Shown here: positions 1-64,000 of the stretch, in pieces
Numbering within the stretch: the stretch's first letter is position 1
Layout: the number at the start of each line of letters is the position of its first letter
Assembly: GCA_973895155.1 (NCBI GenBank)
Contig: OZ316892.1
Location: forward strand, 6,376,847 to 6,440,846
DNA: 64,000 nt
Direction of reading: 5' to 3'
DNA from: Marsupella aquatica
Taxonomy: Eukaryota > Plantae > Marchantiophyta
The notes under the pieces: generated by a model
The model's database searches: none
The model's input: only the letters and a program-made list of their open reading frames with translations
Told to the model about the DNA's origin: nothing
Translations under genes and position numbers: made by a program

Positions 1-245
1 AAGTACTACCTTTTGATGTGTTATTATAGGGACACCAAATGGGGACTAGATGAAACTTTTGATTAATGAAGTTGCACGAAAGATCTAGGATGGTTGGAAA
101 GTAGAGCGATCCCCTTTCCATCCCTAGGGAATGAATCAATCACATATTGAGGGGACCCATGGATTTGATTGTTTTTTTCATTCTAGGGTTTATGATTGCA
201 CCTATGGTAGTACAAAAAGTTTTTATGATTAAATGTGCACGTGCA

Positions 246-623
246 CACCAAGTCATTAAAACAATAGATATGGTCACGAATCTTTGCGTTTCTATCTTTC
301 ATCTTGAAACTCATTTGCTTCAAACATGTGTATAGCCAATTCTACAACTTTATTTTATAGTACTTTTGTTTCAATGCTGCAAGTACCAATGCACAATCGG
401 CATGGTCCTCCAATTGCTTAATGGCATTTGGCTGTAGAAGAGCATCACGGTGCTCACAGCCTGCTCATGCATGTTTTGCCATTATCACTTTCCACATCAT
501 TTGGCTTGTCCTTCAACAACTTCCCAAACCAGGTAGCATGAAGTACCCCGTTCACTTGTCACTCCCACAATAAGTAGTCTATGCAACCATCATACTTTTC
601 ACCCAAAGCTTGATTGTACTCAT
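246..623 (-). pseudogene. Decayed Ty1/copia gag fragment (UBN2/Retrotran_gag_2-like)
   Basis: Manual minus-strand translation across frameshifts and stops gives MSTIKL..EKY(D)G.IDYLLWE*QVNGVL..WQNMHEQAVSTVMLF..IKQLEDHADC..ALKQKYY..MSFKMKD..KIRDHI..FNDLV. This is colinear with the intact gag at 62266-63192 (EKYDGRTDYLLWEKQVK..AVNTVMLYL..LMSLRLKEGGKLRDHLDEFDSL). Confidence 0.7.
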
Positions 624-3600
624 CCTCCTCCAGTACAATTTGCTCTCATTGCAAGACTACTTCTTCTACCAGTGACCGTACCGACAAAAACTCTTCCTCT
701 TCCTCCATGAAAACCCTCCTCCAAAGCACTCATGTGAATAATCAAGAAAAAATGATATTTTGCTCAATTACTAAAAAAACTCAAAAATAATCATCACAAA
801 CTTAGCTATGCAAGACTAAAAATCAAAACCAAAATCCAACAAAAAACTTATTCACTTTTGGTGGGGTGGGTTGAACCTTGGAAAATCCACATTCTCTTCC
901 ATTTTGAACACCTTAGGAAATAACTAAACTACAAAGTTGGTACTAACATTTGAAATTCTAGTGATGCACTGATATTGATCAGTGATGTTTACACACTAAT
1001 AGAAAACCCTAACATTGATCTATCCGTTGAGCCCATAACATCCAAGTTTCATGCATCAGAACTCCAAAAAACTACTAACATTGAATGTTGAAAAATCATT
1101 ATAAACCTCCTAGATATGCTATGATATCAATTATTGAACAAAGATGACATTCACAATGACAAGCCCATAACTAAACAACAAACAAGTAGTCAACACCAAA
1201 TTATCAATTTGATTTCATTAGTCAATCTAATAAATTTAACCACTTGTTAGTGATGGGATGTTATGAGGTTGTGACTGCTAATGATGAATGCAATTGTTAA
1301 TGATCGGAGTAAAGATCAGTGCAAACAATCTCAAATGACTTGCAATCTTGTAATAACGCTATTGTTAGTGATCGGATGTAATGAGGATCTAACTGCCAAT
1401 GATGAACATAGTAAGTACGAGATTATATTCGGCGAGTAAAAGATGGCCTTCATGTATCGTCAGGCGTTTCTTTGAGAACGAGGTCTTTGAACGGTTGACG
1501 TGGATGTTTGCAAAGATGATGTGCTCAGAGTTTTGTTAGGAAGCAAGAATCCCTGAACATTTTGATGATGATGATGAAAAACTATCACGAAGGAATGGGG
1601 CAGTACTTTCAATATGACAATATATGCTAAGAGTTGCATCACTAGCAGCAGTTGTTGTTCATGCACAGCCACCCCCATCCTGGGATTTGAAGTACACGTG
1701 GAGAGGGAGCAAAAGATGATCCCACAGCTTGACTGCTTACAAAGAGGTTCTGCGGCAAGGGCACTGCCCAGACAGTGGAAACAATTTCAGCTCTGGCAAT
1801 TTGCTGTTGGTCCAAACCCATTACAACGTGATAGACAACCGTACTCGTAGACACTGAGCTCATAGTGACAATTAGGTGGACAGATGCAAGGCAAAAAATA
1901 GAAAGGACAAGCAAGACACAAAATGGAGAAGAAGTTTGAAGGAATCAGAACGGGACAGTGAACGGAAGGAAAAGCCCATTAACCTATCACGTGAGGAAAT
2001 GCGAGAAATACAGCATTCTGATCGCACCCCTTCGTTATCATCGTCAATGAGTAAGATCTAGAGATGCGGGTGGAGAAAGGTAATCTGCAACAGAGAAGCA
2101 GACTTGAACTGATGCTGAATCTAAACGCACTGTGGCGGTAGTGCACTACGTAGACTACATCCATCACCACTATCATTACTCGATCCATGTACATATCCAC
2201 TGATCCAACGGTAGTAGACTAATTCATCATCTCATGAATCTCTTGTGAGCCACTAAGGAAACACGCCAAGGTGTCAAAATGGATGTTCACCCACTAGAAA
2301 AGAAAATATGTACAGATTGCCAGCACATCAAACTGCCAACTGCACACCGTTCATGTACAAACAAAATCAAATGCATAGGACGAGAGGCATTACAGCTGAG
2401 AAAATGTACAAACTTTGGGGACGTTTTCGGATGTAATCGTAGCTACCTTCTACTCAACAGGCAATCTTTTCGGGCAGGTCATGCTTAGCACAATCAAATC
2501 TGGGACGCACAGGTGAACAGCGGACTGGAGTGAATGTGCTTGATTAGGTTGCTACTCGATAATAAGAATTGTTTCCACTGATTTCCAATACCTGAGAATT
2601 TAGACTTACCACCATTCATGACAAATAATTTCTCTTACATTCCCCGCCCAAGGCACCAGATTTCAATCTTGCGAATTAGTAACATAAGAGTCCATCTGGG
2701 CAAAACTGCAGCTCATATGACTGCAAAAGCACACTGAAATCTAGCACCACAGCTCTTATACACGTTCCAAAACGGCACTGGTATGGTTGAAGATTGAATT
2801 TAATCTGCCATGTTCAAAACCTATATTGAGCTAAGGTGGATGGATGAAGTGTGCGGGATTCAACTCACGTCAAATTGGTGAGACAGAATCAAACATCCTT
2901 TCATATTGAGATTCATTTCATTGCCTCAAACACATGTTTCTACAATAATCTCCATCCAGCTGCTGGTAATCCTTTCAAGTGGCAACTTGAAGAGCTCTCC
3001 GAAAATGCGAGAGTTCGCATACCACACACCATCTTAGCTGCTCTTTGGTTTCCGGTTGAATACGCCTTGTTAGGTCGCAGTAAAATCAATTGCCCGAAAA
3101 TACTCTCCTTGGTCATAACAGAGTATGTTGTGCTGATCTGCAACTGTCACACCATGTCATGTGTCAAATGACCGACACAACATTGACTCCAACACGTGTA
3201 CTTACAATTATTAAATCGAGATAGCGTAGTAAGCATGCCACTAAAATTTAGTGGTCACAACCTGCAAACTAAAAATGGAAGTGAAAATCCCAATGAATAC
3301 TGGAAAAGGACTGCATCCAATCTCAAGTTCATGCCCAAGAAGTTTATGAAGCGACCACAGAAGCTTCCCAAGTTGTCTACAGGTGACAATTCTGACAAGA
3401 AAACAACGATGACATGATTTGCCAATCGATTCTTCGTATGCTCTACTTGTAAGGATATTTTCCAAAAATGAAATCAGACTAACATGCAACTATCTCTAAC
3501 TCCGCAAATAGGACCTACTCTCGTCCCCGACCGGTTTAGAGAAACAAACTAACAGCTCTGGACAGCACGGAGGACAAAGAGATTTCATCGCTATAAATCG

Positions 3601-4885
3601 ACCATGCTGTCAGGACAAGGGGAGATGGTGCAAGGGATACACATATATCTGCTGCACATAATGCACGAGTTTCAGAACACCTGTAACATAGGTTCCACTG
3701 ACAAGGTTTTTTTTATGGAGAGTAGACACAAGGAACACCAAGCACTTGGACATTTGCACAAAACAATGAAGTCAAATTTGTCCTAGTGGCCTACCAGTTT
3801 GACACTGATCTTCGATTACAAAACAATTCTCATCGTCACCTTCCTAACCACGTCACATAATTTTATTTACTTGCACACGGTGTTTCTCATTGTGGTGATG
3901 GATATTCCAATGCAAAGTACGAATTTCCATTGCAAGACCTCAGCAAAATTTCATATTTTTCAAGGCTGGAGCATGACATGTAGTAGAAAGATCACAGTGG
4001 ATATCAGTACAGATGTATCTAAAGACACTGCCATCAATATCAAGCATCGAAGGTCTTGCGAATTTACTTTGGCAATAAAACTGTTCCCATAATACGAACA
4101 GCAAAAGCGAACCCCACGTGAGACTCCATGTCTTTCAAAGATGGCACACCTACATCAAGACAGAAGGGTATTTAGTTATCACAATCCTCAGGCAAAGTTG
4201 TCTCCAACCGTTCCTCCCAACTTCAACATGTGTTTCTACTTCGTATCTTGCATATTCCCACTTGCATATTTTGCATATTTGCACGGAGCACGAGAGATTT
4301 ATTTACACTAAGGGCCCACAGTTAATTATGACGCAGCAAGAGGCGTGACTTCGTGTCATCGTCCACCGTTAGAGCTGAAGGCAATGATCGACATCCACAT
4401 CACAGCAGAAAGAAAGCTGTGTAACGAAGACACGCAAAAGGAGGGCCGTTACGCAGAGTAGCTACCATTGGGGAGTTGTCGATAATCCATCACCAGGACA
4501 TCTTCAATGCAAGGTCAAGCTGTCCAGCAAGCTCTCCAAGGTACTACTGTTCAGCTCCTTGACGCGCAATCTCCAAGCATGGACCCTTCATTTCTCAGAT
4601 CCCTTCTGATCAGATGCGTCATTGAAGGCTTCGTGCAGCTGCCTGAGAAGAAAGTAAAACTTGCTTACCAATCTCTTCAAGTAGTCAACTTCCTGTACCC
4701 ACCACATAGAGAATGTCCAATATTAATAAGTAATGCCTTTGCCGGAGCCGGTCACATGCGATGATTGAGCATACTTACATCGATAAGAAGCTAAACCCTA
4801 TCCATCATGCCCTGCACAAAAGCCAATCTCTACTTTGCTGAAATAGATATGAGACTTCGACTGCAATTCTTCCAATTGACAAAAC

Positions 4886-7800
4886 TCACCTATCGTGATA
4901 TTCGATAGTAGTTTCACTTGGTGCTTGCAAGTTGCCCATGCCAACAATGCCGTAACCTCCAGTCAGCTTTAACAAAGCTCGCTTGATTTCAGTGGCACGA
5001 GTGATCCGCGCGGTTTTTTCCTCTTCATTGTTCCTAACGAGCTCAGTATCATCAAGTGAAGTCAGGAGAACAGATATAGCTGAGCTACTCATCCTTCGTG
5101 CCCCATTGTTAGTAATGTCCTCCCCATCTTCCCCTCCCTTCTTCTGCCTTTCCTTTGGGCTTCCTGAGTTCAGGGTTTGGAGACAAGAAAGCAACTGTGA
5201 GTGGTGGGTAGATACCCAGCTTGCAAGCACTACTGCAGCTAATCTTCCAAATGCAGGCGGGAGTAAAAGCACTGCATTTACAAGCTGGGACGTAGGCATC
5301 TGATGTCTCAGAAGCAGAAGTAGGCCTGACAGAGCCTCTGAATTGACTTGCGGACTCAATACAGTGGAACAAATCTTTAGCACCTGCATCACAACTGCAG
5401 GGGGTGCAGCTTGCAGCTCAGCCACCAACAATCTCCAAAATATCTGCTGCTCCATGAACTCCCACTTTAGAGAATTCTTTATCAGCCTTGGCAGCCCCTC
5501 TAAATGATTTCCTAAAATGGCGAATTCGCCGAGTAGTAGTCTAAACTCAAAATTGCACAGCTCCTGTGGGTCTAAGCTCGAAACAAGTAACAGAAGAATG
5601 TCCTCCCTGCCGGTAGACAGGCTGGGAAGGTAACGGTAAACGGAAGGAAGTACCCTTAGGAACCTGTTTGTGTTCCAAAGGAGGCAGGTCTCTAAGTCAG
5701 AAACCAACTCTGCTTCTACGGCGTCTCCATCCAGGTCGGCCCCTTCAGTTTTAGCTGACGTCTCTGTTGTGTTAATATTCCCTTGCGATGCGCTATTGCC
5801 ATCAAGCTGTTGGGACATAACAGGTAACCTTTTTACAAGCTTCAAAAGCTCCTCGTAGCTCTTGAAAGCGTCGGCTACAGCAGTCCGTAAACGTGTGTGC
5901 ATATCACCCACCACATTCAAGTCTCTAGACCTACTGGCTTTCCTGCTCAAAGGTGAGGGATTCGACGACCCATGCATTTTGAAAGCACCCACGCCAGTGA
6001 GCCCATTCTTTCTCTGCTCGCGAATGCTTTCCCCGGAGCTCTCTGCTAACTCAGCCATTTCGTCCCCATCACCATTCATCCGAGTAGAACATGAGTCCTC
6101 CTCGAGTTTTGTCAAAACGCTCACGAGTGCATCAGAATCCGGAGTCGCACTTGAAGCGAGCCCCCTCGACCGTAGAGATCTAGTTGCTGTCGGTTCAATC
6201 TCCTCTGTGAGCCTCGAGACATAACACAGCAGTCGAGCTCCGACCGCTAACCCTTCCTTGTGCCAGGAGAGCAGCAAGTGCAGCAGTATCGGATGGTTTC
6301 GGCAATTGGCAACATACAACCGGAGTACTGCACAAGTTAGTGACAGAGTCTCGTCTCCTTCGGGTCGGTCAGAGGGTTGCTTCTGGAGAGGGCCGAACAA
6401 TTCGTAGCCGCACTTCTTGAGCACCTCGGTGATTTGGGCTGCAATTTTGGAAACAGAGAGCGGAGCGGAGTCTGAATTGACGAGCATGCTTAATCCGGAC
6501 GGCAATACCAAGTCCCCAGACAGGTCCCCACCGCGGGTATCCTTACTAATCTTTTCCCCAAATATGTGCTCTGCAGCCAAAAGAAATGACCATAGCAATT
6601 TCTCCAGCGAAACAATACCAGCCTCTTGCGAACTAGCCAGCGCCTCAGCCAGCCGTTCAAAATTTAATTGGATATCCGATAAATGAGCCTCCGTGGCACC
6701 TAGACGCCTCCTCTTCCTGCTCATCGGTTCCAAATCACCAGATTTGGTATCCTCCATATCTGAGTTCTGATCTTGACCGGTAACGCCGTCGATCCCTGAA
6801 CCTTGCTCTCTCTGGCTCTGCCCTAGTTTTGCCATTGATCCCGATATTTGCTGATGCACATTGTCATAGGAATTTTCTTGATGAGACAGTTCAGGCTTCA
6901 CTTGTTTTAAACCGTCGACTGACTCGCTCTTGCAGTAAGCAGAGAAGTAGAAAAACAGTTTTTCTCGCAGCCAAGAAGCCACCAAGTTGCTAGCAGAGAG
7001 CGGTTCCAAAGAGCGGACCACACCTTTGCCCACTAAAATGTCAATAGAAGAGGTCACTCCCTTTTGAATCAAATCTTTCCTCACGGGATCGTAATGCTCT
7101 ATTAACAGGAAAAGGAACTCCAAGAGGGAGTGAGTCATGTCCACATACTTCGGGATCGAGTAAACCATCAGCAAAATGGCCGGTTCAATGTTCATTATGT
7201 TGTCCGACCTCATGAAAAACAGCCAGTCGTAGAAGAGAGCCAGTTTGGCATTGGCCTCCACGTGGTTGCTCTTGCAGCATTTCAGCAGCCATCCCACAAT
7301 TGCCCATCGAGGCACTATGTTCGACTGGAGAATCTGATTGGTTGGATGGTGCACACAACATATGAAGCGAATGAGATCGCAGACAAGAGTCTCACTCTCC
7401 GGGGACGACAAAAACCTCTGAGCAAACCACGTCTGATATCTCCTTTGGCTTCCCATGTTCACGTGAGTCAGCATGAATCTTATCTGGCTCTCCATATCAG
7501 GGGTAATTCTTGAAGCCAAATACCTGCTTGGGGTTCGCAGCACGTACAGATTGGCAATATCAGCAAAAGCTGGAGCCTTGAAGCACGTGGGATTGTTCAA
7601 GAGATCTCTCCAGATTGCCTCAAATTCAGGAATGAAAGTCACATCTTGAAGAAGCCTTACCAAATCTCGTCCAATGTCCAGACAATCCTGGAACCTTTCC
7701 CTTAAAATCTGAACACAGAAGGCCGTCTCTTTCTCCTTCAGCTCAGTAAGAATAGCAGTCTTGCCCATAGCGTGATCTGGAAGTAGCCTTAAATATGTGT

Positions 7801-8326
7801 ACAAAGCTGTGGTCAACACCAGAGGACTCCCACTGACCCACACCCAACTGCTCTTCATCACTTCAAGAAGCTGAGCGGCGAGCCAAACGTTCCCTGGGCT
7901 CAAATCCCCCCCGGCTACCTGCCTCAACAGTGATAGACAGAGCGTATCCACATCCGAGGCCGTGAGGCTTATAAGCTGCTTCAAGAGCCATAGAATCTGC
8001 AAACGAGTCTGCTCCATCAGCTTGGGATACGAATCATTGACAAGCCGGAGGAGAATGCTCACAAAGGAAGCGTATCCATCAGTGGTCACAGCTGTAAGGT
8101 GGGTCACGTGAGAAGGAGCAGCAGATGGGCTTAACAGGATGCCACAAAGGAGAGCCTGAGTGAGGTGGGCATGCTGGGCACCTGCAAGGGTGGAGTGGTG
8201 GTAGGGAGGAGTGAGCTGAGAGTGAAGACTGATGTACGAACGCAGAAGAGTGTCTTCGAGTTCATTGGTCGACTCGAAAGGCCCCCTGTGCATGAATTGA
8301 AGAGAGGCCATATTCAAGGTTGCCAT
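4886..8326 (-). CDS. INTS3: Integrator complex subunit 3 (SOSS-A homolog), ~1146 aa, essentially one large exon
   Basis: Long ORF with hallmark INTS3 motifs: IGRDLVRLLQ, QRRYQTWF, DLIRFICCVHHPTNQILQSNIVPRWAIVGWLL, ANAKLALFYDWLFF, NIMNIEPAILLM. The TGA overlaps a canonical donor (AG|GTGAGT at 4889), so the true end may be spliced to an acceptor at 4812, giving ...HDRA* with the stop at 4805-4807. Confidence 0.93.
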   Translation of the reverse strand: MATLNMASLQFMHRGPFESTNELEDTLLRSYISLHSQLTPPYHHSTLAGAQHAHLTQALLCGILLSPSAAPSHVTHLTAVTTDGYASFVSILLRLVNDSYPKLMEQTRLQILWLLKQLISLTASDVDTLCLSLLRQVAGGDLSPGNVWLAAQLLEVMKSSWVWVSGSPLVLTTALYTYLRLLPDHAMGKTAILTELKEKETAFCVQILRERFQDCLDIGRDLVRLLQDVTFIPEFEAIWRDLLNNPTCFKAPAFADIANLYVLRTPSRYLASRITPDMESQIRFMLTHVNMGSQRRYQTWFAQRFLSSPESETLVCDLIRFICCVHHPTNQILQSNIVPRWAIVGWLLKCCKSNHVEANAKLALFYDWLFFMRSDNIMNIEPAILLMVYSIPKYVDMTHSLLEFLFLLIEHYDPVRKDLIQKGVTSSIDILVGKGVVRSLEPLSASNLVASWLREKLFFYFSAYCKSESVDGLKQVKPELSHQENSYDNVHQQISGSMAKLGQSQREQGSGIDGVTGQDQNSDMEDTKSGDLEPMSRKRRRLGATEAHLSDIQLNFERLAEALASSQEAGIVSLEKLLWSFLLAAEHIFGEKISKDTRGGDLSGDLVLPSGLSMLVNSDSAPLSVSKIAAQITEVLKKCGYELFGPLQKQPSDRPEGDETLSLTCAVLRLYVANCRNHPILLHLLLSWHKEGLAVGARLLCYVSRLTEEIEPTATRSLRSRGLASSATPDSDALVSVLTKLEEDSCSTRMNGDGDEMAELAESSGESIREQRKNGLTGVGAFKMHGSSNPSPLSRKASRSRDLNVVGDMHTRLRTAVADAFKSYEELLKLVKRLPVMSQQLDGNSASQGNINTTETSAKTEGADLDGDAVEAELVSDLETCLLWNTNRFLRVLPSVYRYLPSLSTGREDILLLLVSSLDPQELCNFEFRLLLGEFAILGNHLEGLPRLIKNSLKWEFMEQQIFWRLLVAELQAAPPAVVMQVLKICSTVLSPQVNSEALSGLLLLLRHQMPTSQLVNAVLLLPPAFGRLAAVVLASWVSTHHSQLLSCLQTLNSGSPKERQKKGGEDGEDITNNGARRMSSSAISVLLTSLDDTELVRNNEEEKTARITRATEIKRALLKLTGGYGIVGMGNLQAPSETTIEYHDR

Positions 8327-8335
8327 GGCCCCTCT

Positions 8336-9250
8336 ATCACATCTGGAAGTGACAGCTTACAAACCTAATGCGTCAACCATACCCGCTGATAACTGTGTCA
8401 ACCATACTGCCTCGGAAGACCTGGGATTGAAGCTCCCCTCGAGCATCCTCCCGAGCATCCTCCTCTCTTCCGCTTTTCCATCCCTTAAGCAAGAATCGTC
8501 TCTAAAAACAGGGCAAACCCCATGATCATTGGATTATGTTACAACACGACACATGCCTTCAAACCGCCCTGAATCAGCCGGGGCTTCACCGCGACCGTCA
8601 GCTCGCGTCCGCGAGAGGAGCAGAACGCGAAGATGAATAATCAATCTCCTCGCACACACTACAGAACACGGAAACCTAATCGACAAAGACGAAAAAAGTT
8701 ACACCAATTCAAGCACCGGCTCCACAAGACCTGACATACCGTTACCCTAAGTAACTCAACAGCGTCCACCGGGGCTCCTCCTCCCCCCGTACACATCAAT
8801 CAACTAGACGGATAGACCGACTCGCTTCTAATCCCGCAACATTACCCACCATCGCCCGTAGCAGCCACCCAATAATGCAGCAAAACTCCACCAGCAACGA
8901 CACGAACACGACCACGGACACATCCACGCAGAACAGTCACGGAAGGAGACACCACTCTGAAGAAGAATCCCACGCAGAATCGACAATTCATTCAAGCTAT
9001 CTATCGCTGCGCACCATCGTCGCCCATCTCCAGATGAACACCGTCTCCCATTGAGCTCCGCACACGTTAACTCCGCAGCATCGGTCTTTCAATCCACCAT
9101 CGCATCTGGAAGTGACAGCTTACAAACCTAATCCGTCAACCATAGCCGCTGATAACTGTGTCAACCATACTGCCTCGGAAGACCTGGGATTACAGGTAAT
9201 GGAGCTCCCATCGAGCATCCTCCTCTTTTCCGCTTCCTTTCCACCCCTAA
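8336..9250. repeat. ~150-bp direct repeat (8336-8488 and 9099-9250) in the INTS3 5' leader
   Basis: Both copies contain CATCTGGAAGTGACAGCTTACAAACCTAAT and CCGCTGATAACTGTGTCAACCATACTGCCTCGGAAGACCTGGGATT with few differences. Confidence 0.95.
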
Positions 9251-10040
9251 AAAGCTTATTCCGCTCCATTGAAGTTCTCCTCCTCCTCCTCTTTCTCCTC
9301 TCCTCGACCTCCTTTGTCAAAACCTATTGTGCATCAATATCTATCTCCTTCTCTCCCTCTCTCCCTCCAAAAGCGCTTCCCTCCTTCCGATGACACAGCG
9401 AGAGCGAGAGCGAGAGAAATGCCACCGTCAAGACCTTCCAGCCCTTCTATTTTTATCCCTCCCACCCGCAAGACCTCGCCCCTTTCCTGTTTTAGGCTTC
9501 CCGCCTTCAAATCAGAGGGCACTCTCTCTACTCGTCGACTTCTCATTCGCGGCCATGCCCCGCCTGTAGCCCTCAATTCCCTGTCATCCGACCCACCCCT
9601 CCCCCGCCCCCTTGCGATATACCACTCCTACGCTTTTTCAGACGGTGCGAGAGACAGAGAGAGGTCTTGTGCTGCGGCTCACGATTATGGAACGCAGAGT
9701 TCTTCGGGCCTGGGCATTTATACCCGTGGCCGGATTGCCCCAAGGCCGGGCCCACGAGGCGGGCTAGCGTCGGAGCCTGTGTCCCTCTTGCTTAGGGGGT
9801 TATTAGGCCCGCGTTGCATGCGCAGTACCTCTAACGTGTCCTTGTAAGAGATCCAGGACAGCCCTTAGTTGTCGGCCCTGAATATTCATTTGCTCAGTGG
9901 AAAAACCAATTGTTTATTAGGGTACGGGAAGAATATTCTCCGCAAAACATGTCATCTTGGCCGTCGACTCCTCTCAAGAGTTTTCGATCGAGGGCTGACC
10001 AGCGGCGTTTGGCCCTGCCCGGGAGGACACAAGGTGCGGA

Positions 10041-10064
10041 GGGCGGAGGGCGGAGGGCGGAGGG
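10041..10064 (+). promoter_or_regulatory. Canonical G-quadruplex motif (GGGCGGA)3GGG / GC-box array upstream of INTS3
   Basis: Four GGG tracts at 10041, 10048, 10055 and 10062 with identical CGGA loops. (ATTGG)x3, i.e. CCAAT on the minus strand, follows at 10181-10195. Confidence 0.55.
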
Positions 10065-13000
10065 CCGAATGCAATGCATAACTGTGTGCCGAAGGGATAG
10101 GTACGTTCCTTATCATCGTACTTTGCCTAATAAACCGGCGTATGAATTTGTAATCAAGGGCAAAGCGAGTTTAGGCCTTGATTGGATTGGATTGGATTTG
10201 ATTTGGAAGTATGAGTTCGAACAATGATGCAATAAACTTTTCTTTTTGTTCTTGAAAGGTTCAAAAGCTTTATCCCAAAGAAACATTTCTCTTTCTAACG
10301 AACTGATTTCATCTACCGTGGACCACACAAGTAACTATCAATATCAAAGATGGACGGTCCGATCAGTGCACCTAAAGGCACTCATTATGGAGATGATGTA
10401 ATCATGGATTAAGGCAAAGATTAGCTCATCTGCTCATGGGTGAAGCCTTACTTCTTCTGACTTACAGGTTTTCATGCTCCCTTCAATTTTGACAAATTAT
10501 AGGATAAGGGCTCTTCCCGTCCAATACTGGGGTATGAGGATTGAGGCGTGTATTTTCATCGTTCGATGGAGGGGATGGTTTCCATCAACGGCAAAGCAGT
10601 GGCCCATACCCGTGGGGCCTTGGCTCTGTGCTGTTCAATCCTCCCTGCTTCCTTTACGTTTCGAAAGTTTTCCTGTTCAATGATAGCATGCTTGAACACT
10701 AATGAAGGAGGGTGAGAAAAGGAACCTGCTTATGGATAACTAGGAAAAAGAACACCTGCACTAAGGGAGATACTAGATGGACCCCTAAATTGCTAAGTGT
10801 TACTTAATGCACTCTATGAGGCCCCATGAGATTTTGGGACCCTTATTTAAGGTCTATCAACTAAAGATATTCATTTTGTGAGTCCATCAAGAATATATTT
10901 CCACCTGCACTCGTGAAATGGAAGCACAGATGAACAACTTTATAACCTGTTCAAGTCCAGGAGGAAGCAAGAATAACCAGGCCCGTGACCAAAGGGAGTT
11001 TGGTCACATTAAGTTGAACTAAAAAGAGCAAATATTAAATATACTTAGCTTAAGATAAAGAAAGTGACAAAGAACAATAGACAAAAGACAAATCATATGT
11101 CCCCCTCATCTCTTTCCTCTGCCTACGTAAGACATCATGATCTTGCCTAAATACAAATACTGTATATAATACATTGAATTTTATTTGGTCTCTTTAGGAC
11201 AAGGGAAACTGTATAGAAGTCCGGTATGGCAATCCTAATGTATTTTTGACAAAAGTATCTTGTGGGCTTTCTTTTGGGCCCCCATCACATAGCTGAACAT
11301 AGTTAGAACCACCAAATTTCTCACATAGCTGAACATAGTAGTATCCACAATATTAGAAAATTAATTCCCAAGAGGAGATCGAATGCCAAAAATGCGCTTA
11401 CACAAAGCCAATCTCCTGGCCACTTTGGAAAACTACCAAAGATGCACTCACCTTGAGCTACTTTGGAAACCCACCATTCACACTTTACATTTTTATAAGT
11501 CTTTCAACCCTCTCTGATCAAAAACTTCCCAAATGCAGGCCACGTCAAGTGGCCTTGCTGGGCCACCATTTTGAATAACTTTACACAAATTCAAGGTGTT
11601 TTACACGAGCTTTCAACAATTTCAATCTGGGTTTGAAATGCATTCAGGCATTCAGATCACTTGGTTAAAGTTCCTAGACATCCACTGCAAAGGAATATTT
11701 AGTAATAGTGTTAGTACAAAATTACTGCTTTTGGTAAAAATGATTTTGAGTCCAAATAACACTAATTTTTGTTAATTTTCAAACAGGTTTTCAAAATAAA
11801 AAATTTCCATTTTAGTTTAAATTGCTTGTAAAAAATGGATAATCTTGAGTCCAAAATAACACTAAGTGTTGTGAAATTTACAAAATAGTTTTTAAGTAGT
11901 GTTAGTCACACACTAGTGTAGTGTGTAGTTTTAGTTGAAAACTCATACTTCTAGATCGCTTAATTAGTAGCACTTGCCAGTCCTAATTCACTAATTCCCT
12001 CACTCTAAGCCACTTTGCATATGAATGACTCTTCCTGTGTTCTTTGCCTTTCTCCTTTTCGTCTTTCTCGCGTCCGTGCTCTTGGCCATCCTCTGAATTG
12101 AAAAATTTTCTGATTCACCGTTCTTGCAATGTGTGAATATCCATCCGTCGGGCGGGCAGGTTCGTAGGTGGAAAGTTGTTGACATTACCTGTAAGGCCGG
12201 CCTACTGCGTTAGCTTTGTTTTGGGAAGTGGTTGACATCAGCTGCCGGCACTCTGGGTTGGATTGATCTTTCTGAGTTTTGCGCAATACTTATCGTCAAT
12301 TTCGCTAGTCAAAAGTGAGCACAATTGGTCGATAGGTTTTCCTTTCGCAAGTTCAGAGGGAGTGACCATCTGACCATCGGAACATTACAAGTTCGATCTG
12401 AGTGTCCAGCTGTGATTTGACGGTCACAACCTTTGATTGGGTTTTCGACTTGGGTAGACTCCCGAAGATGTGGAAGGGCTCAAAATACTCGATTGTGTTG
12501 TGCAGGATTCGCATCACTTCACATTTGCTATGTTTGAAGAGGCAGTTTCTGAAGTGCCACCGTAAGCGAAAGATACTACTTACGTTGTCTACTTTTAGAG
12601 GGTGGCTGTTCGCCAAAGCTTGCAAATGATAAATTTCGCGCAGGAGTCCATAGGAAACCATTTCTCAGTCTCGTCATTCAAGATATCCCGTCGTTCAAGA
12701 TATCTCACTTACTAAGATACTGTCTAGCACAAAGAGAATTGAATTCTCTTTGTACTCATACACCACTGTTGATCAAGCAAGCTAACAGCATCTCCTGAGA
12801 AACGAACGGAACTCTGGGATCCATCCGAGGCCGAGTCCGAGGCAGCACCTTAGGAAGGACGAAATAGAGCATAGCTCCAAGGGCAGATGTATGCCAGTTT
12901 CTCACGAAGACCCAGACTGAATTGGGCACAAGCTTTGCTAGTAGATGGCAATATCTTCCAACGACAGTAGTGAGTTTCTGACTCAGAACTGTAAAAGCAG

Positions 13001-13792
13001 TCACAAGTCACAGTGTAGCATCTAATGATGCCTTCAGTCTTTTCGTTGGCCAAGACATGTATCAACAGTCATCTGTCTTGTTGATGGGGATGAAGATTAG
13101 CTTCACGAAGAAACCACCAATTCCCATCACCAGAAGGGTCAATATCTATCAGCGAAGAAGAGTAATCGATCCAATTTGCTCTCGACGTGGCAACATGCAT
13201 AGTTGGTTTGTTCCAAGAGGACAGATATGGAGGATAGTGTTATGTTGAGAATCCAGTCATACAAGAACTCGCAGCACAGACCTTCCTGGGGTCAGCAGGG
13301 TCATGCTTGTTCAGGCCTGCTAACCAGATACCGGCGATGCCAGCATCACATACAGTCGCAGCGAAGACAATTCCGAGACTGGGATCTGCGGAGAAATCGA
13401 TTGCATCCCAACAGATAGTGAGCGTGGATTGAACGAAGGGATAGGTTTGGGATTCATCGAATTTCTTTTTTGCCTTCAACGATCTTTTTGAATTACATTC
13501 ACAAAGACAGCATACAATTTCATCCAAATTTTGACGTGCCGAACGTAGTGTAACACTGTAACGGACTAGACGGACCTCCCATACTCTGTCCGAGTGTATG
13601 GATGGGCCGTGTCAAAACTACTCCCAATGACCACCACGGGCCCCCCACGGATCTTTCCGTCGATCTCTTGGACGGGCATAGACCTCCCGTCGTCGGAGGA
13701 CTGTTTCCCACTACAGGAGTGTTTCTTACTAGCTATCCCCCAAAGTGTCGAAATTACTAATCTGCTTTCAAAACTAATTTAATTATCAGTTG

Positions 13793-14093
13793 CCCCGATT
13801 TTTTGTATGGATTTACTACTTAACCTGAGTGTATTAGCCTGGCATTACATTCTATTGACTCGAGTACACACGGAGGCTTGCAATTTGTCTTTGCTAGTCC
13901 ACCCCAACCATACTTCCAACCTAGACCAGGTTCCACAATCTGACGCCCCCCATTTTTTGTATGGATTTACTTAACCTGACTATATTAGCCTGGGACTACT
14001 ACTGACTCGAGGACACACTAAGGCTTGCAATTTGTCTTTGCTAGTCCCACCCAACCTTACTTCCAACCTAGACCAGCTTCCACAATCTGACGC
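13793..14093. repeat. Tandem duplication, 2 x ~150 bp
   Basis: ATTTTTTGTATGGATTTACT...AGGCTTGCAATTTGTCTTTGCTAGTCCCACCC...TACTTCCAACCTAGACCAG...TTCCACAATCTGACGC occurs twice head-to-tail. Confidence 0.92.
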
Positions 14094-14205
14094 TCACCGG
14101 AACCTGGGTGTTGACTATTGTCTATGAGCATGGGTGTCAACTAGCCATTTTTTTCTTGTTTTTTAACATTAGCCAAGGTGGTTACTATTTTATCCTACAG
14201 ACAAG

Positions 14206-14287
14206 CACAGGTCTGGTTATGGAATATTTCTTGGCTAACACGCCCCCACAGGTCTGGTTATGGAGTATTTCTTGGCTAACATGCCCC
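14206..14287. repeat. Tandem repeat, 2 x 41 bp
   Basis: CACAGGTCTGGTTATGGARTATTTCTTGGCTAACAYGCCCC twice. Confidence 0.9.
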
Positions 14288-15536
14288 CATAGTGAGTTAG
14301 GTGGTGGTTAATTAAACAGATTTTTTAATTTCAGTCTGAGTAGCATTAGCCTGCTTGTTTTTTAAGGTAAGTGATGGGCCAACTTTTGCCCACAAAAGAA
14401 TGGCTGGTGTCAACTTTTGTCCCTCTCACTTCCCATACTTTTAGGATCTGAGAGGGTCAGCTTGAACAAATTATGAGCTTGTCTGAGTCCCCAGACCAGT
14501 TAGGCTGTCTGGGTTAATCTAACCTGGTTAGACCAGCCCATTTACAAAATGGACACAAGTTAATAATTTTGATTTTGATTTTGGGGACAAGAATGTAATA
14601 CACGGTTTTTTTAGTATTGATAGGCCCTAAAGAACTGTAGAGCGCTCTCTCTCCCCATTAAACCTCAATCTCAGTCTGTTCTTTGCTCCATTCGCTCTCT
14701 TCTCTGGAGGTCTTTTTCCTCGAGACCTCTCGTTTCTCTTCTCACTCGTTGAATAGTAGTGCTTTACTGCACGACTTTGACAATTGCTTCTGCAATTCCG
14801 TGACAGCTCGATTCGGTGTGCGATGGTCTGAGAACCCTGTAGTTTGATTTGCCTCTCTGCAAATCGTCCAAATTTCTCCTCCCCTCGATTCCGTGTGGGG
14901 AGGGTCTGAGAACTCTTAGTGTCTCTGCAAGTACTTCAAATCTCTCCTTCTCCGCCTCCCTTTCCCGGCGGCGAGGGCCTGGGAATTGCCGTGGAAACTC
15001 AATTCCCAGAGGATTGCTGCTTACTTCAGAGCTTGATCGAGGGAGACGTGGCTACGTCTCGAATGAAGATTTTTTGAACAATCGATGCAAAGTGATTAGT
15101 ATTGTGTTTTGTGATTTGAGAGTTGGTCCGACAGAATTGGGAATCTGCCAAGTTTGGAATCGGAGGAAGATGAAATCTCTGTACCGGGACAACTGTTGAA
15201 AGCAGAAGGAGATCGTTCGTCGTCCTGATCGTTGTCCTACACAGCGGAGGAGACAGCTTTGGACTGGGAGGACGCGAAAGAGTTCAGGCAGTGATTCATC
15301 CATCCATCAGAGCATGGGGTATGGCAGTTCCGACAGAATTGAACAGCAGAGGAATTGGTGGACGGGCAGTAGGGATAGAGATCTGGAATGACGAGGCGGA
15401 GCTCGTGTGCTTTATGTCAAGAGCAGCTGTGACATCGGCAGGTTGCTTGTGTGCCTTCTGCGCTTTTGCTGACCGGAAGCGTCAGGAATTGCTAGGGTCT
15501 CCTGTTCTGCTTGCTGCCCTGGTCAGCAGCTCGCGG

Positions 15537-18365
15537 ATGGAGAAGTTCATTCCCCCGCCGCTTAGGTCGTCGTCAGCACCCGGTGTAGTTCTCAGAGAGT
15601 TCGGCGGGTTGGAGAAGAAAACACCGAATGCAGCAGTGGAGGCGCGAATTAGTGACCTGTCTCTCCGCTCTCTGAAGGAGGATACTTCTACTTCTGGCTC
15701 AACCCGAGAACGTTGGCCGACACTGTCAGGTATGTGCAGTCTCTGCTTTGGGTCGGAAGTTATATTCAAGCGTTAGTTGGCTTCTGTTGTGCGCGAATGC
15801 ATGGTTCAGCTTCCTGTCGCTTAATTATGCTGTTTTAGTTCATTTTTACTTATAAACAAATTACCCTAACACCAGTGGCAATGGAAGAATAATCCCAAAG
15901 GTCTTCGGATTTATAGTTGGGCAGAATACACCATTCAAAGAATGAGGCATCATTGCTTCGTCTTTGGACAGTTGCTATGTCCTTAGAGTATTTAGTCGTC
16001 AATTTGGGGTTGGAAATTTTATTCTTGTGATCACTATAGAGAACGAATGAATGGGTTTGAGATCCCCAGGGGAAGCAAACTACAGGACCAATTGAGCAGA
16101 GTGGGTAGCCAATCTTTTACTTAGCTTTGTTTGTTGATGTGCATAACTTTTGGAATTTGTTTACCCATTTTTGGTTCTGGATCCGTGGACTTCAAAATCA
16201 ATTCCGAATCTAACTGTGCCTTCGAAGACAAGTTCACAGACATTAGTCCTCACGTAGCTTTCACCTATGCACTAGCTTTTGAATAAAAGTTGATTAGAAG
16301 TGTTGTCGATAACGCATGATGCAGTCAAGTTTTGGAGTGTGAGCTTATTGCATTGTTGGAAAAAGTAATATCGTCTGAGACAGTCATGATTGTGACAGTT
16401 TTCTCTCTTTAAGCTGGTGGCTCCCTTGTACGTCTCAGGGGATGGTAGAAGGGCCCAACTTAGGCCCAGAAGTCTGGTGAGCTTGTGTATTGGAAATTTG
16501 GGCAGTCACTTAGAGGATATCCATGATGAAGTTCATCTGTTTGCACCTGTGTGCCCTGCTCCAGTTAAGGTACGGTTTCCAGCTGATTTCATAATTGGAT
16601 AAAGTTAAGGAGTGCATGCTGACGTAGTCCTGCGAAAATTTAGAAACGTTCAAAGTTTTTCCTCGAGATTAACCAATAAACTCAACGGCGGTGCTGGGTT
16701 TGGGTTGATTTTTGAAGGCTTCGCTGCTTGCAATTGCACGACGGAGGGGTTTGCTATCGGACCACTTGCTGGTTGCTCTGGCCGATGAGAGCTGGGAGCG
16801 GTTAGATGTGTCAGGATCCGACGTGACGGATGCCAGTATGCAAAGAGTTGCTGAGTTGTGTCCCCGGTTGCAAGCAGTTGACATAAGGTAAAGCTTCAAG
16901 AAAGATTACAGAACATTACAACTTGTGTTATTCATGAGCGGATGGTTGGCTTTCATGCTGTTGGTGAGTTGACTACGTATGCTATTTAAAGAATGTCAAA
17001 GTCAAAGTGATGCTCATTATGAATGATAATTTTTTTCTCTTCATTGTATAACAGTAATCCTGTTGGTCAGGCTGTTGACGTGATCTGGTGGTTGGCAGTC
17101 GATGTAGCCGAATGAATGATAATTTTTTTCTCTTCATTGTATAACAGTAATCCTGTTGGTCAGGCTGTTGACGTGATCTGGTGATTGGCAGTCGATGTAG
17201 CCGACTAACACCACTAGCTGTACGTAGTCTGGTTCAACATTGCCCAGCTATACACACTCTTCGATGGGGGTATGTATCATTTATTTTCTGTGGAGATTTA
17301 CAAGGCAAATAGGCAGTCATTTTCTTTCTCGTTTCTCTTACTCTTGTATTGTACTAGCAGATAAATCATAGAGCACAAGTTAGTAGCTTTGTAATTTTCA
17401 ACGTAGTTAGTGAGAACTGTTCAAATCACTTCATTTAGTCGTAGGTGGTCATAGCTCAATATTATTGTAGCTGGCGAACCTAAAGTGGTTGCATGGACTG
17501 CACATACCAAGCTGAATTTGAAGATTTGGACTCTGGCCTTTGTTTCTTTTCTTTTCTTTTCTTTCCTTTTGTCTTTCCTTTCGTGAAACTCCTTTTCCAT
17601 TGATGTAGGGGAACATCAATGAGCAATGCAACCGCCCGGTCGGCATTAGGCTACATCCTTCCTAAATTGAATTTAAATGATGAAGCTGAAGATAGTTGGG
17701 AGGAACTTGATACCAAGCGTGTTGGCAAGGGTGTTCAGGCTCTGCGATGGCTTGTTTGGGTAAGAACGTTTCTCTCTGTCTCATAGATTCCAAGTTTGAT
17801 TTTAGTTATGTAATTCAATTAGGTCAACCTAGCATTACATTCGGACAAATCGTCAGGGAAATTTTCAACGGGTTCTGGGAACACTTCTCGTGATCGTCGA
17901 TGCCTAAATGAATTTCAAATTGTCAACTCTTGTTTCATGCAGCCATCCATTGACAGCAAATCGAGTGAGCGCTTGGAGATGGAATGTCCTCGTGTGGTGG
18001 TTAATCCGAAGCCCTTCTCCAAAGGTTTTCAACTCCTGTCTGTACCTTGGGAAGCACGACCAGGAACTGTATTGGATGCTTCAGCACTAGAGGGTATTGA
18101 TCCCCAGACCTGGGCTGTCATAGCTTCCATGCCAAGGACACCCTCACCAAGTGTTTCCAACCACGATACTCCAGAGCTCTCTGTGGCAGAGCGGTTTAAG
18201 CTTGCCTTTGTTGCTAGAGATGAGCGACTTGCTCCAAAGCGGGCCAAAAACATGAGGCAAAACCAGCGTCGCTTAGAAAAAGCTTGGCTTAATTCAGACA
18301 CCGAAGCGAAGTCCAGAGCTTGGGCAGGAATTGCTAGAAAGTCATTGAAAGGGTTAGATGGATAG
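15537..18365 (+). CDS. RNI-like/LRR protein (resembles Arabidopsis At4g26980), ~381 aa; exons 15537-15729, 16439-16569, 16718-16887, 17192-17269, 17609-17759, 17943-18365
   Basis: Phase-consistent GT-AG introns join PRSLVSLCIGNLGSHLEDI, LLAIARRRGLLSDHLLVALADESWERLDVSGSDVTD, SRCSRLTPLAVRSLVQHCPAIHTLRWGG, EDSWEELD..QALRWLVW|PSID..ECPRVVVNPKP and ELSVAERFKLAFVARDERLAPKRAKN, which match this conserved plant family as I recall it. The start codon is uncertain because upstream in-frame ATGs exist. Confidence 0.85.
17019..17204 (+). repeat. Near-perfect 93-bp tandem duplication spanning the exon-4 splice acceptor
   Basis: 17019-17111 and 17112-17204 differ at one base. Each ends ...GGCAG|TCGATGTAGCCGA. 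Confidence 0.95.
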
Positions 18366-19351
18366 GTTAGCAAGCTGTCACCAATAGCAAGAATCTGTTG
18401 GAGGAAGGCAACCTCTCGTTTAGTATAGGGTGCCTAGATACCTAGGACCTCTGATGGATCTGAGAAAGTGGTGTCTTCCTATCGGTTTATGAAAGCTGAA
18501 TTAGAAACAGATTCTGTTGGAGGGTCTTCATGCCAAACATGCCAAATTTGGCATTAGGCGTTCATGTCCATGATGTAATCTAGCTTGGTAGATGCCTTTC
18601 AGAAGCTACTCTGAGTGGTGAGCTGATCTCTATGGGTTCTTTGTCATGTTTCCTTGAATTCTTACTTTGAAAGACTCATTTGTTTTACACGGCAAGGCAC
18701 AGTTCTATTCACACTTGTTTGTTTCCCATATGGTTGTCATCCTTCGCACTTGGGAAGGAGCACTTAACCACAAATTTCCTCCAGGGGGGAATAATGGATT
18801 TTTGTATGAGTAGCGTGGTGCTTGACTCTCCATCCCTTCCTACTCTGCCTGGCAAGATGTGGATTGGGCAAAGTTCAGAAGGGAAACTATTCAAACCTAG
18901 ATTCCAAGCTCACCAGAAAAGCCTGGGTTTTCAACCTAGCCACCCTCAAAACAAAACATCAAAAGTAATGTAAAAGAGTTAAATGAGTGACAGTAAGACA
19001 CTGTGTTTTGTCGCATTCCTTGCTAAAAATGTGGTGTGAATAATTTATCCACCAGGCTCGGAATCCACAAATGGTCCTCCCTTGAAGTCAACCAGTGAGT
19101 AACACCAACGGACATGTGAAATAAGTTCACAGATCGAACCCATCACGTATGGACAACCACAACACAATCTTGGAAACCACAAAAAGGCATTTATTTTTAA
19201 CCAACCATGTACAGTAGGTAACTCATTTCCAAATATGTACATTATAATCACACAATTGTGGAGAAAACAATTTCCCAGGGCATCCAACGTACGTTGTTCA
19301 AAATGTCCTGATGGACTTTGCAACCTGTGATGAACATTGCGACCTAGATGG

Positions 19352-19471
19352 AATCTAAGCAAACGTGTAACTCTGCTCTAGTACAAATGTTTATAATTTG
19401 TTGTATCTTTTAATCTAAGCAAACATGTATTTCTGCTCTAGTAAATTGTTTATAATTTTGTAGTATCTTTT
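19352..19471. repeat. Tandem repeat, 2 x 60 bp
   Basis: AATCTAAGCAAACRTGTA..TCTGCTCTAGTA..TGTTTATAATTT..GTATCTTT twice. Confidence 0.85.
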
Positions 19472-20878
19472 ATCTACACATTCATACATTATTGTCTGGG
19501 TAATTCCATCTGAGTTCCACTGGACACCCTTAGATTCCATCGGAACATCTTTCCAATTTTGAATGAATAAGTATAGAGAATCTGACTACAATTTTAGCAA
19601 TGAGGAAAGTCCTTACTATATGAGCCAAAAAGAGGTTTGTTGCAGTCCATCTGGGTAGCAAAAATCTATCCAAGCCTTTTGGCAAATAGGAAGGTCCATC
19701 CGGGCTGGGCTTCAAGTTCTAAGAAACGTGGCTTCAATTTCTACTAAAGTCACTCACCACTATATATTACACTGCCAAACTTAAGGGTAAAAAACACCCA
19801 ACAGGGCGACATGATCCCAATGGCAAAGGAGCTCAATGAAGGGGGGGAGGGAGGGGAAGGAGGGGAAAGGGCCCCAAGGAGACCAAAGGATCCAAAAAGC
19901 CAAGGGGTCCCCAACAAAAGCCAACAAAGGAACAAAGACACAAATAAGTATAATACAAAGAAGCCAAGAAGACCGGTGAGTGGAGTACTGAAATGCCTGA
20001 ACGAGCTCTGGAGTAAACCACATAGGAGGGTCACCAAGTGGGATCTGCTGAGAGGCCAAATGCCTCTGCCCTACAAAGGAGCTGACCCGCTGAAGGGCGA
20101 TAGACACCCGCCGCCAAAAGAAGGCGGCGAGGGCAGATACTGGGGAAAAGGCCCCCTCTCAATACAGAAGACTGCACAGGCCCCAATGAACTGGTCGGAC
20201 GTAGGGTGGAGAGCACCAAAACCCTCCAGAGCAAATGGGTAGAAAAGATCCATTGGGTAACAAATTGCATAGGCCTCCTCCTTGAGTCGGGCTGCAACTG
20301 CGACTCTCTCTTGTAGGATTGGCAGCAATGACATCCCCTAGAGCACGAACCCTAACCCTAGAAAAGACCAGATCATCCCACCATTGGTCAAGAAGACCAT
20401 TGCCGGGGGAAGCACATGTGGTTGCTCCATAGTGACATGGTAACCAGAGTCCTCAAAAATGACAGCCATCACGTCACGAATGTCATCATATGTGTGACAA
20501 TATTCTCATTCCCAAGGCCACACCTAAGGATATGAACTCCAAATCCAACTATGTCCCATAGACACATGGGTTGACCAACAAGGCAAGGGTGATGAAGTCC
20601 CAAATGAAATAGTAATGAAGTGATAATTAAAAAGAAAGGAGCTCATTGGAAAGGGCACCCAGGACCCACAAAGGACTACTTATTTAGTTAGGAACTTAAT
20701 AAAAAATCACAAAATTATGGATGTTCTACCTATGCTACAATAGTTGAAAGCATCTCGTTGCCAAAAGTCTCTAATAATGATACGTAGTAAAGCAGTTGGA
20801 GAATAAACGAGCAGGGATCCAGCTGGACTTTCCTTTTCCGACAAACCTTCGTGCTAGTTGTGGACGGCCGTAGCCCAA

Positions 20879-21227
20879 TCCCGACGGCAGGTCCGCAACT
20901 CATAAGTCCGTCCGTCCGTCATTTTGTCCGTCCGTCATTCCGCCCGTCCGTCAGGCCGTCCGTCATGGTTCCCGTCTTCCCCGACGGCATGTACGCAACT
21001 CATCAGCCCATCCGTCCGTCATTGGTCCCGTATTCCCCGACGGCAGAGAGGCAACTCATCCGTCAGTCCGTCCGTCAGTCAGTCCGTCCTTCCGTCCGTC
21101 CGTCCTTCCGTCCGTCCGTCATGGGTCTCGTATAGCCTTCATGAGAGACGACAGACACACAACAAAAATGAAGGTCTTGGCAGAAAGACCATCGTAGTTT
21201 GGACGGGACGGAACGGAACGGAGGACG
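20879..21227. repeat. (CCGT)n-rich minisatellite of three ~78-bp modules plus an inverted (ACGG)-rich tract, upstream of the syntaxin gene
   Basis: Module CCCGACGGCA-N5-GCAACTCAT..(CCGT)n starts near 20880, 20960 and 21036. GGACGGGACGGAACGGAACGG lies at ~21201-21221. Confidence 0.8.
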
Positions 21228-21874
21228 AGAAAGTGCTGTATGCAATTCAACGGAGGAGAGGCAGACGAGAGTAGCGCAAGTAAGAGAGAGGAGAGGAGAT
21301 TAGAGGAGAGGAGAAATTAGAGTGAGATTGAAATCTCATCGATTGTAGTTCGTAGGCTCTTTCTTTGGTCCTCTCTGGATTATTATTTGTCAGTTGGCAC
21401 CTTCCTCTGTGAAGTGTGGTTTGGTCGTTTTTAGAGGACGGACCGACGAATGAATAAAAACGAACGAGGAGAGGAGAGGAGTGGACAACATGCTGCTAAA
21501 GAGCTCGTCGGGGAAGAGAGATCGAGGAAGGAAGTGATTGATTGCGGTGCAGCTGTTGTTTGTTGGTATTATGATCGATCGGTGTTGATTCATTGATTGC
21601 TTTACTTGACTCCGTCGTCGTCGACATATGTGCAATCTCTCCTCGCCTCGGCGGTGATAGAGGAGAGGAAAGGAGGGGAAGGGAGGAGGGGAGCCGGGGA
21701 GAGGAGGCGTTTTGGAGGAAAGTTTGTGCCTCAGGAAGGTGGTCGTACGAGTAGTGTGGTTGGATCTTGAAGGAAGGAAGGAAGGAAGGAAGGAAGAAAG
21801 AGCAGAGAGGGAGGAATAGCTTTGCGGGAGGGCGGGAGATAGAGAGGCAGGGAGGGAGAGAGAAGGGGGCGACG

Positions 21875-24800
21875 ATGCCGGTGGCGGTGGGATATGCGAC
21901 GTCGTCGTACAGAGATAGGACTTCTGAGCTTCATTCGATAGCGGACAGTTTGCGCAGATCACAAGCGTTTTCGCAGGGCGCTTCATCGTCGGCAGCAGCA
22001 GCTCCCAATGGATCTTCCTCTTCGTTTTCTCTTAATATCGATGGATCCTCTTCCTCAGCCAGCGGCAGGATGTCGCAGCAGCAACCAGGTTCAGTCGGAT
22101 CGGTGCAGTCAGAGTTCAATAAACGAGCGTCCAGAATCGGCCTCAGCATCCACCAAACCTCACAGAAACTCTCAAAGCTCACAAAGCGTAAGTCGTCTCT
22201 AGGACACCAGGCATTGTCCGTTCTTCCTCACCCCCACTATGGTTAGTCACAGTTGTGAAAGATATCCGCTGTGGGTGCAATCTTTGATCTTGTCGAGGGC
22301 GAGGACAGGAAAGCTGTCTAATATTGCAGCGCCAGTTTTAGCAGGCCGATGGTTCAAAGAGGGAATCAGAACTTGCGTGCAATTAGTTATTTGTGGGTTT
22401 CTCTTCTCTTCTCGACATGACATTTGCAGATGACCTAGTGAGTTTACAATCGAGTCTCTGGGATCGCTTTTGTCTAGTGATCTGGAGAATCTTTAACCCT
22501 AGCCTTGACTTCTCGTTATTGATGGTTTTGCAATTGCAGTGGCCAAACGGACTTCAATGTTCGACGACCCTGCGGCAGAGATTCAAGATCTCACTGCTGT
22601 CATTAAGCAGGATATCACCGCCCTAAATGCGGCTATTTCAGATTTACAGGTTCTCTGCGACTCAAGAAACGAAGGGGCAAACAGAACCAAGCACAGTAGT
22701 GAACACTCTACTACCGTTGTTGATAATCTGAAAAGTCGCCTTATGAATACCACAAAGGAATTCAAGGATGTTCTCACATTGCGAACAGAGGTCAGTTAGC
22801 TCGGAATCCGCCCTCTTACGCAAGAGATGAAGGCATTCCTCAAGAATGCCGTTTATCGCAAGCAGTCCTCTTGCATTACCGTTGACGTAACTGGAAATAA
22901 ATTGCATAGTTCGACCAGTGCTGTCAGAGGTTTGAAACGAATGAGAAAAGTGCGGAGCTTGGTGCTAATCACCAACTTGCAGATTGTTTATTTTTGTTGT
23001 TGAAAGTTTTGTGTGAGGTGGAATCAAATTCTCAGATTGTTTCCAGGCTTTTGACGTTCTAGTGATTTCTTTTCACAGAGTCTAAAGGTTCACGAGAACA
23101 GGAGACAACTTTTCACTGCTACCCCGCCGAAGGAAACCAATGCTTTTGCCAGGCAGCGTCCACTTAATCCTCTTGCTGCAAGCAATGGAAATGCAACCAG
23201 CAGCAGTAGCAGTGCCAGTAGCGGCCCAAGTACAAGCTCGAATGCTACTAATCATCCTTGGGCAAACGGAGCGAGTGCAAACACTCAACTCTTCTCATCG
23301 AGGTGATTCTTCGTTTCATCGCTTAAACCCGCCTTTGACGTCATTCAGGCTTATGTTTTCAGGAGACTGGAATAAGAGAGAGATAGACCTCTCTGTCTTT
23401 TATTTGAAGGTTATGGACCTACTTGCTGATCCTTATTAATACCTGTCAACTTCTTTAAAGAACGCTGGATCAAGGTGTCTGGTGTTTCCTTAGGCATATC
23501 GTTTTTGTTGTCCCTGTCTTGTGCTGAGATATTCCTGAAAAGGATAGTCGTCCTGTGTGAATGTGAGTGATGGTTTGCTGGATGTCTGGGGTTTTGAAGT
23601 ACCTGTCTTCGTAAACGGGGGGAAGTCTTTGAGTTGATTACAAAGAGACATGATTGGGGGCTACTTATTAATTCAATTTCCATAGGTTTTTTGTAAACCT
23701 TTCCTGCTGGTGAATTGCCGCGCTGCAGAGATCTAAATGTTGGTATGTTGGGTGGCACCCAGTTGAGGTCTGTCCTTGTGTTTTCCTGGGAATCTGTCCT
23801 TGTGTTTTGGGTCGGTGTTGTACCATTCTCACTAGTTGAAAGTAAGCGATTTTTGAAGTTGTTGATGGACAGAAGTCTAGTGTCCCGAAGGTGTTTATCA
23901 TCAGTTGTTATTTGCAGTGAGTTTATAAATGAATTTCCTCGTTACCCTGAAATGAACGTGTCTGCATTGAAGCCATTTAATCATACTTGCTCTGAAAATC
24001 ATCGGGTCCACAACCTACTACTGTTTATATTGATGGATTAGATCCAGTTGGAATGTCTTGAAACGATAAGCGAGTTCTGTTGGAAGGAGACATGTTGCCA
24101 AATTTAGGAAAACACGTACATGTCCAGCATTAGTAACATTTCTAATGAAGAATTTGTCCAGATTATTTGCGAGTGGTTCTTTATACATTCAAGTGTCAAT
24201 CTGAGATTGCACCATAAGCCTGCAGGGATTCTGTTTTGCCGTATGATACAGAACTCATGAACCTGCTTTGGTCTACAGACGGCGGCTTAATGCTGATGGA
24301 TTAGCAAATCCTGGCTCCCAACAAGGGCAAATGCAACAGCAGCAGCAGCTGGCGCTACCTGTACAAGACAGCTATATGCAAAGCAGAGCAGATGCTCTTC
24401 AAAGTGTAGAGTCTACTATTGTAGAGCTTAGCAACATTTTCACGCAATTGGCTACAATGGTTGCTCAGCAAGGAGAGCTGGCTATAAGGTGAATTTCTTT
24501 TCCCTTTTCCTTTCAAAGAATTTGTCTCTGTGCAGTAGCTCGAAAGTTCAAAGATTTGACTTGTACAGATGTGAAGTTGTCCTGGTCCATAAATAGGATA
24601 CATGATTCTAGCTTCAGTTGAATGATTATTTTGTATAGTGGTTCCACACACTAGGGGTTTCTGGACGTTTCATGCCCTTGACTGTACTTGTATGTTATGT
24701 TTTCTTGCCCTTAGTATGGAGGTGCTAAATCGGCTTGTCTTAATTTTTTGCGGTTACCCGCAGAATTGATGAGAACATGGATGATACACTTGCAAATGTG

Positions 24801-24923
24801 GAGGGAGCGCAAGGAGCTTTGCTGAAATATTTGAACCGAATATCATCCAACCGCTGGCTGATTATCAAAATATTCTTTGTTTTGGTGATTTTCCTGTTAA
24901 TTTTTGTCGTCTTTGTAGCTTGA
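21875..24923 (+). CDS. SYP32: Syntaxin-5/SYP3-type Golgi Qa-SNARE, ~385 aa; exons 21875-22187, 22540-22790, 23079-23302, 24279-24488, 24764-24923
   Basis: N-terminal YRDRTSEL motif, SEFNKRASRIG..LAKRTSMFDDP..IKQDI, SNARE motif SRADALQSVESTIVELSNIFTQLATMVAQQGELAIRIDENMDD and C-terminal TM SSNRWLIIKIFFVLVIFLLIFVVFVA. All introns are GT-AG and phase-consistent. SYP31 versus SYP32 orthology is not strictly resolvable. Confidence 0.93.
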
Positions 24924-27101
24924 ATAAGAGCTCTGAAGATCTCGATATTACAGAGATACCTCGTGTATAGTGCACAGTTAGTCGTCCCCTGCCATTAGTG
25001 GGCTGTCCATTTCTTGCCTGGCACAGGCTGTGCCGTTATCATTTATGTACCCGGCGTGTTTGGAGATTTAGAAGAAGTCAATTTAGCCTTGGTCTTGAGA
25101 TTGTAGTCTGAATGTTTGTACTAGCCAGTCCATTGAGAAACTAATTGTGTCAGATGCTTGCTGGTAAGCCAGCTGAAGTCTGGCACTTGAGTTTTACCTT
25201 GATGGAAATCTCGGTATAATCTGGATACCATAATGGCGTTGGTGGTTTCCTCGTGGTACCCTCATTTGTACTCAGAATGTGTAGTTACAACATCAATCAA
25301 TCACTACAGTTGCCACAAGCTATGATGGTAACCATTTTAACAATAGAATCATTGTCCAGAAAGACTGGCTTTTGAGGGGAGTCTGTGCTACACTGTCGGA
25401 ACTTTGAAAAGACTGGATGCCACGGTCGCGGTTATTACTGGTGCATGGAGGTCTATGTATTTTTGTATTTGCATGACCTCGCTGCTTGTAAATTTTTCTG
25501 CTTGACCTTGTGCCCAACTATTACAATTGCCTGGTAACAGTCATTCTGACGTAAAGATGGTTGTGAAGATCAATGTTCTTAAATTTATGTTAGTGAAGTT
25601 TATTTATGGCACAGGTTGCACAAGTCACACCTACAGGTGATGACATCCTCTCTTGGTGTTCAGGTCTAGATGGCTTAAAATCGATGACTATTCCCCTAAC
25701 CATTAGGACCTTTGCTGGGCTTCAAATTCACATGATGACCAAGGAATCTATGGACTGATGGTCTGCCGACAAAACCTACCAGAGTAGCAGCACCAAAAGA
25801 ATTGTGGCGAAATATGCCCCACAATTATTGTTACTTGTATCATCGATTGCAAAGTGCTATACATGGTGTTACTTTGAGAAGGCATGCCACTTTTGAAGAT
25901 TACACCTCTCATCCCTTTTGGTTGTGCCTGTCACAATTAGCCTCTCGCCTACTAATGTAGCATCTAGTTTTTACACTTTCATTCATGCTAGGGCCAAGAA
26001 TTGTCAAACAAGCTCTAGTAACAGCAAAGGAAAATATGAATTGAATGCCTAATAGGTACCACTTTTTAAAACCGAATTATTAAAAAAATATTGACTCCCT
26101 AGTGATAGTTCATTCTTTGCCTAGCACTTGCAATACAACAATGACAAGTCAGGAATTTTTTAACACAATGAATCCAACAAGAATGCAAGCAAATGAACAG
26201 TATTTTTGTCTTTATCTTTTTCTGAATTTTGCCCTCTGTTTCAAGTTTGCAAAAGCATGTTAGTGGGCACAAAGAATGACAAAATACATAAGACAGGAGT
26301 TTAGGGTTTAGGGTCACGGCAGTGTAGAGCATCACTTCCCACTGGGGCTATAGTTGTAGAAAAATACTTAAATCCAACTTGACATGAAATTAGTGGGCAC
26401 AAAGAATGACAAAATACATAAGACAGGAAACTTTTTCGTGAATGGTTCACATGCATTTCTGCACAGCAAAAAGTCTAAAGGTTGGATCTTCTCAAGAAAG
26501 ATCCAAGCAAGAGGTAACCCACTAGGGTGCATTCAATTCTCGATCATGGCTTAAAAAATCCTGAAGGATGAGAAGGACCAAGATTGCAAAACAGGAACAT
26601 TATGAAGAGAGGCAATGATCAATTGCACAACCCAAGGTTTTGTTTAGGATTGTGAACTGAGAGTTATCAACAGTCAGTGCAGATGCAATACACTCTTGTG
26701 TGATAAATGGGACTTATCAATTGTGTAATTGCAACCTACAATCCTTACAAACACATCGTCAAATATACGCCCAATGCATTGGTGTTTTCTCCTAACAAGT
26801 AAACTGTCTATTGAATAATTGAAATGTAGAATAAACATGGTACACCTTTACATATGTTCTTTTGTGGTTGCACAAACTAAGTTCTAGCCCCAATTGTTGC
26901 TAGAACCTTGAACCAACCAAGTTTCTTTTACGAGACTCCCAATCACATAGCCTTGGCTCTTCCAACCACCTAGGATAGTTTGACTAAATGAAGTGGGTGA
27001 ATACTGTTCCTAGGATAGTTTGACCTAATGCACTGCTTGGGGGCCTCACTCCAACGGTGTCCCATATCAATTGTTAAAGCTATTTTTGGATAAAACACAC
27101 C

Positions 27102-27280
27102 CTGAAAATAAAAAGTTGTATAACTATTTTCTACTACTGACTGCATGGAATATTCTAGGAATATTCACAGATTTGGTTTTAAAAATTATTTGATTTTAAT
27201 AATCTCAAAATTGGATTAAAATACCCCAAATTTTCTTTCACAAACATTTATGAGTCTTCCCATAAACCCAATAAAACAAC
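27102..27280 (-). repeat. Dispersed ~180-bp AT-rich element (copy B; copy A at 42640-42820), bounded by GT...AG on the minus strand
   Basis: Shared colinear blocks TGGAATATTCTWGGAATATTC, TCTCAAAATTGRATTWAAA, AGTCTTCCC and CCAATAAAA. Lengths are 179 and 181 bp. Confidence 0.7.
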
Positions 27281-28305
27281 CCTATACGCATTCATGCATG
27301 ATGGGCAAAAAGAAAATAAGTGAGATTCCCCAAGGTGAACCGGTGAATAGTGTCCCCATACTCCTCAAAATACAAAGATACTTTATAAGAGTGTGCTGAA
27401 GAAATTCTTCCCACAATTTTTATAATATGGTTTGAGATAACATAGAATAATCAATTTAAATTGTCATGAGATGAGGAGTAATATATTATAGATATGAAAT
27501 TTTTTGCAATTAACCAATTGGCATGTGATACCAAATCAAATTCAGTTCCCTTGGAAATGATTCCAGAAATGTTTTGGGATATTTGAACCTAAGAAGGGTA
27601 AAAGTATTATCTTTTGGTTATTGGATCCACCTGGTTAGCCAATTTATTAATATTTCCATATTCACCCACAATCCCATATCAGACTTTTGAGCACATAACT
27701 CAGGGAACTCTGTTGTTTAGCAATGACCTACTCTTAGATGCCCTTATATATCAATGATAAAAAATACATAAGGTTCTACTAAATTTAATATTGGCCCAAA
27801 GAACAAAAATGCTAGTCGATATAAAGCAACGAGACGTGTAGTCCTGTGTAGTCTCAATAAAATCATTTTATTACGTGCACACCAAAAAAATGTCTCATTA
27901 GGTGACACAAGAATCCCGTAGTACAAATGAGAATTTATTTACAATTATAATAAACAATGTTCTCAGGAGTTTACCTTCACCTATAAACAAAATCATCAAC
28001 AACAATAACAACAAATAAATGACCTGTGCCCCATGACTTACAGCCCAAGTAAGCCTGCCTATGACTTATCATGAATATGATTAAAACTTCTGAAACCTTT
28101 TTAACTGTTGGTCATGATCTCCATGTGTGCTAATAAACAGAGTTTATCCATATTTGAAAGTTGTTTTAGCTCTATACTGCCCAAGGTGCTGCATATAAGA
28201 GCCTAGAGAATTGGCAAATTCCAATGTCAAAGGAAATGTTAGTAGGTCATAAATTTATAATGTGGACATGTGCAAGAAGTTAGTATAAACGTCATCAAAG
28301 CTTGT

Positions 28306-29006
28306 TGTCTGATGCAAATGAGCAAAGTTTTTCTCTTACCCAGAGAGGCATGGGTGTGTGGTAGCTCACTTGTCTGAGTTGAGTCATAGGTCTAGAGTTC
28401 AAATGTGGTGATTGACTATTCCCTTTCTGTGGGGTTTCACAGATTCCCCCTTAAAATTAAAGAAAAAAGTTTTTCTCCCAACCTTTTTTGATGAGCTCTT
28501 GGTAGCTCACGACTTCACAAGGTTTCTTCAGGGAGCCATATCATGGAGGTCCTTTTTCCACAAAATTACTGATGTAGATTTTCTGGCATTCAGGGAAGCA
28601 AGATGGGTAGCTAAATCGAACTCATGGAAGAAGTTTTTCTGCCTTGAAAAAACTCATTGAAATTCATCCAAAAAGCCAGCATACAACAGTGGTGGCCGAC
28701 AAAAGGGGGTCAGCACCCTGGGGGGGGGGGGGACCAAAGGTTGGGGAGCCAAAGGGACCCGAAAGGCCGGCACCAGGAGAGAAGCATGGAAGAAGTTGCT
28801 TAATGGCAAAGGCAGCCCTGCTGTCTGATGCAAATGAACAAAGCTCTTCTCGTAGCGGTTTGATGAGCTCTTGGTAGCTCATGACTTTACAACGTTTCTT
28901 CAGAGAACTATACCAGGTCCTAATTTGCACAAAATTACTGAAGTAGATTTCTCCTTTCAGGGAAGCAACATGGTTAGCTAAAACGAAAGCATGGAAAAAG
29001 TTTCTC
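28306..29006. repeat. Diverged direct repeat (28306-28640 and 28822-29006); the first copy is interrupted by a SINE
   Basis: TGTCTGATGCAAATGARCAAAG...TTTGATGAGCTCTTGGTAGCTCAYGACTT...CACAAAATTACTGAWGTAGATTT...TTCAGGGAAGCAA occurs in both copies. Confidence 0.85.
28336..28465 (+). mobile_element. Short tRNA-derived SINE (~130 bp)
   Basis: 12-bp TSD AAAGTTTTTCTC (28324-28335 and 28466-28477), A-box-like TGGGTGTGTGG (28351), B-box-like GAGTTCAAAT (28395) and an A-rich tail. The empty site is visible in the paralogous copy (AAAGCTCTTCTC, 28840). Confidence 0.75.
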
Positions 29007-31084
29007 ATGGGCAAAGGCGGGCCTGCTGCTCCAACAGTAAGCTCCGCATGGAGAGCATTTGACTGCATTACTATGTCCACCAACTAAGGGAAGAGAGGAC
29101 CTACATCCAGCCTCACAAATCAAAGTTATTTTGTTTTTGTTGCCAATTTCCAGATGTCGTTTGCAGCAATTGAATACAAGCTGACACGGCGATTTTCATC
29201 CAGTATTGAGCTCGTTTTCAATCATCCTCCGATGTTGATCATATTCAAGCTTCTTTCTAGAGTCCGTATATCGATGGTCTCTGTCTTTCACATTGCCGTA
29301 GGGCAGAAGCTTTCACTGGAGCTGGTCATCACTCATTTTGTGTCCATTTTCGAGCTATTTTGTCGGTTTTGAGAAAGAGGAAGGTTAGCAAAGTCTCTAC
29401 GAAAGAGCACAGGAGAAGTGCTTGAGTGAATTCTGGGCAAAAAGAATACTTTAACAGATTGGTATTCAAACACACAATAATTTAGGGGTTGCTTTGTGGT
29501 CCATATTGGCCCATGGACAGCCGCAAAACCCTCTTTCTTGCTCATATGGTACATACTAAACCCATGAGAGAATTGTGACATATAAACAAGAGTCATCTAA
29601 TTACGGACCCCCATTAGGGGTCCTTTGCAAAATTCCTGGCTCCACAGCGCGCCACATCATCATGGCACGCTGCAAACAGGAAGAGACTTGTTTTTGGATA
29701 AAATTAACTTCTGCATTCGTGTTTGTGGCAAGTTTGTTGTAAAAACTAGGACGCCATGCCGTAAAAACGAATGTAAACAAAACTGACATGCAAATCAAAA
29801 GACAAAAAGATTGAGGTAAAACTGCTCCAAATAACTGTTTTATTTACATTTTGATTTTATTCTAAACATAAAATTTTCCCGGTATCAATTTTTGATTTGA
29901 CATTGCTAAGTCAAATCATAATGAAAACTCACGTATAATATGGCGTTAGAAAGATCTTGAAGAGACGGTCCTGATGAGCTCAGCATTGTCATCATTCGGT
30001 AAGAATTGAGTAAATAATTTGAAAATAGATTTTACCCGTGATTTCACAGTCTCTAACGTGAATATAAATTTTTGTTGTACAACCCCTGAAATGTTTACCA
30101 CTTCCATGAGAATGAACCTAAAATTGACAGATTTTATCGAGTACTAAGGAGATTATGAATTTTAGAATTTCTTTAGTTTTTTAATGAACTTAACATTGAT
30201 AGATTTAGTTGAGTTCTGAGTATATTATAAGTTTCCAATGTTCTTTAGCTTTCCAATGAGTGTAACATTGGGAGATTTTATCAAGTACTAAAGTGGTCAT
30301 GAGTTTCTAACTTTCTCTAGCTTTTGATCGATTCCAAACTCCACAATTGAAGATTTGTTTCCATGAAAGTTTTTGTCTTAAATGATTATGCAAAGTTATT
30401 GATTTGATGACACCGATGACTTCTCTCTCTTTGTCTATCTACATGTAGGAATTGAAAGTGATTACTTTTGATGCAACTTGACTGCATCCAGCATCCCTTC
30501 GATACTGTGGAGGAAATCGTCAAGCACTGTTTTGCTGAAGTGGACAATTAAGCTACCCACACATTAAACAGTAGTTCACAATGCAGCTGGTTTTGCGATT
30601 GATGTTAATTATGATTGCCTTGGTAAGTTTGGCACAAAGTGTGTAATCTTTAGAAATTTGTAGCTTTCTCAACTGTTCAAAACTAGAGATACTAGATTAG
30701 TTCAAAAGATTTTTCCAAACCATTTATATCAAGCCCAATAGCACCTGTTCTACTGCATGTCAGGGGAGGTATTGAAGATAGACCTTTGCTACTAAAATAT
30801 TTGGAGAAATGTAAAGGTGTCAACAAGTGAAGGTATAAAGTGTGTCACAGTCCATGGGTGTCACAGCAATTAGGAGTCAGCACATGCTGCTTGTTTCCTT
30901 GAGGATCTTTTCTACTAGCTTGCCTTGGAGGTCTTTTGGTGTTTACTATATCTTTGCATATTTCTTTCCAACGTGTGGGGCCTTTTGTGTAGAACAGAGG
31001 CTTTATCTCCCAATTTCTGTCTTCACTGGCTTCTATAGATAATGAGTGTCTTTCACATTAGAGAGAGCTCATACATTCACTATT

Positions 31085-31190
31085 CTCTGTAGGGCTGAGG
31101 TTATTGGTTTTTGGACCTCTAGACAATTCCTCTTTGTGCTCTGTAGGGCCTAGGTTGTTGGTTTTTGGACCTAGACAATTCCCCTTTGTG
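31085..31190. repeat. Tandem repeat, 2 x ~53 bp
   Basis: CTCTGTAGGGC..AGGTTRTTGGTTTTTGGACCT(CT)AGACAATTCCYCTTTGTG twice. Confidence 0.88.
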
Positions 31191-34100
31191 ACACTCTGCT
31201 ACTGACTCTGGAGCTTTACCAGGCTTTGCAGTTTGCTCATGAGTAGGGCTTTAATAAGTGTTTTGCAGCTGTTGTGTGGACTCTAGGGCTTTTTGGCTCT
31301 CTGTCTTCTTGATTTTTCACTTGTTTTGTACATTTATTGGGTCTCCTGCCCTCCACACTGCCAAGAAAAACAAAACGCTTACACGACCTCTTACATGACT
31401 CAAATAGGTTCTCAAGTTATTGCCCAAGAAAACCAAGAAAACTTGCTTGTCATGAACGAAACCCAAACTAAACTCTCCCATTCCATCGCAACCTTTTCGG
31501 GAGCGAAGCTTTCGACGACAGATTTGACACTTGTGTGGTCATATGCCTCCCCTAAATTGATGATCATTACAAGTAGGGATCATGCTGGAAAATAGCTCAA
31601 AACAAAATGAATGTCTCTCGAATATTCATATCCCTTTCCTAACTGTCATTGAACTTCGTTATGCCCAAAGAAAACCTGCGGACACGTCCAATCCACGGCA
31701 TCGTAAAGTAACTGATGACAATTTGAGTAGATTTGACGATTTGTCTGTCAATGTACCTTAGCTTTCAGAGTTTTTTGTACTCTGTGATGAGATGTCAGCA
31801 CTTTTTAGCCTTTCAGCTGACCAAGAATATCATTCTGCCACAAGTACCACCAAATCCGCCGCCGTCTAGCATTCTGAAGTTTTAGCTCAAATTGCAGGAT
31901 GCCACGCCTGACGTCTAGGGTCATGCAAGGACCGTCCTTTCTTGTGGCCCCAATTGCGTGCTCTCGCAAACGAATAGCATGACCCCTGCTCTCCAATTCT
32001 CAATTTCGTTCAGTCGCTGGTACATTCCTGCAGACTTGTATGTCAAGTCAGCTCAAAGTGCTTTGTATGATTGTATCTGTTTGTATCTGTACAGTGGTAC
32101 GTCAGCTCTCAGCTGACCGCAGCTGACTTCACATGTACCTGTGTGAGCCATTCAAAAACAATAGCGAGCTTGTACGTCGCAGCTAGAAAGGAAGACAAGA
32201 TTCGGAAGTGAAACTCCTTCGATAGATGAGTAAGTATTCCCTCTCAGGTCTCGTTATGAAATAGCTGCCAAAACCTTTAATGTGAGGAGAGACTGGGCTT
32301 TGGATTGAGAGGTACCTTACCTTCCTTGGTGTGTAGGATTGCTCTTCTAGGCCCTCTAATATGCCTGGCCACCAATTCAAGCGCTGTACGTTACTACCTC
32401 AGTGGGCGTCTGAGCATTGCAGCGTGGGCATTCGTTGTGGTACTGGTTTTTCAATTTTCTCAGAGCTGGATTTATTTTGTGGGCTGGGCTGCCGGTCGAT
32501 CTCATCTTCGAAGTCATGCAATCTCTGTCCACTCGCACTGGCCTCTAAATTTCTCCAGGAGTAGCTATGATGTCCTTGATCAATGTCTGTGATAAGTAGG
32601 ATCTTGCTGAATTGGAATCTCCTCTAGATGTTGATGTTTCCTCTTTCTCTCAATAAACCGATTGGCCCTACTTCATGAGTGAATGTCGTTGGCTTATCTC
32701 TTTGTGAATCTAGGCTGCAAACTTTCACTCTTCTGTTTTCAATCAATTTTTCCATCCTAGAATTCCATCAATTTTCATCACGAGGGTCTTTTGAATAATG
32801 TCTAGAGGTGACGGAATTTGATATCCATACTCCGGGTAGTAATTCAGACCTGACGTTTGATTACCTGGGTTATGAATTTGTTCTAACGCTCTTTGATGGT
32901 TACTTTCGATCTCAGCTTCGATGCATGCGTCGTCCCATTTGCTGTTTTCCATCCCTTTTGGTCCAAGCAGCAGGCATATGGTCTGTTTAGAACGTTACAA
33001 CAGACAGTTATGTTCTCCGTGGACCCTCACGAAGTTCTAAATTCCGGTTTTCCATTTTCAATGCGAAATTCATACCCATCTCCTGCGCGAGGTCTGGTCT
33101 AATTCGTACCTTTCCATCAAAGGTGGAGAAATGGTTCAAGGTGAAGAATAGATAGTTCATCAGATTCATTCTCCTGTAGCTTCACTAGATGATGCATTGA
33201 ACAGGTGAATGGAATTAGTCCCTCTTCGTCGCATCCTTCCAGTCGATTCAATTGGTGGGATATCTAACTTTAGCTGCAGGGGCCTCACCGCTCATTCCGA
33301 ATGAAAGTTTTCACAACCAAGTTCAGGAGTATTGGAGCCTAAATAAACGGCCGTTGGTTTTGTTCAGCCGCGACAGCCTGGTTTCAATCACCCACGTGGT
33401 ACTTTTGCTACTGCTGCCTTTGCTGCAACATTTCGCTGCATCCTTCTATCCTACATTAACAACGTTCTTTGCAATGCAATCGGTAATGTGCAAAGCATTT
33501 CGTTTGATGGTATATGTATTCCTGCGGCATTAGTCTTGCTGACAGAGTCCTGATGCAAAATGATAGACTGCTCGTTCGTGCAGTTAAATCTCCTTGGAAC
33601 GTCGGTGGGAAATCCCCACGAAGCGTACAACAGACTACTTGATTTCGGAGAATCTTTCACTACCTGCTTCTCAATTGGACAGGATTTCATTCGCTACACC
33701 ACAGGCAGTGGGTCAATGCAAGAGAGAGACAAAAGCAGTCAAATTTTAGGCTCGCCACGTTGAAACTGTTGACAGCTCCTCTCGGACGAGTTTCAGAATG
33801 GTGGTCGGGAAAAATTCAGTATTTTTCTGTTATGCTTCTGATTATATTCATTTTCATTCATATTTACTTTTGGCCCCTGTTTTGGGTAGTCTGGGTGCAG
33901 ATGCTTCTATCGCAACAATTGAAGTGACCAAGCTTCGAATTTTTACGTCTCCAGGTGTTCAGCGATTAGGTTGGTGAAAATGTATGTTTTCTTGGTAAAT
34001 GAAAGAGTTATAACCGAGTTGATCCACAAGCACAAGATGCCAGTCGCTTCACAACTTGTCCAATGAGATGCCCTGTACCGTCGAGATGATATACAGAGGG

Positions 34101-34456
34101 GAAGGAGAGGGGAATATCGACTGATTACTAGAATTGCAGAACATCCCCAAGAAGCTATAATTATGTCAAAGGAGTGCAACCCCTGCTCGTGTCGTCAGCT
34201 TCTTTCGTGCTACATTTGGGTCTGATCTTTTTCGGCTTACATGCCAGTATCGTGCGACATAACCTAAGATGACCTGGGAGGAGAGATGACATGAAATGCT
34301 CCATAGCTCTATTTAGGTTTCCTCCCTGTAACCGCGTTGTTGGCAGTGTCAGATGATGCCATTGGGGAGTTCTTCTCCAGACATTTTGTCCACAGTGCGT
34401 TTTCCACTTCCCTTACAAAACGATTGTTATTCATTCTTTCAATAGCGTGGGAGATT

Positions 34457-36742
34457 ATGGCAGCTGAAGCACCTGCCGCGGGAACAAAATGGGCAGCCCC
34501 CGAGAAAGTAGCACTAGGATGCGTAGCTTTTGTAGTGTGGTGGATCCTGGCAGTCTTCCCTGCAGTACCATGTCTACCAATCGGGAGAACTGCAGGATCT
34601 CTTCTTGGTGCCGTGTTGATGGTCGTTTTCCAGGTCATTTCTCCGAACGCTGCCTTTGCAGCCATCGACCTTTCCATTCTTGCTCTCCTCTTCGGCACCA
34701 TGCTCATCAGTGTATACCTCGAGAGAGCCAACATGTTTAGATACTTGGGGAAGATCCTCTCCTGGAAGAGCCGAGGGGGAAAGGATCTTCTCTGCAGGCT
34801 ATGTGTACTCTCAGCATTGTGTAGTGCATTCTTCACCAACGACACAGCTTGTGTGGTGCTGACAGGATTTGTCTTGAAACTATGCAAGGAAAAGAATCTT
34901 CCCACTCTCCCATTCCTCTTGGCTTTGTCTTCCAGTGCCAACATTGGCTCTGCTGGGACTGCCATTGGAAACCCCCAGAATTTGGTCATTGCTATTCAGA
35001 GTGGCATCAGTTTTGGGAAATTCTTGTCCGGGATTGTTCCAGCAGTTGTGGTTGGAATTGTGGTGAACACAGCTCTACTGTTGATCTTTTACTGGAGACG
35101 ACTCTCGCCAAATTTGGATAGAGAAGAGGCTGGCGATCTTGAAAATGGACTAGAGAAAGAGCTGTCTACAATTGGGGCCTCACCTTCAGAAGTTTCTGGG
35201 CAAAAGAATCCAGAGAATAATCTTCCATCCAATGCATCCAGTTGGTCAGAGGGAACTCCAAACACTGAAATTGATGCTCAAAATTTGTCTCAGCACCATG
35301 TCCAGTCTTCGAGGGAAGGTGCTGACGGAGGAAACAACAATTCAATATCACGGGCAATAGAACAGAGTCCTCTCCCGACTCAACTAGTGGAGGAAGACCC
35401 AGTAGACACAGTAGAACCTACCCCTGTCAGGACGTTGAAGCAGAAGTTATGGGTTGCAGCTGTGTACTTGATCACTGCAGGATTCTTGGCAGCACTTCTG
35501 GCTGGGCTTAATCTGTCATGGTGTGCTATCGCTGCTGCCATTGCTCTCATCGTGCTCGACTTCACTGAGGCAGGACCGAGCCTTGATAAGGTGAGAATCT
35601 GGTACTCTGCAATTACTACACTACGCAACAACCATTTGAAGCACAGAACCGGTCTTTGAATCTTTTCGAATTCCTTTCGTTACCCTTTAATTAAAAGGAA
35701 ACGAGGTCCCAATAAGTAGGTCAGGTTAATTCGTCTACTAAATGTTCGTAGGATGTGGTTTAATGAATGAATGAAGCATTGTACAGCCTACCTCCCTTAG
35801 ACTAAAGGTATCTTGAGAAAACCAAATGAAACTTTTGCATAAGAATCACACTTCTGTACTGGCCATTGGTGCCATAACCAAAACTTCTGAAATCAGCCGG
35901 CGAGAAGAGGAATATGAGTGTAAGATATTATGTCGGCCTGTTGGAAATTGTTGGATGTAGCTGCTAAGCGTCCCACTTTTCCAATTGTTCTTGAGTTAAA
36001 GTTTAAGCAGAAGAGCTGATTTTTCCTTCTTTCCCTACGAAGGCTCTGCCTGATATCAAAATGCATCCTCATAATCGTTCTATTTGTGCAGGTCTCATAC
36101 TCCTTACTGGTGTTCTTCTCGGGAATGTTCATAGCAGTGCAAGGATTTAACCTTACTGGAGTCCCTGGTGAATTTTGGAAAGCAATGGAACCTCATTCGC
36201 ACATTGATGATGCGAAGGGCTTGACTATACTGTCCCTGGTGATTATTCTCCTTTCCAACGTTGCCTCCAATGTGCCTACTGGTAAGAATATTACTCCCAT
36301 CAGGGTGATCAATTTGCACTTAAATATCTTCAATGACAATGAATGGATTCGGATGGTTCACCTTTCAAACGACATTGCGATTCATTCTCCATTGAAATCG
36401 CATATGCATGCAGATTGTTGCGATTTCTTCTTTTCGGATTTACTCACGCTGACAGAAACCTTTGCTTTAAATGTTTCATCAGTGTTGTTGCTTGGAGCAC
36501 GAGTGGCAGCATCAGCAGCCTTGAGTGGAGCGAGCGTGACCAAAGCATGGTTGATTTTGTCCTGGGTTAGTACTGTGGCTGGGAACCTTACTCTGCTCGG
36601 GTCAGCTGCCAATCTCATTGTCAGTGAACAGGCCAGAACATCTACACTGAGTTATAACTTTTCTTTGCGGAAGCACCTACCATTTGGCGTTCCGTCGACA
36701 TTGATAGTTGTCGCAGTTGGTGTCCCTCTAATCCGAGGCTAA
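34457..36742 (+). CDS. LSI2: Lsi2/ArsB (CitMHS-fold) silicon/arsenite efflux transporter, ~527 aa; exons 34457-35590, 36092-36281, 36483-36742
   Basis: Hallmark motifs: [139 protein letters not shown]. Introns are GT-AG and in phase. Confidence 0.92.
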
Positions 36743-38264
36743 GAACTTGCTGCTAAAGAGAATTGGAATTTCCACTTCCTTCAACTCCTCTGTTAAAGTC
36801 CCCCCTCAATTTTGCAGTAGAATCCACCATCGTTATCTATCTTGATGGACCCTTGTCAGGTCAAGATTGCCTAGTGCAGTTTCATCTCTTGATTTGTATA
36901 ATAATTGTTTTCCCTTGACGGAATCTGCTGTAACATATTTAGCCCTATTGAATTGGGCGTGTTGCTCATCCATTGAGGTCCTCTTACCTTGAAAGTTCCT
37001 TTCACTATCGCTTTGAACTTAGATTTTTGTTCTTTCCACTCCCGCGGTTCGAACAGGTCACTCGATCGAGTTTGTAAACCATTGGGTTTGCAGCAAGTGG
37101 ACATAGATAATACCATGTTGCAAATCAAAGACTCTACTGGGTATGCCATACGCAACCAGGTGAATTGGAGGTTTATCTTCTGTTCCTTTTCTGCGCTGTC
37201 CAAACACCTTTCCAGCGTCTGCCACAGCATATCTTCTATTCCCTATCCAATAGGAATTCCTTGCACGAAATTCTGAGCTGTTCAAACACAATTTCGAGCA
37301 TCTTTCACAGGTTTGGGGGCATCAAATATTCGCAGGACATCAAATTGGACAGGGGTTGGAAACCGTGCAAATTGTTTGTTGCGCGTAGCATTCATTGTTC
37401 AACGCCTCGAGGAACTTTACGTTCTATTACAGTTATGTCGACTTTGTCCATCGAATCGCACAATGAACGCTTGATCAATTCACTTAATTATACGTTGGTG
37501 TCTGAGGTTTGTTTCCTAATTGGATGTCAATCTCATAAGAAATAATCTAGTCGCAATTTTCGTATGGAGATAGGGGCACGACAGAAAGGGTCCACATTTG
37601 TGCGATCAAAGGGATACGTTTCCGACGAATATTCAGGGAGTCTTCGACAGGCTTCATGACTACCAAACACTGTAGCAGGGGGAATTCCATAGCCTAGTCT
37701 TCTTCTGGTGACCCAAAACAATTAAAGTCCTCACTGAAATAGGATAGATATTGCATGACTTGCACGACCAACACCCAGTTGGCTCCCTGATCTTTCGTTT
37801 AAGATAAGTTAAATTGCAATCATATCTTATCAAGATTCAAGTGGTAGCCAAAACAGATAAAAGCTCTCCCAAACTCTCCAAATGAATAACTACATTCTCA
37901 CAAAATGCAGGCAACCAGACAAGCACAGTTCTCAGTAACTTATCTTACAAGATTGTAAGCCATGGTAAGCACCAATCACAGAGGCTCTCTTGTCAAAATC
38001 ACAGGCTCCCTTGCTCTTGAAAGTAACCCTCATTTTACAATCCACGAGTATCACAGTAGCACTCAATTTTACCGCCTGCCACTTCCACTTCTGCCCATCT
38101 ATCCATGTCGAATTCGTCCTCCGCACGTCTTCGTAATGAGCTTCCATGTCTTGCCATAACACTATTCGAAGCCAACCTTCTACCAAAGAAACCTCGGACG
38201 AATGATGCAAGTGGTTTTTAACCTCGAACAGCAATACTTGTCACATAGGGATCCATGGCCATCT

Positions 38265-39620
38265 CTACAGTGGTATATCCAGCCCTTTGCCAACGTCCAC
38301 TCCAATCAATTGCAAGATTCCCTTATGTGCGAACTGCAGACTCAAATAACGTAAAGTGAGGAAGCAGGCACATACAGAGTACCACTTTTTGCTAAAATAG
38401 GAAGAAACCGTTGGCACCTGAACTATAGCAAAAGCAAACTTGAAGGAATATGCAGCACCAGGGCGGATATTTTTAAAGAGAGTGCAGCAATCAGTACACA
38501 TGCACAATACTTCATGAAGACGATACAGACAATCAGTAGAAGAGAATATCTGTAGATCGACAACAACCGAACGATTTACCCGCCTTCGCAATCAAATCAA
38601 AAGGGGGGACCTAACCAGATTGCAACATTAATTGCCAGGAGAGCACAGAAGACTCAAATTTAGCATGTACAAAAAACTTTTCGGATAACTCTTACCTTCC
38701 GATTCACTTCTAATTCATGAGAACAGAAATTTATATTCTTAAGACCATGAATGGATTATTGACTTGCGAGCACTTCAAATATAACCACACTACAGACAAA
38801 GACGTCAGACCAGCTAAGGAGAAGGAACTCACAAATTCCAAAGCGACGAGAGCGAATATTCCAATCATGGCAGCTCTCGAATTCCAAACCTCTGCCTTTT
38901 CAGTGAAGCCCCAAAGCGAAACTGGCAGCTTCGGTTCCACTATTGGTGCTTCAACCTACAATGAAAGATACGCAAGTTTCTAGTCAGATCGTTACACTCG
39001 ACAGAAGAAAAACAGTTGCACGGCGGGTCACAGGTCGCAACAAAACCGCCATGACACTACCAAAACGGACACGAACAAGAAAGAAGAGCAAACCAGAGAC
39101 GAAAACTCACCCCTGCAGGAAGCTTGGCAGCACGGACAACAAGCGAACGAGGCCTCGAGGAGATACTCTTCCTGTTTGGATTCTCAAACCATCAGCAAAT
39201 TGGTCCGTTATTATCCCAAGGCCATGGAAATCCAAACACAAGCTGATGAGTTTTGGAGACAGACTTGGCAACAGCATTTCAGCCCACGACTAGCACACTA
39301 GAACATCAAGCAGAGAGCTTCGCCATGGCGGGGCTTTCCGTGGAAACAACATGATTCTCTCACCACTCGCCTGGGTGAGCTCAATCCGCACAATCATGAA
39401 TCGGGAAAGACACGAGACGGAAAGATTGACAAGAAGAGCAACGGAGAACGTACATGGACTGGCGACTCCTGCTGACCAAGATCTTGGGAGCACCATTCCT
39501 CTGCAAAGGTGAAATCTGAGCAACGCCACTCTGCCTTGTTGGGTTGCTTCCTCTGGCTCGAAGCAGACAGCAATCGGATGGTGCGGGCACTGCAGCAACA
39601 GCAACAGCAATGTTCGCCAT
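38265..39620 (-). CDS. OHP1: One-helix protein 1 (HLIP/LHC-like, plastid), ~139 aa; exons 39620-39454, 39171-39111, 38955-38833, 38333-38265
   Basis: Transit-peptide-like N-terminus, then VVRAAKLPAG|VEAP..WGFTEKAEVWNSRAAMIG..EF|FAHKGILQLIGVDVGKGLDIPL*. This includes the LHC ExxNxR motif and the OHP1-type C-terminus. Splice phases are consistent. Confidence 0.92.
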
Positions 39621-41700
39621 GTCGTCAAATTGGGCTTCGTCTTCTGCAGCTGCTCGCTTATGTGAAGCTAAGGGCACCTGGTCGACCATTAAGGCTCAAA
39701 ATGCCTCATTCTCCGAGAAAAGGGGTCGGTGGTAGGGGATAAATGGGGAGATGTGAGGGAATTCCAATCATTGTAGTATCATAACTTAGGATGAGAGAAA
39801 CTAAAAAGGCAAGCTTTGCAATTCTTCTTAGTTTTAGTGTCTTATAATGATATGTCCTCCCTTAGTGACTTGTAATGGAGGAATATATAAGAATTCTTTT
39901 ATGCGCAAGTCTGGAGCCTCGACTCGGCTTGGGATATTCATACAAGAGTTCTATATATTACCTTAACAACTTGACATCATTTATTTACTATGCAAAAATT
40001 TTTCAAAGGATAGAGAAACCCATGTGCTTAGGCTTGGAGCCTTGGCTCAGTCTGTGATATTTCACATGTGTGTCACGATTTCCCTGAAAATATTTTTGCT
40101 TTATAAAGAAATGATTGTTAAGTTATACATATTCTATAACTTAGGATGAAGTAGGGATGTAAGCAAGTATGAGAGATCGAGAAACGATGGTGCGTAATCT
40201 TGGAGTCTCAGCTCAGGTTGTGGTAATTCATCAAAGTGTCCTACTCTATTATACTTGTTACAACCAAACATGAAAGGAATAAAAATACTAGTGATAAAGT
40301 TTAGGGACATCAAAATGTTGTGAAATGTGTTTGTTCTTGGGTTTTCATGGTATGTGCTATATGATGTGTGGCATACAATAAATATTTATTTTGTACTGTT
40401 GTATTTATGTACGTTCAGTGTGCGTTGGAGGGGAGATGACACTGTCATTTTATTGATGGTAGACACTGCAGAGTTTGAATTCTGCATATACATCTTTCTT
40501 TACAATGATTTCTTCCGATGACAATGAGTCCGTGAATCTGGATATCATTCCACTATCCCTAGGCATGGAGCAAATCATTCGCGAGAGCATGGTGCAAAAT
40601 TTTCTACAGTGTGGAAATATTTTGAACAATGTGATGCGCCTTTAACATCTAATGATGTGAACCGTATCTATCAAAAATGCAAGTTTTGTAAAATATATAG
40701 TACTTTTCATGCAACACGAGCCAAAGCACATTTGATGGGAAACATCATCAAAGGGAATGCACCACCATGCCTAGGCCTATATGGTCATGTGGAGTTGGAT
40801 GAAATCAACAGAATGTATGTCACGTCGTCAGCCTAGGCCTTAACCCGGGCTTCGGCTTAGACAGGCACATCCTTCGTAAATATGATGGTTCGGGTAGGGA
40901 GGGAAGCCCGGAATGCACCTAACTCACGTAAACTAGCGCTAAGTGCGTCTACTATTATTTACAGACACCTCCTAGGTATGGTTTGTGTTCCGCCGCCGGA
41001 AAGTACCTTAGTCGATAGCGAGATCGACCCCAACTTACGGGCTTTTAAGCCTTCGTACTGTCCGCCTTCGATCCGGATTTGATGCTACGGTCACTCAACC
41101 CGGGCTTGCAACTACTTACCCACAAGCTGCACCCCGTGATGGCTCAAGTAGTGCGTTCGGCCAAGTGTTGGCACCCATACACGAGATTCACACATATGCA
41201 AGCATACAATCTCGATTTACACGAAGGAAATAATGGGAAAGGATTTTACTACATAGGGGACATACACGTACACTTAGTTGACCCGAAAGCTCTTGAATGA
41301 ATAGGTCCAAGGCCGAGGGTGTACACTACAACGGAGCCCGGCTCCACACTCGCCCAACAAGCTTAGTCCTACCCCCTCCCCTTGGTACTCTTTCACTCGC
41401 AGAGGTCGGGACTCCCCGCACATACCGGGATGCCCCACTTTGAGACTAACAAACCCCCTGCCTCTACCGAGGGGTGCACTAAATACTGAGAGCTGAGGAC
41501 CGGAGTGGCCTCGTGCCCAAAGATTTGCTAACTAAGATCCTAACTAAGCTGGCTGTCAGGCCGGAAAACAGCTTGTCTTATTAGAAGATTCTAATCTACG
41601 CAGGCTGGACAACATGGCAGTGCCGCTTTAACTAGGGCAGGCTCTTGTCCCTATAGCCTGTTTTAGCTATTCCTAACTCTATTTTAATCCTACTCTGTCG

Positions 41701-43790
41701 CTAATGCCTGGCACATTTGCCAGAGCTGCCTGAGTGGGAGCGACTATCCCGTTGCCTCCTGAGCCTGTCGGCATCCTGCTTGAGTAGCTGGACCTGGTCC
41801 AACAGAGATTTGTTCTCCCGCTTTGCCGCGTCCGCCTCTTCCGCGGCCTCCTGGCATGCCTCCTCCAGTTGCTGGGCGTCGCTCGTCAGCTTATCCACCA
41901 ATTGGGCCTGCTTCGTGGCTTCTCCTTGAAGCCGCGCCACCTCTATCTTCAAGGTGTCAATCTTGGCTATGTCTCGTTGAGACCGAGAGTCAGCTTCCTC
42001 CAAATCCTTCTGCCAAATGATGGTTGTCCCTTCAAACCATCGATCTTGGTCCGAAGCCGTGCAATCTTGGCGTCCTTTCCAAGCCCGGCCTGTTCTACTA
42101 AGGCTGCCCGGGCCCTGGCCTCGGCAACCTGGTCCTCCGTGGCCGTTACTTGAGGCCGCAGTTGTTGGAGTTCAGCCTCCAGGGTTGCCACTTCATCCTT
42201 TAGGTAGGCAGACTCAACCCGGTATCGCTCTATTCTCTGCGTTGTCTCCGCCTGCACATGTCCTACCTTTACAGCCGCAACCAACTCCTAGTTGAAGAAG
42301 TAGGCCACCTTCCGGGCCATGTATTCCCCGGTGTCCCGTGAGATCTGTTGAGAGAAATCTCCCAACAACCCGTTCAAAAACGTGCCCGGCGCAAAGAGTT
42401 CTGGATGGTCTAGACTATGTCCATCTGGATTTGGGCACGGGCAAACTCCAACCCGTGCGGGAGTAGGAGTGGAAACATCCAGCCCTTGAGGTAAGTCGGT
42501 CGAAGGGGTTGGTTCCACTGGAGTTGGACGGTTCTCCTGCACAACTGCAGGGGGGGTGGCAAAATCTCCTCGGCTACTCGGGGGTCTCACTATATGGGGA
42601 CCTCCCCATCGCCTGCGACGTTTTGAGGCCTGGGACCCCCTAAAATGTAAGAAAAAAATATTATTTTTTAACCCCTATAAAGTTGGAATATTCTTGGAAT
42701 ATTCTAAAAATTGGATTAAAAAGACCCTAATGTTCTTAGAAGTCTCAAAATTGAATTTAAAAGACCCTATTGTTCTTCTACAAAAATTCTTAAGTCTTCC
42801 CTTAGAACCAATAAAATGACCTATCCTTCGTCGCACGTGATATGCCATTTTTGTGGAAGTGAAACCCCCGAGCTCGGCTACCGTGATATCTGGTTCGGGT
42901 ATGGCTTTATCCGGCCCGACTTCAATTGTGTTGACCCGATTGATCGCATCTAAGGTTGCGATAATGTCCATGGGTATGCTTGGCGGGGCGACAACAGTGG
43001 GTTGCGGGTCAAAACGAGCTTACCACTCGATGATGATTTCGATGTGGCTAGCGAAGTACCCCTTTTTGCCAAGGTATAAAGTTTTTCTTCTCCGCACCAT
43101 ATCCTTGTGGAACTTCTTGACGAAGAAGGACGCCCACTTCCTGGGCCGATAGTTCTCCACCTGGATGACCTGGGCGGCCGATATTTTGCCTCTGGGTTCC
43201 ATCATGTGGAGGGCATACCGCTAGAACTCCAGGCGTTCTGCCACTTCTGGGATGTGGCACGTCCTCATCAAGAATCTATTATCCATTGCTCCCTCGGTCG
43301 GGAAGCTAGAAGACTGGTATTTAGCTCCCTTTCCCCCAGGAGCCCGCGACTCTACCCGGTTTATCCCCTTGGGTAGGCCGAAAATCATCTTCAAACGTGC
43401 CTCATTGAGACACATCACTCTCCCGTGCACTCGGGTTTGTTGACGGGCCTCGTCAAAGTTCTGAATGAACTCTGTCATATCCTGCCCGTAGTACCTGCTT
43501 CCGTTCCAAGGGAGAGAGGCGAGGTGCTCAAACCCTTGGGTCTTCAGATAGCATGCATGCTTGGGGTGGAGGATGTTCTTGTGAACATTATCCCCCATGC
43601 GATGCATGGTCAGCTTGGCTACCGCAACCGTGGCCAAAGGCAACCCAGATACGGTTGCGGGTTCCTTCCTCTTCCTTCCCTGGGACTGATTCTCGGGGTG
43701 ACTGGAAAAGGGGGACAATTCCCCATCCTCCTTATCTGGTGGCGGTAGTGCTACCGCCGTGAGTATTGGCTCCGGGGCCGCTAGAGTCAC
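41701..43790 (-). pseudogene. Disrupted accessory gene inside the solo LTR: plant-retrotransposon accessory domain (Transposase_32/PMD-like) + Pro-rich linker + coiled coil
   Basis: Successive minus-strand ORFs 43790-43221, 43205-43020, 42971-42821, 42590-42288, 42284-41967 and 42003-41701 are separated by single stops, frameshifts and one intron-like gap. Motif GFEHLASLPW..MTEFIQNF..RVHGRVMCLNEARLKMIFGLP; heptad-rich C-terminus (VATLEAELQQL..IDTLKIEVARLQ..LTSDAQQLEE). Confidence 0.6.
42640..42820 (-). repeat. ~180-bp AT-rich intron-like element (copy A; homologous to 27102-27280)
   Basis: Abrupt AT-rich block within GC-rich coding sequence. The minus strand reads GATAG|GTCATT...TTTTTTTCTTACATTTTAG|GGGG. 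Confidence 0.7.
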
Positions 43791-43961
43791 CGTGTTATCC
43801 CCTCAGGTTTGCTGGAGTGGCGTCGGATTGTTCGGAAACTATAGAGTCGTACCCCGCGGCCGTCTATTCAGAGGGGGGTGAGCCTCCTCGTCTTTGGAGC
43901 TAATATTCACCGTATTCACCACGGATCATACTCGGAGAGGTGGTGCGACCAGTGGCAGGGA

Positions 43962-44420
43962 TCAGCTCGGCTGAGGCCGAGGGGGTGTGGGTGCGGGTAC
44001 GGCCATAGGCGGGCCGGCACCGGTCGTTGATGGTGTAGTTGCCATGAAGTTCTGCAGGTGCCGGTGGAGGTTTTCCGAAGCAAGTGTAGACGCCCTTGTA
44101 GATTGGGTAGTGCTGGACTTGTTGTTGATGATATCCCAAACCCAAGCGGGGATGTGGTCAAAGTGGTGCCGCTGTAAGTCTATTGTGCCCGGGATATTGA
44201 AGACCTCGTCCGGAAGCCGAAGCAGTGCCTCCCAGAGGCCGATGTATTTTCCCCCGTCGAAGAAGTACCTTGATATTTCTTTGGGTCGGTAAAGCTTGCT
44301 CTGGGATGGGTAATCAAAGTTAAGGAGATAGTGATGGTGGCCTGCTAGGCGGATGGCTCTCTCATGCTCGCGTTCAATCTTGTATCGTCGCGGGTTGGCA
44401 TGTTTCAACGAGTCGGCCAA
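43962..44420 (-). CDS. Unknown ~150-aa ORF just downstream of the solo-LTR TATA box (5' end probably frameshifted)
   Basis: Protein-like open frame (HYLLNFDYPSQSKLYRPKEISRYFFDGGKYIGLWEALLRLP..HIPAWVWDII). Family not recognised. Confidence 0.4.
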   Translation of the reverse strand: MADSLKHANPRRYKIEREHERAIRLAGHHHYLLNFDYPSQSKLYRPKEISRYFFDGGKYIGLWEALLRLPDEVFNIPGTIDLQRHHFDHIPAWVWDIINNKSSTTQSTRASTLASENLHRHLQNFMATTPSTTGAGPPMAVPAPTPPRPQPS

Positions 44421-44585
44421 GTGCCCTCCGATATCTGAACTGCGTCCACAATCGTATGGCCAAACTAGAATGGATTGTGTGCGACATTCAGAGGAGATAG
44501 AAGGTGACTAAGGATAAGCAAGAGAACTGGGGTCGAAGCTGGCGCGTGGACTGAAGAATTGGCGCACTGCAAAGGTTTGGCCCCC

Positions 44586-44592
44586 TTTTATA
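44586..44592 (-). promoter_or_regulatory. TATA box of the putative LTR promoter
   Basis: TATAAAAGGGGG on the minus strand ~350 bp inside the element end, oriented toward the internal ORFs. Confidence 0.6.
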
Positions 44593-46726
44593 CCCTGAGA
44601 GCTCGTCGGTCGCCCGACGCCTCCTTGTCGCTTATAGGCCGAGCCTTTCACGCTTGTAGTGTACCAGCCACTCCATTGATCCGGGTCAGCGCGTGTCAGT
44701 GGCCGCCTCCAAGTTTGTTATACGGACCCGAGAGGGAGGGGGGAAAGGCGCCCATTACATGCTTGTAGCCCGGGCGTGCGAACGGCGACCTGCCGCCAGC
44801 CCAAACATGAACGTCCCTTATTGACTAATGATTTCCTACTCATAATGGCTACCTAAATTATGATCTAAGATACCCCTACCGCGCGTGCTAAGCGTGGTTA
44901 GGCCAAATCACTTATTAGCCACTATACCGGCGGCGTCACAATGTACAATGTCATCAAACTTCTATCAAACATCAACTACAAACGAAGGGATGGAACCCAT
45001 ATCTTGCGGGATGTAAAGGGTCACAGGCCAAAGATTGGAACTTCCAATTCACAAGCATCCACACGAGAGTCAAACCATTATCAAATGGAGAATGAGTCAA
45101 GTACAACTCATATGGCTAGGGCAGGAAGTCTTTCAAACTCAATTATGGATGCTTATCAAATTTCACATAGAGCGTATTTGGACAAGCTTTGGGCAAAAGC
45201 TTTCTACACAAGTGGTATTGCATTCAATGTTTCACAGAATCCTTATTTTTGAGAAGCAGTACATGAGACTTCAAAAGGTATTGTAAATGGGTATTCTCTT
45301 CCCATTATGCGGAATTTGCAAGTGAAGTTGTTGGAGGAAGCCAAGGAAGATCTTACAAAAGACATCACCAAAACCATGAAGGAAACAAAACCTTTTGGTT
45401 ATTCTTTTTCATCAGATGGATGGGAAAACAGCCGTAGAGAACCTTTGATGAATGTGAGTTGTTATCTTCCAAAGGAGATTTTTTCATAGATAGTTGGAAT
45501 GTTGCGCAAGCAGATAGAAAAGATGGAAAATATCTTGGAAAAATATGGCTACAATATATTGATGAAATTGGGCCAGAACACATTCTACAAATAGTCACTG
45601 ATGGTGCATCTGAAAATCGTGTAGCAGGTTGTGACATAGTGATGAAAAAATATCCACATGTCACTTGGAGTTGGTGTGCTGCCCACGTGTTCAATTTGTT
45701 GCTAGAAGACGTGTGCGGTCATAAGAATGTAGTGCTAGATGAGAGCAGACAAAATCCATTCAAAAACATTTTTAAACACTTGAGATGGATAGTAAAAGCA
45801 GTTTCATCGTCCCAAAAGCTCTCCGCAATATTTGTGAGAAAATCTGCTTACAAAAAAGTACTAAATCCAAATGCAACAAGATTTGCAACAATTTTTCTCA
45901 TGGCGCAAAGAGCATTGGAGCTTAGAGGAGCTCTGCAACAAATAGTCATTGATGATAAATGGGAGTCTTATCATGATAGTCTTATCGTCAAATAGGCACA
46001 TGACGAGGGCCAAGGCAGAAGAATTCAAAGCGTGGATACAATAAGATAAATTTTGGGCTGATGTGAAGGCTACAGTGAACTTTTTTCTTCCGTTGGTGAA
46101 GATGCTTCACGAATTTGATGGTGCTTCACCCCAATCAGCCTGGTTGTATTGGAGTTTGAAAAGAAGGATTAGTGATTTGAAGGCAAACATGGAGGAATGT
46201 CCATTGGTAACAAAGTTCTTGAAGCCAAGGATATTAAAAGTGTACATGGATCGAAGAGCATCTCTTACCACTGATTTTATGCTAGTTGCAACATATATCA
46301 ATCCTTAACTATTTTTTGATGAAGACCTAGATGTTGCTAGAGGTGGAGAATTGTGTCAAGGTTTCAATGAGTACATTGCCCGATATGCAAAACACAAGGT
46401 GAAAGAAGGGATCAACCATGATTGTGAGGTTAATGCACTCATTTATGCCATACAATTGCAAGCAATTGATGCACAAAAGAAATTACCAAACACAACAGTA
46501 ACCATGAGAGGAGCCCAATCAAGTATAGGTGAAGTAAGTCCAGGAGAGTGGTGACATTCATACGGTGCTGATTACCCAGATTTAAGAGTTATGGCTAGAA
46601 AAATTTGTCACCAAAAAATGTGTGCGTCAGCGTGTGAAAGAAACTGGAGTTCGTATGGATTTATTCATTCTACAAGTTGCAATAGATTGACAAATGATCG
46701 AGCAAAGGATTTAGTATTTGGTCAAT

Positions 46727-47661
46727 TGCAAGATTGAGGGGGGCAAAAGGACGCAAAAAGAATTAGCTCAAAAATGAGAGAAAAATTACTCAAAGATCAT
46801 CAAGATTTAGTTGAACACCACTTTCATAAAGGTTGGACACACTTCCAAAATTATTGTGCACACTTCCAGTAAGATTGGGACTTCCTAAAAGCCTGGACAC
46901 ACTTCCAAATACTTGGCATGCAAGATCTCATCATCCAATCTCAACAAACTAATCCTAGCCATTTAGTGTAACACCTTTTCCTTTTGGTGGTGTCACACCA
47001 TTCTGAGTAGTGTAGTAGTATATTGTGCTATTAGAGTATGTACGTTTGGTATGAGTGCTATTGGAGCCGATAAGGTTCCGTCAGGTTTGTGTGAGAGGGT
47101 ACTTATCACTTGTGAGGCATTGAAAGGTCATCTTTCAATGTTGAGCCTTGGAGAGAGAGGAGCTTGAGTGGCTATGGTGGTTGTGAGCTCCGCTTGTGTA
47201 ACGTGGATTCCTTGAGTAGTGCAAGGTGCGTTGGCTTGACATACGTGTGTGATCGGATTGGTGCGGGATCGATGGGGTATTGTTGACCGGGATCGTTGTG
47301 CCGATTGTATTGAGATTACATTGAAAGATCATGAGCTTCAAACTCTGTTGTGCGGACAGAAGCTCAGTCTGAGTTTGTCGTTGACGATGACGGTTCGTGG
47401 TAGCTCGAATTAATTGGATTTGTGTTTGACGCGGATTCATGTTTCTTGAATCGTTGGTTCTATTGTTTGAGTACTCTGTTGCTATTCGATCTGGTTTTGG
47501 CCAAGCTTGAACGTTGTTGGATCTGGATCTGGTCTAGATCTGGATCTGGATTGAGTCGGAGTCTAGATCTGGAAAGAGATGGCCGAAGGTTGCTACTTGT
47601 ATCGCACTGCTATTTTATGGACAGATCTGTTGGAATTTTGAGTGCTCGCAGCGTTTTATTG
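46727..47661 (+). mobile_element. Probable LTR-retrotransposon fragment (LTR ~46727-47320 plus leader) truncating the hAT transposase
   Basis: hAT homology stops right after DLVF, where TGCAAG begins. ...GATTACA at 47320 is followed by a degenerate PBS-like ..ATCATGAGC. Internal short repeats TGGACACACTTCCAAA. Boundaries are tentative. Confidence 0.35.
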
Positions 47662-47844
47662 TCAAGGGACGCTCACGAAATGTCCCAGAACCGTGCGCGA
47701 CAAGTTTGTAGGGGTTGAGAGCCATCGACATTGCCATTTTTGTGAAGGAAATCGTTGCTTTCGAGTGGCAAATGTTGTCATTTCTGAGCCCGACGACTTT
47801 TGTTTTGTACACACACACAACTATGCGCGCATAAGGTGACGCGT

Positions 47845-48011
47845 GAGGTCACCCATCCCGAAAGTGCTCCAACCGCGAGCGCGAAGTCACCCATCGCGAG
47901 CGCAAGCAGGAAAGAGGTCGAGGTCACCCATCCCGGGGCTATTCCGGGTCGTGAGCGCGAGGGGAGGCACAAGGTCGAGCGCGAGGAGGTCACCCATCCC
48001 GGGGCTATTCC
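47845..48011 (+). repeat. Array of four GARGTCACCCATCSCG motifs
   Basis: Copies at 47845, 47883, 47920 and 47986. The last two share a perfect 26-mer GAGGTCACCCATCCCGGGGCTATTCC. Confidence 0.9.
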
Positions 48012-48042
48012 CAACCGCAAGCGCTTAAACCACAGCTGCCAG

Positions 48043-48165
48043 TATAAAAGGGCCCTTGGTCTGCCCGCCTAGTCATTCTTTGCTGCCCGGATGCACAGTG
48101 ATCCCGGGTGAACAGCTCCTTCGGCCCGGCAACTTTTCCGCTTTCCTCTCCAACGCCAGGTGAGT
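48043..48165 (+). promoter_or_regulatory. TATA/Inr promoter and first non-coding exon, probably of the KolX-like gene
   Basis: TATAAAAG at 48043, Inr-like TCATTC 30 bp downstream (48073) and a strong donor CAG|GTGAGT at 48160. Confidence 0.5.
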
Positions 48166-50201
48166 GAAACGCATGCATGACTTTGCAAGTGACAAAGCCT
48201 ATGTGTGTGACTGCCCCATCTCTCCTTTGCGCACTGACATAGCTGTGCGTCGCTGTCCAGCCTTTCCACTCGTTTTGGATCAGTCAAAGTTACTTTTCGG
48301 ATTGGTATTGTTGACGACATTGGCTTTGGTGTTTACTTTGCATTGGAACTCGTCCCACTTGGTGTCATCGCTGGGGATTGTTATCAAGTACATGTGAATT
48401 CAATAGACTACTTTTGGTTCCTTCAACGGCTGCTGAATTGCAGTTTTCACCGACAGCAATCAGCATTCCTTCACTTCCACAAGTTTGTACTTCGCAATTT
48501 TTACTCGATTTGAACCAGACCCGATTTGAAGCAGAAGCATCATCTCACCTCTGTTTTACATTCACCTTCTTGTCATAGAGTAGCTTACTTCGGCCAGAAT
48601 TTCATTGGCAAATTTCTGTGGAGCTGTTGTGATCGTTTCTAATCTGGGTGAGTGATCATGGTTTGTGTCGCCTCCAATCTGTAGTCTGCCTCGATCATCC
48701 TTTGAGTCCTCAATTGAGTCAGGGTAGGAGGCAGTAGTCTAAGATACCTGATCCCCGGACATTTCCAGCTTTTTTGTCTGTCTTTTTTTCTCTCGATCGA
48801 TGTTGGGCAGAATCACGCTCACTTGGAGTATATTGTTGAACGGACCTCAGTCTTTCAGTAGTCCTCTTTTGTACAGCACAAGCGATAAGCGATAAGCGAT
48901 AAGGCACAACGACAAGCGATAAGGGATAAGCGCAATAAGGTGGAAATCCGGTGTTGGGCTTGTGCAGCTTCGCCCCGTTTAGGCCGATCACTATCACTAT
49001 CTCACCCTAGCTAATTACTAATTGGAATGGCAACTCGGAGAAGGAATTATTGTAGCAACTTTATCATACACATTGAAACAGCGAAAGACACAAAGACGAT
49101 GACATCGCGATATAGAAGGACATTTCAATTTGCTGGTGACATCAGCCCTATTGGCAGTGCTAGCTTGCTACCTGACGGATCAATTCTTCACGACCTCTAC
49201 CTCCACCGTTCCACTACTCCCTTCTCCTTTGTCGCTCTGCTGTTGCTGCTAAAGTTCTCCATCATCGACCAGCTAGCTACGTCCTTATCCAATGCTTTCC
49301 ATCGGAACATACTTACACCGGACATTTCATTGTTGCGTGGTGTGCATATGCAACTAGCTAGTAAGGTCAATTGTGCTTGTAATTGTGATGTGCAAATATT
49401 AATTTCTGCAACTCTGTAGCTCTCTAAAAGCGAAAACAACTTCGACGTCACTCACTAATTCCTTTGCCTCAATAATGTCGAGCCTTCGTAAGAAAGTCCA
49501 AGGTGTCATCCAGTATCGACACAACTCCTTTACCATGTTTTCAGTACCCGGTCACGACACAACTCCTTTACCATGTAATTAGTATGGGAGTCACCATGCA
49601 TGTCATCAGTCCCGTAGTCAAATTGACCATGTAGTCAGTATGCTTGTCAAGATCATGTTGGGAAGCCGAGCCCTTTTTGTTGGATATCATTCTTACATTC
49701 ATCATACTGATTTCTCCAAAGGTACTTTCTTTCAAGTACTGAGAGACGTGAAGCTAGAGAAAAGAGGAGGAAGGACAACCGGCCTTATCTGCCACGAATT
49801 CAGGTTCTTCACCCAAGTCACTCCATGGTACCCCGTGAAGTGGTCTCCATTTATCATAATGGAGTTTGAGTTCCACTATAGAGAGTCATTGTGACCGATT
49901 CCATGTTCAAATATTTTATTTTTCAAAGTACTTTGCTTTTGTCAGACTTCTTTACTTGCAAATGGAAGAAGATGGAACCAGGATCGTTGCTTTGGTCATG
50001 GCTTGCAATCAACATGTCAAAAAAGATTGGCGTTACTGGACAGTTCCTTTTATGAAGCCTTCACAACAATTGTTCATAGTTGGCAACAGACATAAGAGTT
50101 GTGATGTTTTGAGGTAATTGTTTTCACCCTCCATTGTTCTTATGTCATTCCACATCTTGGCTTTGACTAACATCTACCTTTCTTATGGCAGTCCTAGAAG
50201 A

Positions 50202-50600
50202 ATGGCCAACAGGCAGAGAACCAAGGTTAAATTGAGTGAATGCGATGATGGGTCCTACATGTTGCTTTGGCAAGATGCCCAAGCTGAACACGAGGCTCCT
50301 CCCATCCAACGGAGGACAACCTTAGACGAGATCCGATCTGATTTCCCTGAGTTTTGTCGTGTGGTCACAGAATGTCACGATGACCTCAATCCAGTTGTAC
50401 CTTTGGACCAACTTTTGATTTGTGCTGCATATAGTTATGTGGATAGTGTGAAGAAGCGGAAATGTTACCAAGTGTACACGCACTTGGCTTGGGTATGTGG
50501 GTATGCAGAGCGAACAAAGTTCCCAGATGCAGTGGAAGCAGTCATCAAAGCAACATGGCATGACCCACATGAGGAATTTGTAGGATTTCGCCCATATTAG
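50202..50600 (+). CDS. KolX-like / P2X7 C-terminal (ballast) domain-like protein, 132 aa
   Basis: The C-terminus KRKCYQVYTHLAWVCGYAERTKFPDAVEAVIKATWHDPHEEFVGFRPY fits the R..AY....W..G...R...P.CV...IR..FP.P.G.Y.GF pattern of KolX/P2RX7_C. It is preceded by an intron (GTAATT 50114, branch point TGACTAAC, CAG 50191). The ORF is intact. Confidence 0.7.
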   Translation: MANRQRTKVKLSECDDGSYMLLWQDAQAEHEAPPIQRRTTLDEIRSDFPEFCRVVTECHDDLNPVVPLDQLLICAAYSYVDSVKKRKCYQVYTHLAWVCGYAERTKFPDAVEAVIKATWHDPHEEFVGFRPY

Positions 50601-51515
50601 TCGTTAATCTTGTAATGTCCTTTGCATACTTATAATCTAAATAAAATCCTTTTTTTGGGATTGAACTCTCGCTGGTCGGCAGCACAAGGGGTTCAAATCC
50701 CCTTGGGAGTAATTTGTTCATACATGTGATAAGAAAATTCACCTCTTCTGGTCCATAGATCTAATTCTCAACTATGGATTGTATCTATGTTGTGAGTATC
50801 CTTTTAGAAATGTTGAAAGTCTATAAACTGTTGTCATCCATTAGTTTGGCAGTACCCCCCCTTTTACCAAAATAAAAGTCTTCTTCAAAAAAATGTTGGC
50901 TTTCCAAACTAGGATAATAAGCATAAGTAGTTTGTGTTATTATAATATAATATTGTGTTTTATTTCTCCATAGAATATTTGTGTCACATTATCAAACAAT
51001 TGTGTATACATATGGGTTTATGGTTTACCAAATTTCAGGTTCACAAATTAATGCTTTATACATCGTACCCTAGTTATATTGAACACAATATTTAGGTCCA
51101 ACATGATTAGAATCAAATAAGTCCCCAATTGTACAAAACATAAAAAAACATTTTTGAGAATGAGACAAAGCTAGTTGCACCAATGTATTACAACTTGTAC
51201 ATGACACAAGAAAACAAATCAATAATAAATAATGTATATAATGTTGTACAATCATGCTAAACACTAAAAATACCAAGTGCCTCTATAATTATATGGAAGT
51301 AAAATGCTCATAGGTCGTAGCTTGATATCTTCAAAGAAACAACTCTCTGCAATAATAACGTGATGCAATCAATTCATATAACAATTAGACTAATTATGAA
51401 CATAAATTAAAAATAGGGTATTTGGTCATATCCATCCTCAATGCAATGTGTGTGAACAAAAACAAATGTGATTTTGAGGGCCAAAAATAATTACCTAATG
51501 TATGTTGGTTTAGGT

Positions 51516-54500
51516 CTAAGGTAGTCCATAGATACGTGCACTCGTCTGCTCCTTCCAACTTGTGGTACGATCCACTAATACTCGTGAATGAGAGGGTCTA
51601 TCGCGAACAACTGTGTTCACTGCACGATGATCATGAACCTTCCAAACATGTCTCCTAATATTTTCATTCCAATCCATAGCAGTACAACATAAGCGCGTGT
51701 CATGAGTAGCTGGAAAATGGATACGCTTTATGGCATACTTGCCCATTACAGAATGAAATGTTTTGGACATGAAGTTCTCACGGGCCATGGTATAAAATCG
51801 CATTTTTTCTGGCCTTATGTACTTGGCCATAAAAGCTTTCATGGCCTTATGAGTTTCCCCACCTGCATAATTTCCAACAACAGAAATGGTTATTTAAATC
51901 CTAATTACTATATCATCCAACATCCAAAATAACACTTTGTCTAAAAATTCATGAATACTCATGGACAGGTGAAGTGTATAAGTTACCTCTCTCATAGTAC
52001 AAGTCCAGCTGTAATGCATTAGGTTCTCCAAGATGCTGACAAGGGCGATCTGATAGTGTCATGCACCTTTCATGATCACCAGCCCAATGATCTGCGCAAT
52101 TTCCTAATTAACTCAAAAGCCAAGGATTCACTATCTCCACCCCTGCATTGCAAAGTAGTGAGAAATTAATATAAACAAAGTACATATTGAATGTACCAAA
52201 TATTTATGAAGCTAGCATTACAAACAATATGCAAGACTTTAGTATTGGCATACCTATTTTTACATGTTCGGGAACACACATAGAACCAGGTCTTAAATTT
52301 GTTTGCCAAATTGTGCTCTGTTAACTCTGGAAACTTCAGACCACGCGTAGCAATATGTACAAGGTCCTCCTCAGGCAACCCAAGCAAATCAGCAACTCGA
52401 TGAACTAACTCTTCCTTCCTCAGGTTAGAGTAGCCTCTAATACCCCGATCCTTCAACCAGTCTTTCAATTTTTTTATTTGTAACGGCTTGCAAATTAGAA
52501 CGAGATGTCACAGTGTCTATGTCAATGGTAAGGGTAAATGTGACACTTGACAACTTGTCCACAAATTTCCTTACCAGATTTTTTGCCTTGTGCCATAAAT
52601 CCTTCTGGTTTGTAAATCCCATGTCCTTAATAATTCTATCAATGATACCTTTATCATCATGGATAACCTCTGTAATGACCACTCCTGCGTTCGTAAGAGT
52701 ATCTAGTACCCTTCTTGCTCCTATCTCCTCCATGTACCAAGAATTATTCTCTTCCCTTCTGCTCACAGTGGTCATCTCAAGAACCCTATTATCGTAACTA
52801 TCAATGATAGAGGAAGTACCATGATACCCACTCCGAGAAGAATCCCAACGACAATCTAGATACACAACTAGTCCAGGATCTGCAAGAAAACCAAGAATAT
52901 ATTATGCGCGGAAAAAGTATTCTCAAAATTCATTCAATCATAGTATAATGCATACATGTCTTTCATGTTTGATCAAAACCTTTGTAACGACGATAAAAAA
53001 TACAATTTTGCGGTACAAAACTTAAAAAACTGAACTAAATTATACATATATTAACTTAAATTAGTAGTTTAATTTGAAGACCTTCATGTACTGCACGTTG
53101 CTGCTCAAGTCGGGTTTTTACATCCTCCCACACCTTGCTTTTGTTTACCTCCCATTGCTGCTTTACAGCATCTATCCATCCTACTTGAGGTCGTCGTCTT
53201 CCACTCTGAAAATCATGCCAATGGGTTGCAGAGGGAACATGCAAACCTAAATGCGATGTCAATGCGGCTAGAGCTGTAAATGTAAGACCAGCACATAGAG
53301 TGGAATGATACAGCATAGGAGTAATCAATGGTGAATTCCTCCCAGACTCATTCTCACCAGTGACAAACGTCCACCCATGTCCATGTTGCCCACAACTGAT
53401 CCTAATAGACCAAACTTGTTGCAACTCACCAATACGCTCCACTGTAGGAGTCAATGCACATCCAGGTATATGACACGTAGGAAGTAGTCTCTGAACAAAA
53501 GTATGAACTAGTTGTCGTTCAAAAAATGCTACTGTAGCCGGTCGACGAGGTGGAGACCTACGTGTAACGGGTGGATCAAAGGTAGGTGGTTCCGATTGCG
53601 AGTTTGGGACTAAGGATGGTTGTGAGGCAGATCGTTCCGGTGATTGGGAATCCAAGTTTACCACCTCCTAATTCAATACAAATATTTATATTATTAAAAG
53701 GAATACAAATAAAACACAAAGTGTCACAGGTGTAAAAATAGAGTGTGGTTGGAAAAACTTAATGGGTATGGATTGTAAATTGTTGCACCTCCTCCACAAC
53801 CTCCTCGTGTATAGGAGCTCCTAAAGCATGAAGAACCGTTGTGTCTTCATCTCGAAACATGGCTTCATCCTCTGCATCTGATGGGTATTGCTCAACAATA
53901 TGCTCCTGCAATTCCTCTTGCTCTTCCGTCAGTGCATCACTTGTTACAGACTGTTGACTCTGTAAAAAATAACCAAAGATGTAACAACATTATGGACTGG
54001 TTATGGTTTTGGAAAATAGGACTTGCAAAAGTCCACATCAACAACCCTAAAGAAAAAATTATCCCAAAACAACACAAGCAAAACAAAGAAAAAATAATGT
54101 ACCACATAGAAATAAATTTCTTTTTACGTTGAATAAATACAGAAATAATGTAGAAGACATAACAGAATTATTTACAAACATACATCACGTAAATCCGTAA
54201 GCTGGCCCTGACTGCTGCTAGGATCCATAAAACTCGATGAAGCTCCAATGTCGGTCGCTGATGCAAGTTCATCTTGTAGCATTCTAGCAACTTGCGCTAC
54301 TTGCCATCTCCTCAAATGCTCAACCCTATCTCGCACTTCATGAAACAACCACTCAATGACAGTTGAGTGTGTAGTATGTTCATCACCAAGTAAGACTCTC
54401 AATTCCTCCCAGTCATTCCACAAGTGAAGAGGGACTCGGATTGCAGGCCTTGCATCCGGTCTCCGAACCCTTTTATAGTGTATGTGATCACTAGGGTATT

Positions 54501-54582
54501 TTTTTCTCGGAGGGCCACCACCTTGAGGAGGGCGCTTTCGCTGGTGTGAGGGACGATGACGTGGATCATCCTCTGTACTCAT
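51516..54582 (-). pseudogene. Kolobok-type DDE transposase, ~760 aa after repairing two +1 frameshifts; exons 54582-54184, 53959-53789, 53667-53082 (or 53097), 52879-52254, 52142-51987, 51862-51516
   Basis: Motifs in order: IRVPLHLWNDWEELR..HSTVIEWLF; CHIPGC..CGQHGHGW; VVYLDCRWDSSRSGYHG (D1); SWYMEEIG; EVIHDDK (D2); KDLWHKAKN; LKDWLKDRGIRGYSNLRKEELV (HeH/SAP-like); HWAGDHERC; MSKTFHSVMGKYAIKRIHF (E position = K); RLCCTAMDWNENIRR. Introns are GT-AG and phase-consistent. Confidence 0.8.
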
Positions 54583-55220
54583 GGTGAAAAAATATAGTCT
54601 CTACCGCATTTGACTCAAATCATCAGCTGGAAAAAAGTTGGATGTCAAACACTTAGAAGTACTAGCAAAATATCATTTAAAAACAGATAACAAACAACAA
54701 TGACCACATAGTGGTGCATTAATAATGTACAAGGTGGCTTTATGCCTCTTTATGCATGGTTCACCTCATGGCCAATGTACTCTTCTTTTCATTTTATGGG
54801 CTCCTCACAATTCTTTGTCTAAGCTCTCCTTTCATACACCGAGCACACATTCTTTGTAAACATACAGATTGTCAAAAGTAGTGGCTACTCCCTTCCTTCT
54901 AATGAACTAGTGTGCACATATTTTTTGGAAAAACACATATTGTAGAGAGCTTCCGCTACTCCCCTACCTCCTTCTTACGAGTACATATACAAGGACATAT
55001 ATAGTGAAACATGTACAGTAAAAAGCAAGTGACAAGCACAGACTCTTGCACCTCCGTTTGACTCCCGCGCCTCTGTTCGACTCTCACACCGTACCGCCTC
55101 TACTTCGCACCTCCTCACCTCGCCTCTCTTTCCTTCGGGGCTGCGACGACGAGCCCCTCCTCTACCTTGCCTTCATCTTCATGCACGCCACAATTTGCAA
55201 AAGCAACAGCGCTTGTTCTA

Positions 55221-55727
55221 CGGTGCCGACAAAGTTTGATCCTAGGCCCTCCCGGCTGCGAGTGAGTGACATAACCAATAGAGCCGTCCAGGCTGTTCGA
55301 TTGTTAGTAAACATGAAATAATATTTGAACAGGATCTAATTCATAAGTCCTTCATTAGGAGCGGGTAGCCTCGGCACTCCGCTCGCCATGTGTCCAGGTA
55401 ATATTCGTCGGCCCTAACTGCCCTCCCCTACCTCGTCACTCTTTCCTTCCAGGCGCTGCAACAATGCACCCCGCCCCCCATATTTAGAGTTCATCAAAAG
55501 GCCAAGCGTGACCTCCGGCGTCGACGAGGTTTGATCCCTGGACCTCCTGGGTGCAAGTGAGAGTGTGTTACCAGCAGAGCCGTCCAGGCTGTTCGAGTGT
55601 GAATGCAAACAAAAGCGTATATGAACATAAGGGAGATCCTCAGTAGGCCTGCGTTGGCTTAGGATTGCCTCGGCCCTCTGTCCGCCATGTGTGGCTGCTA
55701 TGGCTCATCATCCCCAACCTGCCCTCC
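55221..55727. repeat. Diverged direct repeat with ~296-bp period, upstream of the transposase
   Basis: Exact 21-mer AGAGCCGTCCAGGCTGTTCGA at 55280 and 55576, with colinear GTTTGATCC, GCCTCGGC, CGCCATGTGT and CTGCCCTCC blocks. Confidence 0.85.
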
Positions 55728-55780
55728 GTCGGGCTAATCTAAGAGCCCATCTTCTTTCCTGCCATGTGTAGGGTCAAAAG

Positions 55781-55842
55781 GGGAGAGGTTTGAACACACG
55801 ACCTCCTCATTGGCAAGGAACAACACTACCAATGGAACAGCT
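55781..55842 (-). other. Degenerate tRNA-like / SINE-head sequence
   Basis: The minus strand reads AGCTGTTCCATTGGTAGTG (A-box-like) ... GAGGTCGTGTGTTCAAACCTC (B-box/T-arm-like). No intact cloverleaf. Confidence 0.35.
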
Positions 55843-55894
55843 CAACGTCATGCCTGAAGTGTCGGCACCAACTGGTAATAAACAAGTTTCAAAA

Positions 55895-56625
55895 TGTAGT
55901 GACCCGGTAAGCCAGCCTGGCAGTCGCGACTGTCTAGCCGGGCTGCCCGAGGGCAATTCTGCCCGTGTGCCTTGCTTCTCCGTACATTACTCGCGTATCA
56001 CTACTTTGTTCTGTGTATAATGAGGGGCTACGGGTTACCCATAGCCTCTTATACTGGCAGCTGTGGTTTAACTGGCAAGTTCTCATCCCACCTTGTGTAC
56101 ACACAAGTTTTCACAACTTGTTGTTTAGATTCAAGCGACAGGGGGCTTTATACACTTTCCGGTTTGCTTAGAGCCTTGTTTCGGGCCAAATCAGAGGCTC
56201 TTTAGAGGTTTTTGATAGTTCTAAGTTCATCTAAATACACAGATTGAACCAATTGTGCATGGTTTCTCATCTATAACATTGGGACATCATGAAGCCTATT
56301 ATGAAGGCCTTTCATTGAATATTATGAATATTTGTTTGATCAATGTATGATCACTCTTGGTGTGGAGAGTTAGTGTTTGACTATTCTTGTTGATTGGATC
56401 CTCTCCACACTTGTTTCCTGTTTATGCGCCATGTTGGTTCGGTGTGGGCGCTTGATTCCATAGGAGTGATCCAGGTTTGCAACTGGACATTCTAGTGTGC
56501 TGTGTATTTCTCTCCTGGTGATGTTGGAGTGATGCCCAACACACCATGGTGAGTGCTTGTGGTGCTGACAGGGATAGATTGCCCTTAGGGTTAGCACATA
56601 GATTAGGTTAGGGTTGGTCACCACG
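55895..56625 (+). mobile_element. Ty3/gypsy 5' LTR (~730 bp)
   Basis: Starts TGTAGTGACC and ends GGTCACCACG (imperfect inverted repeat; the terminal CA appears mutated). It is immediately followed by gag. Confidence 0.65.
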
Positions 56626-58506
56626 GATTCTTCTGGTGCTGCTGGATTACCCGATGGACGACGGACCGGTTTCACTCGGAGTGGGGCACAGTTTCGGCCA
56701 TCGGCATTGGTAGCAATCAGCAGTGTAGCTTCAGATAGTGATTCTGATGAGGACTCAGTGACCAATTCTCCTCATCATCAGGTGGTTGCACCTTTGTTGT
56801 GGGATATGGACGAGATGTACGGGGCTACAAAGGGCCCACGACGATACTCTGGTGCAATTGGCACAATTGATCTGGATGACTTCATCCAGGAGTTTGATAC
56901 GTGGTGCGATATGCAGACATTGCGTAACGTCACGTTGTTTACCCTTTTCATGGCATGGAAGGGATTATTCCAACATTTGGAGGGGCCACCCATGGATGAC
57001 TACCATGAATTTTGGAAGGCTCATTTGGTTGAGATTGAGGCATGGAGGCAGCATTGGTCGCCTAATTACGTGTCCATCACCTATGGCACTAGTGCGGCTG
57101 CCCAACCCATTGCCATAGCTGTTGCTTCTTCTAGCAGCACTAGCCAGAGTGGCACACCATCCACCAGCAGCACTCCAGTAGCATCCACCGCTACTCCTGC
57201 CGGTGTGATTGTGACAAGAACTGGAGTTGCGCCAGTATTTAACCCTGTGGTGGAATTCTTTGAGGTACTGAAGCAGAACTATCAGGGTGTGAGAACTGAT
57301 AAGTTGAAGGGTCTTCAGGAGTTCCAACGCAAGATTGGAGAGAGCCTACGTGAGGCATACACACGTATGCGCAGATTGATCACTGTCACCTAGGGAGTGA
57401 CAGAGGCTCAGGCAGTCCAGTTTTGGTATGCAATTCTGGACAAAGAATTGCGACGTAGAGTAAGAGATGTCACTTTGCTTAGGGATGCAGATCCCACATT
57501 AGCAGTTGTTTTTACACTTTCTGAGCGCATTGAGCTCAATATGGTGAATGAGAAGGTGGTGACTTCCGGATTTGCCAAGGAAGCACCAAAGGCTGCATCC
57601 ACATCCACACTACAACCTACTGCACAAGAGTCTACCAGCCAGAGACATGTGCCCTCTTATGCTGGACAACAGTCAGGATGTTGGACCTGTGGTGGGGATC
57701 ATGCACAGAGAGATTGTCCAGATCATAGAGGATCAGGGGGAGCATCAGCGCCTGATCAACGACAGTGTGATCATTGTGGAGCTCCTGGACACACCAAGGA
57801 TAGGTGTTTCTCACTCCATCCTGAGTTACGGAGAGGAGAATCCCGTACACATGATCAGGGAAGAGGAGGAGGAGGTAGAGGTGGTGGACGTGGTCGTGGC
57901 ATGCCACATGCAGGGAGACAGGGAGGTGACGCTGCCCCTACTGTAACCATAGATCCAAAGGATGCTAAGATTGCTCAATTGGAGCAACAACTAGCTGCCA
58001 TGGCTAGTTCCCAGGTGAGACCTACTTCTGGTGATGGGGCATCAACATCCTATGGACCTTCCACATCCCATGGTCCTTCCACATCTTATGGAGCTGATGG
58101 AGACCTTGTCACCATGGGACTCATGTGTGGCACTGCACATATTGATGCATCAACAGCTTTGACACGTGGGGCAGCCAAAGCTCTTGAGCCCCGAGGAGCA
58201 GTAGTGGAGTTAGATCCACAAAGGGGGGATGCACGTCGGTAGACAAAGCTTCCTCAGTCTTTTACATTGTCAGAGATAGTTCAGACTGCCTCTATGAACC
58301 CGGTTCGGACAAACCCTGATGTGGGTAAGTTGGCAGAATCACGTAGTGATGTAGCAGGGATGACAGGTACCTTGCTGGGGGCGGCTACTGCCATGGTACG
58401 TGCCCCATTATTTTCAGTGATAGACATGCTGAACTTGGGAGTTGGTCCTGCAGAAGTGTTCAGATTGGCAGCTACACTCTGTGAGGACACTCCAGTGGTT
58501 GCTTCC
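56626..58506 (+). pseudogene. Ty3/gypsy gag (capsid + two zinc knuckles) with in-frame stops, cut by the Copia insertion
   Basis: PRRYSG..DLDDFIQEFDTWC, FQRKIGESLREAYTRMRRL, CWTCGGDHAQRDC, CDHCGAPGHTKDRC and an RGG-rich tail. Single TAG stops at 57391 and 58240 lie in one continuous frame. Confidence 0.8.
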
Positions 58507-58834
58507 TGTTGAACTAAGACGTCATTCGCAACGACCATACAACCATGACTCATTCCATGCACACGTAACACAATCTCTACGTGGTTCACCTCCTCTCCAA
58601 GGCTACGTCCACACGAACACTCAAGCTTTACTTCAAGAGTAGACGAACACACATGCTCTCCCCCTTTCTCAAGTTGCTCCGTTACAATGAGTAAGCACCA
58701 CACACCAGCGGCTTACACTAGCCCTGGTATATACAAGGTCACACACGACTAAACTAACCTCAACTAAGACCCTAACTGTGGTTAGCCTAAGTGCCATAAC
58801 CTTTGAGTCACAAGACTAAGAGCAATCCTTAACA
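58507..58834 (-). mobile_element. Ty1/copia 3' LTR (328 bp) with polypurine tract
   Basis: TGTTG...TAACA termini. Minus-strand PPT AAGGGGGAGTT is directly adjacent (58835-58845). Left flank (expected TSD) is CTTCC. Confidence 0.85.
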
Positions 58835-59038
58835 AACTCCCCCTTGACTCTAGTCTTGGGGACTGCAATTTCTGCTATCCATATGAGATCCTCAACGGGA
58901 AATTCTAGACAATCACCTAAAACCATAGGTGTCCCCCTAAAAACCATTTAAGGTTAACTAAGAGTTAACTAGAATTAAGCCGTAGCCATAACAGGATTGA
59001 GTAACTCATATACAAAAATCACATCTTGTTAAGTTACT

Positions 59039-62000
59039 CTACTTGTGCTGCAAATGCAAAACCTGCAAAGTAGCACGGTGTCTTGAGTAACTCTCCAAAG
59101 GAATCACTTTGGTAAAAGCATCAGCCGGGTTGAGTTTTCCATCAATCTTGACTAGCTCAAACATTTTATCAGACACTGCTTGCCTAATAAAATGGTACCT
59201 GATGTCAATGTGCTTCACCCTGCTATCCATCACTTGGTTAATAGCTAGGTGAAGCGCACTCTGGCTGTCACAATGAAGAGCCATTTTTCCATGCTCCAAT
59301 CCCATCTCAGTGACCAGCTTATCCAACCAAATTGCTTCCTTTGCTGCTTCTGCTGCTGCAACATATTCTGCTTCTGTAGTAGACTGAGATACACACTTTT
59401 GCAAGGTAGATCTCCAACTTATGCATCCTCCTCCAAGAGTAAACACATACCCAGTCGTTGACCTCCTTGTTTCCAGACAGCCTCCGTAGTCAGAATCTAC
59501 ATAGCCAACCAAAGATTTGGTTTTGTTTGATCTACTATCAAACAACAGACCATAGTCTATTGTGCCCTTAAGATACCTGAGAATCCATTTCACAGCCTCC
59601 CAATGTACCTTCCCTGGATTTGACATGAATCTACTCACTTTGCCCATTGCTAGGGCTAGATCAGGCCTGGTACATGTCATCAAATACATTAGACTGCCCA
59701 CTACCTTCTCATAAGGAACCTTAGTCATCAAGCCTCTCTCCACTGGATCCGTGGGGCAGAAAGCCGATGATAACTTGAAATGTGGAGCCAAATGAATACT
59801 TACTGGCTTACAATTTTCCATGTTGAATCTTGCAAGTACCTTTTTAGCATACTTGCCTTGATTCAGCCACAATTGTCCAGTTTCAAAGTTCCTCGTAATC
59901 TCCATACCTAAGATCCTCTTGGCTTTCCCAAGATCCTTCATTCGGAATTCAAAACTCAATTTTGCTTTGAGTTTGTCAACCTCAGTTTGATCCTTAGCCG
60001 CAATCAACATGTCATCCACATAGAGCACTAGAATGAGCAAACCAAACACACTATTCTTGACTGATTTCGTATACACACAAGGGTCATACACCATCCTAGT
60101 GAATCCTTGTGCAAGCATGAAATCATCAAACCGCTTGTTCCACTGTCGAGGAGCTTGCTTCAATCCATACAAGGACTTAAGTAACCTGCAAACTAAACTC
60201 TCTTGACCCTTCTTCACAAAGCCCAGTGGTTGCCTCATGAAAATTTGTTCCTCCAAGGTGTCATAGAGAAAAGCAGTAACAACATCCATTTGATCTAACA
60301 CCAGATCAAAAAACATAACAAGTTGACACAAAATTCTTATCGTGGAATACTTGGCAACTGGAGAGAAGACCTCATTGTAATCCACTCCCTTCTCCTGAGT
60401 GAATCCTTTGGCAACAAGCCTTGCCTTGTATATCTTGTCTCCTCCATTTGAGAGTTGTCCTTCAGCTTGTAAATCCACTTGCTATCCACCACTTGTTGAT
60501 CACTTGGCAGTTGCACCAGCTCCCATGTTTTGTTATCACATAAAGATTGCAACTCCCTCTGCATTGCTGCATTCCATTCATCTTTCTCGTCTGAAATGCT
60601 TGCCTCATGATATGAAGACGGTTCTCCTTCTTCCAAGATCAGTGCTCTGTCATCATCATCCGGTGCAATGTCAGCATCATCTAACCTTGATGAATCTGTC
60701 CATTGTCCATACCTTGTAGGAGCTCGAGTAGTTCACCTTGATTTTCTAGCTAATGATTCTGGTTGATCTTGTTCCGTTGGTTGATTTTGAGGTATTCCAA
60801 CAACAACCTGCTCTTCTTGTTCCATCATCGGAACCAGCTCCATTATCGGAGCACCTTCTTCAACTATGTCATAAAAACCCTCATGACCAATCTTCCCCTC
60901 AACATGGTCCAGGATAGGAGATTTACCTTTGTCAGTACGGGAAGTCTGTGCATTCTCCCCCTCCTTTGATGATCTGGATTCATTAAAGGATACATCTCTA
61001 CTGACAAGCAATGTACAAGCTGCTGGATCCCATAGCCTGTAACCTTTCACACCTGGTTGATAACCAAGAAAAAGACACTTCTTGGAAGTAGAATCTAGTT
61101 TAGATCGATTTTGCTTAGGTGTGAGAGCATATGCATCACTTCCAAAGACTCTCAAAACTTGATAGTCTGCGTGCCGTCCATACCTCATTTCAAACGGCAT
61201 CTTGAAATTGATTGCACTTGAAGGAGAAAGATTTACCAAATAAGTTGCCGTATTTACAACTTCAGCCCAAAATTCATGCGGTAAACCTGATTGGCTCAAC
61301 ATACTCCTCGATGGCTCCAATAGTGTTCGGTTTAGCCGCTCACAAACACCATTTTGTTGAGGAGTATAAACTGTTGTGAGATGACGAGTAATCCCTTGCT
61401 CTGCACAGTACAGTTCAAATTCACTTGAACTGTACTCCCCGCCATTATCTGATCGTAGATATCTCACCTTGGATCCAGTTTGATTCTCAATTTGGGCTTT
61501 CCACTTCTTAAAAGTGTCAAAAACTTCAGACTTTGCGTGTAGAAATGTGATCCACACATACCGTGAGTAATCATCAATAAACGTGACATAGTACAATTTT
61601 CCAAAAAATGAGGGAGTTGGGGCTGGACCCCACACATCACTATGTACATACTCAAGTATAGCTTTGGTATTGTGAGTTCCAACACCAAAGGTTCTCCTGT
61701 GCTGCTTCCCAAGCACACAGTGTTCACAAAAATCTAACTTAGTAGATTCTAAATTAGAAAGAAGTCCTTTCCTACGAAGTACCGCCAAACCTTTTTCACT
61801 CATGTGTCCCAATCTATAGTGCCACAACTGAGTCATCTCGCCTTGAGATCTAGTTACATTGGTTTCTTCACGAATCACGTTGCCCTCCAACAAGTATAGA
61901 TTCCTGTGCCGCTTACCCTTCATGACAACCTTGCTTCCGGTTGACACTTGAAGAATACCATCAGCAGAATTCCACCAACATCCATTTGCTTCCAGCATTC

Positions 62001-62265
62001 CAAGAGAAATCAAGTTCTTTTTCATGTCAGGTATGTGTCTGACATTACTCACTGTTCGCACAGCTCCATCAAACATCCGAATTTTCACAGATCCAATTCC
62101 AACAATTTGACAAGGATGATCATTCCCCATCAACACGGAACCGGTTGATATTGAGTAAGAACTAAAAAACTCTTTCATACAACAAATATGATAGGTACAG
62201 GCACAATCTAGAATCCATTCATCACCGTTGTTACTGGATGAAATGCAAAGGGCAACATCTTGACT
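59039..62265 (-). pseudogene. Ty1/copia pol (protease, GAG-pre-integrase, integrase, RT, RNase H) with one internal stop (60733) and one frameshift (~60460)
   Basis: WILDCACTYH, LWHYRLGHMS..CEHCVLGK, VHSDVWGP, LRSDNGGEY, TPQQNGVCERLNRTL, YKARLVAKGFTQ, QMDVVTAFL, LYGLKQAPRQW, LYVDDMLI, GYVDSD, STTEAEY, KHIDIRYHFIR. Confidence 0.95.
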
Positions 62266-63192
62266 TCACAAGATTTCATCATCAAGCAAGTCAATCATAT
62301 CAATATCAGTGGCTGCGTTCACTGATGGTTGATGAGTCTGCTTGACTCGACAGTCTCTTTTCATGTGGCCGGGCTTGTTACATTTCCAGCATATAATTGG
62401 TTTCCTTTCTAGAGATTTCTCTCTAGATCTGGATCTAGACTTAGACCGAGCCTTCTCCTTGCCTCTGTTCCGTGAGGGGTATGATTGTGAAAATGACATG
62501 TTTTCACTAGTCATCCGCTGTTGAGTCCTCTCGCGGTTCACATTCAACACACTGCTAGATGAAGATGGTGTCTGGGTATGACCCAATTTCTTCTGTGCAT
62601 CATCTGACAGCAAAGAGCTTACCACCTCATCATATGAAATGGTTTTGAGGTCTCTATACAAGAGAACCTGCTTCAAACCTTGATACGATGGGGGTAAGGA
62701 GTTGAGAAGAAGCAATGCCTTATCTTCATCTTCCATTCCCTTGCCAAGATTTGACAAATCTACAGCTAGACTATCAAATTCATCCAAGTGATCTCGAAGC
62801 TTGCCTCCTTCTTTTAGCCTCAAGCTCATCAAGAGAGATTTCTTGTACAACCGATCTGAGGCATCCTCGCGGTAGTACATCTCTCTGAGGGCCTTGAATA
62901 AGGATACGCAATCCTCGTAATCGTCTAGCTTCTTAATGATATGCGGCTTCAGATACAACATAACCGTATTCACAGCGATCACTTGCTCCTGCCTCCATTT
63001 CCTCAACGGGATCTCCTCCTCACTGCTAGACTCCTCCCGAGTCGAAAGCAGATGATCTAGGCCCATAGCACGAAGAATTTCCTTAACCTGTTTCTCCCAT
63101 AGCAAATAATCCGTGCGCCCATCATACTTTTCCACCTCAAACTTGACACCTCCAAACTTGGATGCCATCGTTGTCCTCCCGACGTTCTCCAC
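62266..63192 (-). CDS. Ty1/copia Gag (~300 aa); 5' LTR lies beyond the window
   Basis: FEVEKYDGRTDYLLW, KALLLLNSLPPSY and zinc knuckle CWKCNKPGHMKRDC. It ends in a TGA in frame with pol. Confidence 0.9.
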   Translation of the reverse strand: MENVGRTTMASKFGGVKFEVEKYDGRTDYLLWEKQVKEILRAMGLDHLLSTREESSSEEEIPLRKWRQEQVIAVNTVMLYLKPHIIKKLDDYEDCVSLFKALREMYYREDASDRLYKKSLLMSLRLKEGGKLRDHLDEFDSLAVDLSNLGKGMEDEDKALLLLNSLPPSYQGLKQVLLYRDLKTISYDEVVSSLLSDDAQKKLGHTQTPSSSSSVLNVNRERTQQRMTSENMSFSQSYPSRNRGKEKARSKSRSRSREKSLERKPIICWKCNKPGHMKRDCRVKQTHQPSVNAATDIDMIDLLDDEIL

Positions 63193-64000
63193 ATGCTATT
63201 TCTCTGTTGCTCCCTATATCCTTTTGTCGCTTTTTCCTTCCTTCCGTCCCGTTGACTCAAATCCAAATCATGAAAAAATGTCATTTTTCACAACTTTCCA
63301 AAAAACTTGAAACTTGTCACTGCCACGTAGCCCACCAGCCTAGCAAGCCAATGCTGAAATCCAAAATCGAAACCGAGTTCCAACGAAAAACTTTTTCACG
63401 TTTTGATCGGGGTGGGTAAAACTCAAAAAATTCTCCCCCGTTTTGACCACCTCGGGGAATAAAAAAAATTCCAAGTACCACCCGTCGTTGAAAATGAAAA
63501 TCGAGTGGTGCACCGCGTTGCTAGCTTCAGTGGCTACGTCCTCGCCAAAAAAAATCCGAAAAAAGTTACCGTTCGGACCTTGGAATCTTCGACTAAAGGC
63601 CAAAAAACAGCTCTCTGTTTTTTTGGAATATTCCCCGGACTGTGCGGCAGGTCGCACAGGGGGCTGTTCCCCCTGTCTGAGCGGTTAAATTGTCGGGTCA
63701 CCGGGCCCGGGATGCCGCTTAGCCAATGGGAGAAAGAGGAGAAAAAGGAAAAAATTGCCCTAAAAAGGGGTTGAATCCCTTTTCAAAAAATACAGTGTAT
63801 TAAGGGCCAGGGATACGCTGGTACGCGGACGGGATACTACGCATATACATATGTGGGTGGGAGGTGGGGTACTCTGCCTTAATGGCTCATAGGGCAGCGT
63901 GCCCTCCTGGCCTGGCTCCCCCTCTTTAATTGCCTCACAAGGCCCTATGCAAGGGCACAAGGCCCTATGGTGGAGGGGAGGCGTGCAGAAAAGAGGAGAG

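Follow-up and report, generated by a model that had tools for sequence, protein, structure and literature searches.

The locus considered here lies in a 64,000-nt stretch of contig OZ316892.1 of the liverwort Marsupella aquatica (the window) and raises the question of whether a Kolobok-type transposon with a transposase and a second, small gene resides in a land-plant genome, as an initial annotation had proposed. The results obtained point to a broken two-gene DNA transposon that was inserted at TTAA into a host repeat and likely represents a plant lineage of the Kolobok cut-and-paste type (probability of about 0.85). The proposal was borne out in part: terminal inverted repeats (TIRs), the TTAA target, an empty site, and two genes were found. 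Since its termini are AC..GT instead of RR..YY, the element is named Kolobok-like.

The element was delimited by its TIR pair and by the joint of an empty site. It spans positions 48029–56067 (8039 bp between inverted ends; no strand assigned) rather than 47662–55894, as first annotated; the interrupted host repeat begins, with TG, at position 47660. The left TIR (48029–48051, plus strand) is 23 bp long, starts with 5'-AC, includes an inward-facing TATA-like word, and matches the right TIR (56045–56067, minus strand; plus-strand end GT-3') at 22 of 23 bases, as expected of the inverted repeats that terminate Koloboks. Both TIRs are bordered by a TTAA duplication (48025–48028 and 56068–56071; no strand), in agreement with the 4-bp TTAA duplication of the Kolobok superfamily (PMC9587614). 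The comparison of contigs with the window revealed the empty site in all four runs: the contigs pass from 48024 to 56068 with four shared letters, 8043 nt (8039 + 4) are skipped, and a single TTAA is left. Because the empty site was observed directly, the TIR pair is beyond chance. At the right end, contigs with unlike flanks continue through the TTAA to 56071. Among the rows listed in the flank comparison, at least 30 contigs depart directly after it, forming loose ends of 10, 10, 8, and 2 contigs, and one X1 contig departs at 56067, without the TTAA. The consensus agreement behind 56071 was 0.43–0.63, which indicates many different insertion flanks. The alignment of other copies continues past the terminal GT as far as 56071, with no variant there among 40 of 55 rows. 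Both termini therefore read 5'-AC and do not follow the published Kolobok rule of 5'-RR and YY-3' (PMC9587614; PMC6004289). Neither these termini nor the SAP domain within the catalytic core, described below, appeared in the initial annotation.

The flanks outside the element are two parts of an interrupted high-copy repeat, both on the plus strand. The left part (47660–48024), recognized from depth and the empty-site joint, starts with TGTCA, and the right part (56072–56570), placed by depth, the empty site, and a landmark, has a predicted end at TGACA. Gag-like frames begin at 56602, after the right part, and the interrupted repeat is likely an LTR. The contig depth over 55894–56067 was about 40–56 in X1 until about 56015 and exceeded 1000 only past the element end. 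Position 55894 was thus ruled out as an LTR start, and the segment 55894–56067 is the right subterminal DNA of the element itself and not a gypsy 3' LTR beyond which the right end had been expected. An Rfam search of 47600–56700 gave no match.

The larger gene encodes the transposase on the minus strand, where the motifs YLDCRWDS, IHDD, DLWH, HWAGDHERC, TFHS, KYAIKR, and AMDWNEN follow one another in the order annotated before. Six exons (2285 nt in total) were modelled, separated by five GT-AG introns of 111–224 nt with a GC content of 26–30% vs. 41–48% in the exons, in accordance with the AT-rich introns reported initially. Four of the five modelled introns coincide with spans where sister contigs diverge (divergence joints at 51868–51983, 52164–52246, 52906–53065, and 54071–54209). 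Exon 1 (54184–54582), with the predicted start, was placed by tblastn to Riccia relatives and the exon model. Exon 2 (53789–53959), an acidic linker unmatched in relatives, is the least certain and was placed by consistency of frame and splice sites only. Exon 3 (53082–53667; alignment and exon model) carries a C..C..C..H motif common to relatives. Exon 4 (52254–52879) contains the first catalytic D (52854–52856), the second (52656–52658; assigned by eye), the DxxH (52590–52601), and, after the DxxH helix, a SAP-type helix-extended-helix (52394–52496) identified by domain and profile matches. The H..H..C..C motif is located in exon 5 (51987–52142), and exon 6 (51516–51862) includes codon 51762–51764, which encodes K at the position of the catalytic E in relatives.

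The reading frame of the transposase is broken twice, in a T7 run at 52469–52475 of exon 4 and by 4 extra nt at 52105–52108 of exon 5. The uncorrected reading stops at codon 533, and the open spliced protein of about 760 aa proposed initially is obtained only when both breaks are ignored. The bases causing the two breaks are absent from other contigs. An assembly homopolymer error as the sole cause of the first break was rejected, since an X1 contig (52338–52744; 5 differences, no gap) carries the T7 as well. Cryptic GT-AG pairs could bypass both breaks and give 711 aa; however, such splicing would delete segments conserved in relatives. Two alternatives, an 88-nt intron (52487–52574) instead of the first break and use of a cryptic acceptor at 52091 instead of the second, were discarded, because the segments concerned are kept in relatives and the indels are visible in sister contigs. 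In addition, the catalytic E assumed in the annotated motif (E)TFHS is present in 38 of the 39 relatives bearing the motif, whereas the window copy, like relative P0047, has K. Thus, the window copy is broken by two frameshifts and by K at the catalytic E.

The second gene (50202–50600, plus strand) is an intact ORF of 132 aa that, as annotated, converges tail-to-tail on the transposase; the two stop codons are separated by 915 bp. An intron in its 5' leader (48160–50191, plus strand) was predicted from donor, branch-point, and acceptor motifs only. Forty relatives of the protein were found. In R. sorocarpa, 6 of 12 partner genes have a locus tag adjoining one of 38 transposase genes (chance of about 5e-13, assuming independent tags); in R. 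fluitans, this was the case for 0 of 1. The six pairs in R. sorocarpa bear the tags 002764/5, 003477/8, 008396/7, 012019/20, 013309/10, and 014909/10. The adjacency of locus tags supports the conclusion that the partner gene travels with the transposase in Riccia, and the co-occurrence in other genomes implied by the initial annotation was observed.

The small protein had also been related to KolX and to the P2X7 ballast domain. This homology was recovered for the C-terminal 50 aa or so, through the intermediate P0112, a relative with a doubled repeat, and does not extend to the full ballast, whose zinc-binding cysteines are unconserved. A profile of 27 plant-type partner sequences built without P0112 gave a score of 42.6 bits for the second repeat of P0112 (E 5.9e-6 at library size, vs. 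at most 6.1 bits in 2000 shuffles), and the pairwise comparison of the partner with P0112 yielded E 7e-11 (single comparison). P0112, in turn, matched P2RX7_C with 45.9 bits (cut-off 23.5; E 8e-12), and its PDB matches were four only, all P2X7 (E 0.03–0.16). With a 3-sequence partner profile, the best single repeat of P0112 reached E 0.87. P2RX7_C was matched by just one of the 40 partner relatives, a 36-sequence partner profile, run against the PDB, missed all P2X7 chains even with E values as high as 10 admitted, and the partner profiles gave chance matches only against the PDB. Among the 27 aligned partner sequences, no column contained cysteine in at least 75%, and the seven-cysteine zinc cluster of the ballast is absent. 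The pattern R..Y...LG...R..LP..V..AI...W....G.F.GF was also recognized, by eye, in a cysteine-poor piggyBac KolX (Data S6, PMC9587614). Judging from these sequence comparisons, the 132-aa partner is likely a relative of the animal P2X7 receptor tail.

It is unlikely that the transposon is Kolobok-like while its small gene is an unrelated helical accessory with a tail resembling KolX by chance, an explanation that concerns the partner only. This would agree with the absence of direct Pfam, PDB, and fold matches, with the dependence of the link on a single protein, whose repeat is doubled, and with the zero conserved cysteines. The AlphaFold model of the partner had a pLDDT of 55 (below 50 in the C-terminal half), the best result of its fold search was unrelated (Z 5.5), and the ESM Atlas returned unnamed or HTH clusters only, at 0.91 or less, with HTH_36 as a weak lead. 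However, the 42.6-bit single-domain match obtained without P0112, the pairwise E value, the residue pattern shared with the piggyBac KolX, and the company of the transposase argue against chance resemblance.

The transposase had 79 relatives, including those from Riccia, Calypogeia, and Klebsormidium (KFL_001170010, P0065), with no named animal or fungal Kolobok among them; a quick tree of plant-type rows only grouped the window transposase with liverwort rows. The D, the HDD, and the H of DxxH were invariant in an 11-sequence alignment, which corresponds to the DDE/DxxH signature. The SAP insert lies inside the catalytic core; it gave weak Pfam matches to Ish1, Rho_N, and HeH in the window and a profile match to the Ku70 SAP domain (E 8.8e-7), and SAP was found in 14 of 16 aligned relatives. 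THAP was not matched by Pfam in the window ORFs or in the 16 relatives, several of which are without their N-terminus. The motif order agrees by eye with the blocks of Data S5 (PMC9587614). The H..H..C..C pattern of the window copy and its relatives was matched, by eye only, to the zinc finger of Data S5, a motif found downstream of C/DxxH in all Koloboks except Kolobok1 (PMC9587614). Metagenome scans with two transposase alignments and one viral scan confirmed no locus. On balance, it is slightly more likely than not that the element belongs to an undescribed streptophyte Kolobok-like lineage that extends from Klebsormidium to liverworts and has AC..GT ends, a SAP in the core, and a cysteine-less KolX partner.

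A separate C/DxxH-clade lineage, sister to Kolobok and sharing with it the TTAA target and KolX-like cargo, seems distinctly improbable. It would accord with AC..GT at both termini, with a SAP insert and an unmatched THAP, and with the lack of a named animal or fungal match among the 79; furthermore, 0 of 6 lineage motifs were found in the Data S5 alignment (two “DSSR” matches lie elsewhere in the file), and the cargo is not diagnostic, since piggyBacs carry KolX-like genes too (PMC9587614, Data S6). However, the likeness to Kolobok cores holds block by block and extends, as judged by eye, to the H/C motif that separates DxxH from E and is missing from MuDR, P, and hAT (PMC9587614). Moreover, the cores of Koloboks vary widely, and animal members this distant would escape a word-based search.

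A MULE-, hAT-, or P-type element with coincidental TTAA flanks is hardly tenable. PF20700, a Pfam family named “Mutator-like transposase,” was matched by 7 of the 16 aligned relatives (best E 4.4e-6), and the closest solved folds were Hermes, ISCth4, and the P element; neither PF20700 nor P2RX7_C was matched directly by any single window ORF. For the predicted model of relative P0064 (pLDDT 75), the structure alignment showed an RNase H core with an insertion, and the best match was Hermes (Z 11.5, rmsd 11.9, 271 residues), with ISCth4 also matched (Z 10.0, rmsd 6.3, 245 residues). Both are C/DxxH-type enzymes, and the Z values come with high rmsd. In a Foldseek search with the transposase model, no structure reached E 0.001. 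There was, however, no solved Kolobok enzyme among the structure matches, and these folds may be merely the nearest available. Target duplications in the MULE, hAT, and P superfamilies are 7–11 bp long. A check on such duplications (8–11 bp), suggested by the initial annotation, revealed the 4-bp TTAA instead; the duplication at the empty site is exactly 4 bp, many independent flanks begin after TTAA, and this reading is thus largely refuted. PiggyBac elements end in CC..GG, and their DDD enzyme lacks DxxH; the window element shares TTAA with them but has AC..GT ends, DxxH, and the E motif, which places it outside piggyBac. Contamination by animal, fungal, or protist DNA, already doubted in the initial annotation, can be practically dismissed: although no single contig covers the entire stretch, the element splits a repeat found in high copy in the very runs that also contain its empty site, relatives lie on 16–77 Mb contigs of Riccia and Calypogeia, and the window protein falls among liverwort rows.

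In an intact copy of the Kolobok-like element, the spliced DDE transposase would bind the ends and excise the element, and for reinsertion TTAA would be cleaved with a stagger of 4 bases. The SAP in the core likely holds on to DNA of the flanks or the target irrespective of its sequence and may take over the role of the undetected THAP. The small protein is probably a KolX devoid of cysteines that works alongside the transposase or regulates it. Transcription of both genes likely starts at promoters within the GC-rich ends and runs inward. The window copy could yield no active enzyme and would be mobile only with an enzyme from another copy.

The finding extends the host range and architecture of a known superfamily and involves no new mechanism. 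A description of such an element from a land plant was not found in the papers searched, where land plants had only automatic “Kolobok” labels; the novelty suggested initially is narrowed by the algal “Kolobok_1_KlNi,” which has a different transposase type. A screen from 2025 covered 1007 plant genomes, with a Kolobok profile included, and reported active clusters in seven superfamilies, Kolobok not among them (PMC12973397). Annotation of land-plant genomes uses a short list of TIR superfamilies. In Riccia, dozens of these transposases go under the labels “hypothetical,” “SAP domain-containing,” or simply “Transposase,” and a TE family is therefore counted among host genes. The lineage loosens the RR..YY terminal rule for recognizing Koloboks. 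If the lineage is true, the partnership of transposase and KolX, from which the P2X7 ballast is proposed to derive, would be common to plants and animals, and the conserved working part of KolX would be its C-terminal 50 residues or so and not the zinc cluster. With a minimal cysteine-less KolX and the enzyme it accompanies available in small model plants, the function of KolX becomes testable, and so does the ancestral role of the P2X7 ballast tail.

Among known systems, Hermes (hAT), ISCth4 (IS256/Mutator type), and the P element have, as here, an RNase H core split by a C/DxxH-bearing helical insertion. Their target duplications are longer, and they are not known to prefer TTAA or to carry a KolX-like gene. 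The KolX-like proteins of piggyBac-2_GrCh and piggyBac-14_PI (Data S6, PMC9587614) accompany a piggyBac enzyme, whereas the carrier here is a DxxH-type DDE transposase. The P2X7 ballast (PF20478, P2RX7_C; PDB 6u9v) is linked to the partner through P0112 over the last 50–60 residues or so; its zinc-binding part is not conserved in the partner, and a direct match from the window protein is absent.

Green- or red-algal Koloboks are already catalogued, namely Kolobok_1_KlNi, Kolobok_1_MicRcc299, and Kolobok-1_CCri. The first is listed in Data S5 (PMC9587614) and, with its abbreviation read here as Klebsormidium nitens, probably comes from the streptophyte alga that also carries the window-element relative KFL_001170010. 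In the KlNi and MicRcc299 cores, as judged by eye, the first D is followed by the second (CCHC) zinc finger and a SAP insert is absent, whereas the window lineage is without this finger; it also lacks the RecQ helicase carried by Kolobok-1_CCri. Kol0 (Kolobok0; type Kolobok-1_XT) shares with the window element the TTAA target, short TIRs, a DDE transposase in which DxxH is followed, as judged by eye, by an H/C motif, and an additional small gene akin to the P2X7 ballast tail (PMC9587614; PMC6004289). However, Kol0 ends are RR..YY and those of the window element AC..GT; Kol0 transposases “usually” have an N-terminal THAP domain (PMC6004289), unlike the window element, with its SAP after DxxH and no THAP match; and the window partner has no 7-cysteine zinc cluster and differs from Kol0 KolX in the N-terminal 75 aa or so. 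Finally, Kol0 is listed from animals only (PMC9587614; PMC6004289), whereas the hosts of the window lineage are streptophytes.

A repeat search of the whole window paired 48025-48051 with 56045-56071 in inverted orientation; the two arms match at 26/27 nt and carry TTAA as the outermost four bases on both the left and the right. Copy-level data were obtained by aligning to the window the contigs of four publicly available runs, which stem from two studies and carry two organism labels; the window itself may derive from one of these runs, and their summed contig depths do not equal copy numbers. In all four runs, contigs (3, 3, 3, and 5 per run) passed directly from position 48024 to 56068; the joint omits 8043 nt, and four letters at it can be assigned to either side. 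It represents sister copies of the flanking high-copy LTR-like repeat in which the site is empty. Because of the inverted pair and the empty site, the element was delimited as 48029-56067, with 23-bp terminal inverted repeats (TIRs) and a TTAA duplication. Among the matches listed, at least 10, 10, 8, and 2 contigs per run followed the window up to 56071 and then diverged into sequences that agree little with one another (0.43-0.63); departures at 56072 accounted for 4 and 5 additional contigs, and one contig left at 56067 without TTAA. The unlike flanks are independent TTAA insertions of the element's family. Only the last ~45 bp (56027-56071) were common to a further 6, 4, 8, and 2 of the listed contigs; this sharing suggests that sister or non-autonomous families have the same end. 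The TTAA target duplication expected of a Kolobok in the initial annotation was borne out on both sides, by the empty site in 4/4 runs and by many further insertions. Both of its limits were displaced: position 47662 marks where the interrupted repeat begins (TGTCA at 47660), and the gypsy LTR supposed to begin at 55894 is the element's own end according to the contig alignment.

In each of the four runs, the depth over the non-coding left arm (48086-49984) was low and came from long, near-identical contigs (0-8 differences over 285-1163 nt), with the coding parts drawing about ten times more summed depth; this arm seems to be peculiar to the window copy or its subfamily. A direct duplication of 88 bp (55218-55304 and 55513-55600, 78% identical) lies in the GC-rich right arm, on the upstream side of the transposase. 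The word CTGCCC occurs four times within 900 bp of each element end, a count made without a control.

The transposase gene was assembled by in-phase joining of six minus-strand exons (54582-54184, 53959-53789, 53667-53082, 52879-52254, 52142-51987, and 51862-51516). Its five introns are all GT-AG with a GC content of 26-30%, and four of the five coincide with spans of divergence in sister contigs; exon 2 and intron 2 were placed by frame logic alone. For the spliced protein of ~760 aa described initially, the 759-codon frame is open only if 5 extra nt are ignored, and the unaltered reading stops at codon 533. In sister contigs, the T7 run at 52469 is one base shorter and four bases at 52105 are missing; both sites are the breaks predicted from the relatives. 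The full T7 run recurs in one close contig, so this lesion is real and shared. The second break (52105-52111) can be read as two TAA copies flanking one extra T and, speculatively, resembles the excision scar of a TAA-targeting element. The catalytic-E codon encodes K in the window copy and E in 38 of the 39 motif-bearing relatives among 79 in total. As judged from its sequence, the window copy is dead. Eleven exon variants classed from the 40 best-supported rows, a small and biased sample, comprised six silent and five residue-changing ones.

A single-exon search retrieved four Riccia sorocarpa proteins (48-49% identity), and their profile yielded 79 relatives: 38 from R. sorocarpa, 31 from R. 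fluitans, one each from Calypogeia fissa and Klebsormidium nitens, six from JGI, and two from Logan. None of the 79 was a named animal, moss, fern, or seed-plant protein, which is weak evidence, as scoring was limited to the top 7995 word-sharing candidates with lengths of 252-877 aa. The transposase read-through showed 28-44% identity to the relatives over up to about 740 columns. In a quick tree without an outgroup, built from 28 of the 79 relatives plus the window protein (29 rows), the window transposase grouped on a long branch with the liverwort rows, apart from Klebsormidium and unlabelled rows (SH-aLRT 100). At E up to 0.1, SAP was detected in 14 of 16 aligned relatives and PF20700 in 7 of 16. 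The transposase profile also matched the Ku70 SAP domain (E 8.8e-7), and the SAP lies directly after the DxxH helix, within the insertion region of the core. The model of P0064, a transposase relative (pLDDT 75), gave no Foldseek match at E 0.001; on re-alignment, Hermes (Z 11.5, rmsd 11.9) and ISCth4 (Z 10.0, rmsd 6.3) ranked over integrase cores. One Riccia gene model (P0081) fuses the transposase N-terminus of this lineage to a RING-labelled protein, and one ENA record (P0109) places the partner tail behind an Armadillo repeat; these fusions may be annotation artefacts or captures.

The convergent 132-aa partner ORF (50202-50600, plus strand) had no direct Pfam match; two Logan proteins matched it at 50-55%. 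A three-sequence profile searched against 1.84 billion proteins gave 40 relatives. The 20 looked up comprised 2 from C. fissa, 11 from R. sorocarpa (plus one cluster member), 1 from R. fluitans, and 6 from JGI, Logan, or ENA. The co-occurrence of partner and transposase expected initially was found in R. sorocarpa, where 6 of the 12 partner genes have a locus tag next to that of one of the 38 transposase genes, against a chance expectation of 0.3% per gene (about 5e-13 if independent); therefore, the pairing of the two genes is characteristic of the lineage. The single R. fluitans partner gene had no adjoining transposase tag. Only P0112, one of the 40 partner relatives, passed Pfam P2RX7_C (45.9 bits, model positions 129-192 of 192), and its PDB matches were weak and confined to P2X7 chains. 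A doubled repeat inflated its first E-value, the best single repeat reaching E 0.87. A 27-sequence partner profile excluding P0112 scored the P0112 repeat at 42.6 bits (E 5.9e-6), compared with 6.1 bits for the highest-scoring of 2000 shuffles. The putative homology of the partner to KolX is thus indirect and runs via P0112. The KolX/P2X7-ballast-like identity assigned to the small gene kept this link, but direct profile, fold, and Atlas searches of the partner found no ballast, and its relatives have no conserved cysteine.

Pfam matches in the window included Ints3, a Syntaxin-5_N protein, a CitMHS transporter, and a DUF659 (hAT-type) fragment; a copia-like pol was recognized in the ORF list. 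Such gene content is of plant type, and the host is regarded as a land plant on this basis. For both transposase and partner, the nearest relatives with a named host are from liverworts. Integrator subunit 3 (4886-8326, minus strand) occupies one intronless frame of about 1146 codons. Frameshifted hAT-type transposase fragments (44900-46700, plus strand; DUF659, E 1.7e-19) lie immediately left of the interrupted repeat. Gag-like frames at 56602-58242 (plus strand) contain two zinc-knuckle motifs and an in-frame stop (57391-57393), and are followed on the opposite strand by a copia-like gag-pol (58700-63200, minus strand); both labels are motif-based, and the gag-like frames have no Pfam family. 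The region around the interrupted repeat is a nest of several elements.

The proposed mechanism starts from three observations: TIR-bounded insertions at many TTAA sites, a transposase of the DDE/DxxH type, and a partner inherited together with it. By analogy with the C/DxxH clade, the transposase would excise and reinsert the element with a 4-base staggered cut. The SAP would provide a non-specific DNA grip and may replace THAP, and the partner protein may be a regulator or cofactor. Transcription would run inward from both GC-rich ends; each TIR contains a TATA-like word, and a leader intron was predicted from motifs at 48160-50191.

In the available parts of Kojima and Bao (PMC9587614), Kolobok hosts are animals, fungi, a chlorophyte, rhodophytes, and protists, and those of Kol0, the lineage carrying KolX, are animals. 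Automatic "Kolobok" labels exist for spinach (PMC6337768) and Stellaria (PMC13180808) (510 pieces, 56,595 bp in total), without a description in the accessible portions. The term was absent from the main text of the Riccia genome paper (PMC11735767), and a term search gave no match in the supplements of PMC12885004 and PMC13182070. No description of a land-plant Kolobok was found in the literature searched; the host-range figures and supplements of bioRxiv 10.1101/2021.09.26.461848 may bear on novelty, and the lineage is undescribed only provisionally, because Repbase, Dfam, and most subscription journals lay outside the search. Overall, the initial observation was confirmed in part, and its interpretation was largely right.

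The element probably works like a Kol0 Kolobok. By eye, the block order of its transposase is that of the Kolobok cores in Data S5 of PMC9587614, with an H/C motif following DxxH and no second zinc finger. Data S5 also includes Kolobok_1_KlNi, whose core type differs from that of the window lineage. Both element termini begin with 5'-AC, in contrast to the RR..YY ends by which Kojima and Bao define Kolobok and to the AG of the ten Xenopus copies. The element is not classed as a member of Kolobok, because its ends depart from RR..YY and its partner from the KolX cysteines. Similarly cysteine-poor KolX tails occur on two piggyBacs in the same paper. So far, the element represents a Kolobok-like variant specific to streptophytes.
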